Part shown: one piece after another, positions 1 through 64,000 of the stretch | How the letters are laid out: each line of letters opens with the position of its first letter | Position numbering within the stretch: position 1 is the stretch's first letter | Assembly: GCA_905233975.1 (NCBI GenBank) | Contig: CAJOGD010000001.1 | Location: 86,263 to 150,262, forward strand | Direction: 5' to 3' | DNA length: 64,000 bases | Origin: an uncultured Alphaproteobacteria bacterium | Lineage (GTDB): Bacteria; Pseudomonadota; Alphaproteobacteria; Rs-D84 | Translations under genes and position numbers: made by a program | Notes under the pieces: generated by a model | The model's input: only the letters and a program-made list of their open reading frames with translations | Told to the model about the DNA's origin: nothing | Database searches by the model: none

Positions 1-236
1 AGAAAATTTGCGCTTTACGGCGGATTCCGGCGTATACACAATTTCACAAAAAGATTTTGATATTATTTATCTCAAAAATTTTGTATCACTCTCTAAAAAC
101 TTTTCATCCCTTTGCGATAATCCGCGCGTCAAATACATCTCATCAAATTTTGATATAAATTCTGAAAAATGCGCCGATAAAATCATCGATGGCGGTGGCG
201 TAATATACAAATCTGGGAAAATGATTCAAATTCCGT

Positions 237-980
237 CTAATCGGTGGTGGCATAATCGGCCTGAATAAAATAAAGGCCGCATGCCGGTGCGGTCGCGCCC
301 GCCGCCGAACGATTGCGCGCCGCAAAAATTTCATTTATATCGTAATCCGCACCAGCACCAATTTCGACCAACGTTCCAACCATATTTCGAACCTGGTGAT
401 GCAAAAAAGAACGTGCAGAAAAATCAAAAACAACCAAATCATCTTTTCGTTCTATACGGCAAGAATCCAAGGTTTTTATCGGACTTTTCGCCTGACACTG
501 ACTTGCACGAAAAGATGTAAAATCATGTTCACCGACCAAAACCCGCGCCGCATCGCGCATTTTTTTTATGTTTAATTTCTGCGGTACCCACCACGCACGA
601 TTTTTATCCAACACCGGCGGCGCCAAACGATTTAGGACAATATATTTATAATGCCGCATAACACATGAAAATCGCGCATTAAAATCATCGGGAACGATTT
701 CGCAATCCAAAACCGACACCGGCGTATTATTTAAATAAAAGTTCACCGCCCGCATAACGGTATTCGCATCCGCCCCGGAATCCAAATCAAAGTGCGCCAC
801 CATTGCAACGGCATGCACGCCCGCATCGGTCCGCCCCGCACCAACGACATTTGGCCGCACACCACAGAACTTTTCGATGGCGTCTTTTAGCAATGATTGC
901 ACCGACGGCCCCTGGCGGTTTTCTTGCCACCCAATCAGATTCGTTCCATCGTATTCCAAGATTACTTTATACCGCGTCAT
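237..980 (-). CDS. truA: tRNA pseudouridine(38-40) synthase
   Basis: ORF 237..1034 has the TruA N-terminus (MTRYKVILEYDGT..GWQ) and the catalytic GAGRTDAGVHA motif. Start trimmed to the Met at 980, which abuts the fmt stop. Confidence 0.85.
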   Translation of the reverse strand: MTRYKVILEYDGTNLIGWQENRQGPSVQSLLKDAIEKFCGVRPNVVGAGRTDAGVHAVAMVAHFDLDSGADANTVMRAVNFYLNNTPVSVLDCEIVPDDFNARFSCVMRHYKYIVLNRLAPPVLDKNRAWWVPQKLNIKKMRDAARVLVGEHDFTSFRASQCQAKSPIKTLDSCRIERKDDLVVFDFSARSFLHHQVRNMVGTLVEIGAGADYDINEIFAARNRSAAGATAPACGLYFIQADYATTD

Positions 981-1783
981 TATTCCCCAAACTTTATTTC
1001 CGCACCGCGCAGGCCATTTACAAAACTTTGCCAATCCATCGGCTTTTTACCCGCCGGTTGAATTGTTAGCATTTCAAGTTTGTCGCCATTCATTTTTGTC
1101 TTTAAAATCTTGACATCAATTCCGTTTATTTTTGTCCGCCCCGCGCCATGCGCACGCACCAGGTTATGAATTTCAATCGGCGTCTTTTTCCAATCGATAA
1201 TTTCGTCGTATACGCCGGTTTTCGCCGTATAGACGATTTTTCCACTTTGCGGAACCGCCACATATTTTTCCGGATTTTCCATATATTCCAAAATCATCTC
1301 TGTGCCGATTTTTGAAACCTTTTGTTCCACAGTGTCACGCGTGTCATCAATATCAATATTAAATTTGCGACACATTAAAACATCGCCCGCATCCAATTCC
1401 GTCGTCATTTTCATTAGGCACACGCCACTTTCCGCATCGCCGTTTTTAATTGCGGTTATAATCGGCGACGGCCCACGATACAGCGGCAACAAACTTGGGT
1501 GCAGGTTCACACATGGCGCCGAATTCAAAACATTATCACGCAGTATCGCACCATACGCCGCAACAAAAACCATATCAGGCGCAAAATTATATTCGGCGGG
1601 TTTATGATAAACCGATAGCCCATGCGATTCCGCCCACACATGCACCGGCGATTTTGTAATAACATGCTTTCGTCCAACCGGCTTTGGCGCACGCGTAAAG
1701 ACCGCAATCACATTATGCCGCGCGGCAATCGCATCAAAAATCGGTACAACAAAATCGGGTGTCCCCATCAATACAACATTCAT
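980..1783 (-). CDS. fmt: methionyl-tRNA formyltransferase
   Basis: N-terminus MNVVLMGTPDFVVPIFDAI is typical of the formyltransferase N-domain. Lies in a def-fmt-truA operon. C-terminus is shorter than E. coli Fmt. Confidence 0.8.
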   Translation of the reverse strand: MNVVLMGTPDFVVPIFDAIAARHNVIAVFTRAPKPVGRKHVITKSPVHVWAESHGLSVYHKPAEYNFAPDMVFVAAYGAILRDNVLNSAPCVNLHPSLLPLYRGPSPIITAIKNGDAESGVCLMKMTTELDAGDVLMCRKFNIDIDDTRDTVEQKVSKIGTEMILEYMENPEKYVAVPQSGKIVYTAKTGVYDEIIDWKKTPIEIHNLVRAHGAGRTKINGIDVKILKTKMNGDKLEMLTIQPAGKKPMDWQSFVNGLRGAEIKFGE

Positions 1784-2286
1784 TTGCGACGTCTTACCTT
1801 GCTCATAATCATTTCACGTTTCACAGGTGACAAATGGTCAATAAACAAAATTCCGTCCAAATGATCGGTTTCATGTTGCACAATCCGCGCACGCAGTCCC
1901 GACATTTCGGTGACATTTTGCTTTCCATCGATATCGGTCCATTGAACCGTCACACTTGCCGGCCGCGCAACATCGGCATAAACCGGCAACCCATCGGGCC
2001 CCAACACCGAAAGACAACCCTCTTCTTTCACGACCATTTCGGCCGAACGCGACAAAATCACCGGATTTATCAGTTTCATGATTTTATTATTGGACGGATT
2101 TCGCATAACCAAGAACCGCTTTGATATACCAACCTGGGGCGCGGCAAGTCCGACGCCATGTTGTTCGTCCATCATTTTAACCATTTCGTCCATAATTTCC
2201 AAAATTTCCGGCGTAATGGTTTCCACAGGCGCACATTTTTCCCGCAAAACCAAATCGCCACAAAGTTTCATTTGCAACATAGACAA
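1780..2286 (-). CDS. def: peptide deformylase
   Basis: Motifs GLAAPQVG, EGCLS and HETDHLDG in a 168 aa protein. Overlaps the fmt start by 4 nt. Confidence 0.9.
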   Translation of the reverse strand: MSMLQMKLCGDLVLREKCAPVETITPEILEIMDEMVKMMDEQHGVGLAAPQVGISKRFLVMRNPSNNKIMKLINPVILSRSAEMVVKEEGCLSVLGPDGLPVYADVARPASVTVQWTDIDGKQNVTEMSGLRARIVQHETDHLDGILFIDHLSPVKREMIMSKVRRRK

Positions 2287-2325
2287 ATCCTTTTATAATA
2301 AAAAATTATAGCAAAGGAATTCCAA

Positions 2326-3204
2326 ATGACAACTTATATTTTGATTGCAATGTGCGCGGTTATCATCATCATGCTGGGCGCGCTGCTTATGCGGCCGGCG
2401 AAAACGGACATGTCCGCATTACACGAAGACAACGCACGCCTGCGCGAACGCCTTGCGGAACGGCTTGGCGCATTGTCGCAAAATGCGATTGAACTTAAAA
2501 ACATCAGTTCGGACATCGCGAATTTCAAAAATATCCTTATGGGCAACAAACAGGCGCGCGGCACATTCGGCGAACGACAATTAGAGGATTTAATCACCGA
2601 CATTATGCCACCGGAAACATATGCTTTTCAAAGTGTGCTAAACACCGGCGTTCGACCGGATTGCATAATCCGCCTGCCTTATCCGCCGGGCGACATGATT
2701 ATCGACAGCAAATTTCCATTGGAATCGTATAACCACATGTGCGGCGACGACAACCCGGAAATGTATCGCAAGCAATTCGAATTGGACGTCCGCAAACACA
2801 TCGACGCAATCGCCGAAAAATACATAATCCCCGGCCAAACCGCAGAGGTCGCAATGATGTTCATCGCGTCCGAATCTATATTCGAAACGTTGCACCGCGA
2901 ATTTCCGGGCACAGTCGAATACGCCGCACGCAAGAAAGTATTTATCGTTTCTCCGGCGACGCTTTGGGCAACACTTAACACGATTCGCGCGGTGCTATCG
3001 GATATAAAAATCAAACGCGTCGCGGGCCAAATTAAACGCGAACTTGACATGTTGCTGACGGACCTTTCACGACTTGCAGACCGCGCAGCCCGGGTACAAA
3101 GTCACTTTGCGATGACACAGACGGATTTGGAACAACTGCAAACATCAATCGGCAAAATCACCCCCCGCGCAGAAAAGATAAAAGAATTGGATTTTGAGAA
3201 ATAG
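2326..3204 (+). CDS. rmuC: DNA recombination protein RmuC
   Basis: 292 aa with an N-terminal TM segment and a coiled-coil (AELKNISSDIANF), consistent with RmuC family architecture. Confidence 0.7.
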   Translation: MTTYILIAMCAVIIIMLGALLMRPAKTDMSALHEDNARLRERLAERLGALSQNAIELKNISSDIANFKNILMGNKQARGTFGERQLEDLITDIMPPETYAFQSVLNTGVRPDCIIRLPYPPGDMIIDSKFPLESYNHMCGDDNPEMYRKQFELDVRKHIDAIAEKYIIPGQTAEVAMMFIASESIFETLHREFPGTVEYAARKKVFIVSPATLWATLNTIRAVLSDIKIKRVAGQIKRELDMLLTDLSRLADRAARVQSHFAMTQTDLEQLQTSIGKITPRAEKIKELDFEK

Positions 3205-3207
3205 AGG

Positions 3208-3302
3208 ATAGTGTTAGTGCAAGTGGTTAGTGTAAGTGCGGGCGCGTTGCGCCCGTTTGTGTTCCCGACCCACTAACCACTAATCACTAACACTTACACT
3301 AA
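3208..3302. repeat. MITE-like palindromic repeat, copy R1. Arms built from AGTGTTAGTG / CACTAACACT units around a GC hairpin CGGGCGCGTTGCGCCCG.
   Basis: Left arm tagtgttagtgcaagtggttagtgtaagtg (3208-3238) is the reverse complement of right arm cactaaccactaatcactaacacttacact (3271-3300). Same family recurs at 4768, 22507, 51768 and 62321. Confidence 0.8.
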
Positions 3303-4366
3303 TTCTGATTCTGTGGGATATAGACGTTTTCGTTATATGTTGTTTCTGTCCAATCTTCTTCAAGCGGTGTGGCCAGTAGGTATATTACGATTACAGGTGT
3401 GCCTGCTGCGTATTGTGCGGCAAGATATTGTTTCCAATCTTCAACACTTGTGCAATCGTTGTATTTAAAAGAAAAAACACCGGATGTAGTACCTGTTGCA
3501 TAAGTTTGTTTTACGCTTCCGTCTGGCATATTAGCATTTGACGCGTCAGACCCAACGAAAAGATTTGACAACGCTGGTTTCGGCGGGTTACAAGACAACA
3601 CGTCGGCAAAACTAGCATAAAATACATTGTAATTGTTAATTTTTGTCCAGTTTTCCGTTCCATCAAGTACTTTTACACCAACGCGTCTTGTGATTTTGTG
3701 TGTGGTGGCGTCGAAAGAATCGGCATAGTCACCGACTTTGCGTAATACCATATCGCCCTGGCGATAGAAAACGGGATAAATCGGATTCGTTGGCGTTGGT
3801 GTGCCGTTTTGGGTGGCGGTACCAGTTGCCGAAACGTATTCTGTATTGTTATGTATCGTATAAAGCCAACAAAGTCCGGACACCGGATCGCGGTTTTCGG
3901 AACAAACGAATTCACTATCAAGTCCGTTTTTAAGTGCCGCATTAAATGTTTTTGCGTCGATTAAATTATCAGATTGTTCCGCATACGCGCCGGTTGCTTG
4001 GTAAATTCCCTTTTGTCCGATTTGTCCGGCCGTTCCGGTATATGTGACCGCGGTGTGATCGTTAAACGGGTCTATGTCGTCCTGTTTTTGGTTTAGTTTT
4101 GTATTTACACCACCAACCATGGGCAGTGATGTGTCGGTAGTACTGGTTCCCAAATCAGATTTGACTGCGCGTTTCTGCACCGTTCCGGCCGCGTTTGTGT
4201 ATTCCATGGCTTTGTTTTGTTCCGCGTCGAATTTGTTTTGTCGCGTATCAAGTTCATGTTCGACATATTTCAATGACGTTGCGGTTTTGCGGTCCGCCGC
4301 TTCTTCGGCAAACGCCGGCAACACCGCCGCCAACAATCCGAACATCAAAAACTTTTTCAACTGCAT
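3299..4366 (-). CDS. secreted protein, paralog family A copy 1. Sec signal peptide; Thr/Gly/Asn-rich with a variable C-terminal half.
   Basis: N-terminus MQLKKFLMFGLLAAVLPAFA-EEA is a signal peptide. About 85-90 percent identical over the first ~160 aa to ORF 37882..38988. AGGAGA SD sits 8 nt upstream. Confidence 0.7.
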   Translation of the reverse strand: MQLKKFLMFGLLAAVLPAFAEEAADRKTATSLKYVEHELDTRQNKFDAEQNKAMEYTNAAGTVQKRAVKSDLGTSTTDTSLPMVGGVNTKLNQKQDDIDPFNDHTAVTYTGTAGQIGQKGIYQATGAYAEQSDNLIDAKTFNAALKNGLDSEFVCSENRDPVSGLCWLYTIHNNTEYVSATGTATQNGTPTPTNPIYPVFYRQGDMVLRKVGDYADSFDATTHKITRRVGVKVLDGTENWTKINNYNVFYASFADVLSCNPPKPALSNLFVGSDASNANMPDGSVKQTYATGTTSGVFSFKYNDCTSVEDWKQYLAAQYAAGTPVIVIYLLATPLEEDWTETTYNENVYIPQNQN

Positions 4367-4390
4367 TTAACTCTCCTTTCTCTTTTTTTT

Positions 4391-4487
4391 CCGTCATCCC
4401 GCGCTTGACGCGGGATCTCCTCAGGCTTTCCTGAGAATTAACTCTCTGCCGGTCCAACGGGATTCCGGCTTTCGCCGGAATGACGGC
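4391..4487 (-). promoter_or_regulatory. structured 5-prime leader element of paralog-A gene. Three hairpins closed by a CCGUCAU/AUGACGG helix; riboswitch-like.
   Basis: On the gene strand, GCCGUCAU..UCCGGC-GAAA-GCCGGA..CUCAGG-AAAG-CCUGAG..UCCCGCG-UCAAG-CGCGGGA..AUGACGG lies directly upstream of the SD. The second copy at 39014..39152 has compensatory changes in the last hairpin (ACCGCC-UUUC-GGCGGU). Confidence 0.5.
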
Positions 4488-4564
4488 TCCTACCCGTCTC
4501 CGCTATCGCTCCGTCGCGGTTCGTTTATTTGCGCACAAATAAACGAAACCACCGAAAATCTTCT

Positions 4565-4722
4565 AGTGGTTGGAGGTTAACGACTATGTTCCGAGAAAAT
4601 AGTGGGCTTATTCGATATATTCACCGCCCTCCAACCACTTTTTTGGTTGGAGGTATTTTATGTCCCCGCAGACACTCGGAAGCCAAGGGTCGTTACACCC
4701 CGCCGGCGGAACACCCACCGAC
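4565..4722. promoter_or_regulatory. conserved distal leader box shared by both paralog-A loci. Perfect hairpin CCTCCAACC(N6-8)GGTTGGAGG plus a CCCCGCCGGCG(A/G)AACAC(C/T)CACCGAC box.
   Basis: Nucleotide-level conservation with 39196..39368. The small ORFs overlapping it are in different frames in the two copies, so conservation is not at the protein level. Confidence 0.4.
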
Positions 4723-4767
4723 AAATTCATTTTATCAAAAAACGTAAACAAAAAACAAGTGAAAAAA

Positions 4768-4933
4768 GTGGTTAGTGTTAGTGATTAGTAGATAGTATAC
4801 CACACCCCGGCCTGCGGCCACCCCTCTCTTCGTCGCGCCCAAGGCGCGACAGAGGGGAACTTTGGCCCGCAACAGCAAAAACGCGGGGCATTGCCCCGCG
4901 CACTAACCACTTACACTAATCACTAGCCACTAT
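4768..4933. repeat. MITE-like palindromic repeat, copy R2, with a ~110 bp GC-rich internal insertion
   Basis: Arms gtggttagtgttagtgattagtag and cactaaccacttacactaatcactagccact. Interior holds nested palindromes CCCCTCT..AGAGGGG and GCGGGGCATTGCCCCGC. Confidence 0.75.
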
Positions 4934-5529
4934 CTTCTCATTCCTGTCTTGGAATCTATCCACACCTGTTCATCGGCGATGTTCATCATGGGCAAATCGG
5001 ATTTACTGTCCGAATAGGCACGCACGACATGCGGAATATATTTATGCGCCACCGCCCATTCGTCCATCGCAATAACCTTTGCTTTGCCATAACACAGGCC
5101 GGCGTCATATTTCCATGGATTCTTTTCATTCATTTTCGAACAAATCACCGCGTCAAAAGGCAAATCACGAACCAACTTTGAAATCAAATAATCCGGCGAC
5201 GCGGTAATCAGCAAAACCATATTCCCGCGCGCGCGTTCGTTTGCAACCTGGTCCGCGGCCCAGCCAAACCGATTACGCCGATGTTCGCGCACAAAGTCCG
5301 GAACGAATTTTTTGACCATGTCGGCGGTTATAAAGCGACGCATATTTTGCCGCCACCACATACCACCACTATTGAAAAAGCGCGCAACATAACACACACC
5401 AATCAATGGCAAAAACAGCCATGGCCGCAAACTGCGCCGAAAACAATAACGCCCAAATGCGAAATTCGAATCCGGCCAGGACAGCGTTCCATCAAAGTCA
5501 AACAAAACTACATCAACGGGTTTTAACAT
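4930..5529 (-). CDS. HAD-superfamily hydrolase (HAD-IB / phosphoserine-phosphatase-like)
   Basis: N-terminal DFDGTL motif (VVLFDFDGTLS); 199 aa. Confidence 0.6.
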   Translation of the reverse strand: MLKPVDVVLFDFDGTLSWPDSNFAFGRYCFRRSLRPWLFLPLIGVCYVARFFNSGGMWWRQNMRRFITADMVKKFVPDFVREHRRNRFGWAADQVANERARGNMVLLITASPDYLISKLVRDLPFDAVICSKMNEKNPWKYDAGLCYGKAKVIAMDEWAVAHKYIPHVVRAYSDSKSDLPMMNIADEQVWIDSKTGMRR

Positions 5530-5605
5530 GAATTAACACCTTTATCTAAAATTCACCGAATTATAATAATGAAAAAATATATAGCAAATAAAAAACGCTG
5601 CGTTT

Positions 5606-6058
5606 CTACAATTCGGACCGAATTTGCATCAACACTTTTCCGATACGATTTTCACCACTGCCTTCACCGAAACCACATTTATAACAAATCGGACAAGATT
5701 TAATTAAAATCGCATCACCAGTGGATTTCAACAATTCCGCCGCATTTGGGTTTTGTTCAAACTTTGCACGCAACGCACGTTCCATAATATCAAATTTAAT
5801 TTCATCAAAATTTTCACGACGATTTACTTTATACTCTGGGGTTTTCGTAAGCAGCCGCGCTGCATCGGGGTCCGGCAAATTCAAAATCACACTAAACCGC
5901 GAATCATTTGAATAAAACTTCATCGCCTGGTAATAATGTTCCACCGTTGGGAAAGTAAAATATTCACCGTCCACAGACATTTTTATCGGAAACGCCGCCA
6001 ACGGACTTAAAAAACCATATTTGCCTTCGGGCTTGCAAAATCGAATTTCTTGCGGCAT
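5606..6058 (-). CDS. NADAR (YbiA/DUF1768) domain protein
   Basis: 150 aa with GFLSP..F motif and an overall YbiA-like pattern. Confidence 0.55.
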   Translation of the reverse strand: MPQEIRFCKPEGKYGFLSPLAAFPIKMSVDGEYFTFPTVEHYYQAMKFYSNDSRFSVILNLPDPDAARLLTKTPEYKVNRRENFDEIKFDIMERALRAKFEQNPNAAELLKSTGDAILIKSCPICYKCGFGEGSGENRIGKVLMQIRSEL

Positions 6059-6059
6059 T

Positions 6060-9000
6060 TTATTTCTTTCCTTTTAACCGTTGACGCAATCTTTCCATCG
6101 CAAAGAACAACGCCGGCGTCAATGTAAATGTCCATATCAGCGACGCCAACATACCACCAATCATAACCGCCGCCATCGCACGCTTCATACCGTCGGCACT
6201 CCAAAGTTGCGGCAACATACCCGCCATAACCGCAATAGATGTCATCAACACCATATTCTTTTTCGCGTTCAGTTCGTCCCACAATGCGGTCTTTGGGTTT
6301 TCGCCGCGTGCGATTCTTTGCACCGTTGGTTCCAACACCAAAATGTTATTGTTCACAACCAATCCAACAAGCATGACGAACGCAAGCATCGCACCGACAT
6401 TCGTTGACGCGCCTGACAAGAACAGCAATATAAACACGCCGGCAAAACTTGTAATAATAGATGTCGCAATGGTAAGTGGGTGAATCAAAGAATTCAAAAT
6501 CGCCGCCAACAACATGAATGTCAAAACGGTGGCAAGCAAGAAAGCCGTTCCGATTTCGCCGGTTGTTTCATCTTGTATTTCCGCCATGCCACCAAACGAA
6601 TACCCATAACCACGTTTCCAATCCATCTTGTTCAATTCAGAAACTATCTTTGCCTGGACGGGGCCACTGGTTGACTTACCGATATTAATATCGATTTCGG
6701 TAATACGACTTTTATCCAATCGATAAATATTCGGCGTCGCAGGTTCGGTCTTCATCGTTCCAATTTGCGATAGCGCAACCATACCCTTTTGCGAATTCAC
6801 CAAAACATTTTCAAACATTTTTGGATTTTTAAATGGCCGCGCAAATTCCAAAACAATCGGATATTCTTCGCCGTTTTCTTTATATTTATATGTATCATTC
6901 CCATACAACGCGGTTCGCAGCGTCGCCCCCGCATAAGAATTTTTAATCCCCCAAAAATCCATTTTTTCCGCATCTGGGATAAACTTTATTTCATTACCGG
7001 GCACCTGTTGTGCGAGCACCGCCGTTTGCACTTCGGAAATATTGTTTATCGCACTCAATGCACGCGCCGCATATTCCGCGCGCACCGCGTCATCATCGCC
7101 ATGTATATTCAAAACAATATCAGACGACACCGACGAAGACACACCTTCGCCCGCACGAATCTGAATTTCTGCGTCCGGAATTTCGGCAAGTTGTGGCAAC
7201 ATTCGACGCGCAATTTCTTTATCACTGTGCCGACGTTTTGATTTATCAACCAATTTGATTTTAATACCGATATTTTGCAATCCGCGTTCGCCAATCTTTA
7301 CCGATGTAGATTTTACTTCCGCAAAACTTGATAATACTTTTTCTATATCTTTTGCAATCGATTGCGATTTTTCATACGTCGCCCCCATTGGCGCACGCGC
7401 AATAATATTTATTTCATTCGCGTCGGTTGACGGACTAAACTCGTTTCCTGTGAACCGCATCAACATCGCACTGCCCACCAATACAAGAAACGCAAACAAT
7501 ATCACGCGACCCGCATGTTTATATTGATATGCAAACCATTTCTGTAATGGCGATTCTTTCGATTTGCCGACAGATGCGCGACGTTTTCCCCCTGTGATAC
7601 GTAAAATCTTTGCAATCATCATCGGCGTCAGCGTGAACGAAAACACCAAAGATAATAATGTCAGATACACAACCGTCATACCAAACTGCGTCATAAACTT
7701 ACCGGCGATTCCACCCATAAACGCCAACGGCAAAAACACCACGACATTTGTTCCAACACCGGCAAGTACGGAAACCGCAACTTTTTTCGTTCCGTCAATT
7801 GCGGCGTTTTCTGCCGTTTTGCCACTTCGCATTTCTTGCAACGCCGATTCAATAAGAATAATCGCGTTTGACACCAATGTCCCCAACGCCGACGAATACG
7901 CAAGCAACGTCATAACATTTATCGTAAAGCCACTTGCGTTAACAAAGAACAAACCCGCAATCAACGATGCCGGAATCACAACGCCCGCAACAACCGTAGA
8001 ACGCCAATTTCCTGTGAACGCCAACAATACCAAAATCGTGAACACAACACCAATCAGAATCCCATATATTGTCCCGGTCGTTTCGTTTGAAATCACAACG
8101 GATGAATCAGATATTATTTCCATCTGGGCCCCCGGAAACCGCGAAGATAAATCCGCATTGAATTCCGGCAACTTTTTATTTAATGCGCGCGCGACCTTTA
8201 TCGCATTACCGTCCGAAGCCTTGACCACCGACAACATCACAACATCATCACCATTAAACCGCGCCCCAGTGTCAATGTCACGCGCAGAATCCGTCACCGT
8301 CGCGACATCAGAAAGTTTAAACTTTTGTCCTTCGGCGGTTGTTATGTGCAAATTTCGAATTGCGTCCACCGATTCAAATTCACCAATAAAACGAACGTTT
8401 GCCGAATCCGCACCAACCTCTATCTTGCCGCCCGGCACATTTATATTGTTTGCACCCATCGCGGTCACAACGTCCATTACCGTTATGCCATACGCCGCCA
8501 TGGTTTCCGGATTCAGTGCCACACGTATTGCACGCTTTTCACCACCGAAAATGGACACACTTGCGACACCATTTATTGATGTAATTTTATTGGAAAGCGT
8601 ATTACGTGCATATTCTTGCAGGTCACGCAAAGACGCACCATAAAGCACAACATCAACAACCGACGTTTGCAACGGATTTAACTTTTCGATAACCGGTTGT
8701 TTTAATTCAGATGGAAATTCCGAAGCCAATGCGTCAATCTTGGATTTAACCTCACTGGCCTTGTCATTAACATTTACGCCCAAATTAAATTCCGCCATCA
8801 CATAGCCGCCATTTTCAAACGCCTGGGACGTAATTTTTTTAAGTTCCGGGACTTGGGAAATCGCGTCCTCGGCCTTTTTAATAACCTGGGATTCTATCTC
8901 AACCGGCGCGGCACCGGGGTAAATAAACGTTGCGGTCACCATTGGAAAGTCAAGTGCCGGTGTGCGTTCCACATTCATTTTTGGAAAAGCAACAAACCCA

Positions 9001-9065
9001 AGCACAACCCACAACAACACAAACATAACCGTTGTGACCGGCCGACGAACAAAGAATTTTAACAT
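6060..9065 (-). CDS. RND multidrug efflux transporter, AcrB/AcrD family (inner-membrane pump)
   Basis: 1001 aa with 12-TM topology and two large periplasmic loops. Lies in an operon with an adaptor and a TolC-like OMP. Confidence 0.85.
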   Translation of the reverse strand: MLKFFVRRPVTTVMFVLLWVVLGFVAFPKMNVERTPALDFPMVTATFIYPGAAPVEIESQVIKKAEDAISQVPELKKITSQAFENGGYVMAEFNLGVNVNDKASEVKSKIDALASEFPSELKQPVIEKLNPLQTSVVDVVLYGASLRDLQEYARNTLSNKITSINGVASVSIFGGEKRAIRVALNPETMAAYGITVMDVVTAMGANNINVPGGKIEVGADSANVRFIGEFESVDAIRNLHITTAEGQKFKLSDVATVTDSARDIDTGARFNGDDVVMLSVVKASDGNAIKVARALNKKLPEFNADLSSRFPGAQMEIISDSSVVISNETTGTIYGILIGVVFTILVLLAFTGNWRSTVVAGVVIPASLIAGLFFVNASGFTINVMTLLAYSSALGTLVSNAIILIESALQEMRSGKTAENAAIDGTKKVAVSVLAGVGTNVVVFLPLAFMGGIAGKFMTQFGMTVVYLTLLSLVFSFTLTPMMIAKILRITGGKRRASVGKSKESPLQKWFAYQYKHAGRVILFAFLVLVGSAMLMRFTGNEFSPSTDANEINIIARAPMGATYEKSQSIAKDIEKVLSSFAEVKSTSVKIGERGLQNIGIKIKLVDKSKRRHSDKEIARRMLPQLAEIPDAEIQIRAGEGVSSSVSSDIVLNIHGDDDAVRAEYAARALSAINNISEVQTAVLAQQVPGNEIKFIPDAEKMDFWGIKNSYAGATLRTALYGNDTYKYKENGEEYPIVLEFARPFKNPKMFENVLVNSQKGMVALSQIGTMKTEPATPNIYRLDKSRITEIDINIGKSTSGPVQAKIVSELNKMDWKRGYGYSFGGMAEIQDETTGEIGTAFLLATVLTFMLLAAILNSLIHPLTIATSIITSFAGVFILLFLSGASTNVGAMLAFVMLVGLVVNNNILVLEPTVQRIARGENPKTALWDELNAKKNMVLMTSIAVMAGMLPQLWSADGMKRAMAAVMIGGMLASLIWTFTLTPALFFAMERLRQRLKGKK

Positions 9066-9084
9066 ATCCGCACCTTTTCTTTAT

Positions 9085-9684
9085 TTATTTTTGAACGTTT
9101 ATTTTTTGTCCCGCTTCGACTTTGGACAGCACGATAACATCGCCATCGTGTATATCGCCAACGACACATGAAAAATCAGAATCACCGGCCTTTACCGTCA
9201 CAGGCACCGCAACCGCCGCACCTGATTCGGCACGCATAATTTGCGATTCGCGCACCGCATAGGTCGGAATAAAGAATCCATTACATTCGGTTTCTGCAAA
9301 CACAACACCGTTATCAACATTACGCGTTTTAACGACATACATACCCGTATTTAAATCCAACTGATTCGCCACAGAAACAATCGTACCCGCGCCGACCTTT
9401 TGTCCAACTTTTAAGCCACGTCGATGCGCACCCGAAACATATGCGCGATTATTTTCGACCGAAAGCGGGGTTTTAATAATACCTGTCTTTTGTTCGGCAA
9501 CAATGGTCGCGACCACCGTTCCATTTTTTCCGGCATCACGCACAGGGTTAAAAACATTCATTCGCGATTCAATTGCAACCATAACGAAACGATACACGAA
9601 CCAAAGCGCCAATACGACCAAAACCGCCGTATAGACGTTTTTCTTTACTTTTTTATCATCAAATTTTTTACCAAATATTTTCAT
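9085..9684 (-). CDS. efflux periplasmic adaptor (membrane-fusion protein), unusually short
   Basis: N-terminal TM anchor then a beta-rich domain. At 199 aa it lacks the usual long coiled-coil hairpin. Position between the RND and OMP genes fits an adaptor. Confidence 0.5.
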   Translation of the reverse strand: MKIFGKKFDDKKVKKNVYTAVLVVLALWFVYRFVMVAIESRMNVFNPVRDAGKNGTVVATIVAEQKTGIIKTPLSVENNRAYVSGAHRRGLKVGQKVGAGTIVSVANQLDLNTGMYVVKTRNVDNGVVFAETECNGFFIPTYAVRESQIMRAESGAAVAVPVTVKAGDSDFSCVVGDIHDGDVIVLSKVEAGQKINVQK

Positions 9685-9686
9685 GA

Positions 9687-11006
9687 TTATTCACCCAATT
9701 TTTTAATTGATTCTGCCGACATCAAAATTTTGTATTTTGCATTAAGCAACGCCATATCTAATTGATACAACCCGTTGGACACATCGGCCAATTCAACCGC
9801 CGACGTTTGACCGGCCGCAAACCTGTCGCGCGAAAAACCATACGCCTTGGCCGCCAAATTTCTGGCATTAGTAAGTCCTTTCAGATTTCCACGCAAATGA
9901 TTATATTGCTTTATCGCATTGGTATATTTTTCCGAAGTAATCTTTTTAGATTTTTCAAAATCTTGGCGTACGGCCTCTGCATTCATTACCTCTACCGTCG
10001 CATTCGCCCGATTGACACCACCACTAAAAATCGGCACTTTCAGTGCAAGTCCTAAATACGCGGCCTGCTCTGCCCGGCTGTTAAACATATTTTTCAAATC
10101 TTTATCCATAGTAAAATAGTCGTACGCACCAACGGCCGCAAGTGTCGGATAACCATTCGCCCGATTTGCAGACGCCTTGGCTTCATACATTTTTATTTGT
10201 TGGTCTAACACCTGCCATTCCGGCGTACTGGACAATTTTTTATTTTCTATTTCCGGGAAAGATTCCGGAAAATTATCGGTCAAATTTAAGGGTTCATCAA
10301 TATCTATACCCGCAAGAATTTTCAACATTCTGTGCGCGGTGTCGCGATTAAATTCCGCATCAGAAAGGTTAATTTCTTTGGTCGCAATATCTGATTCAAT
10401 CTTTACCAAATTTCCACGATTCGCGCGCCCCGCACCGGTCAATTTCTTTTTTGCCGACACCGCATCATTCAAATTTTTCCGCGCAATTTCAACAATTTCA
10501 TCGGTCATTTTGGCCGTCCAATACAAATCAACGGCCGCATAGCGCACTTCGCGCATGACCATTTCTTTGCTATATTCACTCATCTTTATCGCATTGCGCA
10601 CACTATCGACCGCATTTCCAATTTTGCCAAACGTATAGATTGGTTGTGTAATCGTCACACCCGCCATAAAGATATTATCTGGGACATCTATATTTTCTAT
10701 TCCCGCCATTTGCGGAATCAGTCCACCAATTTCCGGTGGCAATTGCACATTGAACGAATCGAAAGGTTTTTCAACATTAATCAGGCTCATATACGTTGCG
10801 GTTCCTTCGATGTTAAACCAACGCAACGCATTTACCGCGTCCAAAGACGCCTGGGCCTTTTTTACATTAGCATCGGCCTTTTTCAAATCATGCGATTCAG
10901 CCATAATTTTTTGCACCGCATCACCAAGCGACAAATCCATCGCAAAACCGTCTATACAGCAAAATCCGGCGTATAGCGCAAAAAGACAACCAAAAAATTT
11001 ACGCAT
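9687..11006 (-). CDS. TolC-family outer-membrane efflux protein
   Basis: 439 aa with a signal peptide and repeated coiled-coil/beta segments. Operon context fits an efflux OMP. Confidence 0.7.
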   Translation of the reverse strand: MRKFFGCLFALYAGFCCIDGFAMDLSLGDAVQKIMAESHDLKKADANVKKAQASLDAVNALRWFNIEGTATYMSLINVEKPFDSFNVQLPPEIGGLIPQMAGIENIDVPDNIFMAGVTITQPIYTFGKIGNAVDSVRNAIKMSEYSKEMVMREVRYAAVDLYWTAKMTDEIVEIARKNLNDAVSAKKKLTGAGRANRGNLVKIESDIATKEINLSDAEFNRDTAHRMLKILAGIDIDEPLNLTDNFPESFPEIENKKLSSTPEWQVLDQQIKMYEAKASANRANGYPTLAAVGAYDYFTMDKDLKNMFNSRAEQAAYLGLALKVPIFSGGVNRANATVEVMNAEAVRQDFEKSKKITSEKYTNAIKQYNHLRGNLKGLTNARNLAAKAYGFSRDRFAAGQTSAVELADVSNGLYQLDMALLNAKYKILMSAESIKKLGE

Positions 11007-11460
11007 TATTCGACTCCATCTTTAACAGAATTTCATTCATAGATTTAAAAGAACGAACCAATTCTTCTTCGTCTTTTTTATCAATATCTTTGAACATGCT
11101 TGCAATCGCATTATGCAACATTTCGATAATTTCCGTTGCAACCCGCGTGCCATGTTCGCTGACCGAATACCACGTATTCCGCCTATCGTTTTCATCAACC
11201 GCACGAATAACCAATCCGTCGCGTTCCATCTTGCGAAAGGCGGTACACAAATTCGGCGCCGGCACAAATTCCCGCGCCGCCAAATCTTTTAATCGCACCC
11301 GCCCCCCAAGGTACAGACGAATCAGCAATTGCATTTGTGTCCGCGAATAATCGTTAAAAATCACCTGACTGCGGTTTATGCGTTCCGACAATTTCGCGAA
11401 CGCCAAAATATTCTTCCACATTAAAGAGACCAGTTCTTTATGAGCCATTTTGCCCCCCAT
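10999..11460 (-). CDS. MarR-family transcriptional regulator
   Basis: 153 aa with a winged-HTH pattern (LAAREFVPAPNLCTAFRKMERDGLV), sitting upstream of the efflux operon. Confidence 0.7.
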   Translation of the reverse strand: MGGKMAHKELVSLMWKNILAFAKLSERINRSQVIFNDYSRTQMQLLIRLYLGGRVRLKDLAAREFVPAPNLCTAFRKMERDGLVIRAVDENDRRNTWYSVSEHGTRVATEIIEMLHNAIASMFKDIDKKDEEELVRSFKSMNEILLKMESNNA

Positions 11461-11576
11461 TTGTTAAAATCGGCAATCATTATAAATTTTAACGATTAAA
11501 AAATCAAGACATAAAATAACAAAAATTATTTTATTATTGCAAAAATCATAAAACCTACTATAATCAAGACCACTTT

Positions 11577-11650
11577 TGGGGTGTCGTCTAATGGTAGGAC
11601 AAGAGATTTTGGTTCTCTTTATCATGGTTCGAATCCGTGCGCCCCAACCA
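11577..11650 (+). tRNA. tRNA-Gln (anticodon TTG)
   Basis: Cloverleaf TGGGGTG..GAGC D-arm..anticodon loop TTTTGGT..GGTTCGAATCC T-arm..CGCCCCAACCA, with the U1:A72 pair typical of bacterial tRNA-Gln. CCA is encoded. Confidence 0.85.
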
Positions 11651-11655
11651 GAATA

Positions 11656-11684
11656 AACAAAAACACCCTTTTGGGTGTTTTTAT
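11656..11684 (+). terminator. rho-independent terminator after tRNA-Gln
   Basis: AAACACCC-TTTT-GGGTGTTT followed by a T-run. Confidence 0.6.
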
Positions 11685-12070
11685 TTATTCCTGGGCGCAC
11701 GGATACGCCAGAGCGAAGCGCATGGCGAATACGCAGATGAACAATTAGCAACCGCGCAAAAACGGATATTTTTAATAGAGTTTTTGCCCTGCGGTTGGTT
11801 ATTGTTTATCAAGGCCTCGTGCGCATTCCAGAGAGCAAAAATATAAGACTTTGGCAAGTTCGAAAGTCATATTTCAATTTTTTATCTTTCTAAACATACT
11901 TTCGAACTAGCTATTTTAACGTTTTTACATTCGAACTAATAGAAACACTGGAAATCCAACCAAAAATCGCTCTAGTTGCTATTCTCGTTCAATATGGTTG
12001 TGGTGTGTGGGCGAGAAAATTATAGAAAATCTTATATTCTATGTTATTATAAAACAGAAAAGGACTTCAA

Positions 12071-12787
12071 ATGAAAACGGTTATGATAACAGGAAGCGCA
12101 AACGGCATTGGAAAAGCAATCGCACAAATTTTAAAAGACAACACTTTAATTCTTGTGGACAATGATGAAGCGAATTTAATTAAAACAGCCAATAAATTAG
12201 ATTGTGATTATTATGTGTGCGATATATCAGTTGAAAAAGATATTACTGTTTTGTTTGAAAATATAAAGGAAAAATATAATAACATAGATTGTTTGATAAA
12301 TTGTGCAGGAATATGGATTTCTGGGGATATGTCAAAACTTAATGAACCAATATATAAAGAGATGAACGAAATAAAAAGGTTAAAAAAAGTTATAGACACA
12401 AATGTTTTTGGCACGATAGCCATGATAAAAAATATCTTTCCAATTATGAAAAAACAAGGATATGGGCAAATAATTAATATCAACTCACAAAGTGGTGTAA
12501 TGTGCGAACCACCTTTCCCTGTTTATAATGCCACAAAACACGCAACCGCTGCTTTCAGGAAGGCAATTCAAGATGATTTAGCTAGAAATAATATAAAAAT
12601 AACAGATGTTTGTCCTGGACTTGTTCAAACCGATTTCTATACAAGGGCAAATAATCCATTATCAAAAGAAATTATGGATACTGGATTAACCCCAAATGAA
12701 ATCGCAAAAACAGTAAAGTATTTATTTGATTTACCACACGAAATTACGATACCAAGTATAGAAATCAGACACATAAAAAATTATTAA
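12071..12787 (+). CDS. short-chain dehydrogenase/reductase (classical SDR)
   Basis: TGSANGIGKA Rossmann motif and YNATK catalytic motif. Markedly AT-rich compared with its neighbours. Confidence 0.8.
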   Translation: MKTVMITGSANGIGKAIAQILKDNTLILVDNDEANLIKTANKLDCDYYVCDISVEKDITVLFENIKEKYNNIDCLINCAGIWISGDMSKLNEPIYKEMNEIKRLKKVIDTNVFGTIAMIKNIFPIMKKQGYGQIININSQSGVMCEPPFPVYNATKHATAAFRKAIQDDLARNNIKITDVCPGLVQTDFYTRANNPLSKEIMDTGLTPNEIAKTVKYLFDLPHEITIPSIEIRHIKNY

Positions 12788-12838
12788 CACCTTTATTCTC
12801 CATAAATTTATGTTATAATAATGGCGCGGGGGTGAAAC

Positions 12839-13396
12839 ATGATACACAAAAAATCTGATGCCATTATTGCGAATAAAAAGATTAACGCCGCGGAACTTGC
12901 GCGGGCGCAGGAAATTATTACCGGCCTGTACGACCAATTGCCGAAATATATCGCGCGCGGCTATGGGCCATTCTTGGCGGCGGTCTATGACGAAAACGGG
13001 TGCATGGTGTCGCGGGCCGCAAACACCGTCACACGCGACCAATGCAGTCATAATCACGCAGAAATAAACGCCATACGCAAGGCGGAAAAGCGATTAAAAA
13101 CTTACGATTTATCGCCGTATAATTTAAGTCTGTATATCACCGCGGAACCATGTATTATGTGTTTGGGTGGCATTATGTGGTCGGGAATAAGGGCCGTCTA
13201 TTTTGGAACACCGTCACGCGTCGCCGAAAGAATTACCGGGTTTGACGAAGGCTTTAAGCCGAATTGGTTAACCGAATTCAAAAAGCGCGGCATTACCGTA
13301 TATGGCAACATCGAACCCGAAATGGGCAAAAAGATTTTGCAAGACTATGTCCGCGATAAACATATCATATACAAGCCCAAACGGAATATGTTATAA
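12839..13396 (+). CDS. CDA-fold zinc deaminase (cytidine/deoxycytidylate/tRNA-adenosine deaminase family)
   Basis: HAEINAI and PCIMCLGG zinc-binding motifs; 185 aa. Confidence 0.7.
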   Translation: MIHKKSDAIIANKKINAAELARAQEIITGLYDQLPKYIARGYGPFLAAVYDENGCMVSRAANTVTRDQCSHNHAEINAIRKAEKRLKTYDLSPYNLSLYITAEPCIMCLGGIMWSGIRAVYFGTPSRVAERITGFDEGFKPNWLTEFKKRGITVYGNIEPEMGKKILQDYVRDKHIIYKPKRNML

Positions 13397-13416
13397 TACC
13401 GCGAAAGGAGATAAAT

Positions 13417-14121
13417 ATGATTGAATTAATCGGTGCAATTTTGGGGACATCTATGTTCTATGGATTGGTTTGCTGGATTTTTCGGGTCAAGCATTCCAAA
13501 AGATTCATCATGGCGGGAATTATTACTTGGTTGCTGTGTGCGACCATATACGGTCTAACAAACATGGAACATTTTTATATCCGATTCTTGACAGGGTTGT
13601 TTATGTACCTGATTGGCGCCGCCGTATGGACGGGACTTGCGATTTACTTTGATAAAACCAACAAGAATATCAAATGGATTTTGCGGTATATCCCAATTAC
13701 TACGTTGATAATCGCCGTTGCCCTGCCCTTTTTGCTTTTTATAATTTACAAGGCATATAACGAAGAAAAACTATCCAGGGTCCATGATGAAGTCGCACTT
13801 ATTTCCACTGGTGCACATATGCTTATGGGCGAATATTCTGATTATTCGGCATTGAATAACGATTGGCTTTTCAGGGCTATGGACATGTCGAACAAAAATC
13901 CATACAACGGGGTTTATATGGTTGAACCATACGCGGGGAATCCGGAATACTTTATCGTTTCAATCACAAACGTTCCGTCCGCCGATTGCAAGAAACTGAT
14001 TGAACACAAATGGACGGGTTCCGCGCTATACGAATTGGACAGCACGCAATACACCGGCGCAGTGGCGATACCCGCGGATTGTTCCGGCAAATATAACATT
14101 GTCCAAATAATGTTTGATTAA
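13417..14121 (+). CDS. integral membrane protein (about 5 N-terminal TM helices plus a soluble C-domain), unknown function
   Basis: Hydrophobic N-terminal 130 aa. Start lies 21 nt after the deaminase stop. Confidence 0.5.
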   Translation: MIELIGAILGTSMFYGLVCWIFRVKHSKRFIMAGIITWLLCATIYGLTNMEHFYIRFLTGLFMYLIGAAVWTGLAIYFDKTNKNIKWILRYIPITTLIIAVALPFLLFIIYKAYNEEKLSRVHDEVALISTGAHMLMGEYSDYSALNNDWLFRAMDMSNKNPYNGVYMVEPYAGNPEYFIVSITNVPSADCKKLIEHKWTGSALYELDSTQYTGAVAIPADCSGKYNIVQIMFD

Positions 14122-14135
14122 CGCGAATAGTTTTT

Positions 14136-14856
14136 TTAATACCCACCATCGACGGTCAAAACGGCACCGTTAATATACGACGCGTCGTCACTTGCCAAAA
14201 AGTAAATAACACGCGCAATTTCTTCGGGCCGCGCGAAACGTTCAAGATAAATCTTGTCTGTTTCTTCCCGAATATACTCTGGGCTTAAATTTGCATTCAT
14301 TCGTGTATCAACCCAACCCGGCGCCACAGCATTCACACGAATACGCGGTTTAAATTGAAACGCCAAATCACGCGTCAAACTTTGTAATCCGATTTTTGCG
14401 ATGTTATAATCCAAACAGTCCGGCGACACCGTTTTCGTCCCGTTGGTAGAGGAAACGTTGACTATGGTAGCCCCCCCCCCCCGCCCTGGACACGATAAAA
14501 GCGCCCAAAACATCGACATTTAATGTCTCTTTTACCTCTTCTATTTTTATATCAGAAAAAGGCCGATCATAGACAATTCCGGCATTATTTACCAACGCAT
14601 TGATTTTTCCATATTTTTCACCAACGTACGCCATCATGGCGTTAACCTGGACCTCGTCAGAAACATCCGCGCGATATGTTGTTGCGTTGATATGATAGCG
14701 TTCTTCTAAATCCTGCTTTAACGCATTGGCGGCGTCATCTTCGCGAACATAGTTAATAATCACATCGTATCCATGCTTTGCAAATTCGGTCGCCGTCGCG
14801 CGCCCGATTCCGGAAACACCACCCGTCACCAAAACAACCTTGTCCGCCATAGCCAA
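14136..14856 (-). pseudogene. SDR (FabG-like oxidoreductase) interrupted by a frameshift in a poly-C(12) tract. Possible phase-variable gene or pseudogene.
   Basis: ORFs 14404..14856 (TGGVSGIGRA Rossmann N-terminus) and 14136..14519 (SDR C-terminal half with YNIAK) overlap in different frames. A C12 homopolymer at 14471..14482 lies inside the overlap. Confidence 0.7.
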
Positions 14857-14868
14857 TCCTTTTTTATT

Positions 14869-15015
14869 TTACCGTCTGTGGGTACAAGCACTGCTGACAT
14901 GCGCCGCATTCGCATTTTTTACCTGTTGGGCCGCGCCAAAACTAAGAACCCCGGCAATCGCCAACAAAACATAAAACAAAGCACGTTTAGATTCTGGACT
15001 TAATTTCTTCATCAT
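14869..15015 (-). CDS. small (48 aa) signal-peptide protein MMKKLSPESKRALFYVLLAIAGVLSFGAAQQVKNANAAHVSSACTHRR
   Basis: Hand-translated minus-strand ORF directly upstream of the frameshifted SDR. Hydrophobic core after a basic N-terminus. Absent from the ORF track because it is under 60 aa. Confidence 0.25.
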   Translation of the reverse strand: MMKKLSPESKRALFYVLLAIAGVLSFGAAQQVKNANAAHVSSACTHRR

Positions 15016-15034
15016 CGTCCCTTTTTATAATTGT

Positions 15035-15493
15035 CTAAATTGATATTTGACTGCCGCGCCCCCCGCGACCCCGCGGCCCTATATAGAAAGGATTTGGAAT
15101 TCCCTGCTCGGCCCAAAAACGCAAGTCCGGCTCATCAACAGGTTCACCACAAACAACCATTCCCGCAGAGATACTTTTCCCAGCACTACGCAACTTATTC
15201 ATTTCCTTTAGCCGTTTATGCTGAAACCTTAAGTTTGTCATGGTCAATTTCTCTTCAAAAGTATCCGACCACACCCTAAACTTAATCTCTTTTTTTGTTT
15301 CCTCTGGCTCACCAAAAAAACGGGCTAGACCACGCTCTTCAAGCAATTTGCGCAAATCATCAGCCGAACCCTTGTCATTTTTAAAAACGACGCATGTCCA
15401 CGCCACAACACCCTTGTCGCCATCTTCAAAACGATCTATCTTGGCCGCAAGTTTTAAAAGATTATATTTATATTGCCCGCTTTTATCCGCCAC
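15035..15493 (-). CDS. hypothetical protein (152 aa, C-terminal RGG-like tail GPRGRGGRGS)
   Basis: Clean ORF lying divergent from the radical-SAM gene. No motif recognised. Confidence 0.45.
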   Translation of the reverse strand: MADKSGQYKYNLLKLAAKIDRFEDGDKGVVAWTCVVFKNDKGSADDLRKLLEERGLARFFGEPEETKKEIKFRVWSDTFEEKLTMTNLRFQHKRLKEMNKLRSAGKSISAGMVVCGEPVDEPDLRFWAEQGIPNPFYIGPRGRGGRGSQISI

Positions 15494-15694
15494 AATGCAC
15501 TCCTTTTTATTTCATAGGGACAGGATAACATAAACGGCAACAGTTGTCAATTTTACGTTTCGTGCGCTTTTATTATTTCCTGAACGGTGCCACTGTTTTT
15601 GTATAGAGCAAACTTAACACGCCCCCACGAAACAAAAAAACGATTGACAAACTACAATTTTGTGTTATTTTGCTATCAAACAAAGGTAAAAACA

Positions 15695-16807
15695 ATGAAA
15701 AGTTTTAGCGCACCATTGGAATTTGATGTACACTTTTTTCTTACAACGTTTTGCAACGCGTTTTGTCGGCATTGCCTTATGTCCGCAGGTCCACACCAGC
15801 CAAAAAATTTTATGAAACTAAAAGACGTTTTGTTCTATCTTGACGAACTTGGCAAAGACCCAAATTTTAACGGCGGTGTCGGTTTTAATGGTGGCGAAGT
15901 CATGACCGCATACAAAGAATATTCGCCCACATACATACCAAAAATCTTGCAAGAATGTATAAACCGAAATTACAGAATAGATATTCGAACCAATTCCCTT
16001 TGGGCCTCTGATGAAAAAATAAATCACATTATATGGGACAGTTTGACCAATCTAGATTTTTCAAAATACACAGAAAAAATAAATTTTTCATTATCTGTTG
16101 ATCAATTTCATGCCAATGAAGAAGCCAATGCAAAATTAATTTCAAAAATATGTCACTATGATTTAGCCGATACCGGCTATCCAACTAATTTGAATTTATT
16201 ACGTGATCGTTGTACATTTAGCGCTTATGTAATTCCCGATAACTATAAAGAAAATGAAAACGAAACAACATACGCACGTCTTTACAGTTCATTAGTAGAC
16301 TTAAGAGATAGGTATAATGTCGAACTTGGTCAAATGAGTGAAAATTCTATACCAGAAAGATACTCTGCTGGTGTCTATCTGAACGGCATACCTTTATTGA
16401 TAGAATGTCACGCACTTGGTCAATGGGGACGCGCAAAAGATTTTGGAATCGGCAACATAAGTGCCGAAGAACGAATATTCGCCAGTTTCGATATCATACA
16501 CAAAAATTCAAACGCGAATCTTGATAGAAACAGTTGTGTAAAAACCAACAACGGAAAATTTCATCTTATATTCTTCCCATCTGAAAACGGGGGAACTGCA
16601 GATTTCATACCACCTGTTGAAAAAGTAACACCGGGTGTTCCATATCATATTGGTAACAAATGCAAACCTTGGTCACAACTTTATCCAGAAATGGTCGCAA
16701 ATCTACAAACACGTTTTGACGCATTAAAAAAAGAATTTCCACAAATTACCGAAGAATCTGTTGGATTGCCAAATCTATTAAGAACACTTGGCGCAAAACA
16801 AATGTAA
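15695..16807 (+). CDS. radical SAM domain protein, orphan
   Basis: CNAFCRHC (CX3CX2C) cluster in FFLTTFCNAFCRHCLM, plus a GGE-type SAM motif GFNGGEVM. Start placed at MKSFSAPLEF; the ORF track extends it to 15587. Confidence 0.7.
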   Translation: MKSFSAPLEFDVHFFLTTFCNAFCRHCLMSAGPHQPKNFMKLKDVLFYLDELGKDPNFNGGVGFNGGEVMTAYKEYSPTYIPKILQECINRNYRIDIRTNSLWASDEKINHIIWDSLTNLDFSKYTEKINFSLSVDQFHANEEANAKLISKICHYDLADTGYPTNLNLLRDRCTFSAYVIPDNYKENENETTYARLYSSLVDLRDRYNVELGQMSENSIPERYSAGVYLNGIPLLIECHALGQWGRAKDFGIGNISAEERIFASFDIIHKNSNANLDRNSCVKTNNGKFHLIFFPSENGGTADFIPPVEKVTPGVPYHIGNKCKPWSQLYPEMVANLQTRFDALKKEFPQITEESVGLPNLLRTLGAKQM

Positions 16808-16833
16808 AAAAATATGCCTTGCGGCATATTTTT

Positions 16834-17520
16834 TTATTTCTTGAACGGTGCGCGGCATTCGCCATCGCCGTCTTTTGGACAGCATGCGAAATTCAGGTGT
16901 TCTATCTGCTTGAAAACCTCACCCTCACAGCAACCATATTTATTTGGTTTACTGCCGTCGCCACAAAGCCCCTTGGCAAAGTTTTCCGCGATTTGTGCCT
17001 GGCGATCTTCTTCCGAAACCGCGGGTTCGGCGGCAACCGCCTGCGTTGTCTTTTTCGCCACAACCGGTGCGGGTGCGACCTCTTCTACCTCTGGCGCCGG
17101 GGCTTCTATATCAACAATCGGATTCACGTTTTTATAGTTATGCACCGGACGACGTGTGGCACGTGGCGCACACTGATTACGTTGACGCGTCAACATATAT
17201 TCCAAATCCGCGCGCAGTTCCGGATAGGCCTTGACATCGGCACGCAATTCCGCGATACGCGTTTCAATATCGACACACGTCATACGATCGGCAACGGCGC
17301 GCGGTGCCGGGACATCCGCGGCCGCCGTTTCTGATTCCGCGGTGTCATCTGTATTATCGGTTAATTCTTCGTCTATCAAATCTTCGACATCGTCAAAGAC
17401 TTCATAGTCTTCGTATTCTTCGGTGGTATAATCAGAATACACATCGTCTTCGGCATAACCGACGGGCGCCGCAAAGCACAGCGCAACGCCCATCAAGATT
17501 CCGATTGTTTTTATTTTCAT
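16834..17520 (-). CDS. secreted acidic protein with a Cys-rich C-terminus
   Basis: Signal peptide MKIKTIGILMGVALCFAAPVGYA, then an Asp/Glu-rich stretch, ending CGDGSKPNKYGCCEGE..ACCPKDGDGEC. Confidence 0.5.
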   Translation of the reverse strand: MKIKTIGILMGVALCFAAPVGYAEDDVYSDYTTEEYEDYEVFDDVEDLIDEELTDNTDDTAESETAAADVPAPRAVADRMTCVDIETRIAELRADVKAYPELRADLEYMLTRQRNQCAPRATRRPVHNYKNVNPIVDIEAPAPEVEEVAPAPVVAKKTTQAVAAEPAVSEEDRQAQIAENFAKGLCGDGSKPNKYGCCEGEVFKQIEHLNFACCPKDGDGECRAPFKK

Positions 17521-17533
17521 ATTTATTTGCCCT

Positions 17534-18355
17534 TTATTCTTCGATGACCTTTTGCAATTCCATAATGAATTCGATTCCCGGGTCCAACATCTTTTCAACC
17601 TTGTTCAGGTACCGGCGCGCTTCATTTTGCATGCGTAATTTTTTATACGTGTTAATCGTAGAACGAACTTCACGCGGATTCACATCACTGGCATTTATGC
17701 GCACACCGTCGGCAATCTGCAATTCGTCCAACGCGTTTTTACGATACATATCCGCGTTTTCGGCGCACCCATCTTCGGCAAGTTTCGAATAAACCTCGGC
17801 ATTATTAAGGTGGCATTCAGAAACATATTGATGTGTATCACAGCTGTATATAATACGTCTTGTCAACGCGTTTTCAATTTCACGACAAGGCTTTTCAACA
17901 AATTCCGTATTTGTTTTTTCAACGCCGGTTATCGCACTCATATATGTCCGTTCGTTGGCCGCCATTTCTGCAAAATATCCGCGATTTTCCAAACAGCCTG
18001 TATCCATCAAACGCCGATAGACCATCATATTACTTTGGTGCAAACTTAACGCATTCGGATTTCTATCATCAATAGATTTTACAATTCTATTTTTCAACAC
18101 GCGTTCATTTATTTGGCATGGTTCTTGGGGTTCGGGGTCGGCCACATCAACAACCGTTTCCGCCACCGCAACCTTTTCCTCTGTCTTTACGGCGGAATCC
18201 GGCGTATTCGCCAATTTGTGTCCCAACGGATAAAGCCCCGTCATAACACCACAACCAAATATGCCTATCAGCAATACCCACGCCCAAAACTTTTGTTTGC
18301 GCGAACAGATATAGCAATTTTCGCATGTATTATAATTAAACTTTTTTTCGTTCAT
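17534..18355 (-). CDS. membrane-anchored hypothetical protein (N-terminal CxxC pair and a single TM)
   Basis: N-terminus CENCYIC then a TM segment WAWVLLIGIFGCGVMTGLY. 273 aa, no recognised domain. Confidence 0.45.
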   Translation of the reverse strand: MNEKKFNYNTCENCYICSRKQKFWAWVLLIGIFGCGVMTGLYPLGHKLANTPDSAVKTEEKVAVAETVVDVADPEPQEPCQINERVLKNRIVKSIDDRNPNALSLHQSNMMVYRRLMDTGCLENRGYFAEMAANERTYMSAITGVEKTNTEFVEKPCREIENALTRRIIYSCDTHQYVSECHLNNAEVYSKLAEDGCAENADMYRKNALDELQIADGVRINASDVNPREVRSTINTYKKLRMQNEARRYLNKVEKMLDPGIEFIMELQKVIEE

Positions 18356-18391
18356 TTTTCTCTCTCCTTTTGTTTTTTTGTTTATTGTTTT

Positions 18392-19102
18392 TTATTTAAC
18401 TGTTCCATTTTTTATTGTTATGCGTCGATCCGCACGATTGGCCAACGACATGTCATGTGTGACAAACAACATCGCCATTTTATTCTTGCGCACCAACGAA
18501 AGCAACAATTCAAAAACCGCAACCGCGTGATTCGGATCCAAACTGCCCGTTGGTTCATCGGCAAGTAATATGTCGGGATTATTCGCCAACGCGCGCGCGA
18601 CCGCGGTCCGTTGTTGTTCACCACCCGACATTTGCGCCGGTAAATGCGATGCACGATGTGCAACATTCGCCGACTTTAAAAGCGTCATCGCACGTTGCGT
18701 CGCCGTATCCGTTGCAATACCATTCGCCAACATCGGCAACATCACATTTTCAAGCGCGGTAAAATCCGACAACAAATTATGCCGCTGGTACACAAAGCCC
18801 ATTTTACGACGCCGAACCATTGTCCGCATTTCATCATTCATTTTATGCACCGGCGTGCCGGATACAATAATACTGCCGCCCGACGGTTTATCCAATAACC
18901 CGACACATTGCAATAACGTCGATTTACCACAGCCCGACGGCCCAACAATCGCAACAATTTCACCACGATGCAAATCAAACCCACCGCCGGTTAGGATATG
19001 TAATGGCTGGCCCCCTTCGACAAAGGTCTTTTTTATATCACGCACCGAAAGGACGACTTCGCCCTTTTTCACCCGCGATAAAGAATTCAATATCGACGCC
19101 AT
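18392..19102 (-). CDS. lolD: lipoprotein-releasing system ATP-binding protein
   Basis: Walker A GPSGCGKST, ABC signature LSGGEQQRTAVARAL, Walker B ILLADEPTG. Lies adjacent to a LolC/E-type permease. Confidence 0.8.
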   Translation of the reverse strand: MASILNSLSRVKKGEVVLSVRDIKKTFVEGGQPLHILTGGGFDLHRGEIVAIVGPSGCGKSTLLQCVGLLDKPSGGSIIVSGTPVHKMNDEMRTMVRRRKMGFVYQRHNLLSDFTALENVMLPMLANGIATDTATQRAMTLLKSANVAHRASHLPAQMSGGEQQRTAVARALANNPDILLADEPTGSLDPNHAVAVFELLLSLVRKNKMAMLFVTHDMSLANRADRRITIKNGTVK

Positions 19103-19110
19103 TTATCTCT

Positions 19111-20364
19111 CTATTCGTTTCTCAACACCTCTACTGGGTCTGTGTTTGCCGCTTTCCATGCCGGATAAATCGTGGCCAGGAACGCAAGTGCAATCGCAAT
19201 CAGCGCAATTCCCAACACCGTCACAAACTCTACACGCGATGGCAATTCCGACAAATAATACAGTTCCGCCGGAAACAGGTCGCGCCCAGTTGCCCACTGA
19301 AAGAATCGCCGTATTGGTTCGATATATGTTGCAACCACCACGCCCAATGCCGTTCCGAACACCGCACCGATAACACCGATACTGGTTCCCGACAATATGA
19401 ATATGCGCATCATCGAACGCCGCGACACACCAAACGTCCGCAACACCGCGATATCTTTGGATTTATCCTTTACCAACATCACCAACGACGAAACTATATT
19501 AAACGCTGCGACAATAACAATCAACATCAAAATTAAAAACATAACATTTGATTCTACTTGCAACGCACCAACAAAGCCCCGATTTAAATCGCGCCAATCG
19601 CGCACAATGTATCCATCGGGCAAAACATCAATCAATACGTCGCGCACCGCGTCTGTATCATTCGGATTTTTCAAAAACAAATCAATGTGCGTGACCGCGT
19701 CACCAAGGTTCAAATATTTCTGCGCCGTTTCCAATGGCATAAATATATACCCCGAATCATATTCATACATTCCCATAAAGAACGATGTCATTACCGGATA
19801 CGACATAATCCGCGGCATTGTTCCAAACGCGGTCGGCGTTGCATTATCGGCGGAAACAAGTGAAACATTTTCACCCATATGCACCCCCAAATTCCGCGAA
19901 AGCGTTGACCCAATAATCAATTCCCCATCGCGAATGTCCGACAAATTACGGCCATACATGCGCACACCACTGTTGGTTTTCGTCATCAAATCATTCATGC
20001 GAATACCGCGCACCATCGCACCAGAATTTTTTCCATTCGCGGTCACCATTACCTGGCCTTCGGCAATTGGGACAATGGCGGAAACGCCACGCGCCACCGT
20101 TTTGTTTTCCAACATTTTTTCGGCCAAGAAATCATAGTCCGCAATTGCGCCGTCTTGGTGATACACAACAACATGACCATTCATTCCAACAATCCGCGCA
20201 AGCAACGTATCATGAAAACCGCCCATCACCGACATCACAACAATAAGTGTTGCGACACCCAACATAATACCAATCAACGACACCCACGACACAACCGAAC
20301 CAAACCCGCGCCGCCGCGCCGCCAAATATCTGAATGCAATTTTTCGCTCTAGCCTTGTGAACAT
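19111..20364 (-). CDS. lipoprotein-releasing system permease (LolC/LolE, MacB-type FtsX fold)
   Basis: 417 aa with a TM1-periplasmic domain-3TM layout. Immediately upstream of lolD. Confidence 0.75.
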   Translation of the reverse strand: MFTRLERKIAFRYLAARRRGFGSVVSWVSLIGIMLGVATLIVVMSVMGGFHDTLLARIVGMNGHVVVYHQDGAIADYDFLAEKMLENKTVARGVSAIVPIAEGQVMVTANGKNSGAMVRGIRMNDLMTKTNSGVRMYGRNLSDIRDGELIIGSTLSRNLGVHMGENVSLVSADNATPTAFGTMPRIMSYPVMTSFFMGMYEYDSGYIFMPLETAQKYLNLGDAVTHIDLFLKNPNDTDAVRDVLIDVLPDGYIVRDWRDLNRGFVGALQVESNVMFLILMLIVIVAAFNIVSSLVMLVKDKSKDIAVLRTFGVSRRSMMRIFILSGTSIGVIGAVFGTALGVVVATYIEPIRRFFQWATGRDLFPAELYYLSELPSRVEFVTVLGIALIAIALAFLATIYPAWKAANTDPVEVLRNE

Positions 20365-20377
20365 GAATCAAACACCC

Positions 20378-21709
20378 TTATTTCTTTAACCAATCGCGCA
20401 ACGCATCGCCAACCAACGGCACATCATTTGGAATATCCGCCGGATTCACAATCGACACAAGACGCGGCGACATAAACACGACAAGTTCCGCAAACGGACT
20501 TATCAATGTTTCCGGCGTAGTCACAAACGAATGCGTCGGAATACCAACAATCAGATAATTATCCCCTATGCTGGACGGAATGGTGAACGAAGACAATTCG
20601 CCATTACTGGTGCGCAAAACAATTTTTGCATCGATTTTATCTTTGCCACCGAAATCGCCATACTTTGCGGTTGCGCCAACAATTAAATCAGTTTCCAATC
20701 TTTCTTCTTTACCACACTGCCCAATATCAAACCGCGATTGCCAACCGTCCGGCACAACAAAATGCCCCTGGGATATAAGGACGACATTCGCCTGTTGCGA
20801 TAAAAATTCTTGCAACGTTTTCGTATTAACCTCTGGCCCAACGACCAACGCACGCCCGACAACACCGGGAATTGACATTTTGATATTTTTTTCGCCAAAC
20901 GCCGGCAACATATTCATCCATATAATCGGATTATCGGTCCGCGGATAAACACGATACACGTCCATATCCCACGCGATGACATACTTTTTGGACGATATGT
21001 CAGAAATGATTCGTGCAACCTCGCGCTCTGTCTGATAATTACCTTCGAATATAAGTGTATTATCGGACCAATCAACAATCACATTCCGGACATCGGCGCC
21101 ATGCATCGCGTCCAAAATGGCCATAACAATATCTTCGTCCTTTGGCATTTTAACAAGCCACTTTCCACGATTAAACAATTTCAATTCGCCAAGTTTCGCG
21201 TCATACGAATAATACGCCCGCCCAAGGTGCGTCATCAAATCCACCGCATCGCCAAGGTTTCCGCCCGCAATAGACCCGGATATTCTTTCAAAAATCTGTT
21301 CTTGCTCTATGACCGCAATATCCGTCCCCGAAAGCAATTTATCCAACGCGTCGCGAACAGTTTGCTTTCTAAAATCGTAATTCGAAACGGTCAGTTCCGG
21401 CAACGGGTCGCCAACATTCAAACGCACCAATTCAATCTTTTCGTCCGGCACCACAGACATAACCGATTGCGAATCCCAATCCACAGTGCAACGTCGTGGC
21501 AATTCAACCGAAAAACGACGCGCCGTATCCGTTGTGAGCGCCGCCTTTTTCGGAAAGATTGGCACAGAATTATCATCTATGACCAAACTATCAACAACCT
21601 GAACCGTATTATATTCCACGTTTTCTATATCTTTCGGATCCGTCACCTCCATACAACCGGCCAAAGACACAGACGCACATAGTAAAATAAAGTTTTTTAT
21701 TTTTTTCAT
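20378..21709 (-). CDS. lipoprotein, unknown function
   Basis: Lipobox LAGC in MKKIKNFILLCASVSLAGCMEV; 443 aa. Precedes the lol genes on the same strand. Confidence 0.55.
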   Translation of the reverse strand: MKKIKNFILLCASVSLAGCMEVTDPKDIENVEYNTVQVVDSLVIDDNSVPIFPKKAALTTDTARRFSVELPRRCTVDWDSQSVMSVVPDEKIELVRLNVGDPLPELTVSNYDFRKQTVRDALDKLLSGTDIAVIEQEQIFERISGSIAGGNLGDAVDLMTHLGRAYYSYDAKLGELKLFNRGKWLVKMPKDEDIVMAILDAMHGADVRNVIVDWSDNTLIFEGNYQTEREVARIISDISSKKYVIAWDMDVYRVYPRTDNPIIWMNMLPAFGEKNIKMSIPGVVGRALVVGPEVNTKTLQEFLSQQANVVLISQGHFVVPDGWQSRFDIGQCGKEERLETDLIVGATAKYGDFGGKDKIDAKIVLRTSNGELSSFTIPSSIGDNYLIVGIPTHSFVTTPETLISPFAELVVFMSPRLVSIVNPADIPNDVPLVGDALRDWLKK

Positions 21710-21727
21710 ATTATCCTTCCCATATCT

Positions 21728-22051
21728 TTATATATTCATCGCCCTTTCGAATTCTTCGAGTGACATTTCATAAATCGGCTTTTGCGAAGGCGTCACCCAT
21801 TCATGCACACCCGCCAATTGTTTTTTAAACATTTCCATCACAGATACAACATCTTTTTCAACACCCTTGGTTGATTTTAGCAAACGTTCACCATATTCCA
21901 CAACAAATTCTAATACATCGGCGGCAAAGAAGCGACCAACATAATTTTCTATTGGAATTCCGCCCTTTGACACACATATCGCAGACATGGTTTTTGCCAT
22001 CTGGTTATAAAAATTTGCCAACTTTATAAAGTTTTCAACTGTGACCGCCAT
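21728..22051 (-). CDS. hypothetical protein
   Basis: ORF trimmed to MAVTVENFIKL. No motif recognised. Confidence 0.4.
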   Translation of the reverse strand: MAVTVENFIKLANFYNQMAKTMSAICVSKGGIPIENYVGRFFAADVLEFVVEYGERLLKSTKGVEKDVVSVMEMFKKQLAGVHEWVTPSQKPIYEMSLEEFERAMNI

Positions 22052-22127
22052 CTCTTTTCTCCCAATGTACTTTTTCACATTATAAAAACTATTGCCACAA
22101 AAACGCAATTAAATTATAATGTGAAAT

Positions 22128-22508
22128 ATGAAAATGTTAAAAGTATTTTTATTGCTGGTTTTATGCGCCTGTGCATCGCCCAATGGGGGCAGTATTGATG
22201 ACGCCACAATCCTGAATTGGGAAAACGAATCCGTCACAATGGAACAATTTGTTCGCGACCACAAGGCGTGTTTGGGAATAACAAAGCCATCATATTTGCC
22301 ACGTTCGCGTATAGCAAAATTGCTTTCACCGAATCAAAGTGCGCGCATGCCTGACTGGGACGGTCTTTGGGTGACATTCCAATCGAACGAATATCGTGAC
22401 GTTGGTCAACGCGCACTGCTGTCCGTTCCGCGCAATACAACATCGCGGTCTGTGGGTTCTTATCGCAAGTGTATGTTTAATCGTGGCTATTTACTCCGCG
22501 CCACGTAG
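22128..22508 (+). CDS. small lipoprotein
   Basis: MKMLKVFLLLVLCACASP lipobox. Confidence 0.5.
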   Translation: MKMLKVFLLLVLCACASPNGGSIDDATILNWENESVTMEQFVRDHKACLGITKPSYLPRSRIAKLLSPNQSARMPDWDGLWVTFQSNEYRDVGQRALLSVPRNTTSRSVGSYRKCMFNRGYLLRAT

Positions 22509-22606
22509 TGGCTAGTGGTTAGTGAATGAATTCTGTAATAATCGCGTAATTACAAACTAATTCCAGATATTACTAACCACTAACACTAATCACTAACACT
22601 TCCCAC
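22507..22606. repeat. MITE-like palindromic repeat, copy R3
   Basis: Arms agtggctagtggttagtgaatg and ctaaccactaacactaatcactaacacttcccact. Interior cgtaattacaaactaattccaga is shared with copy R4. Starts at the stop codon of the preceding gene. Confidence 0.8.
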
Positions 22607-22629
22607 TAAAATATGTTATAATACCCACC

Positions 22630-23310
22630 ATGAAACGTAATCTTTGGTTTTGGCTGTATTTTATTGCCGCAATTCTGCTTGCGATATATTTTGCGACGCG
22701 GATTGTTATGGCGCATATGGGCTATGGCCCAACCGCGATGATAAGGAACGTATCGGTATTTGCGGATACAAATGACAAAGACCTTACCACTATCGTTGCG
22801 GCGGCCGGCATACCGTCCGGGACACATACATATGCAATAAAACTTACATTTGTGAACGAACGAATCGCCCAAACACACATTGCGCGTGAATCCGCCGTCC
22901 GACGTTTGGCAAATGGAAATTTGGCGATAAAGGTTAATCTTTATCGTGCCGTTGCCGAAAGAACAGACGGTGTAAACTATTACCAACTTTCTGCGGACGG
23001 CAAAGATATAAAAAATCCGTCCGCCACACGTGGCACCGGCACAGTATTGTTCCGCGGTCGTGTTCCAAACGAAATTGGCGAAATTACCAAGGCCGCCGCA
23101 AACCTTGTCGGCGATCTTGATTATCTTGAATGGATTGATAATCGCCGGTGGAACCTTGTGACACTTGGTGGAATTACTGTTATGCTGCCCGAAACCGACC
23201 CTATTGCCGCGATTGGAAATCTTGTTGTATTAAATAAAAAATATAATATTCTATCAAAGGACATAAAGGTCATCGATATGCGCGACAACGCAAGAATTTT
23301 GGTTAAATAA
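22630..23310 (+). CDS. ftsQ: cell division protein FtsQ-like (TM plus POTRA)
   Basis: N-terminal TM, POTRA-like IRNVSVF, and a C-terminal beta domain. Lies immediately upstream of ftsA. Confidence 0.55.
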   Translation: MKRNLWFWLYFIAAILLAIYFATRIVMAHMGYGPTAMIRNVSVFADTNDKDLTTIVAAAGIPSGTHTYAIKLTFVNERIAQTHIARESAVRRLANGNLAIKVNLYRAVAERTDGVNYYQLSADGKDIKNPSATRGTGTVLFRGRVPNEIGEITKAAANLVGDLDYLEWIDNRRWNLVTLGGITVMLPETDPIAAIGNLVVLNKKYNILSKDIKVIDMRDNARILVK

Positions 23311-23311
23311 A

Positions 23312-25099
23312 ATGCGAATGATTGATTCTTGTTTTTTGTGTCTTGATATTGGGACGTGCGGTGTTCGTGGTGTTGCGCATCGCGTTCGAAACGCGGTAAT
23401 TGATAAATCCGCATATTATGCCATTGACGATTTTGACACTGTGTTTGCATTAAAATCTGTGGCGGACGAACTTGAAAAACAAATTGGAACGCATTTTGAT
23501 ACTGCATACATAACCGGAAATTTCGGAAACGCTTTTTTCAGTATATCTGCCAAGGAAACGAAATGGTCAACCGAACACAAAATTACAAACTCTGATATAC
23601 GGACGCAAATCGCACAAATTGATGCACCTGATGATTTTTATCCAATGCATATAATACCATTGCGATACGATTCCACAAAAATCCGTAATATGTTAACCCC
23701 CATTGGCCAGGCGGACACCGCACTTGTATCTACTTTTGCTGGGATATTTTTTGAAAACGAACGCATGCAAAAAATCCTTAGTCTTTTGCGCCAATCACAT
23801 ATTCAGCCTTCGGCATTTTACGCACCGCAATTTCTTTACGGAAATGTTCTACGAAAAAAGAAAACAATCGTAATGTTTATTGATTTTGGGGCCGAACACA
23901 CAACCGCATCCATTTGGACCGATCGTGGCCCGGTTTGGTATTCTGCAAATTTTGCCGGCGGCAACGATTTGACCGAAGAAATATCAACCAGACTTGATAT
24001 ATCTTTTTCCGAAGCCGAACGCATAAAGCGCAACACCGCCGATTTATATTCAAACGAAATGGCGCGTTTTAGCCCCGCGGACAGCGCATACGCTTTTTCT
24101 TGCGCCGACGTAAATGAAATTGTTGTTCCGTTTATATACAATCTTGTTGAACAAATCCAAACGGCTTCGGCCAAATATGTTGAAAAATATGCACCTTGCG
24201 AAATCGTATTGACCGGCGGCGGCGCACAATTAAAAGGCATCGTCGAATTATTATCTGGACGCTTTAATATTCAAATAACACAAACCGGCCCCGACACAAA
24301 TGTTCGCGCACTGGCCAAATATATATGGGATTCTGTCCGTCCGTACCGCAGTGCATATATTGCAAGATTAAAACGTTGGCAAAAAATCACGAATAAAATC
24401 TTTGGAATATTCCACCATCGCAAACAACCCAAGAAACAAAAAACATTTATCCCAATTATGCCAAGCACACTTTGCTTTGACATGGCCCGGCCGGAAACAT
24501 ACACCATGTTTCGTTCAGGCGGCATATCAATTATACACGTCGATATTATGGACGGGCTTTACGTTGACAAGATTACCGGTGGCATTACGGAACTGCGCAA
24601 CATACGCGCCGCATGGCCCGGACATTTGCATGTTCATCTGATGACGGACGCACCCGCAACATGGGCAACCGACGCCATAAACGCGGGCGCGGATACGGTA
24701 ATACTTTCAACAAACACCGTCGGATTGCGTCGCGCCGTCCAAATTGTCCGCACATCGGGCAAACGTGTCGGAATCGCACTTAATCCCGAATCTTCGGTAT
24801 CTTTATTAAAAACGATTCTGCGCGACATTGATGAAATTATGGTGATGGGTGTCGCGCCCGGTGCGGCGGGTCAAAAATTCAATATGAATGTGCTAAATAA
24901 AATATCCATACTTGCCAAAGCACGCAAAAAATACGGACTTAAATTTATAATTTCCGTAGATGGTGGAATAAACCCCGAAACCGCAAGACTTTGTTGGGGC
25001 GCCGGCGCCGATTTGTTGGTCAGTGGTTCATACCTTGCGCACGCCGCCGATTTTCCAATCGCTGTGATGTCATTGTTGCCATCGGCAACCGGTATTTAA
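23312..25099 (+). CDS. FtsA (actin-like cell-division ATPase) fused in frame to ribulose-phosphate 3-epimerase (Rpe)
   Basis: Residues 1-375 carry FtsA motifs LDIGT, MFIDFGAEHTTASIW, ANFAGGNDLTEEIS and VLTGGGAQLKG, then an amphipathic helix. Residues ~380-595 carry Rpe motifs (HVDIMDG and a TIM-barrel pattern). Single ORF with no intervening stop. Confidence 0.7.
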   Translation: MRMIDSCFLCLDIGTCGVRGVAHRVRNAVIDKSAYYAIDDFDTVFALKSVADELEKQIGTHFDTAYITGNFGNAFFSISAKETKWSTEHKITNSDIRTQIAQIDAPDDFYPMHIIPLRYDSTKIRNMLTPIGQADTALVSTFAGIFFENERMQKILSLLRQSHIQPSAFYAPQFLYGNVLRKKKTIVMFIDFGAEHTTASIWTDRGPVWYSANFAGGNDLTEEISTRLDISFSEAERIKRNTADLYSNEMARFSPADSAYAFSCADVNEIVVPFIYNLVEQIQTASAKYVEKYAPCEIVLTGGGAQLKGIVELLSGRFNIQITQTGPDTNVRALAKYIWDSVRPYRSAYIARLKRWQKITNKIFGIFHHRKQPKKQKTFIPIMPSTLCFDMARPETYTMFRSGGISIIHVDIMDGLYVDKITGGITELRNIRAAWPGHLHVHLMTDAPATWATDAINAGADTVILSTNTVGLRRAVQIVRTSGKRVGIALNPESSVSLLKTILRDIDEIMVMGVAPGAAGQKFNMNVLNKISILAKARKKYGLKFIISVDGGINPETARLCWGAGADLLVSGSYLAHAADFPIAVMSLLPSATGI

Positions 25100-25509
25100 T
25101 CCGCAATTTCTATTTTTCGTCCGTCTTGGAATTCTGATATATACACATGCAATGTATCATGTGGCAGAAAATCTTTCGCAATGTCCGGCCATTCTATCAA
25201 AGTAATATCGTTCTGTATCGCATGCACCAAACCAATTTCAACAAGTTCCGAAGCGTCCACAACACGATACAAATCAAAGTGCGATATTTTATTTCCACCA
25301 CTTTCATACGATTGCACAATTGTAAATGTTGGACTTGGCACCACCGTATCCGCACCACAAAGCGATTGAATTATCGTTCTTGCAATTTCTGATTTTCCCA
25401 CACCCAAATCGCCATGCAACGCAATCGTCACCGGCGCATGCAAAGTTTTTGCAAAATTCCTTGCCCAATCGCGCGTTTCATTTATATTTTTTGTTATATA
25501 TGTTTTCAT
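25096..25509 (-). CDS. tsaE: tRNA threonylcarbamoyladenosine biosynthesis ATPase TsaE
   Basis: P-loop GDLGVGKS; 137 aa, YjeE-like. Confidence 0.75.
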   Translation of the reverse strand: MKTYITKNINETRDWARNFAKTLHAPVTIALHGDLGVGKSEIARTIIQSLCGADTVVPSPTFTIVQSYESGGNKISHFDLYRVVDASELVEIGLVHAIQNDITLIEWPDIAKDFLPHDTLHVYISEFQDGRKIEIAD

Positions 25510-25512
25510 TTT

Positions 25513-27501
25513 TTACTCCAACACTAATAAATCATCTTCCATTTTTCGTATTGCGTCACGAATTTCCGCCGCGGTTTCAAAGTCCAAATTTTCCGCCGCA
25601 TCACGCATTTGCTTGTTTAACTTTTTTATTTCACGCCGTAAAGTTTCCGCGTCAAACACACCTTCTTTGGTATAAATAAACCGACGTTTTTTATCCGTCT
25701 TTTCTTGCGGCCCGGTCACTTCATCAAACACCGCCTTGGACACAGTTTTTGGGGTTATTCCATGCGCCGCATTATACGCCATCTGTTTTTCACGCCGGCG
25801 ATTCGTCTCATAGAGGGCCGCACGCATAGATTCGGTTATAACATCGGCATACAATATCACACGCCCATTTGCATTTCGTGCCGCCCGCCCTATTGTTTGA
25901 ATCAGCGAACGCGTTGACCGCAAAAATCCCTCTTTATCGGCGTCCATTATCGCAACCAATTCGCATTCCGGAACGTCCAAACCTTCACGCAACAAATTTA
26001 TTCCGACCAACACATCAAATTTTCCCATACGTAAATCACGCAACAATTCAATACGTTCCAATGTTTCAATATCACTGTGCAGGTATCGCGCACGAACACC
26101 ATTTTCAACGAAATAGTCCGTCAACTGTTCCGCCATTTTTTTCGTAAGCGTCGTCACAAGCACCCTGCCCTTTACCGATTTCACTTCCGCCAACAAATCA
26201 TCAACTTGATTTTTTATCGGCCGCACAATACATTCGGGGTCCAGCAGCCCCGTTGGGCGTATCACCTGTTCCGCAACAATTCCGTTCGATTGTTTCATTT
26301 CCCATTCGGCCGGCGTTGCCGAAACAAAAATGGTCTGGGGCCGCATTGAATCCCACTCATCAAACGTAAGTGGACGATTATCAATGCACGACGGCAACCG
26401 AAAACCATATTGCGAAAGCGTTTCTTTGCGTGCGCGGTCGCCACGCGACATCGCGGCAATTTGTGGCACCGTCACATGACTTTCATCAATAAAAAGTATC
26501 GCGTCACGTGGCAAATATTCAAACAATGTCGGTGGCGGTTGCCCGGGCGCACGCCCAGATAAATATCGCGAATAATTTTCAATACCACGACATGTTCCGG
26601 TCGATTCCATCATTTCTATATCCATATTCACACGTTCCCGCAAACGCTGTTCTTCGATATATTTCATATTATCATGGAAATATTGCAGTCGTTCATTCAA
26701 ATCCGCCCGAATGTTGCCAATCGCCTGTAATATCGACGGCATAGGCGTTGCATAGTGCGTGTTCGGATAAACCGCAATTCTATCAGTTTTCCGCAACTTT
26801 GCACCGGTCAGTGCATCAAATTCCCAAATCTCTTCTATTTCATCACCCCAAAAAGAAACCTTCCAGCCGATGTCTTGACTGTGCGACGGAAATATATCCA
26901 ACGTATCACCACGCGCACGAAAATTGCCACGTTCAAATGCGACATCATTTCTTTTGTATTGTATGTTTACCAATTCCCGCATGACACCGGAAATACCAAT
27001 CACATCGCCAACATTTAAAACCAACTTCATACTTGAATATTGTTCCGGTGTCCCAAGTCCATATATCGACGACACCGAAGACACAACTATAACATCGCGC
27101 TCTTCCAACATTGCACGTGTCGCGCTGTGCCGCATACGATCCAATTGGTCATTTATCGACGCATCTTTATCAATATACGTATCGGTTGTGGGCAAATACG
27201 CCTCTGGCTGATAATAGTCATAATACGAAACAAAATATTCCACATGATTATGCGGGAAAAAAGATTTCATTTCGGTGAATAACTGTGCCGCAAGGATTTT
27301 ATTCGGCGCCATAAGCAACGCCGGCCGCCCAAGTTCCGCAATCACATTCGCCATTGTAAATGTTTTTCCCGACCCCGTCACCCCAAGTAAAACCTGGGAC
27401 CGGCGACCATCTTCGATTCCCTTGACCAAATCTGCAATGGCCGTTGGTTGGTCGCCCATCGGTTTATAATCACTTTCAAGATTAAAAATTTTTTTGTTCA
27501 C
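25513..27501 (-). CDS. uvrB: excinuclease ABC subunit B
   Basis: GVTGSGKTFTMA Walker A, helicase motifs, and a C-terminal UVR domain (ETAAEIRDAIRKME). 662 aa. Confidence 0.9.
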   Translation of the reverse strand: MNKKIFNLESDYKPMGDQPTAIADLVKGIEDGRRSQVLLGVTGSGKTFTMANVIAELGRPALLMAPNKILAAQLFTEMKSFFPHNHVEYFVSYYDYYQPEAYLPTTDTYIDKDASINDQLDRMRHSATRAMLEERDVIVVSSVSSIYGLGTPEQYSSMKLVLNVGDVIGISGVMRELVNIQYKRNDVAFERGNFRARGDTLDIFPSHSQDIGWKVSFWGDEIEEIWEFDALTGAKLRKTDRIAVYPNTHYATPMPSILQAIGNIRADLNERLQYFHDNMKYIEEQRLRERVNMDIEMMESTGTCRGIENYSRYLSGRAPGQPPPTLFEYLPRDAILFIDESHVTVPQIAAMSRGDRARKETLSQYGFRLPSCIDNRPLTFDEWDSMRPQTIFVSATPAEWEMKQSNGIVAEQVIRPTGLLDPECIVRPIKNQVDDLLAEVKSVKGRVLVTTLTKKMAEQLTDYFVENGVRARYLHSDIETLERIELLRDLRMGKFDVLVGINLLREGLDVPECELVAIMDADKEGFLRSTRSLIQTIGRAARNANGRVILYADVITESMRAALYETNRRREKQMAYNAAHGITPKTVSKAVFDEVTGPQEKTDKKRRFIYTKEGVFDAETLRREIKKLNKQMRDAAENLDFETAAEIRDAIRKMEDDLLVLE

Positions 27502-27549
27502 AAGATAAAGTATAATAAATTATAATGAAAAAACAAGAGGACCGAGAGA

Positions 27550-30027
27550 ATGTCAATCAAGCCAAGATACAAACGCAGATTTTTTTGGACGATTATGACC
27601 ATCATCGCCATTGCCCTTGCGATGGTGTTGGTTGCGCCACTGTTTATGACACTGAATAATATTCGGCCGCGCCTTGAAACGGCCATCGCAACACAAACCG
27701 GCATGCAGGTTAAAATAAACGGCGATGTCACATTTGGCATTGTCGGCAAAACGACAATTCTTGCGAACGAAGTATCAACACCGTTCGGCGACATCAGCAA
27801 GATTTCCGTCCAAATACCATTTCGCGATTTGTTCGATATACAAAACGCGTCACTGACCGGAACAATGTCCATATCTGGTGCGCGCATTAGAATTGATTCA
27901 CTTAGTCCATTCATGAAAAATTATAATATAATTGTCGAAGATTCCATTATCGAATTCCTTGGCAAAGATTATAAAATCATCAATGGTGTATTCCGCAACG
28001 GAACCTTTAACGGCCTTGTCCGCACCGGCCAACACAAATACAGCATCGAATTTCATGGCGACCAATTCACAATCACAAACAAAAATGTCGAATTAAAAAT
28101 CATCGGAAAATTATATCCGTCTGGTGGCGCGTCCGGAACATTGTCCATTAATACAGACCAAATAAATTCTTGGTTTGAATTCCGCGAACCACAAATCAAC
28201 AAACGCGTTGAATTATCCACAGACTTTACATGGGATGGCGAATATGGATTCAAATTTAACAACATTGTTGCGAATAATGTTCGCGGCAACATTGAACTTA
28301 GCCCCAACGGTTGGCGCACGATTGATTTAACATCCCACAGTGTTAGTTTTGATTTTTCATTTCTTGCGCGTTCCACAAAAATTTTGCACGACACAAAATT
28401 GAATATAGATTTCCATGGCGATTTGACATTTGATAATAAAAAATTCGAACATATAAATATCAACGCAATCGGCACCACAGATTCCATTCAAATTGATAAA
28501 ATTATTGCGGACAACACATCTTTTACCGGCGGCACAATCGATTCAAACGGCGCGCACGATATAATGATAAAAACGAACATGGCGGGCACAGATATCGAAT
28601 GTCTGTTTTCCGGCACACCCGACAAATGGCAATGCGCAAAGTTTAAATACGGCGACATTTATGGATTTATAAAAAGCTACAAAAATCACATAACCGCCGA
28701 AGTTGCATCAAACAAAAACATCACGCAACAAGAATTAACCGCATACATTGCGAAACTGGACGGCCGGCCCGCAAACATAAAATTTACATTTAAAAATATC
28801 GGCGGCACATACACATCGAATGCCAATGAATCACACACCGAATACGAATACATATACAACCAACCGATTTCCGCACTGAATCCGCATTTGCATATTTTGC
28901 CCGAAACAATGCTAAACGAACCCGGCAACATAGTTTGGAACGGCGACGCGATAACATTTATTCCGAATTCAAACACTTGGTCATTGATTATCCAAGACAA
29001 TTCGTTTTACCTGAATGGCACAAACATCAAAGATTGGTTTCCGAAAATTGATTTACAATTCATACGTAAACTTGATTACATTGCGTCCGGTTCATACAAC
29101 GAACGCGGCGACATATCGAATTTAACGGTGAAAATTGCCGGCCATGTGTTTACCGGTTCGGTTGACATAAACGGCATAACATTAAAAACCGACACGCTTA
29201 ACATCGACAACTTTTTAAATCCCGCATATTTCGACCATTACGAAGAAATGGAATTTTTAACCAATGCGCCAATTCTTGCGCCATTTGACATTGATAAAAA
29301 TTTATATCTTTCGGCCAAGACGTTGGTATATAACAACAACGCATACAAAAACTTTGTGTATTCGTTAAAGTCCGGCACACAAACATTTTCAATCACCGAC
29401 CGCGCGCGCGGAAACCTGATGGCCACCATCATCAAAGAACGTTCAAACTATGACATATTTATTCAATTAAGTAATTTTGTAATCAATGGCGCGTTGCTAA
29501 CAACGGATTTTCCATTAAACGTTATGAATACGACGATAACCGCGGAAATGGCACTAAACACAAACGGCCATATTGCGCACGACATTTGGTACAACATGAC
29601 GGGGGATATCGATTTAACATTTGATGGCGGATACATTGACGGCATCGGCCTTGACGCATTTTACATCGCATACGACGATTTAACACGATTAAATGTCGAA
29701 GATCGCCTTATGACGGCACTTGAATCCGGCGTGACGAAAATCAAAGACATGCGCATTATCGGAAAGTATAATCGCGGCACATTTACAACAACGAAACCGA
29801 TTGAAATATCTATGCGCCATGCGGACGCAATCGGGAAAATGAATATAGAAAACGGCGCGATGACGGCGGAATTAAATATCACAATGCGCGGCACCGCCCC
29901 CGACCCGGTCACAGTATCGGTCGGCATAGCCCCCAACGGCCGCCGCGGATATTCCATGGGCGAAATCATACGTTATTTCGACCCCGCCTATATGCGAACA
30001 TTCATCAAAACCCATGACAAATTCTAA
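27550..30027 (+). CDS. AsmA-family outer-membrane biogenesis protein
   Basis: N-terminal TM anchor followed by ~780 aa of beta-rich, Asn/Thr/Gly-rich repeats. Confidence 0.5.
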   Translation: MSIKPRYKRRFFWTIMTIIAIALAMVLVAPLFMTLNNIRPRLETAIATQTGMQVKINGDVTFGIVGKTTILANEVSTPFGDISKISVQIPFRDLFDIQNASLTGTMSISGARIRIDSLSPFMKNYNIIVEDSIIEFLGKDYKIINGVFRNGTFNGLVRTGQHKYSIEFHGDQFTITNKNVELKIIGKLYPSGGASGTLSINTDQINSWFEFREPQINKRVELSTDFTWDGEYGFKFNNIVANNVRGNIELSPNGWRTIDLTSHSVSFDFSFLARSTKILHDTKLNIDFHGDLTFDNKKFEHININAIGTTDSIQIDKIIADNTSFTGGTIDSNGAHDIMIKTNMAGTDIECLFSGTPDKWQCAKFKYGDIYGFIKSYKNHITAEVASNKNITQQELTAYIAKLDGRPANIKFTFKNIGGTYTSNANESHTEYEYIYNQPISALNPHLHILPETMLNEPGNIVWNGDAITFIPNSNTWSLIIQDNSFYLNGTNIKDWFPKIDLQFIRKLDYIASGSYNERGDISNLTVKIAGHVFTGSVDINGITLKTDTLNIDNFLNPAYFDHYEEMEFLTNAPILAPFDIDKNLYLSAKTLVYNNNAYKNFVYSLKSGTQTFSITDRARGNLMATIIKERSNYDIFIQLSNFVINGALLTTDFPLNVMNTTITAEMALNTNGHIAHDIWYNMTGDIDLTFDGGYIDGIGLDAFYIAYDDLTRLNVEDRLMTALESGVTKIKDMRIIGKYNRGTFTTTKPIEISMRHADAIGKMNIENGAMTAELNITMRGTAPDPVTVSVGIAPNGRRGYSMGEIIRYFDPAYMRTFIKTHDKF

Positions 30028-30035
30028 ACAAAAAA

Positions 30036-30112
30036 CCGCCCGCAACCGCGGGCGACACTAACACCAAGCCGGGGCAAAGCCCCGGCGCAGTCTCGCCGTA
30101 GCCCTTTGGGCG
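30036..30112 (+). terminator. pair of GC-rich hairpins between the convergent asmA-like and aspS genes
   Basis: CGCCCGCAACCGCGGGCG and CCGGGGCAAAGCCCCGG. Confidence 0.35.
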
Positions 30113-30125
30113 AAGGCGGATAACA

Positions 30126-31880
30126 TTAATTCTTCTTCCTTACCTGAATATGCACTTCGCGCAGTTGTTGTTCGGTCACTTCGCGCGGCGCACCCAACAT
30201 CAGGTCTTGGCCCCGTTGGTTTGTCGGGAACAACACCACTTCACGCAGGTTATTCGTCCCCAAAATAATCGACACCAACCGGTCAATTCCAAACGCACAG
30301 CCCCCATGTGGTGGCGCGCCATATTGGAACGCGGCATACATACCACCGAACTTTTCTTTCACAACTTCCGGCCCATAACCCGCAATGGCAAATGCTTTTA
30401 CCATTGTTTCCGGATTATAGTTGCGCAATCCCCCACTGCAAATTTCGGCACCATTCAAAACCATATCGAATTGGTTCGCCTTGATTTTAAGCGGGTCGCC
30501 GTCCAATTCGCCCTTTGGCAAACTAAACGGATTATGCCCAAAATCAATCGCGCCGGTTTCTTCGTTCAATTCATACATTGGAAAATCTTCTATCCAACAG
30601 AATTTAAATTCATGCGGATTAACAAGTCCCAAATCTTCGCCAAGTTTAATACGCAACTTACCCGCCGCCTTGGCCGCCGTATCAGCCGTATCGCACACAA
30701 AGAACAACGACGAATTATCCCCGGCGATTTCGCGCAGTTTCGCAATACGGTCCGCGTCTAACTTTTTCGCAACCGGCCCTTTGGCTTCGTCCGCAAAAAC
30801 GATATAGCCAAGTCCGCCCAGGCCCAACTCCTTTACCGCATATTCGCCAAGTTTATCAAACCATGAACGCGGTTTGTCCGCACTGTTCGGTGCCGGAATC
30901 GCACGCACCACCGCACCATTTTCAATCGCATTCGCAAAGATTCCAAAATCCGACCCGCGGAAAATTTCCGTCACATCGGAAATTATAATCGGGTTGCGCA
31001 AATCTGGTTTATCCGAACCGTATTTTAACATCGCCTCGTCAAACGGGATATGCGGGATTTCTGGATCGATAATCGCGTCCGGCACAAATGCCCGTATAAG
31101 TTCCGGCATAACCTCGTTCCCTACGGCCTGAATATCGCGCAGGTCCACAAAAGACATTTCCAAATCCAATTGATAGAATTCCAACAACCGGTCGGCGCGC
31201 AAATCTTCATCGCGGAAACATGGCGCAATCTGGAAATAACGGTCAAATCCGGCAATCTGAATCAACTGTTTAAATTGCTGTGGTGCCTGGGGCAACGCAT
31301 AGAACATGCCATGATGATTACGACTTGGCACTATATAGTCGCGCGCACCTTCGGGACTGGACACCGTAAGAATCGGCGTTTGGAATTCCGAAAATCCCAA
31401 ATCCCACATTTTATCGCGCAAGAATTTCATAATGCGATTGCGCGTCAAAATATTATTGTGCAAACTGTCGCGCCGCAAATCGATATAGCGATATTTCAAA
31501 CGCAAATCTTCGGACACCGTATCGTCATCGCCAAACACTTGGAAAGGCAACACATCGGCGTTCGTCAAAACATTCCAAGATTCAACACTTATTTCAATCG
31601 CGCCCGTTGGGATTTTTTCATTTACCTGGGACGCGTCACGTGCAACGACTTTACCGGTCACCTGTAATACAGATTCCGGCCGCACGCGTTCCAAATCGTC
31701 ATTTCCGCCGTCAAGGACAATCTGGGTAATTCCATAATTATCGCGCAGGTCGATAAACAGCAACGATCCATGATCGCGTTTACGATGAACCCAACCAGAT
31801 AACGTTACGGTTTCACCAACATTTTTCGCGGACAATTCCCCGCAAGTATGCGTTCTGTATTTTGATTGAAGTGATAACAT
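30126..31880 (-). CDS. aspS: aspartate--tRNA ligase
   Basis: 584 aa with class II motifs, an N-terminal OB-fold anticodon-binding region and a GAD insertion. Full-length AspS pattern. Confidence 0.9.
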   Translation of the reverse strand: MLSLQSKYRTHTCGELSAKNVGETVTLSGWVHRKRDHGSLLFIDLRDNYGITQIVLDGGNDDLERVRPESVLQVTGKVVARDASQVNEKIPTGAIEISVESWNVLTNADVLPFQVFGDDDTVSEDLRLKYRYIDLRRDSLHNNILTRNRIMKFLRDKMWDLGFSEFQTPILTVSSPEGARDYIVPSRNHHGMFYALPQAPQQFKQLIQIAGFDRYFQIAPCFRDEDLRADRLLEFYQLDLEMSFVDLRDIQAVGNEVMPELIRAFVPDAIIDPEIPHIPFDEAMLKYGSDKPDLRNPIIISDVTEIFRGSDFGIFANAIENGAVVRAIPAPNSADKPRSWFDKLGEYAVKELGLGGLGYIVFADEAKGPVAKKLDADRIAKLREIAGDNSSLFFVCDTADTAAKAAGKLRIKLGEDLGLVNPHEFKFCWIEDFPMYELNEETGAIDFGHNPFSLPKGELDGDPLKIKANQFDMVLNGAEICSGGLRNYNPETMVKAFAIAGYGPEVVKEKFGGMYAAFQYGAPPHGGCAFGIDRLVSIILGTNNLREVVLFPTNQRGQDLMLGAPREVTEQQLREVHIQVRKKN

Positions 31881-32108
31881 TTCTGTTTCCTCTTTACTCT
31901 ACGGGCGACAAAAAACATATTGAATTTTGGCACCCATTGGTTAAACAAATTTTTCTTTCGGGGCGCATAAAGATTCGACTATGCGCGGTGCCACCCGAAT
32001 TTATCACTTTTTTGTTTTATGCAATCACTCCGTGGTTGTTGGTCACATCATTATAATTACAAAAAACTCACTGATATTATAATCTGTCTTTTTGGAATTT
32101 TCAAGAAC

Positions 32109-32438
32109 CTAGTCCACTATTTTATTTTGCCCTGGGTCAAACGCTGGGGTTCCCGACATAACCATAGAAAAATTACCATCAAACCAATATTTTTCCGCAC
32201 TCAAGATATTAAAAGCGTCACCTTTTGATATCGCTTGACCACAGAACTCCCCTTCCCCATCTAAAACATAACAAACACACGTATATTCAGAATTCACAAG
32301 TTGACCTTTTTCTGGAACCCGACCATTAACATTAACAACACACAGGTCTATTTTTTTATCCTGCATATAGTATTCATACACTTTGGAATTTCCATGTGCA
32401 TCATGCACAACGATTTCTTGCTGTTTAACAATTTGCAT
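32109..32438 (-). CDS. cupin-domain protein
   Basis: Small beta-barrel pattern. Start trimmed to MQIVKQQ because the longer ORF overlaps tRNA-Thr. Confidence 0.45.
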   Translation of the reverse strand: MQIVKQQEIVVHDAHGNSKVYEYYMQDKKIDLCVVNVNGRVPEKGQLVNSEYTCVCYVLDGEGEFCGQAISKGDAFNILSAEKYWFDGNFSMVMSGTPAFDPGQNKIVD

Positions 32439-32478
32439 AAAAAAAACTCCAGAACAATGAAAACAGATGATACATTCG

Positions 32479-32552
32479 TGGTGCCCTAAGCAAGAATCGG
32501 ACTTGCGACTCGTCCTTACCAAGGACGTGTTTTACCACTAGACTATTAGGGC
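32479..32552 (-). tRNA. tRNA-Thr (anticodon GGT)
   Basis: Reverse complement GCCCTAATAGTCTAGTGGTAAAAC..anticodon loop TTGGTAA..GTCGCAAGTCCGATTCTTGCTTAGGGCACCA folds as a cloverleaf. Confidence 0.8.
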
Positions 32553-32649
32553 TATTCGCAAAATTACCCCCCGATTATACGGTTCCCAACAAAAAAATCA
32601 AGGAAAAACGTTCTCCTCTGGCTAGAGGGGTGGCCGCAGGCCGGGGGGG

Positions 32650-33240
32650 TCACCCCACCACCCTAACCCGCCCGGGAATATCGATGTCTGGTCGCGTATC
32701 TGGCGCGGTGGCGATTCCGCCGAATGGCATTTGTGCAACCAATATCCACCCGGCCGGCAAATCAAACATTTCGCGCACCATATTATCAATCACCGGGTTA
32801 TAGTGCTGTAAATTCGCGCCAATATTCATTCCGCCCAGGCCGGTCCAAATTGCGAACTGCAACATTCCGTTCGATTGCATAACCCAATCGTGAAAATTTT
32901 CGGCATAGCCCGGATATGCCCGCCGCGTTTCTTCGACCGCCGCCGTATCATAAAAATAAAGAACCGTTCCATACGCCGCCGCAAACGAATCGATTTTGTC
33001 GCGCGAAAAACGTCCGCCGGTAAATTTCACCATTTCATCATAAACGGCGTTCCAAAATTTTTCGTGCCGTTCGCCCATAACCAGAACCACGCGTTGACTT
33101 TTCATATTAAACGCGTCCGGCACATATTGCACCGCCGCACGAACAAAGTCGGCAACCGCCCCCTCGGCCACTGGCAACATTTTATTCAGTCCATACACCG
33201 ACCGACGGCTTTTAAGCAAGTTTATAAATTTATTCATCAT
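32650..33240 (-). CDS. nitroreductase-family protein
   Basis: N-terminal LLKSRRSVYG, a variant of the nitroreductase RRSxR motif. Confidence 0.6.
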   Translation of the reverse strand: MMNKFINLLKSRRSVYGLNKMLPVAEGAVADFVRAAVQYVPDAFNMKSQRVVLVMGERHEKFWNAVYDEMVKFTGGRFSRDKIDSFAAAYGTVLYFYDTAAVEETRRAYPGYAENFHDWVMQSNGMLQFAIWTGLGGMNIGANLQHYNPVIDNMVREMFDLPAGWILVAQMPFGGIATAPDTRPDIDIPGRVRVVG

Positions 33241-33920
33241 TTCCCCCTTAACTTTTTTAATTTTAGTTTATGTTCCGGCAACACGCGATAGGATTCTATG
33301 GCCTTTTGAATTGCACGCGCCCGCGTCCACAAATCAAGGCGTTCAAAATAAGGATAAACGACATCAAAGTGCTTTGCGGCGGCGGTTGCGAAATACCACG
33401 CCCGCATCATATTTATATAATATTCATCTGAATTTATATTCAACACCATATCGGCATATTTTTTATCAAACCCCACATCCATATAGTATCGCATCAGACA
33501 CAACACCGCGAAACGCACCGCATAGACGTGTTTTGACCGCAACCATTTTTCGATATACAGCAAAAGTTTATCGGCATTTTTTGCAAAAATCTTTGGCGAC
33601 ATTTGATCGCATGTTGCCCAGTTATCAATGTATCCCAAGAATTTATCCACCGCACGCACCGCCGAATCAAAATCATGAATTTCGGAAATTATAAACGCAT
33701 GCAACTGATTTTCTTCGAAATATTTGTGTGGCAATTCCGCAACAAAATCCACGCATACGCCGGATTTAGCCATATCGCGCGCCATCGCACGCAACACCGG
33801 CGTTCGCACACCAATAAATTTATCCGCCACAACCGTCGGAACAAGTCCCGAATTAAAATCCCTGTATCCGGCGTCCGCCGCCGCATACAGGGATCTAAGA
33901 ATCGTATTTTCTTTTACCAC
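33237..33920 (-). CDS. DNA alkylation repair enzyme (AlkC/AlkD HEAT-like repeat family)
   Basis: 227 aa all-helical repeat protein with an AlkD-like pattern. Confidence 0.5.
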   Translation of the reverse strand: MVKENTILRSLYAAADAGYRDFNSGLVPTVVADKFIGVRTPVLRAMARDMAKSGVCVDFVAELPHKYFEENQLHAFIISEIHDFDSAVRAVDKFLGYIDNWATCDQMSPKIFAKNADKLLLYIEKWLRSKHVYAVRFAVLCLMRYYMDVGFDKKYADMVLNINSDEYYINMMRAWYFATAAAKHFDVVYPYFERLDLWTRARAIQKAIESYRVLPEHKLKLKKLRGK

Positions 33921-33926
33921 CCGATA

Positions 33927-34460
33927 TTAATCCAATAATTTTGTTAACCATTCTTTGACCTTTTCCGAATGGTCTTCGGTTGTTTCGCGTCCCCGCATAG
34001 AAAACCCGTCCATGACCGTTGCACCACGCGCGACGCGTTTTATTTCACTAAATGAATCGCCGGCCCCGGACGACGCATAGGTATTAAACGGAATGATTAT
34101 CTTTCTGTTGAAATTATTATTTTCCAAGAACGTGTACATTATCATCGGCATTTTGCCCCACCACGTCGGATAGCCCAAGAATATAACATCATAGTCGGCC
34201 ACATCAATCCCCAAATCAACATATTCCGGCCGCGCCTCGGTCTCTTGTTCGCGCTTTGCCACATACGTTTTGTCGGTATCAGAATTCGGATACGGGATAA
34301 CCGCCTCTATCCGCGCCATGTCGCCACCGACCAATTTCTGAATGGTCGTCGCCACACGTTCCGTATTCCCAGATTCAGAAAAATACACTATCAAATTATC
34401 TGCGCGTGCCGCCCCAAAAACGAAAAACAGCCCCAAAGCCAAGAATTTTAAGACTTTCAT
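33927..34460 (-). CDS. flavodoxin-like protein with an N-terminal signal peptide
   Basis: MKVLKFLALGLFFVFGAARA then LIVYFSESGNTE, a flavodoxin FMN-binding start. Confidence 0.6.
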   Translation of the reverse strand: MKVLKFLALGLFFVFGAARADNLIVYFSESGNTERVATTIQKLVGGDMARIEAVIPYPNSDTDKTYVAKREQETEARPEYVDLGIDVADYDVIFLGYPTWWGKMPMIMYTFLENNNFNRKIIIPFNTYASSGAGDSFSEIKRVARGATVMDGFSMRGRETTEDHSEKVKEWLTKLLD

Positions 34461-34554
34461 AATTTCTCCTTTCCTTCCACCGACAATCATAGCGAAAAAA
34501 CATTCAGAAAAGCAACAGTATATTTTGTAAAAAAATCTCGACCGTATCTGTCGG

Positions 34555-35085
34555 TTATTTTTTCAACCGCACAGATTCCAAAAATTTGTTGGCGCCGGCA
34601 TAAGATTTTAATCTAACGACCTGTAACTTCGGGTGTTTTTGTATTGCTTCCTCTATCATGGCGTACGGCGCATCTTTTTTACGCAACATATACCAAACAT
34701 GATCAAGTCGAAAATTCTTAACCGAAAAGCCTTGGCGTCCATGTCGCGGAATTTTTTTAACACATGTTTTTATATACATCCAAACCCTTTTATATGCGGG
34801 CGCCCATAACAATATCAATGTATCCGCGCGTTTCAACCGTTCTTCGAACGCATACCATTCGTATATTCCATCGATTACCCAACGGTCACCCGCAACAGTA
34901 TCATTTATCACCTGATTGATTTTTTGCTTTCTTGCCTCGCGTTCTTTACCCGCCGCCACCGCATACGGGTCATATAAATCCAGGTGTAAAACCGGCAAAT
35001 TAAACTTCCGCCCTAACCTTTCCGACATCGTAGATTTCCCCGAACAAGACCCACCAAAAACAATTATCTTTTGTCCAATATTCAT
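34555..35085 (-). CDS. P-loop NTPase / nucleoside-monophosphate-kinase-like protein
   Basis: Walker A IIVFGGSCSGKST. Start trimmed to MNIGQKI to avoid overlap with the upstream gene. Confidence 0.5.
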   Translation of the reverse strand: MNIGQKIIVFGGSCSGKSTMSERLGRKFNLPVLHLDLYDPYAVAAGKEREARKQKINQVINDTVAGDRWVIDGIYEWYAFEERLKRADTLILLWAPAYKRVWMYIKTCVKKIPRHGRQGFSVKNFRLDHVWYMLRKKDAPYAMIEEAIQKHPKLQVVRLKSYAGANKFLESVRLKK

Positions 35086-35165
35086 ATTGCCGCCATTTTT
35101 GCACAAAACAATATTACAACAATTTTGGTGCGGTGTGTACAAATATAATGCAAAAGACAAAAATA

Positions 35166-35840
35166 CTATTTTACCAAACCATAAAAACATTTTCTTTTGC
35201 CCAAATATGCCGCCCACATACGATCGCCATAGCAAAAGTGCCACCATTCATTTGGATAATTTACAAAACCGTTTTTCTTCATAACACGACATAGCAAATC
35301 TCTGTTGGCCCGGGCCGTTTCATTCACCGCCGCATTCGTCCTTATGTCTTTACCGGTGACCAAATATATTGCACCCATATCCAATTCAACACCGTTTTCA
35401 TCGCACAGACCAATGTCTATGGCACCACCCGTTTGATGCCCGCCATGCCCACGCCGCGGATCGGCAATAACGCGTTTTGTTCGCAGTGTTATTTGATCGT
35501 CTGTTTCATCTGGATACATCGCTTTATAGTATGCATACTTTTCATTCCACGCTTGCGTTTGAACACTCAAAGGCCGATACGCATCATATATTATAAAACA
35601 GATTCCGGCCGGCAAAGCCCCGGCCGCCTTTATTATTTTATCCGCAACCGTTTGCCGCAACAAAACCTCTTTTTCCTTGGCTAATCGGCCACCAAAGAAA
35701 AATTTCACATTAGCTTTTTTAATATCAACCAACGGTTCGCCATTATCACATTCTTTTACACCATTGATAACAAACGCAGGCAATCCGGCGGCCAAACCCA
35801 ATTTGTATTTCACATAGGCCTTTAAAACACTGAAACGCAT
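35166..35840 (-). CDS. D-Ala-D-Ala dipeptidase (VanX/DdpX, peptidase M15D)
   Basis: VanX-like length and motifs, including RGHGGHQTGGAIDI (H..D zinc ligands). Confidence 0.55.
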   Translation of the reverse strand: MRFSVLKAYVKYKLGLAAGLPAFVINGVKECDNGEPLVDIKKANVKFFFGGRLAKEKEVLLRQTVADKIIKAAGALPAGICFIIYDAYRPLSVQTQAWNEKYAYYKAMYPDETDDQITLRTKRVIADPRRGHGGHQTGGAIDIGLCDENGVELDMGAIYLVTGKDIRTNAAVNETARANRDLLCRVMKKNGFVNYPNEWWHFCYGDRMWAAYLGKRKCFYGLVK

Positions 35841-35976
35841 ACCCCCCACCCTTTGTCAATTTGCCGGGGCCAAAATAGCAAAAAAAAAAAATTGTCAATC
35901 GATTTCTGAAAAACCCGCACTTTTGTAATGCAAAACACCCGCTTTTACGATAGAATTAACAAAAAAAGGAGACGTA

Positions 35977-36498
35977 ATGGCATACCAAACAACCGACAGC
36001 ATATATAAACGCCGCAGCATTCGGTCTTTCTGTAAAGACGAAATTTCGGACAACGATTTAAACTTTATTTTATCCAGTGGTCTATCGGCGCCCAGTGGCG
36101 AAGGCATTCACCCGTTGGAACTAATCATAATCAAAAACGACGAAACCAAAGAAAAAATTAAATCTTTTTATGAATGGGCGGGATTTTGCACTGAATCCCC
36201 GGTATCGGTTTTGGTTTGCTATGACGCAAATAAAATTCTTGCGGCGGGTTATGATAACGATGACCTTGGCAAACTTGACGCCGCGGCATGCATAGAAAAC
36301 ATGTTGTTGCGCGCGACCGATTTGGGAATCGCGACATGTTGGACGCACGCATTGGAAAACGCGGACGATTACCGCCACCTGCTTGGGATTCCAAAAAACA
36401 TTGTCCCGGTTGCATTGGTTGTGATGGGATATTCAGACCAACCCTTTGTCGCCAAAGACCAATTCGATAAAAACAAAATCCATATCGACCGGTGGTAG
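35977..36498 (+). CDS. nitroreductase-family protein
   Basis: IYKRRSIRSF nitroreductase N-terminal motif. Confidence 0.65.
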   Translation: MAYQTTDSIYKRRSIRSFCKDEISDNDLNFILSSGLSAPSGEGIHPLELIIIKNDETKEKIKSFYEWAGFCTESPVSVLVCYDANKILAAGYDNDDLGKLDAAACIENMLLRATDLGIATCWTHALENADDYRHLLGIPKNIVPVALVVMGYSDQPFVAKDQFDKNKIHIDRW

Positions 36499-36502
36499 AA
36501 AA

Positions 36503-37384
36503 TCAGAAACCGCGGCTCTGCACCGGCATAACCACAGGTTGCTTTTCGGGGTTCATTATAAAACTTGTGTCAAAATCAATACTGGGGTCATTAAACCCAT
36601 AGTACCACAAATGCTGGGCCCACGCCGCATAAATCGACCTTGCCGCCACAAAAGCGCTTTTAATCGCATCTTCTGATGGCAAATGTATTCGCGTTTCAAA
36701 CTTCTGCCTTTGTTCCGGCGTTACATCAACAGACGACACAAACGGCAACACTCTTTCACCTGTTTTCACTGGATTGGCCGGATCATATATATACTCTTTC
36801 TCTTTTGCATTACCTTTTTCGTCTTTCTCTTTCCAAGAAACCGATATAAAACTATGCCTTTCGCCCGAAAGTTGATTCTTTGACCGCACCAATTCACCAC
36901 CGATGTATTTTGTTGATATATTCGTGTGCTTTTGGAAATACAATTGTGCCAAAATCGCGATTTCCTTGCACGTGCAAACGCCGGCATCAACCGCCGCAGA
37001 TAAAGTTTGCGGTTTATCATAGAAACTAACACTTTCTTTCGCATTTTTGAACGCGTTTGGATACACCTTTTTAAAGACATTATTAAAAGCGTACATATGC
37101 GCCAAAAGACCTATATCAAACCCCGGCGCGGCAGTATCCGCCCATTTTTTAAAAGCATCTTTTTCTTCAAAAGCCGCCGCATTTTTCGCAACCATTTGAA
37201 AAAAATCGTTGAATTTGTTTGAATCTACCTGCACAAAAATACTAAACTTATCACCAAAGGCCGATCCCCCGATCGGCACCATATCGCCATCTTGGATATT
37301 ATCTACCCTGCAATTAACCCCATCTATTATTTCACAGTTCATTTCAAATCCTTTTTCCTTATTATACCACAGATAATATACCAA
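36503..37384 (-). CDS. hypothetical protein, possibly a Cys-His hydrolase (transglutaminase-like)
   Basis: 293 aa with GVCTCKEIA and a downstream GERHSF. No firm family assignment. Confidence 0.35.
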   Translation of the reverse strand: MVYYLWYNKEKGFEMNCEIIDGVNCRVDNIQDGDMVPIGGSAFGDKFSIFVQVDSNKFNDFFQMVAKNAAAFEEKDAFKKWADTAAPGFDIGLLAHMYAFNNVFKKVYPNAFKNAKESVSFYDKPQTLSAAVDAGVCTCKEIAILAQLYFQKHTNISTKYIGGELVRSKNQLSGERHSFISVSWKEKDEKGNAKEKEYIYDPANPVKTGERVLPFVSSVDVTPEQRQKFETRIHLPSEDAIKSAFVAARSIYAAWAQHLWYYGFNDPSIDFDTSFIMNPEKQPVVMPVQSRGF

Positions 37385-37593
37385 TCAAAGTCCAACATTT
37401 GCTCTGCCCCGGGGCCCAAACCGCGGCGAAGGGATTGTATATTCCCACTGCGCTTTGCTTGCGGGAACCCTTTCCACTCGCAACGGTTTCACTGCATTAC
37501 ACTTGTGAAACCCGCTATCGTGTCGGACCCAGGGGCCTCATCTTTCGCGACTATACCAAAATTAAAACCGGGATAAACCCGGTTTGAATTTTG

Positions 37594-37613
37594 GTAGCGG
37601 CGAAGGGATTGCT
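37594..37613. repeat. duplicated 3-prime fragment of tRNA-Met (tggtagcggcgaagggatt), about 160 bp downstream of the intact tRNA, with a terminator-like hairpin repeated next to it
   Basis: Same 20-mer as 37756..37775. Both copies are preceded by an AAACCSGRATAAAYCSGGTTTGAATTTT hairpin. Confidence 0.6.
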
Positions 37614-37755
37614 TCGCCACCTTGCAAAATCCACCTTCGTTAAAACTTCGGTGGACCGGCGTTATTCCGCCTTTTTGCTGCGGTTCGGACCCCTGTGCCG
37701 GTGTCCAAATTCCTGTACCAAAAATTAAACCCCGAATAAATCGGGGTTGAATTTT

Positions 37756-37830
37756 TGGTAGCGGCGAAGGGATTCGGACCCCTGACCAAAGGATTATGAT
37801 TCCTCTGCTCTACCACTGAGCTACGCCGCC
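37756..37830 (-). tRNA. tRNA-Met (anticodon CAT; elongator or Ile-lysidine type)
   Basis: Reverse complement GGCGGCGTAGCTCAGTGGTAGAGC..anticodon loop ATCATAA..GGTCAGGGGTCCGAATCCCTTCGCCGCTACCA. Confidence 0.8.
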
Positions 37831-37881
37831 ATAACACCGCGCATTATAACAGACTTTTTCCCAATTGCAAGAATTTCGTAA

Positions 37882-38988
37882 TTATTGATTTTGCGGGATA
37901 TAAACGCTGTCATTATACATCGTATCCGACCAATCTTCTTCCACCGGCGTGGCGAGTGGATACCAAACCGTCACCGGTGTACCGGCGGCATACTGCGCCG
38001 CAAAGTATGATTTTAAATCGTCAATCGCGGAAGCATCGTTACTTTCCCACCTAACAGCAAAATACGCCCCACCCACCGCAATGGTACCCTGTACATTATT
38101 ATCCCAATTTGCATCGCTAGCAACACACCGCCCCCTGACAAAATGCGACGTTATCAATGGTAACAACTGGTTATATGCTGTACCAATGTTTGCCATGTTA
38201 TTAAATGCATAAGCGTTATCGATATATAGTGCGGGATACCCACCAAAACTACCAACATGCCACCATTCCGTCCCATCAAGCACCTTTACACCAACGCGTC
38301 TTGTGATTTTATGTGTCGCAGCGTCATATGAATCTTTGTATGTATCGTCGATTTTTCGCAGGATCATTTCGCCCTGCTGAAAAAATTTTGGGTAAATTGG
38401 ATTCGTTGGCGTTGGTGCCCCATCTTGGACAACGGTACCGATGGCCGAAACATATTGTTTCAGTATTCCATTATTATGAATCGAATAAACCCAACAAAGG
38501 TTTGTATCGGGTTTGAATTCGGAACATATGAATTCACTATCAAGACCATTCTTTAATGCCGCATTAAATGTCTTTGCGTCAATCAGGTTGTCGGATTGTT
38601 CCGCATACGATTCGGTTGTTTGATATATTCCTTTCTGCCCTATTCCGCCGGGTTGGCCTGTGTATGTGACCGCCGTATGATCGTTGACCGGGCCGATGTC
38701 GTCCTGTTTCTGATTTAATTTTGTATTTACGCCGCCGACCATGGGAAGTGATGTGTCGGACGTGTCACTGCCCAAATCGGATTTAACTGTGCGTTTTTGG
38801 ACGTCCCCGGCTGTATTAGTGTATTCCATGGCCTTGTTTTGTTCCGCGGTAAATTTGTTTTGGCGTGTATCCAATTCATGTTCGACGTATTTCAACGACG
38901 TTGCCGTCTTGCGATCCGCCGCTTCTTCCGCCACCGCCGGCATTATGGCCGCAATTAATCCGAACAACAAAAACTTTTTCAAAAACAT
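37882..38988 (-). CDS. secreted protein, paralog family A copy 2
   Basis: Signal peptide MFLKKFLLFGLIAAIMPAVA-EEA. Conserved N-terminal 160 aa and internal ITRRVGVKVLDGTE and PTPTNPIYP blocks shared with 3299..4366. C-terminus ends VYIPQNQ in both. Confidence 0.7.
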   Translation of the reverse strand: MFLKKFLLFGLIAAIMPAVAEEAADRKTATSLKYVEHELDTRQNKFTAEQNKAMEYTNTAGDVQKRTVKSDLGSDTSDTSLPMVGGVNTKLNQKQDDIGPVNDHTAVTYTGQPGGIGQKGIYQTTESYAEQSDNLIDAKTFNAALKNGLDSEFICSEFKPDTNLCWVYSIHNNGILKQYVSAIGTVVQDGAPTPTNPIYPKFFQQGEMILRKIDDTYKDSYDAATHKITRRVGVKVLDGTEWWHVGSFGGYPALYIDNAYAFNNMANIGTAYNQLLPLITSHFVRGRCVASDANWDNNVQGTIAVGGAYFAVRWESNDASAIDDLKSYFAAQYAAGTPVTVWYPLATPVEEDWSDTMYNDSVYIPQNQ

Positions 38989-39013
38989 TTTTCTCCCCTT
39001 TTTTCCTTTCTTC

Positions 39014-39152
39014 TCGTCATACCGCCGAAAGGCGGTATCTCCTCAGGCTTCCTGAGAACTGGCCCGCAACGGTTCCGACGGGATTCCGCTTGAAATCACC
39101 CACAAAAAACGCTGCGCGTTTTTCGCGGGGCCCGATACCGCGGAATGACGGC
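39014..39152 (-). promoter_or_regulatory. structured 5-prime leader element, copy 2 (same architecture as 4391..4487 with a larger first hairpin)
   Basis: CGUCAU..AUGACG closing helix, CUCAGG-AAG-CCUGAG hairpin, and ACCGCC-UUUC-GGCGGU hairpin covarying with copy 1. Confidence 0.5.
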
Positions 39153-39195
39153 GCTAACTACTGACCACTAACAAAAACACCACCGAAACGTTTCA

Positions 39196-39368
39196 AGTGG
39201 TTGGAGGTTCAGAACAATTTGAGTTGAAATTGTGTGCTTATTTTATCGAACAAATCCGATATTATTCGCAACCCTCCAACCAATTCTGGTTGGAGTACTT
39301 TTCACCACATAGATATGGCGCAACTCAAAAGGGTTCTGACACCCCGCCGGCGAAACACTCACCGACGC
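39196..39368. promoter_or_regulatory. conserved distal leader box, copy 2
   Basis: agtggttggagg..ccctccaacca..ggttggag hairpin and the caccccgccggcgaaacactcaccgac box. Confidence 0.4.
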
Positions 39369-39503
39369 AAATATTCTATCAAAAATCACAAATAAAACAC
39401 AAGCAATTTTTGCGCCCTATCGACACAACACATCAACATTCGGACAAAATCCCGCCCAATTACTATTTGAACATTGCCCAAAAATAGTGTATAATTATTC
39501 GTC

Positions 39504-40070
39504 ATGAAAAAAATCGCGATTGTTTCAGTTATTGCAATATTCTGCGGCGTTCCGGTGTTTGCGGCGGCGACGCGTAATACATTTACGGGTTATTACAAGA
39601 ATCAAATCGCATTTAATTTTGGCCAAGGTATCGACAGTGGTTTCCTTTTGCCGCCTCCGTTAAAGCCGGTTCCTTTTTATCTGTTCAGTTTGCAATATTC
39701 CCAGCCGACAACTTTCTTTAGTTTGCCGGCGCGTCAATCGTTAAGTGTCGGTCAAACAATCGGCTTTGGTTCCAAATACGGTTGGGACTGGGACAAATAC
39801 ACAATTCCAATGGTAATGCTTTCTGGCGACGTGCGCCTTTCGGAATATAAAAACCTCTACGTCGCGGCCGGCGCCGGTGTCGGCATGCAGGCACAACAAA
39901 ACGAAAGACTTGGTGCGAAACTTTTATTCCAATTCAAAATAATTGCCGGCTATCATCTCAATAATAATTGGGGACTGGAATTATTTATGCACCATTTTTC
40001 AAACGGAAATACCGCCCCGCAAAATTATTCCTATGCATTCTATGGCCTGGGCATGACGTATAGTTTTTAA
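39504..40070 (+). CDS. PagL-like lipid A 3-O-deacylase (outer-membrane beta-barrel)
   Basis: Signal peptide, 188 aa, and an HHFSNGN motif matching the PagL His-Ser catalytic site. Confidence 0.55.
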   Translation: MKKIAIVSVIAIFCGVPVFAAATRNTFTGYYKNQIAFNFGQGIDSGFLLPPPLKPVPFYLFSLQYSQPTTFFSLPARQSLSVGQTIGFGSKYGWDWDKYTIPMVMLSGDVRLSEYKNLYVAAGAGVGMQAQQNERLGAKLLFQFKIIAGYHLNNNWGLELFMHHFSNGNTAPQNYSYAFYGLGMTYSF

Positions 40071-40736
40071 CTACCACTCAATCGCCCGCCCGCCATGCGC
40101 AACGATGTATTCATTTGCCATTGAAAAATGTTTGCATCCGAAAAATCCGCGATATGCCGAAAGCGGCGATGGGTGCGCGCTTTTCAAAACCAGATTGCGC
40201 GACGCATCAACAAATTCCGCCTTGCGTTGCGCATATGAACCCCACAGCATATAAACCAAACCGTCGCGCGCGGATAATGCGCGAATCACCGCGTCGGTAA
40301 ACAGTTCCCAACCGCGACCCGCATGCGATGCCGCCAAATGCGCCGCAACCGTAAGCGTGGAATTAAGCAACAATACACCCTGACGCGCCCACGATGTCAA
40401 ATCGCCATGCGTCGCGCTGGGGCGGCCAATATCCGATTCGATTTCTTTATAAATGTTCACCAGTGACGGCGGCGGCGTAATTCCGTCCGGCACAGAAAAA
40501 CACAGCCCATGCGCCTGGCCAGGTTCATGATACGGGTCTTGACCAATAATCACAACGCGCACAGAATCAAACGGACACAAATCAAACGCGTTAAAAATAT
40601 TTTTTGCCGCCGGGTAAATTTGTTTCCCCGCCATATATTCCGCGCGAACAAAATCCGTCAGTTTGATAAAATAGTCTTTATCAAATTCGGGCGCCAACAC
40701 CCGCTTCCAAGATTCTTCTATTTTTACATCGACCAT
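40071..40736 (-). CDS. ung: uracil-DNA glycosylase
   Basis: GQDPYH and HPSPLS motifs; 221 aa. Confidence 0.85.
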   Translation of the reverse strand: MVDVKIEESWKRVLAPEFDKDYFIKLTDFVRAEYMAGKQIYPAAKNIFNAFDLCPFDSVRVVIIGQDPYHEPGQAHGLCFSVPDGITPPPSLVNIYKEIESDIGRPSATHGDLTSWARQGVLLLNSTLTVAAHLAASHAGRGWELFTDAVIRALSARDGLVYMLWGSYAQRKAEFVDASRNLVLKSAHPSPLSAYRGFFGCKHFSMANEYIVAHGGRAIEW

Positions 40737-40746
40737 TGTTCACTCC

Positions 40747-41376
40747 CTATAATTTTATCAACCCTATTTGCGCCGATTTCCACAGAACAACATCAATGTA
40801 TCCGCGGGGCAACCCGGTTTCCGAAACCAAATGCGCAAACATATCATCACAGGCCGCTTTTATTTCCGGTGTCAAATCGTCCATACGGCGGATTCCGGCG
40901 TATAGCGCGCCCAGGCGTCGAATCCAAACATCATATTTAACCACGTCAACGCCCAAATTCCGCGCCAAATGATTCGCGGTTATTTTTCCAATATGCGGCA
41001 ATTTTGATAAATAATCTATTTTTTCCGAATCCGTCGCGCAATTATAAAACCCATCGCAAAACTGCGCACGATTTTCCCAGATTTTACAAATCGCATTTAC
41101 TTTATTTTTGTTATGAAACATTTGAAACAGCGCGTCAAAATCCGCACCATTTTTATAAATATATTCCATTATGTTTTTATGAATCCGCTTTGCGGTTTTC
41201 TGGGAAAATCCGCCCGCCAAAATCACATAGGCGCACATAGTCGCAAATTCGTCGGCCGTAAAAGTGCGCGGATTCGCCAACATCTCACGAATCCCATCAA
41301 AAGATTGGGCGTCACTGTCCGCGCCCAAATCTTTTATTTTCTTTTCCAAATCAAAAAACCATTCCGCAGTGAACAT
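40747..41376 (-). CDS. HhH-GPD superfamily DNA glycosylase (3-methyladenine glycosylase-like)
   Basis: HhH motif LPHIGKITANHLARNLG; 209 aa. Confidence 0.45.
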   Translation of the reverse strand: MFTAEWFFDLEKKIKDLGADSDAQSFDGIREMLANPRTFTADEFATMCAYVILAGGFSQKTAKRIHKNIMEYIYKNGADFDALFQMFHNKNKVNAICKIWENRAQFCDGFYNCATDSEKIDYLSKLPHIGKITANHLARNLGVDVVKYDVWIRRLGALYAGIRRMDDLTPEIKAACDDMFAHLVSETGLPRGYIDVVLWKSAQIGLIKL

Positions 41377-41378
41377 TT

Positions 41379-42050
41379 CTAGCGCCCCATATTACGTCCA
41401 TATCCCAAAGTCGCAACATCTGGTCCAAACGAAGGCAACCGAACAATTTGTCCATTTTCATTTTGCGTATAAACATTATCTATTCGATAAACATCCTTGC
41501 CGTCACAAAAAACAAAATTAAAATTTCCACCGGTCAACAAACAACCGCAAACCATAACATTTTGCAACCACGTCTTTCGACGCATACCAAAGTAACCCCG
41601 CATATCACTAAGTGAAAAATTCAGATAATATTTACCATGTTGCGGATGCGAATGGCCATGCGCCACAACTTTATTTTCTTGCTTTTTTGCCCCCAGGCCA
41701 AAATCAAAAACTTTCTGTTGCAAATCGCGCGAAAAATTGGCTTCGTCTGGATTATCCCCGTCACTAACATCTGCATACACAGAATCAAAAACAAAAACGC
41801 TATTATTGTAATCGCCAAACAACAGGAAAGGTACCTCGGCCCCACGCACATTTGTGCCATCTATAATTATTTTCAAAGTTTCATATACATTGTTTGTTAA
41901 GATAACTTTTCTATCGGAATCCAAATGCGGCAGTTGCGTATTATCAACAACACTATTTTCCCCAGCATGTAAAATAATACGTGACTGCATTTGGGCCAAA
42001 CCCTGCAAACCTGCGGCCGCTTCATTAAGAACAGACGTTTGATCAACCAT
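41379..42050 (-). CDS. metallophosphoesterase-family protein
   Basis: GDYNN..GDNPDE and VVAHGHSH fit a calcineurin-like phosphoesterase signature. Confidence 0.4.
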   Translation of the reverse strand: MVDQTSVLNEAAAGLQGLAQMQSRIILHAGENSVVDNTQLPHLDSDRKVILTNNVYETLKIIIDGTNVRGAEVPFLLFGDYNNSVFVFDSVYADVSDGDNPDEANFSRDLQQKVFDFGLGAKKQENKVVAHGHSHPQHGKYYLNFSLSDMRGYFGMRRKTWLQNVMVCGCLLTGGNFNFVFCDGKDVYRIDNVYTQNENGQIVRLPSFGPDVATLGYGRNMGR

Positions 42051-42052
42051 TT

Positions 42053-42448
42053 TTAATATTTTTCTTTAAACGGAGACCGGCCAATAGGCAACCCTTGTCT
42101 CCCCGCCAAAATACCCATTGCTTCTGTAAAAGCATCTTGTGACAAAGACTCTGTTTGTTCTTTACGACAAGTTTCCAATTTTTGCCTCAATGCATTTACA
42201 TATGCCTGTCGATTAGCAAACTTGTAATAATCTATAGATGTAAATTCCTGCGCCAAATCATTTGGAACTTTTTCAGATTTTGTGATCTGACGCCCAAACT
42301 CCTCCAACGCGCCACGAAAAAAAGGTTCCGATATATCATCTGCTTTAAGCAAAGCTTCCAACAAAGCTATCTTTTTTTCTATAAAATCCAACGCAACCTT
42401 GGGATAAGCCACAGCGGTGCTATCTTTTTCATTTTTAACCATTGGCAT
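42053..42448 (-). CDS. hypothetical protein (131 aa)
   Basis: ORF in the gyrB-ung operon with no recognisable motif. Confidence 0.4.
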   Translation of the reverse strand: MPMVKNEKDSTAVAYPKVALDFIEKKIALLEALLKADDISEPFFRGALEEFGRQITKSEKVPNDLAQEFTSIDYYKFANRQAYVNALRQKLETCRKEQTESLSQDAFTEAMGILAGRQGLPIGRSPFKEKY

Positions 42449-42468
42449 TATATCTCTCCTTTTGTTTA

Positions 42469-44913
<2,445 letters not shown>

Positions 44914-44957
44914 CTATAATTGTCAAAGAAAAAGGCAAAAAATAAAGGAAAAAAGAA

Positions 44958-45212
44958 ATGGCAGAAATATACACAAAAGATGATTATTTAACCCCAACGG
45001 AATATGCAAAAAGATATAATGTCCCTGTGGCTAATGTCATAGCCGCCGTCGAAAGGGCGCGACGCAATCATGCCTCTATATCTCGGGAACGTGGTGGTGG
45101 CAAACAAGAAATTATCATAACCAACAAAGGCCGTTATCGTATTCGTCCAGAAGAAGCGGCGCACACAACACTAAATACAATCATTGAACAAATGAAAGGA
45201 CATCAACAATGA
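44958..45212 (+). CDS. small putative DNA-binding protein (84 aa, HTH-like LTPTEYAKRYNVPVANVIAAVERA)
   Basis: Lies divergent from gyrB and is translationally coupled to the next ORF by an ATGA overlap. Confidence 0.45.
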   Translation: MAEIYTKDDYLTPTEYAKRYNVPVANVIAAVERARRNHASISRERGGGKQEIIITNKGRYRIRPEEAAHTTLNTIIEQMKGHQQ

Positions 45213-45781
45213 AATTCAAATTATTATATTTTGGCGAAATCTTGATTAATCCAAAAAAACGCGCCCAGCATATATCTGATATACGTATGCAGTTTCACCC
45301 GCAATTAAAAAAATTACTTGAACACCAACCATGGAATAACCTGACCCAATACATGGGACCGAATGCCCAGAAAAGTCCGATTATAACCCGCCATGTCGGT
45401 GGCATAGATTGGAATCCGATTATCACACCGAAACTAAAACTGATTGCGGAATTGGATATTCAAATGCTGCACCCGGAAATTATCGGTGTTCCGCGTTCGG
45501 ATATCGACAACCGTATGAAGACATTGTTCGACGGCCTGCGTTGTCCGCAAAACGAACACGAAATCGGCCAAAATGTCCCACGCGACATCGGCCCGATTTA
45601 TACACTGCTGGACGACGACCATTTGATTACCAAGGTGTCCGTTAACACAAGCCACTTGCTATCAACCCACATGTTCGATCCCGAACTTGTGGTGTCCAGT
45701 CCGGATTGCGTTTTCCTGATGATAGACGTGAACCTGCGTGTTGCCGAAGGCACATTGGAAAACCTGCCCTTTATGGTGTGA
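45209..45781 (+). CDS. hypothetical protein (190 aa), partner of the 84-aa protein
   Basis: Soluble protein with no recognised motif. Its 4-nt overlap with the upstream ORF indicates an operon. Confidence 0.45.
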   Translation: MKFKLLYFGEILINPKKRAQHISDIRMQFHPQLKKLLEHQPWNNLTQYMGPNAQKSPIITRHVGGIDWNPIITPKLKLIAELDIQMLHPEIIGVPRSDIDNRMKTLFDGLRCPQNEHEIGQNVPRDIGPIYTLLDDDHLITKVSVNTSHLLSTHMFDPELVVSSPDCVFLMIDVNLRVAEGTLENLPFMV

Positions 45782-45904
45782 TGATATCATTACGCTTCTG
45801 AAACAAATTTGGAATTAAAAAACAATTTTTCGTCATTGCGGTTTGCGAACTGAATCTGCAGTGACGATTACTGTTTATGAAAAATTTACCAAGACAATAA
45901 AACT

Positions 45905-46033
45905 TTATTTTTTGCCTTTCATCGCTTCCGCGGACAGCATGCTAACCAATCCGACGAATTCTTCGGGCGATATTTTATAGTCCGGATTTTTTGCAAAAAA
46001 CTCTAAAACAGCGGTATATAACGGTTTTTCCAT
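45905..46033 (-). CDS. small protein (42 aa) MEKPLYTAVLEFFAKNPDYKISPEEFVGLVSMLSAEAMKGKK
   Basis: Hand-translated ORF with GGAG 5 nt upstream of the ATG. It is the last gene of the minus-strand pil-like operon. Confidence 0.35.
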   Translation of the reverse strand: MEKPLYTAVLEFFAKNPDYKISPEEFVGLVSMLSAEAMKGKK

Positions 46034-46101
46034 AGGAATCTCCTCTATGCATTCCAGTTATACAAGAAACGCACAGAAAAATCAAGATGATTAAACATTC
46101 A

Positions 46102-47004
46102 TTATTTACCGCGACACAATCCTAACTGTTTACGAAGTCGATCGTTTTCGTCAAAAAGTTCCCCACACACATCCAACAAATCTTCATATGTTACAACCGT
46201 TGGTTCCGGTACGCGTCGCATTGCTTGTCTTTCTTTTTTCTCTGCGATTTCTTTCTGTCTGGCTTCTTCTAACCTTTGGTTCGTCTTGGCCAATAACCCC
46301 GCCGTATATTCGACCATATCCACCGGTCTTCCATTGGAATCATGATACTGCTGAGAAGATATAAAGCTATTCCTGTGGTTCAACATTTTGTCATATAAAG
46401 ATTGCAATTCGCCAACCGAAAGACGTATATCCGGCATGCCCGCTATTCTTGCATAGCAAATGAATTTTTCTTGAAATTTTGTATTATCTGCAATCTTAAA
46501 CAATAATCTTTTCTTTTTATATCCATCTGTTATACGCAAACGACCATCACTGGTCCCATACAAAAATTGCTGACAAACCCTGGCAAAATGCGTTTCATGT
46601 CCACTACGTTCAATCTGTGGAAACTTTTTCCATTCACTTAATAAATAGAATAATTTTCTCTGGCCAACCCTATCATTCGGATTATTCAATATCATTAATA
46701 TATGACGCATATCTTCGACAGCATCTGTATTACCGATGGTAATGTTATGTTCATTAACCCGAGTCTTGCCCATCAACAACGCCGTCAATATGTCATAAGA
46801 CACTTTCCCTTTGTCCAAATGCGTTATATTTTTATAAAGTTCGTCCGCAATGTTCACTTTTTTTTCACTAATATACAAATTATAAATATCCGTTGTTCCA
46901 AGATTTTTTATAAACCATTCAAACGCCATTGGGGGAATTCCCAACGCAAATGTCAACAGGTCATATAATATGGGCTTTGGATTTTTGAATTCATAACGTT
47001 CCAT
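46102..47004 (-). CDS. hypothetical protein (300 aa), AT-rich, downstream member of the pil-like operon
   Basis: No TM segment and no recognised motif. Lies 45 nt downstream of the platform gene on the same strand. Confidence 0.5.
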   Translation of the reverse strand: MERYEFKNPKPILYDLLTFALGIPPMAFEWFIKNLGTTDIYNLYISEKKVNIADELYKNITHLDKGKVSYDILTALLMGKTRVNEHNITIGNTDAVEDMRHILMILNNPNDRVGQRKLFYLLSEWKKFPQIERSGHETHFARVCQQFLYGTSDGRLRITDGYKKKRLLFKIADNTKFQEKFICYARIAGMPDIRLSVGELQSLYDKMLNHRNSFISSQQYHDSNGRPVDMVEYTAGLLAKTNQRLEEARQKEIAEKKERQAMRRVPEPTVVTYEDLLDVCGELFDENDRLRKQLGLCRGK

Positions 47005-47049
47005 GATAAAACTCCATTTGTCGTATTTGATTATATCATATTTTTTTAA

Positions 47050-48120
47050 CTATGACAAGAACGCGGTGATTTGATCTTGCATTTGAAACGTGCCCAAAAC
47101 GACCCACGCAATCACGCCCGATATTAACAATATGCCAACCGTATTTAACGCGTCCGACACAGATTCAATTCTCCTTACCGAATCTTCCAAATATTCATTT
47201 GAAATATGCGACAGGTTTTCATCAAAATCATTCATATCTGAATACACCGACAAATCGCCAATCAATTCTTGGTTTGGAAAATCCATTCCTGTATTTTGCA
47301 ATGCGTTCCCAAGGTTATCGCCGTTCGCAATATGTCGTAATGTTCGATCCAAAATATCACGCAAATATTTATTCGCATTGTCCGCAATAACACGCATCGC
47401 GTCCGGAATCGAAACGCCCGCAGAAACCATTGCGGCCAACGACATCATCCAACCAACCGACACACGAATTTTATAAATACTCCATGGTGGTAATTTATCA
47501 AAGGTCGCACGCAAACGCCCCGACCACACCGGCAAAGAAAGCCATATCAAACCTATGACAACAACCAACACAAACGCCATAAATTTCCAATACTTTCCAA
47601 CCCAACTTGACAACCATATCAATGACGACGCCCCACCCGTCCAAACCATATTATCGCCCGCAATTTCGGCCAACGGCGGAACCAGGTAAATACCAACCAT
47701 CACAATTATACCCAACACCAACACAAACAATAATAACGGATATGCAATCGCACTGAACACCGCGCGACTAATTCTTTTTGTTGCGACAACAATACGACCA
47801 ACATTTTCAAGCGCGACAATCAAACTTGACATATTACTTGACGTCAGCAGCAATGTTTCTTCGGTTGGAATCCACCCACGTGTGGCCTCGGCAAAACTTA
47901 AACCTTTTTCCAAATTTTTTTCCCATTCGCGCATGCATATTGCAAACGGTTCGTTCGGTTTTGCACCACCATGCGATTCCGTCATTTGAAGTCTGTTTAA
48001 CGCATTCACCAAAGTGAAATCGTTTTTAAGCAATGATACCAACTTGCGCCAAATTGCAATACGCTTGTCCGTACTAAATCGACAGACCATTTTTGCATAA
48101 AATATTTCAACACTTGTCAT
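47050..48120 (-). CDS. type II secretion / type IV pilus inner-membrane platform protein (GspF/PilC/PilR-like)
   Basis: 356 aa. A cytoplasmic N-domain is followed by 3 TM segments with a duplicated-domain pattern. Sits 2 nt after the ATPase gene. Confidence 0.65.
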   Translation of the reverse strand: MTSVEIFYAKMVCRFSTDKRIAIWRKLVSLLKNDFTLVNALNRLQMTESHGGAKPNEPFAICMREWEKNLEKGLSFAEATRGWIPTEETLLLTSSNMSSLIVALENVGRIVVATKRISRAVFSAIAYPLLLFVLVLGIIVMVGIYLVPPLAEIAGDNMVWTGGASSLIWLSSWVGKYWKFMAFVLVVVIGLIWLSLPVWSGRLRATFDKLPPWSIYKIRVSVGWMMSLAAMVSAGVSIPDAMRVIADNANKYLRDILDRTLRHIANGDNLGNALQNTGMDFPNQELIGDLSVYSDMNDFDENLSHISNEYLEDSVRRIESVSDALNTVGILLISGVIAWVVLGTFQMQDQITAFLS

Positions 48121-48122
48121 TT

Positions 48123-49745
48123 TTAATAAACCCCTGGCCTATCCAATAACCCGACCCAGCGTTCCAATTCATCAACACCAATGATACCTTGCAACATCAA
48201 CGAACACGCCGCTTCTTTTAGTGTGCGACCGTCCATTTCTTCCAACCAATACTTTACCGCCGCATCTGTATCCCCGGCGAGTGCAAGTTTCAAAAAATCA
48301 CTGTTTGTTATAATTATTTCGCCGGCCTTGATACGTCCCATTGTTCCCGTTCCATTACAATGTTCACAACCCTTGCCACGAACATAAACCTGATTTAAAC
48401 CCAAATCACCAAACGCATCTTTGACACGACCATATTCCGCATATTCCGTATGATTAATCAGCCGTTCCCGACAATGCGGACAAAGACGTTTAAACAAACG
48501 CATGGAAACAAGTCCGCGCATCATCGTTTCTTCTTTTAACTTAAACGCTTCGACCCCCATATCAAGCAATCGCACCAACGCCGCCATCGCAGAATTCGCA
48601 TGCAACGTCGTCCAAACATTATGCCCCGACAACGCACCTTTGACCGTAAGTTGCGCGGCGGCCAGTGTTCGAATTTCCCCGACCATCAATGTGTCGGGGT
48701 CACTGCGTAATGCGGCGGCCAACGCTTCGGTGTATTCGTTTTCACGTTGTTCTTCGTTGGCGGTATTTATAACCGGAATTTGATGTGCACCAAAAATTTT
48801 CTGTTCCACCGGATCTTCAACCGTAATAAGGTTTATTTCATAATGATGTTCTTTTAACATCAAAACCATATTACGAACAAGTGTTGTTGATTTACCGGAA
48901 CTTGTCGGTCCCGCAACCACAACCAATCCCGTCGGGAAAGAACGCAGCCGATGCAATAATTTTTGTTCGTATTTTCCAAATTCTTGTTCGGTTGTAATGC
49001 TTTCAGACGGATTATCATACAACAATCGCATAACAACATACCGCGAACCGAACGCAACCGGATTAAATTGCATACGAATACTTAACACACCTTGGGGCAA
49101 ATACAAATCCTTGGTCCCGCGCAACGGTGTTCGCCCATCTTTTTGTGCCGATTGATATTCGTTTTGCGCATAGTTTGAATTAGAAATATCGGCGGACGCA
49201 AACGCGGCACGAACAAAAGATTCGCCCCACCCCGAATTAAATTCCAACACCGGTTGCATACTGCCATCTATACGAAAATAAATTGTTGTTTGGTCTGCAA
49301 CCTCTATATGAATATCAGAAACCTTTTGTGCGGCGGCCTTGGCCACAATATCGATAAAATCTTTTTGCATTTGGTTGTTGTAATCAACGCGCGCACGCGC
49401 ACCACCAACCTTGTTTTCTTGATGTTTGTATATCGCTGATAACAACCCCAGGTCCGAATAAAACGGCGCCAATATTTTACGATTTTTCTTTTGCAACAAA
49501 TCTAAAAACGCAAGGACACGACCATCATATCGATGTGTCCGCGATATAACAATTCCGCCACCCGAAAAATACGCCAATAACCCCTGGGTTTCCTTGGGCA
49601 GTTCAAATTCAGAACCGTTTGCCGTCAAAAGCCTGTTGTTTTCAGAAAAAAGATATTCAATTATATCGTTCGTATCGGACCGTTCCATTCCAATTGGTAC
49701 GGTCGGCCGTTTATCAAAAACGATATTTCCTGAAACATCTTTCAT
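48123..49745 (-). CDS. type II/IV secretion system assembly ATPase (GspE/PilB/PilQ(R64)-like)
   Basis: Walker A GPTSSGKST, Asp box, His box, and a tetracysteine CPHC..CEHC zinc motif. 540 aa. Confidence 0.8.
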   Translation of the reverse strand: MKDVSGNIVFDKRPTVPIGMERSDTNDIIEYLFSENNRLLTANGSEFELPKETQGLLAYFSGGGIVISRTHRYDGRVLAFLDLLQKKNRKILAPFYSDLGLLSAIYKHQENKVGGARARVDYNNQMQKDFIDIVAKAAAQKVSDIHIEVADQTTIYFRIDGSMQPVLEFNSGWGESFVRAAFASADISNSNYAQNEYQSAQKDGRTPLRGTKDLYLPQGVLSIRMQFNPVAFGSRYVVMRLLYDNPSESITTEQEFGKYEQKLLHRLRSFPTGLVVVAGPTSSGKSTTLVRNMVLMLKEHHYEINLITVEDPVEQKIFGAHQIPVINTANEEQRENEYTEALAAALRSDPDTLMVGEIRTLAAAQLTVKGALSGHNVWTTLHANSAMAALVRLLDMGVEAFKLKEETMMRGLVSMRLFKRLCPHCRERLINHTEYAEYGRVKDAFGDLGLNQVYVRGKGCEHCNGTGTMGRIKAGEIIITNSDFLKLALAGDTDAAVKYWLEEMDGRTLKEAACSLMLQGIIGVDELERWVGLLDRPGVY

Positions 49746-49748
49746 TTC

Positions 49749-50441
49749 TTAATTACCATTCGCAACATTTAATGTTTGTATTTCACCATCTTTGGAAAAC
49801 ACCACACCTTCGTCCAACGATATAGATTTGACCGTATATCCATCAAGTTCTTTGCCAACACTCAATTTTTTATTTTGTCCGTTGGCCAAATCTTGAACGG
49901 TTGCCTGTAATTGCGCGCCGGCACCAAACACATTAATAAGTTTGTATCTTTTTTCTATTTCTTGGGGCAAACTTGGTTGTTCCGGGGCCGCATAAACCGG
50001 CTGCGCGGGCGCATATGTTGCCGCCGGCGCCGGATTCGCCGTTTTATTAGATAACGCTTCGCGTTCGTTTTCCAAACGTTTTGCTTCGTTTTGCAAACGT
50101 GCACGTTCGGTTTCAAATTCTTGCTGTTGTTGTTCGGCACGTCCCGATAAAGTATCGATTTCCATATGCAACTTTATTTTTTCCGCGGCCAATCTATCCA
50201 AATCAAGATTTAATTGCGCGCGTTCCTTTTCCAACTGCATAAGGACTTTTTCTTGTTCCAAATCAGTAATTTGTTGAAACAGCGAACCATTAACATCGTA
50301 ATCTTCGACCGCATTTGCCGAAAAATCTTCATTCGCCGCAAATTCATCGACCCGGACATCTATCACAGAATCGACCGCATAAGACGCAGATGTTATTCCA
50401 AAAACAAAAGCGCACAACAAAAGTTTTATTTTATTTTGCAT
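49749..50441 (-). CDS. secreted coiled-coil protein with a C-terminal beta domain (PilP/GspC-like periplasmic component)
   Basis: Signal peptide MQNKIKLLLCAFVFGITSASYA, a long Gln/Glu/Arg-rich coiled-coil, and a C-terminal ~80 aa domain (KRYKLINVFGAG..). Overlaps the upstream gene by 11 nt. Confidence 0.45.
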   Translation of the reverse strand: MQNKIKLLLCAFVFGITSASYAVDSVIDVRVDEFAANEDFSANAVEDYDVNGSLFQQITDLEQEKVLMQLEKERAQLNLDLDRLAAEKIKLHMEIDTLSGRAEQQQQEFETERARLQNEAKRLENEREALSNKTANPAPAATYAPAQPVYAAPEQPSLPQEIEKRYKLINVFGAGAQLQATVQDLANGQNKKLSVGKELDGYTVKSISLDEGVVFSKDGEIQTLNVANGN

Positions 50442-51693
50442 AGATTATCACCTCATAGTTCCACATTTTTCTGGTGGCATTCCACGACACCTTGGTCATA
50501 TACACACCACCAAAATCTTCGAATATCGTCATGAATTGTTCCGGTATCAGTTTTGATTCCGCGGACACACCGACGAAAAGCACATCTTTTGAATCCCGAC
50601 CATTTGACACAACATCAACCATTGACACAACTTCTGCGTCCATGTTTATAGATTGAAAGCGACTTGTTAATTCACGCACCATCGTTTCAGTATCGCGTTC
50701 ATCATACGATTGCGATAATACGCGTTCCGGCAATTTTGCACGAACGATTACTTCGTTGTCATTCACTTCTTGGACAAACACCCCTGGCATCACATCGCCG
50801 GCTATGTTGTAAAAATCATCTAATGTTCCAAAAGACCGCTTAAACGTTGCCGTCACATGCGATTTACCACATTCAACCACAGTTTGGTTCCAACCCGCGA
50901 TTTGTTGCATCAAAAACCCAATCGCACGATAGCACAAATCCGCACGTTCTTCCGGATTTGGCAAAGAATCATACGGCATAACTATTGGTTGATATTCCGG
51001 TTCTTGCCTTATCTCAAATTCTTTATCTAATTCTTTTTCTTTCTCTTCTATCTGTCTTTTATATTCAGCCGCCAATTCAGGATTTATCTTTGCCATTTGT
51101 GGTTTCGGCGCAAAAACTTGATTTATCGGTTCACGAAAGAAATATAAAACAACGAACACAAACGCGGCGAACAAAACCGTTGACATTATACTTCTTGCGA
51201 ACAAACTTATCGGGTGCAAAACCGAATGCACACGCCCAGAAAGCAATTCCATTAAATTACGTTCAACCGCACGCGGCATTCCCCAATCCGCCGGTGCAAA
51301 CGAAGCATTCCAATCAGGAATTTCGTTCAATTCGGCATATTTTTCGCGCGCACTGTCTTCGTCATCAAATAACAAATCGTGCAAAATGACACCGTTTCGC
51401 ACCGCAACAAGAACGTATTTATTATCAACCCTAAATGCGCCCAACATCGAAGAATATCCCGGCAGCGCATTAATAATTTCAATCGCAATAGATGGCATTC
51501 CGGAACGATGCCCCTTGGCCCGCGCACCCAAACCAACCATTTCATTATATCGTATATAAAGGTTCAAATGTTTGTCTATGCCGTTTGCCAATTTTTGTGC
51601 ATACGCGCGCGTCGTAAAGCCAGACACCATCGGTTGCCATATCAATTCCGATGCATATTTTTTTCTTTTAATATGAACATATTGACCCGACAA
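50431..51693 (-). CDS. bitopic inner-membrane assembly protein (PilO(R64)/BfpC/GspL-like topology)
   Basis: 420 aa: a ~165 aa cytoplasmic domain, a single TM (SIMSTVLFAAFVFVVLYFF), and a ~235 aa periplasmic domain. First gene of the operon. Confidence 0.5.
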   Translation of the reverse strand: MSGQYVHIKRKKYASELIWQPMVSGFTTRAYAQKLANGIDKHLNLYIRYNEMVGLGARAKGHRSGMPSIAIEIINALPGYSSMLGAFRVDNKYVLVAVRNGVILHDLLFDDEDSAREKYAELNEIPDWNASFAPADWGMPRAVERNLMELLSGRVHSVLHPISLFARSIMSTVLFAAFVFVVLYFFREPINQVFAPKPQMAKINPELAAEYKRQIEEKEKELDKEFEIRQEPEYQPIVMPYDSLPNPEERADLCYRAIGFLMQQIAGWNQTVVECGKSHVTATFKRSFGTLDDFYNIAGDVMPGVFVQEVNDNEVIVRAKLPERVLSQSYDERDTETMVRELTSRFQSINMDAEVVSMVDVVSNGRDSKDVLFVGVSAESKLIPEQFMTIFEDFGGVYMTKVSWNATRKMWNYEVIIYAK

Positions 51694-51767
51694 AATCTCT
51701 CTCCGAAATACTCCTGTGTGGATTATAACACAAAACGAACATTTAATTCCAGTGTAAATTATTAAAT

Positions 51768-51873
51768 AGTGTTAGTGTAAGTGATTAGTGGTTAGTCGTT
51801 TCTGGAACAAATCCGTAATTACGAATAATTCCAGACACTACTAACCACTAACACTAATCGCTTACACTAATCG
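51768..51873. repeat. MITE-like palindromic repeat, copy R4
   Basis: Arms agtgttagtgtaagtgattagtggttagt and ctactaaccactaacactaatcgcttacactaatcg. Interior cgtaattacgaataattccaga is shared with R3. Confidence 0.8.
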
Positions 51874-52286
51874 CAATTTCCGTTAAACGATGCGGCACAT
51901 GGTTTAATATCATAATCCGGCATAGGCCTATCGGCACGCGCGGTCTTTACGGCATGTATATTCGGACATTCATAAACATTTGCCGCCAAAACGAATGCGC
52001 GTTCCGGTCCAAACACAACCCATTCATTTGGTTTGGTCCGTTGGCTAACAATCCAATATGCGTTTCCTGGGCGCGCCTGGTCGGCAATACGATTTTCCAA
52101 ATAGCGTCTTGCGTCATCGACATCATAAACAGAAACCTCGGATTCTATTTTATACAAAAACACGCAACCGATTGGTTCACCATCAAGTTGTTTTATATAC
52201 TCACTGCCGTTTTCGTTTTTGATATAGCCACTGCACCCAGCAAGCGCACCAAGGCATAAAAGCAACAAAGCAAATTTTTTCATCAT
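51867..52286 (-). CDS. small lipoprotein (139 aa)
   Basis: MMKKFALLLLCLGALAGCSG lipobox. Confidence 0.5.
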   Translation of the reverse strand: MMKKFALLLLCLGALAGCSGYIKNENGSEYIKQLDGEPIGCVFLYKIESEVSVYDVDDARRYLENRIADQARPGNAYWIVSQRTKPNEWVVFGPERAFVLAANVYECPNIHAVKTARADRPMPDYDIKPCAASFNGNCD

Positions 52287-52301
52287 TTCCCCCCTGTTTT
52301 A

Positions 52302-53243
52302 TCACGCGTCTATTATATCATAATTATCCGGATTGCTAAACAGTTTTTTAAGCAGTGCATTATTCAACGCATGACTGCCCTTGTACGATTCTAAACTGCC
52401 GATAATAAAGCCACCGGACGTGAACATGTCGCCAAGTGCATCAACAATTTTATGCCGCACAAATTCGTCCGGCCACAAAATTCTATTTAACACACCATCA
52501 CCGGCATAGTTCAAAACAATAACATTTTTTTCATCTGCGCCGCGCGCCATACCATGTGCCTTAAGGTAATTCCATTCAGAATATTTTCCAAACGTCCGCG
52601 CGGCGGAAATGTTCCGCAGGAAATTTTGCCTTGACCATTTTGTATCATCAAAGGAATACACAAAACTCTGTTTTCCTATTATCGGTTCGCGATACACCAA
52701 TGTCGCCTTGATATTCAGCGCCCCATCATACGACGGCGATAACTTTACAAAACCATCAGACCGCCGCCCGTATAAAAAATTCGAAAGATATACATTCATG
52801 CGCGTCCAAAACGGCAATTTGCGTAAAACCTCACGCGCGGTAACGGTAATTTCTTTTTTCACAACGATTTTTTTACCCACACCATTTGTCACACCAACCG
52901 TTATAAGACCTTTATAAAAATTAACCGCACTGCCCTCTAAAATCGGCACTTCGGCACTATCAACATCAATCAGCGCACTATCAACCCCCGCGACAAAAAG
53001 CGCCGCCATCAAATGTTCAATTGTTTTAACATGCGCACCATTTAAATTGCCAATGGTCGTATTCCGCATTGTTGTATCCGAAACATTATCATATGTCGCC
53101 GGAATTGGTTCTTTATCGTCCAAATCGATACGACGAAAGAAAATCCCCGGCCGATCAAACGGTCGTATAATCATATTTACCGGCAATCCCGAATGAATAC
53201 CAACTCCGGAAAATTCAACATTATCTTTAACGGTTCTCATCAA
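52302..53243 (-). CDS. lpxC: UDP-3-O-acyl-N-acetylglucosamine deacetylase
   Basis: 313 aa with N-terminus TVKDNVEFSGVGIHSGLPVNMIIRP and overall LpxC length and pattern. Confidence 0.85.
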   Translation of the reverse strand: MMRTVKDNVEFSGVGIHSGLPVNMIIRPFDRPGIFFRRIDLDDKEPIPATYDNVSDTTMRNTTIGNLNGAHVKTIEHLMAALFVAGVDSALIDVDSAEVPILEGSAVNFYKGLITVGVTNGVGKKIVVKKEITVTAREVLRKLPFWTRMNVYLSNFLYGRRSDGFVKLSPSYDGALNIKATLVYREPIIGKQSFVYSFDDTKWSRQNFLRNISAARTFGKYSEWNYLKAHGMARGADEKNVIVLNYAGDGVLNRILWPDEFVRHKIVDALGDMFTSGGFIIGSLESYKGSHALNNALLKKLFSNPDNYDIIDA

Positions 53244-54141
53244 TTTTCTCCTTTAACCAAACAAAGAAATTATCATCTATTTTTGTTTCTAACTTTGCAA
53301 ATTTTATTGTTTCGCGAACATCGGCGGGCAATCTGACCCAATCTTTTTCGGTCGTCACAAGTTTCGCCTTTTTGCGTTTTGCGCTTTCAATTAGATACGC
53401 AATATCATTTTCATTATATTGATAATGGTCGCCGAAACTGCGCCGCGCAACGACACCGGAAAGCGAATTAAAAAACTTTTTCGGATACCCAATACCGGCA
53501 AAGGCAAACAACTTTTCACCGCGCGGATACGGCGACACAGTATGATTTTCCGCGTAAAAGACGGGTATTCCGACCGGCAACACAAATTTTTTATGCGGCT
53601 TTTTATTTTTTATAACGATAATCGCATCGGCTTTCTTTACATGACTTTTTGGCACCCGCAACGGCCCCGACGGAATCAGAAAACCATTCCCAAACCCCAA
53701 ACCTTGGTCAAAAACCAAAATAGAAATATTCTTGGCAATAGATGGATTTTGCAAACCGTCGTCCATAACAATCGGGCCATTGTCGTTTTTTTGCCGGTCC
53801 AACAACATTATATTGCTTTTTCTGTGTCCGACATGCACCGCGATACCATCAGACATCAACATTGCCGCCTCGTCCCCAATATTGTCTGTGTATGTCGTCC
53901 GCTTATATCCGCGCATAACAACCGGCGCGTCAAGATAATTTGCAATTATGCGCACAATTGGCGTTTTACCAACCCCACCCGCAAAGATTCCGCCGACACA
54001 TATAATTTTCCGCCGCGATTTATACGCAAACATTTTGCGCCATAAAAACACAACGCGTCCCGCCAAGTAATAAACAAACGCAACCGGCAACAATAAAAAA
54101 CTAATCGGCGTTTTGTGTAAAAACCACCAAGGTGTCTTCAT
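53227..54141 (-). CDS. lpxK: tetraacyldisaccharide 4-prime-kinase
   Basis: P-loop GGIFAGGVGKTP; 304 aa. Confidence 0.8.
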   Translation of the reverse strand: MKTPWWFLHKTPISFLLLPVAFVYYLAGRVVFLWRKMFAYKSRRKIICVGGIFAGGVGKTPIVRIIANYLDAPVVMRGYKRTTYTDNIGDEAAMLMSDGIAVHVGHRKSNIMLLDRQKNDNGPIVMDDGLQNPSIAKNISILVFDQGLGFGNGFLIPSGPLRVPKSHVKKADAIIVIKNKKPHKKFVLPVGIPVFYAENHTVSPYPRGEKLFAFAGIGYPKKFFNSLSGVVARRSFGDHYQYNENDIAYLIESAKRKKAKLVTTEKDWVRLPADVRETIKFAKLETKIDDNFFVWLKEKIDENR

Positions 54142-54921
54142 TTATTTATACCTTTTTGTAAGTTTTGGCTCTTTGCCCCCTCTCTTTGCCTTTTTAAAAT
54201 CCGCGGCATTAAAATCTTGTTCTATTATCGGCAGGTTAAATTCCGCGTCCAAAGTCCGCAGTTGCCCAACCATCGCATCTTCCAATTCTTTACGTTTCAA
54301 TTCAAAATCTTTGGCGGATATTTTTGAATCTATATACATTGGTTCGCCAACAATACACTTTACGCGGGTAAAAGGATACACCAACAAATACCGGTCCCAA
54401 CGCCGCTGAATCCAAACATGCCGCGCCGAAAAGCATACCGGAATAATCGGCGCACCGGTCATTTTCGCAAAATAAAGCGCACCTTCCTGCACACGCAGCG
54501 ACGGCCCACCCGGCCCATCGGGCGAAATACAAAGCGAATGGTCGCCACGCCGCAAAACACGCACACCATCACGCAAAACCGAAAGGCCACCGTTATGCGA
54601 ACTGCCATAAATCGCGCGCAGACCGAACAAATGTTGCAACTTTGCCATCATTCGGCCGTCTTTATGCCGACTTGTCACCGCATAGGACTTCATGCCACCC
54701 AAACACACAATCGGCGACAACATAAAACTGCGCCCATGCCAGAACACAAAAATCGCCGGTTTATGCCGAAACCGCTTAAAAGTTTCATAATTAACGACTT
54801 TTTTACGACATGTAAAATACACAAACCAAATCAGCAACGCCATAATTCCGGCGATAATCCACTGAAAAATAGACAGCCCCAAAATCGGTTCCCAAAATTT
54901 TTTCCAAAGTTTTCTAAACAT
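54142..54921 (-). CDS. lysophospholipid acyltransferase-like protein (DUF374 family, commonly in kdtA-lpxK operons)
   Basis: N-terminal TM, then FWHGRSF and a basic C-terminus. Immediately upstream of lpxK on the same strand. Confidence 0.55.
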   Translation of the reverse strand: MFRKLWKKFWEPILGLSIFQWIIAGIMALLIWFVYFTCRKKVVNYETFKRFRHKPAIFVFWHGRSFMLSPIVCLGGMKSYAVTSRHKDGRMMAKLQHLFGLRAIYGSSHNGGLSVLRDGVRVLRRGDHSLCISPDGPGGPSLRVQEGALYFAKMTGAPIIPVCFSARHVWIQRRWDRYLLVYPFTRVKCIVGEPMYIDSKISAKDFELKRKELEDAMVGQLRTLDAEFNLPIIEQDFNAADFKKAKRGGKEPKLTKRYK

Positions 54922-55011
54922 AGCACAGCGATTTTAGCAACAAAGAAAACGGATTTCAAGCATACTTTGGCCACCACCCCACCCCCACAACACAATAAAA
55001 CGAACAAAAAT

Positions 55012-55045
55012 CTTGACAATGTGTTATTTTGTATTATATTATAAC
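55012..55045 (+). promoter_or_regulatory. sigma70-like promoter (TTGACA-16-TATATT) for the large hypothetical gene
   Basis: cTTGACAatgtgttattttgtatTATATTat, with an AAAGGA SD before the ATG at 55068. Confidence 0.4.
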
Positions 55046-55067
55046 CAACAATAAAAGGATGTTGAAA

Positions 55068-56891
55068 ATGGATTTGAAAGAAATAGAACGAATGCTTGGA
55101 CTTCCGAACAAACCACAGCCTAGCCCGGTTGGGGTACCGCTCGTTGCACTGCCATATCTGGCTTTGGACGGATTAAAACTTGCAATCTTGGCCTGTTTAG
55201 AACCAACAACCGCATACAAAAAAGCCAAAACATACGAACAAAAGTTGGAAGAATTAGGCAAAATCTTACAAACACTGGCAAGTTCAAATATTGAAGACTC
55301 TTTGGCCAAAGGTTCCGAAGCGCAAATCCATGTAAATTTTGCTAAAAATGCCTCCGAAGAAATATGCACGCTAATACAAGAGGCAATAAATAAAGCAACG
55401 GGGCTGAATGACAAAAAATTGTTCACTTTTAAGGTTTTTAACACCCCAAACAGTCGCAAAGAAACGGCGGTATTTCAATCCCCAAAAGAAAACCTTCGGA
55501 CAACCATCGGCACCATGTTAGAGCGTTATTCGGGACGTTATTTCAAATTTTCCGGCGATTTAAATGCAGAAGACATTGTTTTCAAAAACACCGACAATTC
55601 TTGGATTTCAAACCTTACCGTAACCGGCACTTTTAAATGTGACAAGCATAATAAAATATTCCCCGCCAAGGTTGGAACTCTTGATTGCTATAATCTTCGC
55701 AAAAATTATATAACACCCGATACACAACTCCCCGAAGCAAAAGTCATCAATTGCGCATACAGCGTAACCGGTTTTGATGTACTTATGGATATATTACCCA
55801 GTGGATTAAGACACTTAATCGTTGAACCGGGCATGATACGACTTGAACCCAATCCGCAAAACCCGGATGCCCCAATCCGGAAACTGCGTTTAGCAACAGC
55901 ACGAGAATTCAGAAAGAAATATCCACGATTAAAGATTACTGACACAAACGGTAAAAATCTATCAGATATATTGAAAAGACTCGATAACGAAGGCAATCTT
56001 AAACCAATAAAAAAACCAAAAACGGCGCCAAAACCGCGCACCACACCAACAAACACATTGCCCAACCAAATAATAGGCCAACATTTGTCGGTCCCGGATT
56101 TAATAATGTTTTGTCGTACAATTCCGGACAAATACGGCAAAGATAAATTTCCAGAAAATAACGACCTAAAAGATCCGATTACAAGAGCTTTGTTGTCTGG
56201 CAAACTCAAAACAAAAAAATTCGTGATTGCCAGGGATGGCCATACAAAAATTCAGGTTATTGACATATCCGAATTTGAACTTTTCACAACTATCCTGGAT
56301 CAGGTAATTGTCGAAGACGAAAAGGCAAAAGCGATGAAACAGGTGGCGAAACAAACCGTCCACGTTGTCATGCCACAGAAACAACAAACCGTTCAACCGA
56401 CAAAAACCAACGAACAAAATCAAACAAAAATTGTAAAATATATACAACCAAGCGTATTCGACGAAATTGTGTCTGACGTAAATTACAAGTTTGCTATGCA
56501 AGTTTTGCACGATATTGAATCCGTAAACACCGACCCATCAGACCCCACAATAAAGAACAACACTTCTTTAAACTCAACCGCCCCAACCAAGATAACAAAA
56601 GCCGGCGGATGCTATATCAAACAAACCAACGGAAAAGAAAAAACCATTATATGGATTGTCGCACAGGACGAAAACGGGAACAAAATATTTGTGTGCCAAG
56701 GATTCTTTAAAAAGAACACTCGCCCAAAAAAATTTATACTTCAACAAGGTTCTCGAAAGTTGCAGACGTTCACAAAAGAAGAGTTAAACGACTATATTTC
56801 TGTCTCAAGTTTGATTGAGTTTGATAAGGCTCCAAAACCTGGACCTTTAATACAACAACATTTCGGAAGAAACCTGTACCAAAAATCATAA
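55068..56891 (+). CDS. large hypothetical protein (~607 aa) with a Lys/Pro-rich linker (KPIKKPKTAPKPRTTPTNTLP); candidate secreted effector
   Basis: Start set at MDLKEIERML behind the SD. No TM segment or signal peptide. No recognised domain. Confidence 0.55.
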   Translation: MDLKEIERMLGLPNKPQPSPVGVPLVALPYLALDGLKLAILACLEPTTAYKKAKTYEQKLEELGKILQTLASSNIEDSLAKGSEAQIHVNFAKNASEEICTLIQEAINKATGLNDKKLFTFKVFNTPNSRKETAVFQSPKENLRTTIGTMLERYSGRYFKFSGDLNAEDIVFKNTDNSWISNLTVTGTFKCDKHNKIFPAKVGTLDCYNLRKNYITPDTQLPEAKVINCAYSVTGFDVLMDILPSGLRHLIVEPGMIRLEPNPQNPDAPIRKLRLATAREFRKKYPRLKITDTNGKNLSDILKRLDNEGNLKPIKKPKTAPKPRTTPTNTLPNQIIGQHLSVPDLIMFCRTIPDKYGKDKFPENNDLKDPITRALLSGKLKTKKFVIARDGHTKIQVIDISEFELFTTILDQVIVEDEKAKAMKQVAKQTVHVVMPQKQQTVQPTKTNEQNQTKIVKYIQPSVFDEIVSDVNYKFAMQVLHDIESVNTDPSDPTIKNNTSLNSTAPTKITKAGGCYIKQTNGKEKTIIWIVAQDENGNKIFVCQGFFKKNTRPKKFILQQGSRKLQTFTKEELNDYISVSSLIEFDKAPKPGPLIQQHFGRNLYQKS

Positions 56892-56938
56892 TTTTGTTTG
56901 ACAATGATAAAATATGATTTATAATTATTGCCGTTTAT

Positions 56939-57015
<77 letters not shown>

Positions 57016-57027
57016 GTTTAAATGAAA

Positions 57028-57053
57028 AATACACCGCAATGGTGTATTTTTTG
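57028..57053 (+). terminator. rho-independent terminator after tRNA-fMet
   Basis: AATACACC-GCAA-TGGTGTATT followed by TTTTT. Confidence 0.6.
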
Positions 57054-57196
57054 TTTAAATCTTGTTGTGGTCTGTGGTTTGTGACCCGCAACGCAGTTGC
57101 CGGTTCAAAATTTGTATATAAGAACGAACGATAGTGAAGTTCGAATAACTACAAATTTGCGCGCAGCCGGCACATAATGTGCCGCGCGAGCGAAAT

Positions 57197-57211
57197 CATC
57201 CCCCGCAACCA
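57197..57211 (+). repeat. direct repeat of the tRNA-fMet 3-prime end (CATCCCCCGCAACCA), copy 2
   Basis: Identical 15-mer to 57001..57015. Confidence 0.8.
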
Positions 57212-57330
57212 AAGTTTCAAAACTTGCCCTCTGGGGCAAGTTTTTATTTGTTTTACAATACATACATGAGGTTCGAAAGTTAACTTTTTGAAATAGGCAA
57301 ATTTTCGCCACTTTTTGAACTGTACAGAAT

Positions 57331-57984
57331 TTAGTATTTGTTATTATAATAACCATTTTTTAATGCATCTATACATATTTCTTGAGCTTCAGCAAGCTGT
57401 TTTGAAATTTTTGAATAACTTCTGGGATTATTCTTATCTCCCGTTATTTTTGCTATGTTTTTTCCTTGTTCATCTTGAATAATACAATCTGTAGTTCTAT
57501 AAATTTTTTGACATTCTTGTGAACCAGCATAATCATAAGTAAAGAACCCTGTCGTATAAGTATTAGACGATCCATATGCAGATGCATAATTACCATAACT
57601 ATATGCATTTGCAGTACCATAAGTATGACTTCCGGTTGGAACGTATCTAGTATTATAAATAGGACATTTTGTTGAATACGGATAGTTTGTTATTTTTATT
57701 ACTAAATTATAATTTTTTCCTGTTTTGTTACATATATCAACATCTTCTTTTGTATAATTTGAGCAAACATCCAGGTCAGATTTTAATTCTTTAACCTCTA
57801 AACTATTACCACCATCTACTTTGGACATATATATTTCTTCGCTATTTTGTTCAAGAATTAAGATAGTATCTTTATAATAAGTATTAGCAAAATTTATAGG
57901 TGTTTCTGTAGTATATTGTTCCATATGATAAGTACTAGTACACCCACACAAAAATAATAAAAACAAAGTAAATAATCTTTTCAT
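57331..57984 (-). CDS. lipoprotein, AT-rich, island cargo
   Basis: MKRLFTLFLLFLCGCTST lipobox. Tyr/Asn-rich. Confidence 0.5.
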   Translation of the reverse strand: MKRLFTLFLLFLCGCTSTYHMEQYTTETPINFANTYYKDTILILEQNSEEIYMSKVDGGNSLEVKELKSDLDVCSNYTKEDVDICNKTGKNYNLVIKITNYPYSTKCPIYNTRYVPTGSHTYGTANAYSYGNYASAYGSSNTYTTGFFTYDYAGSQECQKIYRTTDCIIQDEQGKNIAKITGDKNNPRSYSKISKQLAEAQEICIDALKNGYYNNKY

Positions 57985-58052
57985 ATGCTCACCATTTTTA
58001 ACATTATCATTATATCTCAAATGTATTATTTTTCAATATAATTAAGTTCTAC

Positions 58053-59159
58053 TTATGCATCTACTATATCTATAAGTTCTTGAAACTGATACATGGCAGC
58101 ACGTCGACCGGATGATTTTCTTCTTTCTTTTAAAATACCTGCTTTTATCAACTTTTCTAAAATATTTCTTGATGTAGCTCTATTTGGGATGCCACACTCA
58201 TGAATAAACTGCGTGGATGTAAAAATTGGTCTTTTAAACAAGGCGTCTAACGCACTCACTGAAAATCGAGATTTTGTTATTTCTTGAAATATTGATTTGT
58301 TTTCCTCATATAATTCCAAAATTTTTTTAGCTTTTTCGTAATTTTTGTGTGATTGTTCTTTTACAGCATTTAAAAAGAATAACACCCACGAATTCCAATC
58401 ATTTTTATTTTCTATATATTTAAATGCCTGTTCATATTCATCTCTATGCTTATTGAGATATTCGCTAAGATAAAAAACAGGTTTAATCAATATACTCTTT
58501 TGATATAAAAATAATGGTATTAACATCCGACCTAAACGTCCATTCCCATCATTAAAAGGATGTATCATCTCAAATTGTGCATGCAAAACAGCCAACTGAA
58601 CAAGTGGGGTATCTTCAGTACTATTTACATAATCCATCAAATCTGTCATACAAGGATTAACGGATTCCGGTACAGGTGGAATAAAAGTCATTTCTTCAAC
58701 CGGTCTTCCTGGTATTCCTATATAATTTTGGGTTATCCTAAATTCACCAGGATTCTTATCTTTTCCTCTTACATCTCTCATTAAAATTCCATGTAAAGAC
58801 CTAATCAATGATGCAGAAATTTTATGACCTTTGCTAACCGAGTTTTCTCCTATTATTAGGGCCATACGATAATTTAAAACTTCCTTTATATCATCCTTTT
58901 TGCGTTGAGACAAATCTGTATTTTCATCAGCATCATACTCTAATACGTCCGTTAACGTGGCTTGTGTACCTTCTATTTCAGAAGAAACGCGAGCTTCATT
59001 ACTTGTTAAAGGCGATAATAAAACATTCGGATTTGGTATAGCTAACAATAACCCATTGTAAGTAGCCAAACCCCTTTCAGCTAGTGCTAAATACGGTGCC
59101 AACAATTTCCAATCTAAATTGTTTATAGGTAATAAAGATGGACTATACGGAGATAACAT
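58053..59159 (-). CDS. fic: Fic/Doc family protein (AMPylation-type toxin/effector)
   Basis: Canonical Fic motif HPFNDGNGRLGRML. 368 aa with a C-terminal winged-helix-like tail. Confidence 0.85.
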   Translation of the reverse strand: MLSPYSPSLLPINNLDWKLLAPYLALAERGLATYNGLLLAIPNPNVLLSPLTSNEARVSSEIEGTQATLTDVLEYDADENTDLSQRKKDDIKEVLNYRMALIIGENSVSKGHKISASLIRSLHGILMRDVRGKDKNPGEFRITQNYIGIPGRPVEEMTFIPPVPESVNPCMTDLMDYVNSTEDTPLVQLAVLHAQFEMIHPFNDGNGRLGRMLIPLFLYQKSILIKPVFYLSEYLNKHRDEYEQAFKYIENKNDWNSWVLFFLNAVKEQSHKNYEKAKKILELYEENKSIFQEITKSRFSVSALDALFKRPIFTSTQFIHECGIPNRATSRNILEKLIKAGILKERRKSSGRRAAMYQFQELIDIVDA

Positions 59160-59169
59160 ACTTTACATA

Positions 59170-59295
59170 TTAAACACTTTTTGTGTAAAATCAAGTTAAA
59201 TTTATTTTACACAAACACTTTTGTGTAAAACCCAATATTATCAAACTATTTTGTGTAAAACATCGATTAATTTATTTTACACAAACACTTTTGTT
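59170..59295. promoter_or_regulatory. iterated palindromic operator upstream of fic: five copies of TTTTGTGTAAAA / TTTTACACAAA, including a perfect 26-bp palindrome
   Basis: aaacacTTTTGTGTAAAA, TTTTACACAAAcacTTTTGTGTAAAA, TTTTGTGTAAAA and TTTTACACAAAcacttttgt, all within 130 bp of the fic start codon. Confidence 0.5.
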
Positions 59296-59505
59296 TGCTT
59301 TTGAGCTATATTTTTGTAGTGTTATTGTTAAACCATCTAGGTAAAAATCAATAATTTGATTACGTTAGACTTCTTGCCCAGATGGGCATAAATTTATCAA
59401 TAAAAATGTTTAATATATATTCGGTAAACCTAATTTGTCTTTAAAAAGTCGTATTTCATGTCCAAATGCTATTAAATCCGTATAGTTATTGGCTCGAGAA
59501 CTGCA

Positions 59506-59520
59506 CATCCCCCGCAACCA
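59506..59520 (+). repeat. direct repeat of the tRNA-fMet 3-prime end, copy 3 (distal att-like end)
   Basis: CATCCCCCGCAACCA, identical to the tRNA end. Confidence 0.8.
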
Positions 59521-59540
59521 GTTAAATAATAAAAATAACC

Positions 59541-59570
59541 CCAAATGGGTTATTTTTATTATTTAATTTG
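59541..59570. terminator. bidirectional hairpin terminator (AACCCAAATGGGTT) flanked by T/A runs
   Basis: aataaccccaaatgggttatttttatt. Probably the ancestral terminator displaced by the island insertions. Confidence 0.5.
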
Positions 59571-59739
59571 TTCCGATGGTTGAATCACCGAAACAAGGTG
59601 GTTCACCACAAGCGAGAGCCAGACGGCAGTATGGCGGTCAACCGTCAAGGTTGACGAGCGCAGTTGCGGCGCGGTTTTTAACCGCGCCAAATCCCCCCCA
59701 GCTATAAAAAGTCGTGACTTTATAATCGTTTGTGATACA

Positions 59740-60138
59740 ATGACCACTATGAAAGCACTTACTTTATATCAACCTTATGCAACCGCGATAGCAATCGGGT
59801 TAAAAAAATACGAAACGCGGTCTTGGGCTACGAAATATCGTGGTCCACTGGCAATACATGCATCTTTAAAACCGTTATCGCCTGAATTAAAAGAACTAGC
59901 CAAACGTTATGGAATAAATAATCTTGAATATGGAAAAATAATAGCGATTTGTGAATTACAAGACTGTATTGAAATGACAGACGAAATTATAAAACACCAA
60001 TCAACCACAGAAAAAGATTTTGGTATCTGGACACCGGGTCGTTATGCATGGAAATTAAAAGTTTTAAAAATTTTAAATGAACCTTTTCCCGCCCGCGGGT
60101 ATCAAATGCTTTGGAATATTGATTTAGATAATAAATAA
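59740..60138 (+). CDS. ASCH (PUA-like) domain protein
   Basis: 132 aa; N-terminus MKALTLYQPYATAI fits the ASCH pattern. Confidence 0.5.
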   Translation: MTTMKALTLYQPYATAIAIGLKKYETRSWATKYRGPLAIHASLKPLSPELKELAKRYGINNLEYGKIIAICELQDCIEMTDEIIKHQSTTEKDFGIWTPGRYAWKLKVLKILNEPFPARGYQMLWNIDLDNK

Positions 60139-60150
60139 AAGGATAAAAAA

Positions 60151-61470
60151 TTGAAATTCACCGTTGAACAATTAAAAAACATTACAAATGGTCAAATCCT
60201 GACGGCGGGCGATTTACCCGACGCATCGTTTAACATATCAACCGACACACGAACAATACAAAGTGGCGATATTTACCTGCCACTGCGCGGTGAAACTTTT
60301 GACGGGGAACAATTTATAAATGTGGCCATTGAAAACGGCGCGGCCGGATATTTCACAACAAATCCCGAACACGCCCCCAAAAACAATGCGTTCGCGATTT
60401 GTGTCCCGGATACCAAGATTGCATACCTGACAATTGCAAATTATTATAAAAAATGCGTAAATCCCGTCACCATTGCCATTACCGGTTCTTCGGGAAAAAC
60501 AACAACCAAAGAAATCACCAGTGCGATTTTTTCCGCAAATCGGAAAACGCATAAAACGCACCTGAATCACAACAATGAAATTGGACTATGCCAAACAATT
60601 CTTTCTATGCCCCAAGATACCGCGGTTTTAATTGTTGAAATGGGAATGCGCGGCCTTGGCGAGATTGATTTGTTGGCCAAATATGTGGAACCGAACTATG
60701 CGATGATTACAAATATTGGAACCGCGCACATTGGCCGATTGGGCAGTCGGGAAAACATAGCAAAAGCAAAATGCGAAATCGTTAATTACATGGGTCGCGA
60801 TGGTGTTTTGGTGACGCATTATGATGAACTGTATAAATCGGCATTAAAGGATTTCAAAGGACAATATATTGTCATAAATTATGATGATTATGAAAAACTT
60901 TCAATGACACAAACATGTTCTGAATTTAAATATCGCAATCATAAATATACGCTCTATGCATGCGGCGACCACAATGTCGCGGACGCTTTGTTGGCCATAG
61001 AAACGGCGTTGCAATGCGGACTTGGTCCCGAAGAAATTCAATCCGGACTTAATAACTATAAACAAATCGAAAAAAGATTCGAAGAAACCGATATAAACGG
61101 CATAAAAATCATAAACGACAGTTATAACGCAAATCCTGATTCTATGAAGGCCGCGATTAAAACATTTATTGAATTATTCAATGGAAACAAAGTGTTGGTT
61201 ATCGCCGACATGAAAGAACTTGGGACCGACGAAGTAAAATATCACGCGGAAATCGGAGAATTTTTAAACCAATACGACAACATAAAAGTTATAACTGTTG
61301 GCGAATTGGCAAAAAATATAACAGCCGCAACAAAACATGTATCCAAGAACTTTTCCGATAACCGCGAAGTGGCCCAAGAATTAAAAAAATTGCCCGCCGG
61401 TTCGGTCGTTTTTATGAAAGGTTCGCGTTCCATGAAACTTGAAGAAATAATCGACGAAATGGCAAAGTAA
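60151..61470 (+). CDS. murF: UDP-N-acetylmuramoyl-tripeptide--D-alanyl-D-alanine ligase
   Basis: GSSGKTTTKE P-loop and the Mur ligase three-domain pattern. Uses a TTG start with an AAAGGAT SD. Confidence 0.85.
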   Translation: MKFTVEQLKNITNGQILTAGDLPDASFNISTDTRTIQSGDIYLPLRGETFDGEQFINVAIENGAAGYFTTNPEHAPKNNAFAICVPDTKIAYLTIANYYKKCVNPVTIAITGSSGKTTTKEITSAIFSANRKTHKTHLNHNNEIGLCQTILSMPQDTAVLIVEMGMRGLGEIDLLAKYVEPNYAMITNIGTAHIGRLGSRENIAKAKCEIVNYMGRDGVLVTHYDELYKSALKDFKGQYIVINYDDYEKLSMTQTCSEFKYRNHKYTLYACGDHNVADALLAIETALQCGLGPEEIQSGLNNYKQIEKRFEETDINGIKIINDSYNANPDSMKAAIKTFIELFNGNKVLVIADMKELGTDEVKYHAEIGEFLNQYDNIKVITVGELAKNITAATKHVSKNFSDNREVAQELKKLPAGSVVFMKGSRSMKLEEIIDEMAK

Positions 61471-61500
61471 TGATTGGCGCCGGTAAATAGCACTATTCGT

Positions 61501-62316
61501 CTAATCAACTTTTTTTAACATTTTCGCATTGCGGCCGGTTATCACCTTTTTCCCTGTTTCTTTTTCCAACTGCAGTTTTGCCGCACGTGCGACACCGCCA
61601 CCACGTGATGCTACACACATAGTTTCGCGGAAGCCTTTTGGGTTTTCCTTTTTTGATATTTCTGTTGCCGATAATTCCGCCAACATATTCAAAACCAATT
61701 CCGCATTTGTCATATTGTCGCGCAAAGACTCTTTTTTTAACCCTTTTATTTTTTTATAATCACGCGTATTCATTCCGGACCATGCACGTGTTATTTCATC
61801 GGTAAGCAACGCATATTCTAATCCTTGTTTTATTCCGCCGCGGTCCCATTCGTTGGTTAAATCCTTTCGAATTTCAATAGATTTTAACCGTTGCGCAATC
61901 CATTCGTTGGAATAGCCCATACGTTGATAATACCGCAGTGCGCGTTGAATCGCGATTTCCGGATCGGCGATTTCATCAATTCTTTCAGACCCCACACTTG
62001 CCAACCATATTTTGAAAGGTTCGGCCTTTTTTGATGGCACAGATTGAATAAGCCGCAAAATTTGTTCAGTATCCGCAACATCGGTATTGTAAAATTTACC
62101 ATCAGACGATTGCATTTTCAGTTGTCCGATTTTTTCGGACAACTCACTTCCTTCTTGGTGCAACTTTATTTTTAAGTCATTCCAATACTTTCGTGGACGT
62201 TCCGTACCTGTCAACGCCGCTATAACATCGACAATTGAAAAATACCATTTTTCTTTGGATTCGTCCCAATGTGTCCTGATTTTTTTATCTTCAAATAATT
62301 TTAAAGCCGTTTCCAT
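61501..62316 (-). CDS. Bro-N / DinD-RhuM-like domain protein
   Basis: N-terminal KKIRTHWDESKEKWYFSIVDVIAALTG resembles Bro-N/KilA-N. Start trimmed to METALKLF. Confidence 0.4.
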   Translation of the reverse strand: METALKLFEDKKIRTHWDESKEKWYFSIVDVIAALTGTERPRKYWNDLKIKLHQEGSELSEKIGQLKMQSSDGKFYNTDVADTEQILRLIQSVPSKKAEPFKIWLASVGSERIDEIADPEIAIQRALRYYQRMGYSNEWIAQRLKSIEIRKDLTNEWDRGGIKQGLEYALLTDEITRAWSGMNTRDYKKIKGLKKESLRDNMTNAELVLNMLAELSATEISKKENPKGFRETMCVASRGGGVARAAKLQLEKETGKKVITGRNAKMLKKVD

Positions 62317-62320
62317 AATA

Positions 62321-62358
62321 CACTTTCCACTAACCACTTACACTAAACACTAATTATT
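62321..62358. repeat. MITE-like repeat, solo half-copy R5 (cactttccactaaccacttacactaaacactaatta)
   Basis: A single arm of the CACTAA-unit repeat, lying between the Bro-N gene start and the ychF stop. Confidence 0.7.
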
Positions 62359-63429
62359 AAATAAGAAATGGCAAATATCGCCTTCTTGCATAACATAATC
62401 ACGACCGACCAGGCGCATTTTACCGGCTTCCTTCACCGCAACTTCGCCACCGTAATTTATATAATCTTCGGGCGAAATTATTTCCGCGCGGATAAAACCT
62501 TTCTCGAAATCTGTATGAATTTTTCCGGCGGCCTGTGGCGCGGTCATACCGCGGGTTATTGTCCACGCGTGCGCTTCCTTTGGGCCAACGGTATAAAAAG
62601 TCTGCAATCCCAATGTTTCATATCCGGTTTTTATCACCTGCTCTAGCCCCGAATGTTTAAGTCCCAAATCGTCCAAGAACATTTTGCGTTCGTCCGGGTC
62701 AACAATTTGCGCAATTTCCATTTCTATTTTACCGGATATAACCAAAACAGGATTTTTTGCACCAAATTTTTGTTTTACCGCGTCCGAAAATTTATTTCCG
62801 TTTGCGGCGGCGGATTCTTCAACATTGCACACATAAATCACCGGTTTTGATGTCAGCAAATTAAACGGTTTACTATCAATATCCACATCACGCGCCGGCA
62901 CAGATTTTTCCAGATTTTCTTTTATCATATTCGCATCGGCCAAAAGTTTTATCGCAACCTTGTCAAGACCATGCGCCTTTTTCTCAAGATTTTTTATTTG
63001 TTTATTCAAACTCTCTAAATCCGCCAACATAAGTTCTGTTTCGATTGTATCAATGTCGGCAACCGGGTCAATTCGTCCATCAACATGCACAATATCATCA
63101 TTTTCAAAACACCGCACAACATGAATTATTGCATCTGTTTCCAAAATATTTCCCAAAAATTTATTCCCCAGTCCCTCGCCAGTTGATGCACCACGCACCA
63201 GGCCCGCAATATCAACAATTTCAAGTTGCGTCGGTATAACCTTGGCCGAATTATCAACCGCCGCCAATTTGTGCAACATTTCGTCCGGCACAACCACACG
63301 CCCGGTATTCGGTTCGATTGTACAAAAAGGGTAATTTTGCGCGTCCGCCGCGGCACTTTGCGTCAGTGCATTAAATAATGTTGATTTTCCAACATTTGGC
63401 AATCCAACAATTCCACAATTGAAACCCAT
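62350..63429 (-). CDS. ychF: ribosome-binding ATPase YchF
   Basis: GIVGLPNVGKSTLFNALT G1 motif and a C-terminal TGS domain. 359 aa. Confidence 0.9.
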   Translation of the reverse strand: MGFNCGIVGLPNVGKSTLFNALTQSAAADAQNYPFCTIEPNTGRVVVPDEMLHKLAAVDNSAKVIPTQLEIVDIAGLVRGASTGEGLGNKFLGNILETDAIIHVVRCFENDDIVHVDGRIDPVADIDTIETELMLADLESLNKQIKNLEKKAHGLDKVAIKLLADANMIKENLEKSVPARDVDIDSKPFNLLTSKPVIYVCNVEESAAANGNKFSDAVKQKFGAKNPVLVISGKIEMEIAQIVDPDERKMFLDDLGLKHSGLEQVIKTGYETLGLQTFYTVGPKEAHAWTITRGMTAPQAAGKIHTDFEKGFIRAEIISPEDYINYGGEVAVKEAGKMRLVGRDYVMQEGDICHFLFNN

Positions 63430-63458
63430 AACAAAATCCTTTATAATATATGCATAAA

Positions 63459-64000
63459 TATGTCATACATGTGGAACAAATTCAATATAAAAACCTTTCC
63501 GTCCGAAACGCTTGTTTACGTTGACGGTGTTTTTCAGTCGGATATATCAACACTTGCCGAAACAGAAAACATTTCGACCAAATACGATTTACCAATACAT
63601 ATTATATATGTCGGAACATTGGAACGCGAAAATACATTGAATATAAACATCACCGCCGAAAATCAACCGGTGTTTTTGACGGTTGATATAAAAAATAAAA
63701 CCCCGGCCTTTTTGAACATTTTTATCAAAAACGCCGGGAAAAATTCTGAATTACGCGGACATATTATGATGCAAAATTACTCTGATTTGGTGACCAAGAT
63801 TATCGCGGAACACACCGCACCCGATACCGGAATTTTATTACAGTCAAAAATAATCGGAAACAAAGACAGTTATTCAAAAATATCTGGAACCGCGATTATA
63901 AACCAAGGTTGCCCACATACCAAATCGGACATACGCCTTTCGGGATACGCGACCGATAAAAGTGCAAAAATACGCCTTAACCCGGTCCAGCGTATAAAAT
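63459..64000 (+). CDS. partial CDS running off the window end, SufD/SufB-like beta-helix pattern
   Basis: MSYMWNKF..LVYVDGVFQSD resembles the SufD N-region. Truncated at the window end. Confidence 0.3.

Follow-up and report, generated by a model that had tools for sequence, protein, structure and literature searches.

Two paralogous genes and their parts

The window, by which we mean the whole 64-kb stretch of DNA analysed, contains two copies of one gene and no partial copies, as judged by tblastn (Table 1). Both were confirmed as intact ORFs on the minus strand at the places where the sequence-only reading had put them, and their products align from end to end with 65% identity (BLASTP, E 1e-169). 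Each begins with a typical Sec signal peptide ending in AxA followed by EE, and on reading the sequence no lipobox Cys is present in that of copy 1. The N-terminal module (N-module) that follows closes, in copy 1, with the motif EFxC..(8-12 aa)..CW.Y.IHN containing two invariant Cys. Between the copies this module is 84% identical (dN 0.11, dS 1.37), high but slightly lower than the 85-90% previously claimed for the first ~160 aa.

The earlier claim that the two proteins share the blocks ITRRVGVKVLDGTE and PTPTNPIYP as well as the C-terminal VYIPQNQ holds for both copies. The segments between these blocks had been described as unrelated, which they are not: over residues ~173-241 the copies share 69-71% identity, and over the final ~47 aa 72-74%. 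What remains of that description is one stretch of 69-80 aa, rather than several, in which the copies are at random level (23% aa identity, no detectable DNA similarity). We refer to it as the hypervariable (HV) segment and to the conserved sequences on either side as the 5' and 3' frames of a class-1 module. For the HV segment of copy 2, the top identity to any other family member was 29%, which is noise level.

Table 1. Coordinates of the two genes, their parts and their upstream elements in the window
Feature	Position	Strand	Description
Copy 1 CDS	3299..4366	-	355 aa; ORF; exact match to P0010 on a 245,047-bp contig
Copy 1 Sec signal peptide	4307..4366	-	aa 1-20, MQLKKFLMFGLLAAVLPAFA followed by EE; putative cleavage site, read from sequence
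Copy 1 N-module	3848..4306	-	aa 21-173; conserved; from alignments
Copy 1 class-1 module, 5' frame	3653..3838	-	Conserved; YVSATG..PTPTNPIYP..ITRRVGVKVLDGTE; from alignment
Copy 1 HV segment	3446..3652	-	aa 239-307; no DNA similarity to copy 2
Copy 1 class-1 module, 3' frame	3302..3445	-	Conserved, with C-terminal VYIPQNQN; helix, then QYAAGTPV.V.Y.LATP.EEDW strand (predicted structure)
Copy 1 leader RNA	4536..4728	-	Divergent type A; covariance model 13.6 bits, E 5e-5 over an 801-nt region
Copy 1 putative extended -10 element	4729..4737	-	TGATAAAAT; read from sequence
Copy 1 hairpin H1	4628..4653	-	CCTCCAACC-loop-GGTTGGAGG
Copy 1 second H1 5' arm	4537..4576	-	CCTCCAACCAC; terminator-like hairpin with U-rich tail
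Copy 1 distal 5'UTR	4371..4484	-	REP-like palindrome 4457-4484; two conserved hairpins 4392-4437; RBS AAAGGAGAG 4371-4379
Copy 2 CDS	37882..38988	-	368 aa; P0001 is the same protein started at the second Met
Copy 2 Sec signal peptide	38929..38988	-	aa 1-20; read from sequence
Copy 2 N-module	38473..38928	-	aa 21-172; conserved
Copy 2 class-1 module, 5' frame	38266..38454	-	
Copy 2 HV segment	38026..38265	-	aa 242-321
Copy 2 class-1 module, 3' frame	37885..38025	-	Conserved, with C-terminal VYIPQNQ
Copy 2 leader RNA	39167..39372	-	Type A; covariance model 30.4 bits, E 1.8e-10 over an 801-nt region
Copy 2 distal 5'UTR	38992..39166	-	Interrupted REP-like palindrome 39077-39149; two hairpins 39015-39058; RBS 38992-39000
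tRNA-Met	37756..37830	-	

Repeats had also been reported to flank both copies. They are present, but look incidental: the MITE-like element with terminal inverted repeats upstream of copy 1 (4768-4923) carries a 22-mer motif that recurs at four further sites in the window, and the extra copies of the 3' end of tRNA-Met (37597-37611 and 37423-37437) are separated from copy 2 by the tRNA itself. The inverted repeats seen upstream of copy 1 are the MITE termini. For copy 2 an invertible promoter was considered and rejected, there being no inverted repeats around its promoter region.

A structured leader RNA precedes each gene

The DNA similarity of the two copies extends ~400 nt 5' of the start codons (4367-4759 and 38989-39403), an observation that the sequence-only reading does not contain. 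Each window gene is preceded there by the same structured 5' leader of ~200 nt, with MFE z-scores of -6.7 for copy 1 and -6.2 for copy 2. In an alignment of type A leaders 8 of the 42 predicted pairs show compensatory changes, and in an independent alignment of seven sequences 26 of 53 do. The leader model found 12 more instances, each just 5' of a same-strand gene for a modular protein with a signal peptide. In the alignment of 19 leaders (A6), which was fitted to the model, 94% of positions predicted to pair are paired and 42 of the 53 pairs are compensatory; double-change cells number 210, compared with 21-49 in slid controls, in which 39-49% are paired, and none of 500 shuffles reached the observed values.

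Each of the 21 strong matches to the leader closely precedes, on the same strand, a gene for a modular protein with a signal peptide, and the leader is present at every inspected family gene with intact upstream sequence. The model also matches upstream of a short gene consisting of the N-module only (L047). Searches against Rfam 15 (4,227 families), of the window at gathering thresholds and of seven leader-bearing loci at E<=1, returned tRNAs only. The leader is a covariation-supported structured RNA that was previously unlisted.

The 5' arm of hairpin H1 is repeated near the 3' end of the leader, in a region that also holds a terminator-like hairpin and a U-rich tail, and in copy 1 the alternative pairing of this repeated arm with the 3' arm of H1 is predicted at -22.6 vs -19.5 kcal/mol. 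The alternative duplex is the more stable one in all five leaders compared, and it overlaps the terminator-like stem in type A only, not in type B. In type A leaders that stem is weak, and the consensus scan picked up neither the stem nor the putative -10 element of copy 1. Further downstream, the distal hairpin GAUCCCGCG/CGCGGGAU of copy 1 corresponds to GAUACCGCC/GGCGGUAU in copy 2, again with compensatory changes.

Two other readings of the leader were rejected. A leader peptide does not fit, as the sole ORF in the copy 1 leader begins inside the putative -10 box and its ATG is missing in copy 2. Nor does the leader appear to be a decayed version of the short N-module-only gene that lies upstream in another lineage, since tblastn detected nothing resembling the N-module in the leaders of the window and the RNA model places a leader 5' of that short gene too.

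A large family in reduced genomes

Searches with the window proteins returned 352 homologues at E<=1e-3. Many of them match aa 1-172 only, with 80-91% identity, and continue into different C-termini, giving total lengths of 308-570 aa. All members inspected share the two-Cys loop motif and, across all family classes inspected, the C-terminal end [VIL]Y[IV]PQNQ, and a hydrophobic signal peptide ending in AxA is found in both copies and in every aligned homologue that is complete at its N-terminus. None of the family genes inspected is truncated, and start codon, RBS and signal peptide are present throughout. Among the matches listed, at least 10 paralogs lie on the window's own 245-kb contig, sharing their longest contig (245,047 bp) with the housekeeping proteins of the window. 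The genes stand singly and dispersed among housekeeping genes, with neighbours such as gyrB, UDG, PagL, FtsK, SecDF, PNPase and LpxD. Contig ends account for most of the family's matches in the MAG assemblies that were searched, which suggests that the family is probably undercounted and that it fragments the assembly of such genomes.

The window comes from the MAG of an uncultured alphaproteobacterium sampled from animal gut or rumen, which is placed in Rs-D84 by way of its rumen and gut relatives. Among these is Candidatus Enterousia, a member of that order; such bacteria are uncultured, with reduced genomes of under ~1 Mb and a presumed dependence on a partner, off whose cells they would live (PMC12306168).

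Pfam, NCBIfam and PDB sequence searches with both proteins and with the family profiles gave nothing meaningful, the sole hit, to a PPR repeat at E 0.08, being spurious. Pfam scans of 10 proteins with other C-terminal modules and 10 distant module-bearing proteins gave sub-threshold matches only, except for DUF3592, which was above its cut-off in one of these 20 proteins. Cluster look-ups returned no informative names, and we found no account of the family or of the leader RNA in the literature on Enterousia and Rs-D84. The exact copy 2 peptides had no match in a scan of genome contigs; the genome of the window is not a GTDB species representative. The two genes belong to a large, lineage-restricted and previously undescribed family of Sec-exported modular proteins.

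Segments of the same gene have different histories

Among 61 members with a class-1 module, median identity is 80% in the 5' frame, 20% in the HV segment and 79% in the 3' frame. Synonymous sites between copy 1 and copy 2 are saturated throughout (dS 1.1-1.4), so that no recent exchange between the two is visible. The earlier proposal that such genes diversify by recombination is not supported by the window pair compared with each other, but is supported by discordant segment histories in the family.

One alternative is that these are old paralogs that diverged by point mutations and indels under uneven constraint, with a frame kept for its structural role, a drifting loop and no cassette exchange, at least for the window pair. 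The saturation of that pair and the dN/dS of ~0.08 in its N-module speak for this account, and it is also favoured by the central [CS][ST]HF-like anchor motif that most members keep in the HV segment and by the AF2 prediction, in which this segment forms a long loop flanked by conserved strands. However, in paralogs of lineage C, flanks with a dS of only 0.36-0.57 enclose HV segments at random level, and other pairs show the reverse: between P0003 and P0002 the frame and HV segment have a dS of 0-0.04, yet the N-modules are saturated (dS 2.29). Copy 2 itself is part of this pattern when compared with P0003, a third paralog of the same genome and the only one against which mosaicism involving copy 2 is visible: the 5' frame (90% DNA identity, dS 0.42) is much younger than the N-module (dS 1.05).

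The groupings of the segments are likewise incongruent. N-modules group by lineage, with 79-88% identity within and 58-65% between lineages, and HV types are common to different lineages. P0015 and P0040 have a DNA identity of 45-65% in the N-module and of 90-100% over the HV segment. HV identity and N-module identity are uncorrelated (rho -0.02). This disagreement, together with the jumps in dS along the genes, supports recombination, and we regard a history of divergence without exchange as unlikely. The discordant histories call for homologous recombination or gene conversion whose breakpoints fall within the conserved frames. The dS and DNA-identity profiles of the mosaics are compatible with either conversion or exchange, though they come partly from short contigs, and two of the clearest mosaics, on metagenome contigs of 1.2 and 2.4 kb, may be assembly chimeras. 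A positional orthologue of copy 2 with another HV segment was sought in a related strain, and the candidates, P0004 and P0002, proved to occupy different loci or a short contig. A diversity-generating retroelement does not fit as the source of variation, as HV segments vary in length from 58 to 96 aa across the family and are unalignable, and no second copy of them that might act as a template was detected elsewhere in the window (tblastn) or at the other locus (blastn).

Exchange between segments might also be programmed, as in antigenic variation of the pilE/pilS, Msp2/P44 or VlsE type, where one expression site is rewritten from silent partial cassettes. The order of conserved flank, central HV segment and conserved flank, the conversion-like evidence and the host-associated life of a bacterium with a reduced genome would all suit such a system. 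The silent cassettes that it calls for, and that the sequence-only reading had proposed to look for, were not found: tblastn detected no partial or promoterless copy in the 64-kb window. The copies inspected are complete and dispersed rather than arrayed, and the window pair lacks any sign of recent conversion, which makes programmed variation of this type very unlikely.

The class-1 module has a predicted fold related to phage fibres

A profile of the class-1 module matched 7,252 representative proteins of up to 4,901 aa, in which it occurs in up to eight tandem copies and together with Flg_new repeats. With a deeper alignment the isolated module was confidently predicted by AF2 (pLDDT 83.5, pTM 0.81). 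The full-length model was poor (pLDDT 58.5), and a Foldseek search of the PDB with it was discarded as meaningless. The N-module is predicted poorly (pLDDT ~30-55) and has no detectable relatives beyond the family, so that an anchor role for it is a guess.

Foldseek of the class-1 module against BFVD gave 21 matches at E<=1e-3 (best 4.6e-10, TM 0.5-0.66), all to predicted structures, among them tail fibre, virion structural, BppU and distal tail proteins. Weak but recurrent PHROG matches pointed to tail fibre and virion structural families. In the predicted structures, the class-1 frame is beta-rich and related at the level of the fold to phage fibre modules. The earlier likening of the two proteins to phage tail fibres is thus apt for the fold of the C-terminal module, but not for the genes as a whole, with their signal peptides and housekeeping surroundings and with phage genomes nearly empty of matches.

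Were the genes structural genes of a prophage, a tailocin or a particle resembling a gene-transfer agent, their products would be true tail fibres. Besides the similarity of the fold and the PHROG matches, the short repeated motifs of the N-module (V..L..KQD) look fibre-like by eye. Phage structural proteins would not be expected to carry Sec signal peptides, to be encoded singly between housekeeping genes without adjacent phage genes, to exist in dozens of copies per small genome or to have a regulatory leader of cellular type at each gene, and a tblastn search of 50,697 phage genomes gave one weak match only; we consider this origin highly improbable. Least credible of all is a family of polymorphic toxins or effectors, with an N-terminal trafficking domain, variable toxin C-termini and immunity genes: conserved N-termini with swapped C-termini and many members in one genome recall such systems, but the C-terminal modules are beta-rich, of a binding type and also found in tandem in giant repeat proteins, one C-terminal tail is common to all members, no toxin Pfam matches were obtained, and a small 3' gene is not consistently present, copy 1 being followed by a convergent ORF that we take, from its translation, to be rmuC-like and copy 2 by tRNA-Met.

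A proposed repertoire of exported binding proteins under a common leader

We think it probable that the two genes are members of a large family of exported modular proteins with a swappable segment related to phage fibres and a shared attenuator-like leader, and that the proteins bind ligands. Each gene is a self-contained unit. It starts with a putative promoter and a leader whose 3' end forms a terminator-like hairpin, and continues with an RBS and sequences for a signal peptide and for an N-module of ~150 aa that the two-Cys loop closes; next come interchangeable middle modules, either one or two, and a flexible YIPQNQ tail. Where the middle module is of class 1, its frame holds the hypervariable insert of 58-96 aa. 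The N-module may act as a shared stalk or anchor by which every paralog attaches to one envelope partner. A Sec signal by itself carries a protein only to the periplasm, and the invariant C-terminal peptide hints at a sorting or anchoring step. The variable modules would then serve as putative ligand- or cell-binding heads, providing a repertoire of attachment specificities. The leader could place the whole repertoire under one signal by conditional transcription attenuation, either riboswitch-like or factor-dependent, which would use the alternative pairing of the repeated arm.

A more specific version can be put forward only tentatively: the leader would represent a new class of riboswitch or factor-binding attenuator, giving control of dozens of genes by one signal or a stochastic choice of one gene at a time, and the proteins would be adhesins built from phage receptor-binding modules on a common N-module stalk, with YIPQNQ as a sorting peptide, reshuffled between active paralogs. 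If true, this would be a bacterial counterpart of the variant surface gene families of eukaryotic parasites, and an obligate, genome-reduced gut symbiont could switch or broaden the partner cells that it attaches to. The family may fill several percent of such a genome and is a strong candidate for the partner-recognition interface. Experimental handles are available in the confidently folding class-1 module and in the leader RNA, which is open to direct ligand-binding assays.

Comparison with known systems

The leader resembles those of riboswitches and attenuators in being a multi-helix 5'UTR element of ~200-350 nt with strong covariation on the coding strand directly 5' of an ORF, in combining a U-run hairpin at its 3' end with a repeated arm through which alternative pairing can occur, and in recurring before many functionally related genes. 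Unlike the known riboswitch classes, it matches none of the Rfam 15 families (4,227). Riboswitches for c-di-GMP are known to precede adhesin and pilus genes.

Among phage proteins, the predicted fold of the class-1 module matches tail-fibre and receptor-binding modules such as phrog_6782 (tail fiber), phrog_23208 (virion structural protein), the virion structure protein of Clostridium phage CPS2 and BppU-domain proteins. With phage fibres the family also appears to share a design in which the attachment end is constant, the distal binding end varies and modules are exchanged by recombination, whereas the window proteins have a secretion signal and are encoded outside phage structural gene clusters. 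Large bacterial adhesins with Flg_new or Listeria-Bacteroides repeats (PF09479, TIGR02543) are a second point of reference, as the class-1 module occurs fused to Flg_new, and a Ca. Enterousia protein of more than 1,682 aa combines class-1 and class-2 modules with TV.Y..NGG-type repeats that resemble the Flg_new class by eye. The window proteins differ from these adhesins in their small size (355-368 aa), in having no Flg_new repeats and in possessing the family-specific N-module together with the YIPQNQ tail.

The variable surface families Msp2/P44 of Anaplasma, OMP-1/P28 of Ehrlichia, Vsp/Vlp of Mycoplasma and Vls of Borrelia are found in bacteria that live with a host and have small genomes. 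Like them, the family described here has numerous paralogs in a reduced genome, a central hypervariable segment between conserved flanks, and segments uncoupled by recombination. The present family differs in that its proteins are neither beta-barrel porins nor lipoproteins and match no Pfam entry, and in that its copies, with no layout of expression site and silent cassettes in the 64-kb window, look independently expressible and appear to swap whole modules, not just a central patch.

A single hypervariable segment in two paralogous genes

Both ORFs reported by the sequence-only reading are present on the minus strand, and each of the shared motifs it named occurs in both copies. The two proteins align end to end (65% identity, E 1e-169). 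Identity over the signal peptide and the first ~160 aa, put at 85-90% in that reading, is high, although we measured 84% over the first 160 aa. Codon-level comparison gave 84% amino acid identity for the conserved N-terminal part, the N-module (aa 22-172; dN 0.11, dS 1.37), 69% for aa 173-241, 23% for aa 242-326 and 72% for the last ~42 aa, and revealed no recent exchange between the two copies. At the nucleotide level we observed two colinear BLASTN blocks (3653-4759 / 38266-39403 and 3306-3444 / 37886-38024) with no BLASTN similarity between them, indicating one hypervariable (HV) segment per gene, located in this gap between conserved 5' and 3' frames. The claim of unrelated intervening segments thus holds for this segment but was overstated in the plural, given the identity of aa 173-241. 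The first block includes ~400 nt 5' of both ATGs, missed in the earlier reading. No third or partial copy was detected by tblastn within the 64-kb window.

A widespread modular family

Searching 5.8 billion proteins returned 352 homologues; Pfam, NCBIfam and PDB gave no sequence matches. Approximately half of the top matches are full-length relatives (50-72% identity), and the others have only aa 1-~172 in common (80-91% identity), beyond which their C-terminal parts differ and bring the proteins to 308-570 aa in total. The sequences that we read follow a common plan: after the signal peptide, an N-module ending in EFxC-(8-12 aa)-CW.Y.IHN leads into one or two middle modules, and [VIL]Y[IV]PQNQ forms the invariant C-terminus. 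The middle modules fall into three or more classes: class 1, found in both window copies (PTPTNPIYP..ITRRVGVKVLDGTE..[HV]..QYAAGTPVTVYYPLATPVEEDW), class 2 (LPxGYTxLEYIESxGTQYIDTG ... GMYDTVSGxFFxNxGxGxFxAGP) and class 3 (NLFD..PNTxYTxS..xExGSTATPYxPY). Irrespective of middle module, all family members that we inspected terminate in the peptide [VIL]Y[IV]PQNQ(N/Q), a stretch with predicted disorder. Distant relatives lacking the N-module do not have this peptide, which may represent a sorting, anchoring or recognition tag.

The window is part of a 245,047-bp contig of an Alphaproteobacteria MAG. Among the 120 homologues listed, at least 10 share this value as the length of their longest contig and 13 share another, 271,882 bp, suggesting that paralogs occur about every 20-30 kb. 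The genes occur individually among housekeeping genes, not in arrays. Related loci (L-numbers) were found in rumen and gut MAGs (RUG774, RUG13256, RGIG8185, Candidatus Enterousia); Enterousia and the order Rs-D84 have genomes below ~1 Mb and a probable partner dependence (PMC12306168). The RUG774-like rumen lineage has a short paralog consisting of the N-module alone (~172-185 aa with ~34% identity, ending in ..VYTEHQ), placed immediately upstream of a full-length family gene (Table; also L043, L044, L048, L051, L053), and in L047 the leader RNA described below sits ahead of the pair. When MAG assemblies were searched, the majority of family matches started no more than a few bases into a contig (L002-L017, L022, L025, L038, L039, L049 and others), indicating that the conserved N-module or leader is where assemblies break. 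Therefore, the family is probably undercounted, and probably limits MAG contiguity.

Likeness of the class-1 module to phage fibres

A class-1 profile matched 7,252 representative proteins (E<=1e-3) of up to 4,901 aa, in which the module is single or in up to 8 tandem copies and is sometimes fused to Flg_new repeats (PF09479). In related genomes, a 447-aa protein (L020) combines class 3 and class 1 modules, and a protein of >1,682 aa from a Ca. Enterousia MAG (L026, 11-5059) carries one class-2 and one class-1 module, showing that modules of the family are also used in giant proteins. By eye, the latter has many TV.Y..NGG-type, Listeria-Bacteroides-like repeats.

AF2 modelled the full-length protein poorly (pLDDT 58.5); the class-1 module alone, with a 125-sequence alignment, reached pLDDT 83.5 and pTM 0.81, with beta strands, one long helix, a terminal long strand and disordered last residues. 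Structure prediction, proposed in the sequence-only reading for the variable domains, yields a confident fold for the module, in which HV is largely a long loop region modelled with lower confidence. Against predicted viral structures, Foldseek gave 21 matches at E<=1e-3 (best 4.6e-10, TM 0.5-0.66), annotated as tail fibre, virion structure protein (Clostridium phage CPS2), BppU-domain, distal tail and collagen-repeat proteins; PHROG matches were consistent with this but weak, and tblastn against 50,697 phage genomes gave a single weak match. As judged from its predicted structure, the class-1 module is related to phage fibre or receptor-binding modules at the fold level; the window genes themselves are not phage genes.

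Recombination within conserved frames

Across 61 class-1 members, median pairwise identity is 63% for the N-module, 80% for the 5' frame, 20% for HV and 79% for the 3' frame, and HV identity is uncorrelated with N-module identity (rho -0.02). N-modules cluster by lineage (79-88% identity within, 58-65% between) and HV types cut across these clusters: against a background of 21 +/- 7%, the HVs of homologues P0006 and P0037 are 56% identical, those of P0007 and P0061 41% and those of P0015 and P0040 90%. In the last pair, DNA identity is 45-65% in the N-module, 90-100% in HV and 61-76% at the 3' end. A third paralog of the window genome, P0003, differs from P0002 by an N-module dS of 2.29, with 97% nucleotide identity and dS 0-0.04 over 5' frame and HV. 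Copy 2 and P0003 have a 5' frame dS of 0.42 (90% nucleotide identity), an N-module dS of 1.05 and random-level HVs, and lineage C paralogs have flanks of dS 0.36-0.57 around random-level HVs. Two of the clearest mosaics involve contigs of 1.2 and 2.4 kb, where assembly chimeras are possible. On long contigs, a RUG774 gene (L003, nt 541-693) and a Ca. Enterousia gene with 34% amino acid identity to copy 2 (L018, nt 418-570) share 153 nt of class-1 5' frame at 93% identity, suggesting exchange between genera.

Simple divergence, the alternative that the sequence-only reading had set against its own proposal, is ruled out at the family level: point divergence alone cannot give such discontinuities, which call for recombination or gene conversion whose breakpoints lie within the conserved frames and which either homogenises the flanks or swaps the variable parts. 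The silent cassettes for which that reading proposed a search were not found, as tblastn in the window revealed nothing resembling such an organisation. Nothing resembling a DGR-like pattern was seen at the window genes, nor an invertible promoter among inverted repeats sought at the copy 2 promoter region.

The repeats reported to flank both copies exist, but we saw no link of either to the family. The MITE-like element upstream of copy 1 (terminal inverted repeats GTGGTTAGTGTTAGTGATTAGT) is a general small repeat of the genome, since its 22-mer motif recurs at four window sites; the same 22-mer family also occurs inside the leaders of L032 and L033. Downstream of copy 2, the additional tRNA 3' ends (spacings of 164 and 174 nt) resemble att-like scars left by integration events at this tRNA; they are on its far side relative to copy 2, next to a 293-aa ORF that has no Pfam match.

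A structured leader RNA

The regions upstream of copies 1 and 2 are strongly structured (MFE z-scores -6.7 and -6.2), and other paralogs have a related leader, type B. RNAalifold on seven type B leaders predicted a structure of 8 helices; 26 of its 53 pairs are compensatory, and 91% of cells are paired versus 39-51% with slid partners. The resulting covariance model found 12 new instances outside the training set (10 at E<=1e-5), each just 5' of a gene on the same strand encoding a signal-peptide protein of the same modules, including distant loci without N-module or YIPQNQ tail. In an alignment of 19 leaders, fitted to the covariance model and thereby favouring structure, 94% of cells are paired, 42 of 53 pairs are compensatory and 210 cells show double changes (21-49 in slid controls), values reached by 0 of 500 shuffles. 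The leader spans ~200-350 nt and matches no Rfam 15 family; we regard it as a candidate new cis-regulatory RNA class.

The type A leaders of the window lack one domain; four sequences gave 42 predicted pairs, 8 compensatory, including a long-range helix of GGGGUGUxxxxA with UxxxxAACCUCC. A hairpin with a U-run closes the leader, and beside it stands a second copy of an internal hairpin's 5' arm (CCUCCAACC in type A, ACCCCG(A) in type B), which changes jointly with that internal hairpin between types. In all five leaders compared, pairing as the alternative duplex is more stable than pairing as the hairpin duplex; this alternative overlaps the terminator-like stem in type A but not in type B. 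The leader might act by conditional attenuation. Between leader and RBS, the window copies have further palindromic elements along with two small hairpins whose differences are compensatory, and in copy 2, L030 and L032 the palindrome loop holds a nested ~60-nt insertion with its own terminator-like hairpin.

Features of the window and of related loci (L-numbers)
Feature	Coordinates	Strand	Remark
Copy 1 ORF	3299..4366	-	355 aa
Copy 1 C-terminal peptide	3302-3322
Copy 1 HV segment	3446-3652	-	in BLASTN gap
Copy 1 leader, type A	4536-4728	-	covariance model, filters off, 13.6 bits
Copy 2 ORF	37882..38988	-	368 aa
Copy 2 C-terminal peptide	37885-37905
Copy 2 HV segment	38026-38265	-	in BLASTN gap
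Copy 2 leader, type A	39167-39372	-	covariance model, filters off, 30.4 bits
REP-like palindrome	4457-4484; 39077-39149		GTCATTCCGGC-GAAA-GCCGGAATCCCGT, between leader and RBS
MITE-like element	4768-4923		upstream of copy 1
MITE motif repeats	22572-22606; 51840-51861; 62329-62350		intergenic; motif at 22572, 22585, 51840, 62329
tRNA-Met(CAT)	37756-37830		downstream of copy 2, followed by its terminator
tRNA 3'-end direct copies	37597-37611; 37423-37437		first with duplicated terminator hairpin
293-aa ORF	36503-37384
T2SS/type IVb-pilus-like cluster	46102-51693	-	T2SSE, T2SSF, PAP_PilO, unannotated ORFs
Short N-module-only paralog	L036:3019-3573; L047:1855-2373
Other leader instances	L030:9812-10053; L032:9548-9792; L068:2569-2796; L070:2723-2971; L028:2742-2998; L047:1466-1718; L023:3274-3604; others		ahead of family genes and distant genes of the same modules

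Discussion

The two genes belong to a large modular signal-peptide family with conserved N-terminal and extreme C-terminal parts and interchangeable modules of phage-fibre type, marked by recombinational mosaicism and a shared structured leader. The earlier observation was essentially correct and its interpretation partly so; the main additions are the leader RNA and the family-level picture.

The N-module could serve all members as a stalk or anchor: its uniformity across a lineage would suit docking to a single partner, and its pair of invariant Cys is compatible with an oxidising environment outside the cytoplasm. The middle modules would act as binding heads, the disordered YIPQNQ peptide would be recognised by a sorting, secretion or anchoring factor, and the leader would co-regulate the whole repertoire. 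The window also holds a T2SS/type IVb-pilus-like cluster, whose PAP_PilO-like protein is of the R64 thin-pilus accessory type; it is conceivable that this cluster is the export route of the family.

The family, its N-module, C-terminal tag and leader RNA are absent from all libraries searched and are not described in the literature searched. The kinds of system to which they belong, i.e. variable modular surface or binding families, recombination-driven mosaicism and cis-regulatory leader RNAs, are already known.

Follow-up and report, generated by a model that had tools for sequence, protein, structure and literature searches.

The window analysed here, a 64,000-nucleotide stretch of DNA from an uncultured alphaproteobacterium, belongs to a compact genome, 88% of which is coding and whose median spacer measures 20 nt, and carries repeats at five sites, R1 to R5, each of which touches or closely follows the end of a gene. 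In keeping with the origin, GapR is present and homologues of RmuC carry the name "Alphaproteobacteria bacterium". The genes concerned encode RmuC, a 355-aa protein (paralog A), a HAD protein, two lipoproteins of 126 and 139 aa, both with clear lipoprotein signal peptides, and YchF. A sequence-only reading had described four palindromic copies and one solo arm; all five sites were present on re-reading, and their limits and parts are given below.

R1, refined limits 3209-3302
3209..3238, plus strand: left arm, TAGTGTTAGTGCAAGTGGTTAGTGTAAGTG, starting 4 nt past the RmuC stop (3202-3204)
3238..3264, plus strand: centre, a GC hairpin of 8 pairs (7 of them GC) followed by TTGTGTT, resembling an intrinsic terminator for rmuC
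3271..3302, plus strand: right arm, CACTAAC CACTAAT CACTAA CACTTA CACTAA
3299-3301, minus strand: stop of paralog A (355 aa), a TAG from the last R1 unit
R2, refined limits 4757-4933
4757..4797, plus strand: left arm, AAGTG AAAAAGTG GTTAGTG TTAGTG ATTAGT AGATAGT
4799..4866, unstranded: GC-rich module, ACCACACCCCGG...GAGGGGAACTTTGG, a separate repeat family
4871..4901, minus strand: terminator-like hairpin of 9 pairs (8 of them GC) with the tail TTTTGCTGTT, serving the minus-strand HAD gene; the hairpin is also placed at 4881-4901
4901..4933, plus strand: right arm, whose last unit gives the TAG stop of HAD
4930-4932, minus strand: stop of HAD, a TAG from the last R2 unit
R3, refined limits 22506-22609
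22506..22524, plus strand: left arm, TAGTGGCTAGTGGTTAGTG, with the stop of the 126-aa lipoprotein gene as its first TAG
22506-22508: stop of the 126-aa lipoprotein, a TAG from the first R3 unit
22525..22570, unstranded: core module, degenerate in its left half, ..CGCGTAATTAC..AATTCCAGA
22571..22609, plus strand: right arm, within which lies CTAACA, the -35-like hexamer of a promoter-like site
Solo copy of the GC-rich module
32612..32660, minus strand: starts on the TGA stop of a nitroreductase gene (32650-32652) and is followed by a T-run
R4, refined limits 51767-51870
51767..51797, plus strand: left arm
51798..51838, unstranded: complete core hairpin, TTTCTGGAACAAATCCGTAATTACGAATAATTCCAGAC
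51839..51870, plus strand: right arm, whose last unit gives the TAG stop of the 139-aa lipoprotein gene
51867-51869, minus strand: stop of the 139-aa lipoprotein, a TAG from the last R4 unit
R5, refined limits 62321-62353
62321..62353, plus strand: solo arm between YchF and a Bro-N gene, reading UAG-UGUUUAGUGUAAGUGGUUAGUGGAAAGUG in the minus-strand mRNA
62350-62352, minus strand: stop of YchF, the first TAG of R5 in the mRNA sense

Repeat arms, exchangeable centres and stop codons in the window

The pattern ACTAACCACTWAN{0,1}CACTAA, which is common to all right arms, has five matches in the window, exactly the five sites, and none in 100 shuffles. A looser 13-mer has 23 matches, compared with 1.7 expected in the window, and a detector of unit spacing finds nine arrays of at least three units, compared with 0.32 in shuffled sequence; a repeat finder and TRF recover the same arms. 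A single duplicated region was considered as the source of the copies and rejected. In particular, their flanks are unrelated, and the sole large duplication, which relates paralog A (3299-4759) to paralog B (37886-39403), ends at the borders of R1 and R2; no arrays were found at the matching places of paralog B. At gathering thresholds, Rfam 15 identifies four tRNAs only in the window, with no match for the repeats, and a permissive Rfam search of 3150-5000 returned a chance match only (mir-2278, E = 0.89). Overall, the palindromic repeats R1 to R5 are confirmed to be a genuine family that is dispersed and sits at the 3′ ends of genes.

The arms are not runs of a pure CACTAA hexamer, as had been proposed; TRF shows 7-mers alternating with 6-mers in a 13-nt period. 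The arm unit is GTTAGTG-TTAGTG / CACTAAC-CACTAA, with periods of 6, 7 and 13 nt across the five sites, and on either strand the 5′ arm reads (G/A)TTAGTG-TTAGTG and the 3′ arm reads CACTAAC-CACTAA. The ~30-nt terminal inverted repeats of the earlier description are indeed inverted and pair over 25-30 bp, but they are variable tandem arrays rather than fixed termini. Between the arms, the centres are exchangeable modules of three kinds, used singly or together: a GC-rich repeat, an intrinsic terminator and a conserved core hairpin of ~40 nt. The internal sequence that R3 and R4 had been said to share is this core hairpin, TCTGGAATAA..CGTAATTACG..TTATTCCAGA, which also occurs in 21 other loci. 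The supposed 110-bp insert of R2 is GC-rich, as stated, but it is not a single insert, being composed of the repeat module (4799-4866) and the HAD terminator hairpin. Moreover, the module has a 23-nt exact inverted match to 32624-32646 and occupies the same relative position in loci L228 and L159/L220, and the centre hairpin of R1 is homologous to a hairpin in L148/L197/L223.

The copies had further been said to abut or overlap stop codons, and six flanking gene ends were located at array edges. In five of these genes (paralog A, HAD, the two lipoproteins and YchF), the TAG of a terminal unit is itself the stop codon; the sixth, rmuC, stops just ahead of the R1 array. TAG ends 6/6 of the flanking genes, compared with 11 of the 55 other genes in the window (20%), and TAA is the commonest stop. 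The matches of YchF and RmuC to their Pfam models extend to the final residues, so that neither protein is truncated. Each unit supplies a TAG on one strand and a TAA on the other, and the 7-nt period rotates the frame, so that the arrays hold stops in all frames. By themselves, these all-frame stops fail to explain the in-frame use of the first TAG; among ORFs that end inside a solo array in the cross-phylum sample, seven end in the first unit, one in the second and none in the third. Further, for ~25 gene ends in the alphaproteobacterial family, the distance to an array is between -2 and +5 nt. Target-site preference, the explanation offered earlier, is one reading of this contact among three; the alternatives are that only harmless insertions survive in a compact genome, and that arrays originate at the stop codon.

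Folding of the arms, proposed as a check in the sequence-only reading, gives stable, imperfect stems of 25-30 bp in all full copies: R1 (-44.1 kcal/mol, z = -6.1), R2 (-87.9 kcal/mol, z = -6.9), R3 (-24.7 kcal/mol, z = -4.0) and R4 (-47 to -48 kcal/mol, z = -8.6 to -10.3). By itself, the solo arm R5 does not fold. A GC-rich hairpin followed by a T-run, as in an intrinsic terminator, is present in the centres of R1 (3238-3264, plus strand) and R2 (4901-4871, minus strand); a terminator scan of R3 and R4 found no such combination, the long stem of R4 being trailed only by AUUUAAUAAUUU. The suggested role as a terminator or mRNA-stabilizing stem-loop is consistent with the stable stems and the two enclosed terminator-like hairpins; the terminator-free R3 and R4 and the unfolded solo arm count against it. 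In addition, R3 carries a promoter-like site at 22593-22622 (CTAACA-18-TGtTATAAT, 10/12 matches, with an extended -10), located 8 nt upstream of the ftsQ ATG (22630) and conserved in L143, a contig from a relative described below.

The family in related Alphaproteobacteria

A metagenome scan with the core and arm pattern gave 102 matches, and ~75 of them, all from sample Ga0307507, were left out as an unrelated repeat that fits the pattern by chance. The family is represented by at least 21 distinct further loci with arms and core, from nine rumen or gut metagenomes. Each is built of an AGTG-unit 5′ arm, the core TCTGGAATAA..AATTA..TTATTCCAGA and a CACT-unit 3′ arm, the right half of the core being fixed by the search pattern in this comparison. 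Intrinsic terminators often lie inside or directly against the elements in related loci; for example, the same element in a Candidatus Enterousia MAG (L029) encloses a bidirectional terminator. The family is hosted by a clade of gut and rumen Alphaproteobacteria, uncultured and related to Candidatus Enterousia.

Within the species, R1 is present in 10/10 strain contigs. Its left arm is shorter by 13 nt, which is one 7+6 unit pair, in strains L121/123/124/128/130, and in four of the ten contigs a ~45-nt GC-rich insert at the outer end of the right arm extends the adjoining protein to 375 aa, compared with 355 aa otherwise. For R3, R4 and R5, the strain look-ups returned either no contigs or identical ones only. 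A recombination between two copies was considered for L123 and rejected, the differing gene beyond R2 being another tandem paralog. At a larger distance, a 293-kb contig (L143) is syntenic with positions 16856-25864 of the window (9 kb) at ~81% DNA identity and keeps R3 at the orthologous site. In comparison with this ortholog, R3 shows arm indels of 12, 7 and 6 nt and a core that is ~85% identical, with its outer unit and the ftsQ promoter-like stretch nearly identical; the orthologous lipoprotein gene ends in TAA, followed by the array. The arms of L137 and L209 differ by 7 nt and by two 13-nt units (26 nt). Overall, the arms evolve like simple-sequence repeats (SSRs), gaining and losing whole units, and the elements have long been resident at the 3′ ends of genes.

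Relatives at 87-92% protein identity carry arrays 3′ of rmuC and HAD, and no array is present at 80%. In particular, downstream of rmuC, a relative at 89% identity has a TAG, ~2.5 units and a terminator, with no second arm; at 87% identity, a single array fills the 23-nt gap between convergent genes and holds the stops of both; and at 80% identity there is no array, in flanks that are unalignable. HAD is followed, in both L298 and L299, by a solo array and then a terminator. Its stop is TAA (TTATCTTCTC) in L296, which lacks the array, and TAG (CACTATCTTCTC) where the array is present. Because relatives show a solo array with a terminator after rmuC and HAD, the conserved state appears to be a stop codon, an array in the mRNA sense and a terminator, to which the full palindrome would be a variable elaboration.

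Heptamer arrays in other phyla and around PF05635 genes

Outside the clade, 120 or more genome loci carry the arm pattern, mostly as pure heptamers, and arms of GTTAGTG/CACTAAC are found in Cyanobacteria, Chloroflexota, Bacteroidota, Planctomycetota, Victivallales, Firmicutes, Acidobacteriota, Proteobacteria and others. Close pairs consist of a G-array followed by a C-array in 25/26 cases in genomes and in all viral-contig pairs with a gap of less than 120 nt; the two arms of a pair are often unequal in length. The phage-like, high-GC contigs L258/L274/L275 have a G-to-C hairpin after almost every small gene. As a general rule, an "always G-rich" 5′ arm holds for the GTTAGTG family and fails for other units (L060, L318), and an apparent placement of the C-arm just upstream of start codons is for the most part an artefact, since ORFs were called from the first start that follows a stop. 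In array-bearing loci, period 7 accounts for 432 TRF rows, compared with ~63 for periods 6 and 8, and there are more than 200 heptamer arrays of other units. In viral contigs, (CACTAAC)3 occurs at 40 loci, compared with 10 and 10 for two permuted heptamers, and is four times commoner. No paper was found in the literature that describes GTTAGTG/CACTAAC as a bacterial repeat or the architecture of inverted pairs; the closest published repeat is TAACTGA.

Some of these arrays surround genes for the protein family PF05635 ("23S rRNA intervening sequence protein"). Among the pattern-ascertained loci, 4/4 such genes are flanked by heptamer arrays, with inverted arms in L003, L098 and L060 and with arrays of one unit on both sides in L043. 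In a Ruminococcus and a Thiohalocapsa (L003 and L098), the gene lies inside the same inverted GTTAGTG/CACTAAC arms, while L060 has another unit. In ~13 distinct loci found by protein similarity alone, most PF05635 genes are flanked by tandem arrays of short units; the arms are clearly inverted in about eight loci, and the unit differs from locus to locus. Moreover, a host ORF (PglX-like in three cases) is open through the whole cassette in four loci, with the PF05635 ORF in frame +1. The four-helix-bundle gene was rejected as the general cargo of GTTAGTG arrays, being present in only 4/120 loci, and neither the window nor the related alphaproteobacterial loci yielded a PF05635 gene.

The elements resemble the 23S rRNA intervening sequences (IVS), which have a terminal stem of ~28 bp around a variable interior that may or may not hold the ORF; the 28-bp IVS stem is cut by RNase III, and the origin and mobility of IVS are described as unresolved (PMC4990558). 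Unlike the 23S IVS/PF05635 cassette, the elements of the window contain no ORF and do not lie in rRNA; the long complementary ends are present. One could read the window elements, though this is quite improbable, as the ORF-less miniature form of a widespread and undescribed class of "heptamer-armed cassettes" whose full-size members carry a PF05635 (Avd-like) gene. The arms of such cassettes would be defined by periodicity, polarity and all-frame stops rather than by a fixed sequence, and the cassettes would settle on stop codons, some of them in phage-like contigs inside a PglX-like gene with an open frame. If so, their ends would be made or recognized in a way unlike that of known transposases, and a single system across phyla and PF05635 would bear on why heptamer repeats are common and on what the IVS/S23p elements are.

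Known repeat systems and competing explanations

The earlier comparison with REP, ERIC and Correia elements is apt, the repeats being palindromic, mosaic and located at gene 3′ ends. Like the REP/BIME/REPIN elements of Enterobacteria and Pseudomonas, they are extragenic palindromes at 3′ ends or between convergent genes and are mosaics of motifs; the likeness extends to hundreds of copies and to RNA stem-loops of the kind that protect upstream mRNA. Unlike them, they show no sequence similarity to REPs and no GTAG-plus-stem unit, and their arms are tandem arrays of variable length; in R1 to R5, no REP-like unit (GTAG with a short imperfect palindrome) was found, the arms being tandem 6/7-mers. 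REP and Correia elements stabilize or process messages, and Liang, Rudd and Deutscher reportedly found in 2015 that REPs within ~15 nt of a stop codon affect translation termination. Correia elements (CREE/NEMIS, Neisseria) are 100-155 bp long, with ~26-bp inverted ends and TA junctions, and lie beside genes; they can create promoters and act as terminators, and their transcribed hairpins are cut by RNase III. Their ends are fixed and unique and their copies near-uniform, whereas the ends here are periodic and length-variable and the centres exchangeable. The BOX elements of Streptococcus pneumoniae are modular and intergenic, carry a variable number of tandem boxB between end modules and form stable RNA structures; their tandem units are 45 nt long and central, whereas units of 6-7 nt form the arms here.

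The second resemblance is to heptanucleotide SSRs (the cyanobacterial STRR, the long SSRs of Mrazek, and TAACTGA), which are likewise tandem 7-nt units with stop triplets, intergenic and located by start or stop codons. They also share strain indels in 7-nt steps, a patchy occurrence across distant phyla without a known transfer mechanism, and the breaking of assemblies. The two features by which such SSRs are recognized, head-to-tail intergenic units of ~7 nt and length polymorphism in whole units, are both present in this family. It differs in its unit, GTTAGTG/CACTAAC, mixed here with a 6-mer, and in its arrangement; the published heptamer cases are described as direct repeats, whereas the arrays here form inverted pairs of fixed polarity around a hairpin, a terminator or a small gene. 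As Mrazek (2007) is cited in PMC4679880, heptanucleotide repeats are the most abundant long simple repeats and are ascribed to slippage. TAACTGA is a cross-phylum heptamer with no known mechanism (MacGregor 2015, PMC4679880); binding of S1/Csp/CsrA has been proposed for its repeats next to start codons, and BOGUAY has 169 direct repeat sets compared with one indirect set (PMC4679880). Overall, the family works like REP/BIME and Correia elements and is built like heptanucleotide SSRs.

The preferred reading, to which a probability of about 55% is given, is that R1 to R5 are a modular family of palindromic intergenic elements, resident at gene 3′ ends and acting in RNA, where they would most likely serve as a 3′-end or intercistronic stem-loop. 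A transcript arriving from either side would first meet stops in all three frames, after which the 25-30-bp stem, of a length at which IVS stems are cut by RNase III (PMC4990558), would form and enclose the terminator or core. This structure may close translation, reinforce or insulate termination between tightly packed genes, block 3′ exonucleases or present an RNase III site, and R3 may donate a -35-like hexamer to the next gene, ftsQ. All of these functional steps are putative; the stems of REP, Correia and 23S IVS elements are known to act in such ways. Several points count against the RNA model. R3 and R4 have no classical terminator. A solo arm does not fold, so that a stem-loop role cannot explain the solo arrays, which are the seemingly conserved state in relatives. 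Where an internal terminator is efficient, the 3′ arm would be untranscribed and the long stem would never form. Further, a core common to many unrelated loci needs a copying mechanism, and the contact with stop codons may reflect survivorship in a compact genome rather than function.

Survivorship is central to an improbable alternative, in which the arrays are functionless heptamer SSRs that arose by replication slippage, survived only from the stop codon outward and gained a second arm by fold-back template switching across an adjacent terminator hairpin. Slippage would account for the whole-unit indels found everywhere, for the dominance of period 7 (432 rows compared with ~63) and the more than 200 arrays of other units, for pairs with unequal arms and for solo arrays with a terminator being commoner in relatives; it also predicts the fixed G-then-C polarity, and it is the process to which Mrazek (2007), as quoted in PMC4679880, ascribes abundant heptanucleotide repeats. 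However, the same unit is found at all loci of a genome and in many phyla, as would not be expected from a local origin, and viral contigs hold (CACTAAC)3 four times as often as the two permuted heptamers. The core and outer unit are conserved at 81% genome identity, and the presence of core and GC modules at unrelated loci needs copying. Such copying as a unit, for which the shared core argues, would be supplied if the elements were active or recently active MITEs mobilized in trans by an IS630/Tc1-mariner-type transposase that targets TA, an explanation that is also unlikely. The element proper, GTG...CAC, would insert into the TA of a TAA stop to give TA-GTG...CAC-TA, with a TAG stop and an intact protein. 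Every defined end does read TAGTG...CACTA, which is compatible with a TA duplication; TAG ends all six abutting genes, even though TAA is more common than any other stop; HAD has TAA in L296 without the array and TAG with it; and the copies are numerous enough to break assemblies. Yet TAGTG/CACTA is the repeat unit itself, so that the apparent TA duplication is not independent evidence and no target-site duplication, the check suggested earlier, is definable. At rmuC, one variable base separates the TAG from the array in four species. No filled/empty polymorphism was found in at least ten strain contigs or in the 81%-identity relative, the sole empty rmuC site being that of the 80%-protein-identity relative with its unalignable flanks, and no autonomous partner with the same ends and a transposase was noticed among the retrieved loci outside the window. 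Arm length and centre vary widely, and arms of this kind bracket unrelated cargo, namely tRNA-Arg (L091), PF05635 four-helix-bundle genes (within the same arms in L003 and L098) and small phage genes. The MITE label of the sequence-only reading is not shown because no target-site duplication is definable and no filled/empty polymorphism or, among the retrieved loci, transposase was found; with arms that vary by whole units between strains, mosaic centres and no evidence of mobility, a REP/BIME/Correia-like mosaic element with simple-repeat arms fits better.

A role in RNA could also take a different form, in which the arrays are binding platforms for proteins or ribosomes in post-transcriptional or translational control, although this is very unlikely. 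The G-free CACUAAC arm would be a standby/S1 (or Rho) site that is unmasked when a terminating ribosome melts the stem, resulting in translational coupling. The position of the 5′ arm, which starts on the stop codon and within the ribosome footprint, agrees with this proposal, as do operon-like contexts (R3 and an example in L275) where 12-40 nt separate the end of the 3′ arm from the next start. The polarity is fixed, with a G-rich, C-free arm first and a C-rich, G-free arm second (25/26 genome pairs), and MacGregor 2015 (PMC4679880) proposes S1/Csp/CsrA binding for TAACTGA repeats. However, R1 lies between convergent genes and R2 has a terminator, so coupling is inapplicable there; closeness to start codons is partly an ORF-calling artefact, the arrays having stops in all frames; and no candidate binding protein emerged.

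Small intergenic repeats influence where transcription ends, how stable mRNA is and how genomes rearrange, and the well-studied families come mostly from cultured model bacteria. Read as a modular family acting in RNA, R1 to R5 and their relatives join, in an uncultured gut and rumen alphaproteobacterial clade, palindromic REP/Correia-like elements with heptanucleotide SSRs, which are usually treated apart. The rules they follow are sharp enough to test, in particular the start of an arm on the stop codon, the fixed polarity and the exchangeable centres. In practical terms, the arrays are a source of breaks in metagenome assemblies and of TAG stops, for which gene callers should be prepared.

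Heptamer arrays around PF05635 genes and in other genomes

Tandem heptamer arrays, mostly in inverted orientation, lie on both sides of genes encoding PF05635, the 23S rRNA intervening-sequence or four-helix-bundle, Avd-like family. The repeated unit varies by locus, and includes GTTAGTG, CAGTTCA, ATAGGGW, GGCTGTT, GTAGTCT, TTAGGAG and others; we found no published description of heptamer arrays flanking PF05635 genes in the literature. The outside loci with this arrangement are:

L003 3190-3664: PF05635 gene with heptamer arrays
L098 4309-4766: PF05635 gene with heptamer arrays
L060 3560-4110: PF05635 gene with heptamer arrays
L043 3330-3930: PF05635 gene with heptamer arrays
L303-L319: PF05635 genes with heptamer arrays, on viral contigs

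At four of these loci, a single open frame of a long host ORF crosses the whole length of the cassette, with the PF05635 ORF in frame +1. Three of these host ORFs are PglX/Eco57I-like, and carry ..YAVGCMFGRYSLD.. ahead of the cassette and ..DNVIP..DDEYF.. behind. The arrangement has the look of a cassette inserted in frame, or of dual coding.

L303 1-1716: host ORF spanning the cassette
L304 79-1614: host ORF spanning the cassette
L305 1-1677: host ORF spanning the cassette
L309 1-1728: host ORF spanning the cassette

Arrays also occur in other settings. In the Alphaproteobacteria MAG RGIG837 (L091 7202-7798), an array of GTTAGTG-type units (G-array) and one of CACTAAC-type units (C-array) are about 530 nt apart, and enclose tRNA-Arg(TCT) as well as another tRNA-like stretch. 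Further, three high-GC, phage-like IMG/VR contigs (L258, L274 and L275) carry a short G-then-C heptamer hairpin 3′ of nearly every small gene, a Mu Gp36-like gene among them. The metagenome search with the core-and-arm pattern (L134-L235) also returned an approximately 200-nt, highly repeated element (..TTTCATTTCCAGAATTTACTAACCACTAAC..GGTCYGGTCTGGTCT..) on about 75 contigs of sample Ga0307507, whose copies differ by many C/T and G/A changes; we rejected it as a family member, as an unrelated repeat that matches the pattern by chance.

GC-rich elements within and beside the arrays

The right-arm array of metagenome locus L137 holds a 33-nt GC-rich palindrome (CCGTCGCGGCACGCCGCGCCGCGGTCGTGACGG), which is absent from the same locus in another strain (L209). 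Similar inserts lie within the arrays of L148, L150, L159/L220 and L173. Because GC-rich inserts recur inside arrays at several loci, the heptamer arrays are landing sites for another small element. Two further GC-rich repeats have copies in the window:

4799-4866: GC-rich module (..CCCCGGCCTGCGGCCACCCCTCT..GAGGGGAAC..)
32612-32660: solo copy of this module, starting on the TGA codon that ends a nitroreductase gene
30055-30133: third GC-rich repeat (..GCCAGGACAAAGCCCCGGCGCAG..)

In four same-species strains (L121, L123, L124 and L130), the third repeat is inserted at the outer (right) end of palindromic repeat R1, and lengthens the protein beside R1 from 355 to 375 aa. In L296 (3850-4240), from a relative whose RmuC is 92% identical, the place of the paralog-A surface-protein gene is taken by a mosaic of approximately 345 nt, composed of GC modules and the remnant of a core, and bordered by a direct duplication of approximately 40 nt from the 3′ end of rmuC.

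Upstream regions of ftsQ and the surface-protein genes

A promoter-like site (CTAACA-18-TGtTATAAT, 10/12 matches; window 22593-22630) has its -35 within the right arm of palindromic repeat R3, and is retained upstream of ftsQ in the relative L143. The site ends 8 nt upstream of the ftsQ ATG, and the ftsQ mRNA may therefore be leaderless.

The duplicated paralog-A and paralog-B surface-protein genes have a long leader in which alternative pairings are conserved (AGTGGTTGGAGG / CCTCCAACC ... GGTTGGAGG, with a T-run). It has no Rfam match, and resembles an attenuator or a riboswitch of unknown type.

4367-4756, minus strand, and 39100-39403: window leaders
L298 5250-5450 and L299 4960-5100: leaders with alternative pairings in relatives

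Other features of the window

A second palindromic repeat family (TATACGCCGGATTCCGCCGTATAG-like), unrelated to R1-R5, is dispersed across the window:

13-44, 1208-1240, 9603-9637, 10944-10979, 18178-18217, 33745-33774, 40874-40912: TATACGCCGGATTCCGCCGTATAG-like copies

An AT-rich region (54000-62000; 33-40% GC) adjoins a tRNA gene (56939-57012), includes a Bro-N gene together with several local repeats, both inverted and direct (59173-59292, 59506-59582), and is probably an integrated element.

Follow-up and report, generated by a model that had tools for sequence, protein, structure and literature searches.

A candidate family of structured, promoter-proximal leader RNAs upstream of secreted-protein genes in uncultured gut and rumen bacteria

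Two paralogous genes in a 64,000-nucleotide stretch of DNA from an uncultured alphaproteobacterium (referred to here as the window) are each preceded by a conserved module containing a hairpin, and the question raised by these loci is what the conservation of the modules is for: an RNA, a site in the DNA or a small coding sequence. A first-pass annotation had described a hairpin, a third copy of the hairpin arm and a GC box at both paralog loci, and all of these were found to be present.

Two related modules in the window

The flagged motif GGTTGGAGG or its complement occurs as five exact copies in the window, confined to the two paralog loci (4568-4576 and 4645-4653 on the plus strand and 4628-4636 on the minus strand at one locus; 39199-39207 on the plus strand and 39273-39281 on the minus strand at the other), with a sixth copy carrying one mismatch at 39288-39296. 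When up to one mismatch was allowed, 13 matches were found in the window compared to 8.6 expected, a total which is not above chance; the exact copies are notable for their clustering and not for their number. The flagged hairpin has 10 bp and a 6-nt loop in the first module (W1; 4628-4653) and 9 bp and a 4-nt loop in the second (W2; 39274-39295). The 28-nt box was found exactly twice in the window (4695-4722 and 39339-39366; 0 expected), the W1 and W2 modules are approximately 70% identical over 232 nt, and no further module resembling them was found elsewhere in the 64 kb.

The modules had at first been read on the plus strand, but this proved to be wrong, as the functional strand is the minus strand, which is sense for the paralog genes. 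Across the homologous copies described below, 91.4% of alignment cells pair on the gene-sense strand compared to 83.6% on the plus strand, with 265 G.U cells, and because these G.U pairs fit the minus strand it was taken as the strand of the RNA. A plus-strand reading, in which a hairpin followed by a T run would be the terminator, was rejected since both the G.U pairs and the promoter fit the minus strand only. The two units occupy 4541-4725 (W1) and 39172-39369 (W2), both on the minus strand, and the order along that strand is an extended -10 promoter, hairpins P1 and P2, a junction made up of P3-P7, the 3' strand of a pseudoknot, a segment designated segment 3 and a terminator. Alignment of the gene-sense upstream regions of W1 and W2 showed this as a series of blocks (TTGTKT-N18-TGATAnAAT, a hairpin, GGGGUGU-N4-ACCC, the flagged hairpin, AACCUCCAACCAC, GGUGGU and a U run), and the 28-nt box (ACACCCCGCCGGCG...CACCGAC) is the reverse complement of P1 and the start of P2.

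All features of W1 given here are on the minus strand. From reading of the sequence, its promoter (4729-4758) has a -35 of TTGTTT (4753-4758), an 18-nt spacer and an extended -10 of TGATAAAAT (4729-4737). P1 is a 5'-terminal hairpin (GUCGGUGG-GUGUU-CCGCCGGC; 4702-4722), the 3' arm of which is the flagged CCGCCGGCG box, and P2 (4686-4701) pairs GGGG with CCCU around an 8-nt loop, UGU-AACG-A. The loop bases U-AACG-A form the 5' strand of the pseudoknot, for which the 3' strand, U-CGUU-A, lies at 4578-4583. The 5' strand of P3 (UUCCGAG; 4675-4681) has its partner, CUCGGAA, at 4589-4595, and P2, P3 and the pseudoknot are all assigned by covariation. Within the junction lie the P4 hairpin (UGUC-UGCGGG-GACA; 4661-4674), the flagged hairpin, now P5 (4628-4653), with segment 1 (CCUCCAACCA; 4644-4653), a loop (4638-4643) and segment 2 (UGGUUGGAGG; 4628-4637), P6 (4604-4627), placed by alignment, in which GCGGU and GCCC surround a conserved A-rich loop (GAAUAUAUCGAAUAA), and P7 (4584-4603), which pairs ACUAU with AUAG and holds the 3' strand of P3 in its loop. 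The last part of the unit (4537-4577) begins with segment 3 (ACCUCCAACCAC; 4566-4577), which overlaps the terminator hairpin (AACCAC...GGUGGUU; 4547-4571; -8.7 kcal/mol), and ends with an interrupted U tract after that hairpin (4537-4546). As read from the sequence, segment 3 of W1 is complementary to segment 2 over 11 nt, with a duplex energy of -22.6 kcal/mol.

The same parts were recognised in W2, again on the minus strand. Its promoter (39373-39402) has a -35 of TTGTGT (39397-39402) and an extended -10 of TGATAGAAT (39373-39381), and its P1 (GUCGGUGA-GUGUU-UCGCCGGC; 39346-39366) differs from that of W1 by a compensatory change of G-C to A-U. P2 (39330-39345) has the loop UGU-CAGA-A, with the pseudoknot 3' strand UUCUGA at 39209-39214. 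The junction domain (39215-39329) contains P3 (39321-39329 with 39218-39226), P4 (39303-39320), P5 (39274-39295), P6 with an extra inserted hairpin (39234-39273) and P7 (39228-39232 with 39215-39219), and is followed by segment 3 (ACCUCCAACCAC; 39197-39208), the terminator (39179-39201) and the U tract (39170-39178).

A family of leaders with a conserved fold

A search for further copies in relatives, which had been proposed as a check, was run and proved decisive. Metagenome contigs were scanned with the exact pattern AACCTCCAACCACN{2,16}TTCGGTGGT, giving 68 loci of which 66 were genuine, and a profile search (nhmmer) of the retrieved loci added two copies lacking the exact pattern; the same module was also found upstream of paralogs at three loci obtained by exact protein look-up (L023, L027 and L028). 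After de-duplication there were 62 distinct leaders, 173-250 nt in length. As the pattern fixed segment 3 and the 3' arm of the terminator, the invariance of these parts in the 66 metagenome loci is partly by construction, the pattern-independent copies being only W1, W2, those at L023, L027 and L028, and the two nhmmer matches. When GTDB genomes were scanned with the protein family, 22 loci were obtained, almost all of them cut at the 5' end of the gene and of no use for leaders.

The fold, taken from reading of the sequences, was tested on a 56-sequence MAFFT alignment (A3), in which 91.2% of cells were paired compared to 79.3% in shuffles. The covariation score was 0.389 compared to 0.169 when shuffled (none of 500 shuffles reached 0.389), and slid controls, in which the 3' partner was shifted by 1-3 columns, scored 0.07-0.12. 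Double changes were found in 29 of the 53 pairs overall, and compensatory changes thus support a conserved secondary structure.

Taken helix by helix, P1 has 7 of its 8 pairs changed on both sides (93% of cells paired on the gene-sense strand compared to 70% on the other), P2 (GGGG / CCCN with an 8-nt loop) has double changes in 3 of 4 pairs, and in P3, the closing helix of the junction, all 6 pairs covary. P4 is a variable hairpin (91% of cells paired) in which the closing pair changes from C-G to U-A, and P7 (90% paired) occurs in the variants ACAAU:AUUGU, ACUAU:AUAGU and CGAUA:UAUCG. Covariation was seen in 2 of the 4 pairs of P6, where the MAFFT register is imperfect, and the P6 loop is GAAUAUAUYGAAUAA, interrupted in some copies by an additional hairpin. 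P5 is nearly invariant in the family while the other helices drift and compensate. The pseudoknot joins the P2 loop, UGU-NNNN-A, to U-NNNN-A approximately 110-120 nt downstream (further in four copies bearing insertions), its partner being the bases immediately before AACCUCCAACCAC. All 5 of the tested pairs covary, with 99.3% of cells paired (99.4% for the 6-bp version), and the 4-mer of the P2 loop is complementary to the 4-mer before AACCUCC in all 62 copies.

The conclusion of the first-pass annotation that conservation is at the nucleotide level only was borne out by these copies, as distances between fixed anchors are found in every mod-3 class (29/21/12 and 21/25/16 across the 62 copies) and no reading frame is therefore kept. 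It had also been suggested that the GGAGG within the hairpin hides the Shine-Dalgarno site of a small plus-strand ORF at 4660, but this ORF runs antisense to the RNA and lacks conservation. A leader-peptide attenuator was rejected too, with no frame kept and no conserved start codon after GGAGG on the sense strand. The initial proposal that the constraint acts on RNA or DNA can now be narrowed: RNA structure stands, and a recombination or binding site in the DNA is needless given the helix-by-helix compensatory change.

The flagged segments are best read as members of an uncatalogued family of structured RNAs of approximately 185 nt which would form the promoter-proximal leader of the paralog mRNAs. 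Judged from the sequences, this is a well-supported new RNA family, and its kind would be that of a structured cis-regulatory leader. The W1 and W2 modules had no match in Rfam 15 even at E-values up to 10, and a scan of the whole window with Rfam 15 returned four tRNAs only. Full-text literature searches for the motif strings found unrelated primers and aptamers only, and nothing specific to the leader was found in the literature on rumen Alphaproteobacteria or in surveys of structured RNAs. There were no matches to the leader in viral contigs, and no link to phage was seen.

Other paralogs of the same protein family were found to be preceded by a second type of leader (type B, as opposed to type A above), represented by five loci (L026:2560-2800, L029:2720-2965, L101:2225-2460, L018:2265-2480 and L022:1240-1500). 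Type B shares with type A the P1 helix, the P2-loop pseudoknot (complementary in 5 of 5), P3, P7, the terminator and an AAC after the pseudoknot, but its inner domain differs, the triad of segments 1, 2 and 3 being CCCCG / CGGGGUG / CACCCCGA. The type B loci had no Rfam match at E-values up to 1. A search of the retrieved loci with a generic signature of the P2 loop and tail found types A and B only and no third class, and no stray leader copies were found in the retrieved loci by the generic-signature and profile searches.

Transcription unit and downstream genes

The extended -10 motif TGnTAnnnT was found in 54 of the 62 copies, and in 53 of those the hexamer starts 12-13 nt before P1, a fixed distance which places P1 at the 5' end of the RNA. 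P5 is present in the minimum-energy fold of all 62 copies and the terminator in that of 59, and when folded in isolation the terminators (AACCAC...GGUGGUU), each with a U run behind it, have energies of -8 to -9 kcal/mol. Wherever enough downstream sequence was available, the copy faces an ORF with a Shine-Dalgarno site, so that the leader is found in constant position and orientation ahead of its gene. The distance from terminator to ORF has a median of 31 nt (range 18-275, typically 18-47 nt), and because this median spacing is so short there is no room for a second promoter in most loci. A small transcript, as was proposed earlier, is plausible, since the predicted unit carries both its own promoter and its own terminator.

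In W1 and W2 the spacing from terminator to start codon is 181-190 nt, with extra repeat DNA inserted, compared to approximately 31 nt elsewhere, and another promoter could be hidden in this repeat DNA. The repeats between terminator and start codon are MITE-like palindromes with CGTCATYCCGSS...SSCGGRAT arms (4392-4485 and 39010-39150), and one database protein (P0108) has an N-terminal extension that is a translated repeat of this kind. A separate, short palindrome (UUUCGUUUAUUU) directly follows the terminator stem and interrupts the U tract in W1, L027 and L028, and such a palindrome is also found after the type B terminator of L026; in W1 it lies in the region 4537-4520 on the minus strand (GTTTATTTGTGCGCAAATAAAC). 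Termination may be weaker in these four copies.

The gene downstream of W1 (3299-4366, minus strand) encodes a 355-amino acid protein with a signal peptide and has the Shine-Dalgarno site AAGGAGAG at 4371-4378, and the gene downstream of W2 (37882-38988, minus strand) encodes a paralog of 368 amino acids, also with a signal peptide, which is 65% identical to the W1 protein. The W2 paralog is followed after 51 nt by a tRNA gene on its own strand (37759-37830), and there are three other tRNA genes in the window. The paralog family has more than 800 database members, in metagenome-assembled genomes from ruminants labelled Alphaproteobacteria or "uncultured proteobacterium". In its members the N-terminal half is conserved, the C-terminal half varies and the end is a conserved VYIPQNQ. 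Neither window protein had a match in Pfam, sequence searches with the downstream protein gave none in PHROGs or the PDB, and an AlphaFold model of the downstream protein (pLDDT 43) was too poor for use.

Across the leader family, 52 of 63 non-duplicate downstream products had a signal peptide by a crude test, several of the 11 failures being visibly mis-started. Few of the downstream products were recognised by Pfam, which found Listeria-Bacteroides repeats, of a surface type, in 10, beta-flower domains in 3, one HsdM and one trypsin-like protease. This suggests that the leader is attached to varied secreted or surface proteins and not to one family or to a pathway, and no metabolic hint of a ligand comes from the downstream genes. 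In a few cases the genes behind type A leaders encode products lacking a signal peptide, namely an HsdM methylase (type I restriction-modification) and "5-fold beta-flower" proteins of approximately 96 amino acids (L060:3-647, L043:1061-1348, L045:3529-3819 and L072:4930-5220, all on the minus strand).

Proposed attenuation and alternative explanations

Segment 3 (AACCUCCAACCAC) lies directly after the pseudoknot and its last six bases are the 5' arm of the terminator, while segment 2 (GGUUGGAGG) has complements in both segment 1 and segment 3 (CCUCCAACC). By analogy, the arrangement of the three segments is the classical layout of an attenuator. The leader seems to us rather likely to be a cis-acting transcription attenuator or an orphan riboswitch candidate, one which probably decides whether the downstream secreted-protein genes are transcribed. 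Transcription would start a few bases 5' of P1; with P5 closed (segment 1, CUCCAACC, paired with segment 2, GGUUGGAGG) the terminator would form, RNA polymerase would stop and an RNA of approximately 185 nt would be released. Alternatively, segment 2 would leave segment 1 and pair with segment 3, which has the same sequence as segment 1, taking up the terminator arm, and with this arm sequestered the secreted-protein gene would be transcribed. The pseudoknotted scaffold would hold segment 3 beside P5 and is the likely sensor, for which the candidate effectors are a small ligand or an RNA-binding protein acting as an antiterminator.

The sequences show the fold, its strand, the promoter, the terminator, the association with genes and, in both leader classes, the 1/2/3 complementarity. 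From these we infer that such a swap occurs and that something regulates it, and we hold this specific step to be less certain than the attenuator reading as a whole. In its favour, P5 is nearly invariant beside helices that covary freely, segment 1 has mismatches that are not mirrored by segment 2 (for example the CCCCCAACC variants), one divergent copy has its outermost 2:3 pair changed from G-C to U.G, and type B repeats the three-part design with other sequences. The alternative pairing of 9-11 bp overlaps the terminator in type A and the local energies are close (P5, -14.0, plus terminator, -9.6, compared to -19.1 kcal/mol for the 2:3 duplex), leaving the swap states approximately 4 kcal/mol apart. 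Against it, in a nested-structure model the antiterminator costs on average +23 kcal/mol relative to the terminator fold, because forcing the 2:3 pairing breaks P3 and its neighbours, and the swap would therefore need the intact pseudoknotted scaffold or an outside factor. P5 is also a stable local hairpin with variable loops and needs no ligand to fold. In type B the 2:3 duplex is 8-9 bp (-16 to -18 kcal/mol), but because segment 3 overlaps the terminator arm by just 1-2 nt this pairing would not obviously block the terminator. A different route, in which the CCUCC copy sequesters the Shine-Dalgarno site of the downstream gene, was not supported, as this site is predicted to pair with CCUCC in only 6 of 39 folded read-through transcripts.

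In its fullest form the proposal is of a sensor RNA of a new class, either a riboswitch or an RNA recognised by a dedicated RNA-binding antiterminator, which would gate much of the secreted and surface repertoire of an uncultured gut and rumen alphaproteobacterial lineage by a pseudoknot-held strand swap and would come in two or more versions with orthogonal sequences (type A, CUCCAACC; type B, CCCCG). We regard this wider claim as tentative and somewhat doubtful; if it were true, paralogs belonging to a single surface-protein family could be controlled separately through types A and B.

The terminated 185-nt RNA might instead itself be the product, a multi-copy small RNA which acts in trans and for which its location ahead of genes is secondary, or which acts both in cis and in trans, with the single-stranded C-rich stretch between the pseudoknot and the terminator (AACCUCC; ACACCCC in type B) pairing with Shine-Dalgarno regions of other mRNAs. 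The unit does have its own promoter and a terminator that forms in most minimum-energy folds, the CCUCC is unpaired in the proposed fold and adjoins the terminator with its U tail, a layout like that of alphaproteobacterial anti-Shine-Dalgarno small RNAs of the AbcR / alpha-r15 type, and segment 2 (GGAGG; GGGG in type B) resembles the Shine-Dalgarno sites of these genomes. However, all copies with enough sequence are oriented alike and typically lie 18-47 nt ahead of a start codon, which a leader fits better; no orphan copy was seen, there was no match to an Rfam small-RNA family and the large covarying scaffold exceeds the needs of a seed-bearing small RNA. We therefore think a product acting in trans unlikely. 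Because the position before start codons is fixed, the evidence argues that action in cis is primary, and trans action is compatible with it. A leader without any switch is a less likely explanation still. Here the folded 5' end would guard the mRNA from 5'-end-dependent decay or insulate its expression, termination at the hairpin and U run would be leaky, and CUCCAACC would be repeated for tertiary packing or protein binding and not for alternative pairing. That the predicted transcript has P1 at its extreme 5' end is consistent with this, as are the far greater stability of the terminator fold over the alternative in the nested model and the minimal overlap of segment 3 with the terminator in type B. 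A stabiliser, however, needs a 5' hairpin only and not eight covarying helices, a pseudoknot and a terminator right before the ribosome-binding site, and the recurrence of the 1/2/3 complementarity with unrelated sequences in type B is hard to explain unless segment 2 pairs with both of the others.

Explanations at the level of DNA, in which the module would be a recombination site, a regulator-binding site, part of a MITE or a small-ORF leader peptide, appear highly improbable. Recombination does occur in the region, as the paralog family is mosaic and upstream regions differ (L027 compared to L028), and true MITE-like repeats lie nearby at 4392-4485, but helix-preserving compensatory changes and one-strand G.U pairs would be unexpected for DNA sites. 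There are two copies only in the 64-kb window, both upstream of paralogs, the metagenome copies all face a gene, and no frame is conserved. The first-pass annotation had allowed that its box might turn out to belong to a dispersed MITE found beside unrelated genes; the leader does indeed occur beside unrelated genes, but it is no MITE, as it has a promoter at a fixed distance and always faces the next gene. The DNA-level, MITE and leader-peptide readings are, as far as the sequences allow a judgement, effectively excluded.

The preferred reading, an attenuating leader, may be compared with known systems. Like riboswitch platforms and protein-dependent attenuators, the leader lies between promoter and gene, has a sensor-like domain followed by a hairpin and a U run, and has three successive segments of which the middle one can pair with either neighbour; unlike them, segments 1 and 2 here form a local hairpin inside the junction and not a ligand-dependent closing helix of an aptamer. 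In the ZTP, fluoride and preQ1 riboswitches a hairpin loop pairs with a 3' tail beside the terminator, and here too the loop-to-tail pseudoknot ends right before the expression platform, so that whether the terminator forms could depend on the tail being docked, but the present RNA is of approximately 150 nt with seven helices and other conserved nucleotides, and precedes secreted-protein genes and not those for metabolism or transport. The c-di-GMP-I (GEMM-I) riboswitches occur in multiple copies per genome before assorted genes for surface, adhesin and secreted proteins. The leader similarly has more than one copy per genome (two in the 64-kb window) before assorted secreted-protein genes belonging to no single pathway, but it matches no Rfam model and has another architecture; by this analogy, a second messenger would be our guess for the ligand.

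Specialised NusG paralogs use short leader elements (the ops element of RfaH, the leader hairpin of LoaP and the 5' UTRs of Bacteroides UpxY). A conserved element before genes for surface structures could likewise recruit one trans-acting antitermination factor to many loci, and the invariant P5 would suit a protein site, but the elements of these systems are short and the present domain is pseudoknotted and of 150 nt. The AbcR / alpha-r15 and alpha-r14 anti-Shine-Dalgarno small RNAs are free-standing genes with the motif in hairpin loops. The leader resembles them in its exposed, C-rich CCUCC beside a terminator, and in coming from an alphaproteobacterium, and differs in being fixed before genes, in being far more structured and in lacking a match to their Rfam models.

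To our knowledge, large RNA folds which show strong covariation and yet are absent from Rfam are now uncommon, and the leader would be a new large fold of approximately 150 structured nucleotides that includes a pseudoknot, occurs in 62 or more distinct copies and has a second class related to it. Its unusual regulon of secreted and surface genes points to a signal or factor shaping the face that an uncultured gut or rumen bacterium shows to its environment, and the alignment, consensus fold and three-segment model are testable in vitro without culturing. The leader would also explain the mis-handling, by assemblies and gene callers, of the regions upstream of the paralog family.

Several further features were seen around the paralog loci. 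In the slot between a HAD-hydrolase gene and rmuC (3299-5529 in the window compared to L027 and L028), alleles differ by sample (P0001 compared to P0005, 71% identical), and allele P0005 has two different upstream neighbourhoods (L027 and L028). This mixing of alleles and neighbourhoods suggests recombination at or near the leader. Dispersed short repeats (ACTAACCACTAATCACTA), often in inverted pairs around GC-rich hairpins, flank W1 and recur in the window (4767-4924, 3206-3297, 22571-22607, 51764-51872 and 62319-62352). More distant paralogs (L030:2140-2300, L100:1590-1750 and L102:1-160) have neither leader type; at these loci an ORF of approximately 210 amino acids lies 23 nt ahead of the family gene, and a plain TTGACT-N17-TACACT promoter is accompanied, approximately 100 nt away, by a near-identical copy in inverted orientation (AAAGTGT...AACCAAGGTT...ACACTTT), a pair which could be an invertible or bidirectional promoter.

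Follow-up and report, generated by a model that had tools for sequence, protein, structure and literature searches.

A length-variable poly-G tract in an SDR gene of an uncultured alphaproteobacterium, a candidate slippage on/off site entangled with sequencing artefacts

The minus strand of a 64,000-nt stretch of DNA from an uncultured Alphaproteobacteria bacterium (contig CAJOGD010000001.1, positions 86,263 to 150,262; hereafter the window) carries a poly-G tract inside an SDR oxidoreductase gene, and the reading frame of the gene is broken at this tract. The tract differs in length between public assemblies of the same species, one of its alleles encodes an intact enzyme, and tracts occur at the same site in sister species. 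We consider it rather probable that the poly-G is real and hypermutable, that replication slippage moves the SDR between ON states (G10, G13 and G16) and OFF states, and that the window holds an OFF copy with an extra deletion adjacent to the tract. The locus looks like a candidate lineage-specific slippage on/off tract, for which an adaptive role is at most putative. The kind of element is well known, the host and the gene class are unusual, and the case is strongly entangled with sequencing artefacts. The elements of the locus are as follows, in window coordinates.

14471..14482, minus strand: poly-G tract (C12 on the plus strand), coding for the Gly-rich αE-βE linker
14404..14856, minus strand: ORF of the N-half of the SDR, with the TGxxxGxG (TGGVSGIG) and NNAG motifs
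14404..14850, minus strand: SDR N-terminal part, from ATG 14850 (MADKVV...) through TGGVSGIG, NNAG and the tract to the out-of-frame tail YHSQRFLYQRDENGVAGLFGL and a stop
14136..14519, minus strand: ORF of the C-half of the SDR, with the S...YxxxK motif
14136..14470, minus strand: SDR C-terminal part in the +1 frame, ATIVNVSS...YNIAK...TVDGGY and a stop, with the catalytic Ser, Tyr and Lys
14481..14483, minus strand: junction of a 15-nt in-frame deletion (GCGGAGCCGTATCTT, codons AEPYL), its placement ambiguous by 1 nt
14869..15015, minus strand: 48-aa ORF with a hydrophobic N-terminal segment and a GGGA ribosome-binding-like motif, immediately upstream of the SDR

On the plus strand the region reads GACTATGGTAG, C12 and GCCCTGG..., and the sequence 3' of the run is GCCCTGGACACG. 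As the initial annotation had claimed, the run of 12 C splits the SDR gene: the two ORFs are halves of one SDR with a mutual offset of +1, the frame changes at the tract, and the repaired protein matches Pfam adh_short_C2 (E = 2.8e-56, 191 bits, cut-off 27). The run is the sole C or G run above 7, that is, of 8 or more, within the 64-kb window. Shorter C runs comprise seven of length 6 and one of length 7; given a drop of ~4-fold per extra base, ~0.001 runs of 12 are expected in 64 kb. Codon usage offers little material for such a run either, GGG making up 16% of the Gly codons in the window and GGG-GGG occurring in none of the 50 Gly-Gly dicodons of 24 long ORFs.

In the window the gene is OFF, shifted to the +1 frame as in the G11 allele described below. 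Its N-terminal product has 148 aa (P0124) and starts at ATG 14850, which was also chosen by the gene callers in other assemblies. An exact-protein look-up of this fragment returned no match; the identical sequence is present in the cluster table as P0124. The frame is repaired by G11 (-1) or G14 (+2), giving a product of 237 aa from ATG 14850 that is five residues below every homolog, exactly at the tract. The expectation that a change of one base in either direction would restore a protein of ~240 aa is correct for the loss (237 aa, without AEPYL) but not for the gain, since G13 (+1) leads to ...GGGGLP and a stop. The 48-aa ORF, said earlier to follow the gene, lies upstream of it in the direction of transcription (15015..14869, minus strand). 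A second strain has this ORF intact, its 147 nt differing by one nonsynonymous change (N34S), and the gene callers leave it uncalled in every assembly. A scan for promoters and terminators revealed nothing relevant to the tract above shuffled expectation.

The classical SDR motifs are all present (TGGVSGIG, NNAGIV and SS...YNIAK), split over two frames in the window. Among solved structures, its best relatives are SiaM (3woh, 3e-39) and FabG-type reductases. None of the curated NCBIfam cut-offs is reached (TIGR01830, FabG, 185.7 against 297.75; NF009466, 194.7 against 222), so we reject an identity as FabG, and "FabG-like" denotes a resemblance only. The gene shares TGxxxGxG, NNAG, S...YxxxK and a length of 242-244 aa with the classical SDRs (adh_short, adh_short_C2), but differs from these and from FabG by its sub-cut-off NCBIfam scores and by its place in a separate subfamily, marked by the motif SP[ED]CLDYN. 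Members of this subfamily (L014-L093) come from gut MAGs of Alphaproteobacteria, Bacilli, Clostridia and Saccharibacteria, and it is also found in CPR bacteria and DPANN archaea at 45-50% identity, an odd distribution centred on small-genome organisms.

The shortfall of five residues was located by alignment with the closest homologs (76-78% identity, 241-242 aa), in which RA-AEPYMQKGG-AIVNVSS stands against RA-GGG-ATIVNVSS in the window. The AEPYL deletion is found in the window assembly alone, and the codons are kept in all other tract-crossing assemblies. Two of these are free of mismatches to the window, contig L001 over 12,705 aligned nt with a single 15-nt gap and contig L007 over 20,036 aligned nt with a single 16-nt gap. 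The G12 of the window is composed of 11 core G and the last G of the Ala codon GCG, and it appears as G12 because the deletion joins this G to the G11 run; the window allele is, judging by its sequence, the G11 allele minus 15 nt. According to the AlphaFold model of the closest homolog (mean pLDDT 85), the helix 103-127 ends with AEPY as its last turn, and the Gly residues come directly after it, opening the segment toward the next strand. Solved SDR structures show gaps of 7-10 residues against the deleted window protein exactly at the tract site, a sign that changes of length are tolerated there. Since AEPYL forms the last turn of αE, a -1 slip in the window would give a truncated-helix variant and not the normal enzyme. 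The deletion has one of two sources: a lesion that arose very recently, or library preparation or assembly on a difficult template. A de Bruijn misjoin is unlikely, as joining through a k-mer made up of G alone would put k or more G into the contig, not 12.

Loci of the same species were found through exact matches to SDR fragments and to the neighbouring 234-aa protein. All data are short-read metagenome assemblies, that is, consensus contigs; 17 contigs were examined, the window included, and 11 of the 17 stop at the tract. Exact 26-mer scans with the left flank in one genome and one metagenome contig collection gave no matches, so the species is not represented in either. On the coding strand the other assemblies read GTGTCCAGGGC GGCGGAGCCGTATCTT G(n) CTACC with n = 11, 12, 14 and 16, followed 3' of G(n) by CTACCATAGTC, and full-length alleles (AEPYL present) are in frame at G10, G13 and G16. 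The state of the tract in the individual contigs is as follows.

Window: reference; G12 including the deletion junction; OFF, +1
L001 (ERZ27234821): identical to the window outside the tract region; G11; OFF, 153 aa
L007 (ERZ28573570): identical to the window outside the tract region; G12; OFF, 134 aa
L005 (SRR16020855): second strain, ~97% DNA identity; G14; OFF, 154 aa
L006 (ERZ27298374): second strain, ~97% DNA identity; G16; ON, intact 244-aa protein P0123
L002 and L003: contig ends at C11 and C10
L102 and L103: contig ends at C22 and C25
L099: contig stops immediately before the tract
L095-L098, L100 and L101 (six ENA assemblies): contig ends in 10-36 G instead of poly-C, with miscalls just before

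The comparison of tract length across assemblies, suggested by the initial annotation, thus revealed a variable tract, with lengths of 11, 12, 14 and 16 in crossing contigs and minimum lengths of 22 and 25 at contig ends, covering all three frames. One of the five crossing copies is in frame, whereas the deleted window copy and three of the four full-length alleles are out of frame. The in-frame G16 protein P0123 (244 aa) is encoded on two contigs, L006 and one of 245,481 nt. The public assemblies show neither a single length that gives an intact ORF nor a uniformly out-of-frame tract, the two outcomes named beforehand as speaking against phase variation. The phase-variation reading itself gains from the varying length and the intact G16 allele, but is weakened by the extra deletion, by the artefacts at the site and by the fact that, of the single-base changes, only -1 restores the frame of the window copy.

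In two-colour Illumina chemistry, signal loss reads as G. The six poly-G contig ends look like a dark-cycle artefact of this kind, set off by the template of the tract when the G-rich strand is the one being read. The tract itself was considered as a sequencer poly-G artefact and rejected, because five assemblies, each with unique sequence on either side, show it as poly-C; it also encodes Gly at a conserved Gly-Gly site, where sister species carry G8-G11. Sequencing and assembly fail at the tract, so the assembled lengths are uncertain and may be under-called from the in-frame G13 or G16. In some strains the tract probably exceeds the lengths found in the crossing contigs.

These failures lead to the most serious alternative, which we nevertheless regard as unlikely, namely that the tract is stable and in frame (for example G13 or G16, according to the strain) and that the frameshifts, the length differences and the 15-nt deletion come from PCR stutter, signal loss and assembler choices. 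Besides the six contigs that end in poly-G for poly-C with miscalls just before the tract, five more stop inside or at it, and three assemblies that are otherwise identical over 12.7-20 kb give G11, G12 and G12 with the deletion. Stutter mostly shortens runs, and could make G11 or G12 from G13 and G14 from G16. However, the lengths range from 11 to at least 25 and vary by strain, and five assemblies cross the tract with unique flanks, where k-mers longer than the run would need real reads of those lengths. The sister species on contig L104 is also frameshifted, at G11, and even a fixed tract of G13-16 would slip in vivo at high rates, as is established for G/C tracts.

A second alternative, to which we give a lower probability still, is gene decay, in which the SDR is dispensable in this species, relaxed selection lets the expanded tract drift out of frame, and the 15-nt deletion takes pseudogenisation one step further. 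The out-of-frame state of four of the five crossing copies would agree with this, as would the second lesion of the window copy, which removes conserved residues, and the broken SDR of the sister species L104; the assemblies compared yielded no intact allele from the strain of the window. Against it stand the intact allele P0123 and the condition of the remaining sequence. The SDR gene is free of further stops and frameshifts in every strain compared, and all the residues invariant across 17 homologs are kept in the window SDR. The unique changes between strains are four synonymous and one nonsynonymous, and a binomial estimate for so few nonsynonymous changes under neutrality is ~0.016. The SDR gene differs between strains at 4 of 735 positions, compared with ~97% identity across the surrounding 2.8-kb segment. 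The clean remainder of the gene, the invariant residues and the 4:1 split therefore argue against a long-dead pseudogene.

That out-of-frame alleles are still expressed by transcriptional slippage or ribosomal frameshifting, which would leave the DNA frame of little import, is very improbable: three of the four out-of-frame copies share the +1 phase (G11, G14 and the window) and long homopolymers are in general RNA polymerase slippage sites, but these are known mainly for A/T runs and slippage is less documented on G/C runs, no frameshift-stimulating signal is evident, the G12 allele of L007 is in the other phase, and three of four in one phase is weak statistics.

The origin of the tract was approached through the related species. 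In 37 species representatives of the family, the site has the form Gly-(Gly/Ser)-(Ala/Thr) before IVNVSS, and a run of G7-8 occurs there in only 3 of the 37 more distant species. Within the alphaproteobacterial clade, the species are 70-79% identical to one another, save for one pair at 98%, and the same Gly-Gly-Ala loop holds a tract in four of the seven lineages (G8, G10, G11 and, for the species of the window, G11-25). The three sister-species tracts are as follows.

P0004 species: CTG GGG GGG GCA; G8
P0006 species (L011/L012): ATG TGC GGG GGG GGG GCT; G10, in frame
L104 species (ERZ28653445), L104:2022..2032: C G11 CT; frameshifted (in-frame lengths would be G9 or G12)

The L104 species was reached via one of four proteins from a search with the N-terminal protein, and its SDR is called as pieces of 151 aa and 83 aa. 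A second G9 is present on the same 5-kb contig at L104:36..44, in the partial first gene. The tract is absent at the site in the P0001, P0002 and L014 species. The contrast is sharpest between the P0006 species (L011/L012) and L014, whose SDR proteins are 98% identical, where G10 stands against ATG AAT AAT GGT GCT with no tract; the two sites are not linked by any single simple mutation. One synonymous change could stabilise the site, yet four of the seven clade lineages hold a tract. Because of the sister-species tracts at this site and the rarity of GGG-GGG in the genes of the window, the tract would appear to be a recurrent or retained expansion at a glycine linker. Its patchy spread among close relatives fits a recurrent mutational accident. 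Three consecutive glycines becoming 9Gs is named as one origin of such tracts in the PhasomeIt paper (PMC6321876).

On the preferred reading, slippage at a real hypermutable poly-G, the tract would have grown from the GGN-GGN-GCN codons of the αE-βE linker, which may tolerate three to five glycines. G/C tracts of 8 or more are slippage-prone in replication, and from this established behaviour a run of 11 to 25 or more would be predicted to slip by slipped-strand mispairing, so that populations would hold lengths in all three frames. Cells with G10, G13 or G16 would produce the full enzyme; other lengths would yield a stub of 134-154 aa comprising the Rossmann part only, without the catalytic Ser-Tyr-Lys. 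One ON copy among five crossing copies fits neutral drift as well as switching.

A more ambitious form of the preferred reading holds that poly-G of 8 to 25 or more across the alphaproteobacterial clade is a true contingency switch, with a variable poly-Gly linker when in frame and the SDR off when out of frame; this we find doubtful. The G-rich template may in addition form a G-quadruplex, as would account for the failed sequencing.

One cut-off in use for contingency loci is a mononucleotide G/C tract of at least 7-8 units inside an ORF or promoter (PMC6321876). The SDR tract lies inside an ORF, and its length differs between assemblies of the same species, which are short-read with artefacts at the site. 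The gene is ON or OFF by length without any other lesion, except for the 15-nt deletion of the window copy. Like the poly-G/C contingency loci of Campylobacter, Helicobacter, Neisseria and Haemophilus, the SDR has an intra-ORF G run above the threshold of 7-8, a strain-variable length, a full or truncated product according to frame, and a gene that is otherwise intact, and the proposed origin from consecutive glycine codons matches the route described for such loci (PMC6321876). The core phasome of Campylobacter fetus includes an SDR family gene, CFT03427_1551, with G(8-9) (PMC6321876). The differences are considerable, however. The host is an uncultured Alphaproteobacteria MAG lineage and no known pathogen, the tract reaches 16 to 25 or more where 9-10 is usual, and it sits mid-gene, in a structural linker of a cytoplasmic-type SDR. 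The window contains no second tract of this kind and so no hint of a multi-locus repertoire, and the variation is known from assemblies alone.

A parallel outside the surface-antigen class is glpK of Mycobacterium tuberculosis. Its tract is reportedly a short one of 7 C, for which switching is said to have been shown experimentally together with a drug-tolerance phenotype. In that study (bioRxiv 10.1101/717272), the reversible homopolymer frameshift likewise affects the gene of a cytoplasmic metabolic enzyme and not of a surface antigen, whereas what is documented for the SDR tract is variation from one assembly to another.

Provided that the length variation is biological, the locus would be a case of repeat-mediated on/off switching that affects a metabolic enzyme in a gut commensal not yet cultured, and it would bear on the question, raised in a review of phase variation, of whether its apparent restriction to pathogens is a database bias (PMC11868660). 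Should the stronger reading as a contingency switch be true, the known range of SSR phase variation would widen to include gut commensals that are non-pathogenic and uncultured, as well as core-type metabolic genes. The locus is also a warning for annotation: the split SDR, the 15-nt deletion and eleven contig breaks trace to one homopolymer, which current short-read chemistry is unable to read reliably.

The gut setting is suggested by the relatives of the gene. Proteins named "MAG: Alphaproteobacteria bacterium" share 96% identity with the GyrB of the window (42469..44904, minus strand), and SDR relatives were found in gut MAGs from goat, cattle (bovine), rabbit, mouse and human (Hadza); this association points to a gut habitat. 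The host-associated setting that the initial annotation expected for such tracts therefore probably applies. The neighbours of the SDR gene are a second SDR, a deaminase, membrane and uncharacterised proteins and an ABC/MacB set, and no surface-structure locus is recognisable among them. The region beside the SDR differs between strains: window 12071..14121 contains the second SDR gene, and the corresponding L006 10750..14097 contains acetyltransferase and NERD-domain genes instead. The membrane protein adjoining this strain-variable region has 238 aa in L006 and 234 aa in the window.

Several other features were observed in the window. The only other homopolymer longer than 8 is an A12 run at 35880..35891. 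It falls in the 127 nt that separate two divergent genes, one Peptidase_M15/VanY-like (35166..35849, minus strand) and the other for a nitroreductase (35977..36498, plus strand), where it could affect promoter spacing. A 595-aa ORF (23312..25099, plus strand) consists of an FtsA/PilM-like N half fused to a ribulose-phosphate 3-epimerase C half (NCBIfam), and the same fusion is called in L006 and L007. The long ORFs of the window lie mostly on the minus strand, and the GC skew of the plus strand is strong, uniform and negative, at about -0.2 in most 2-kb windows.
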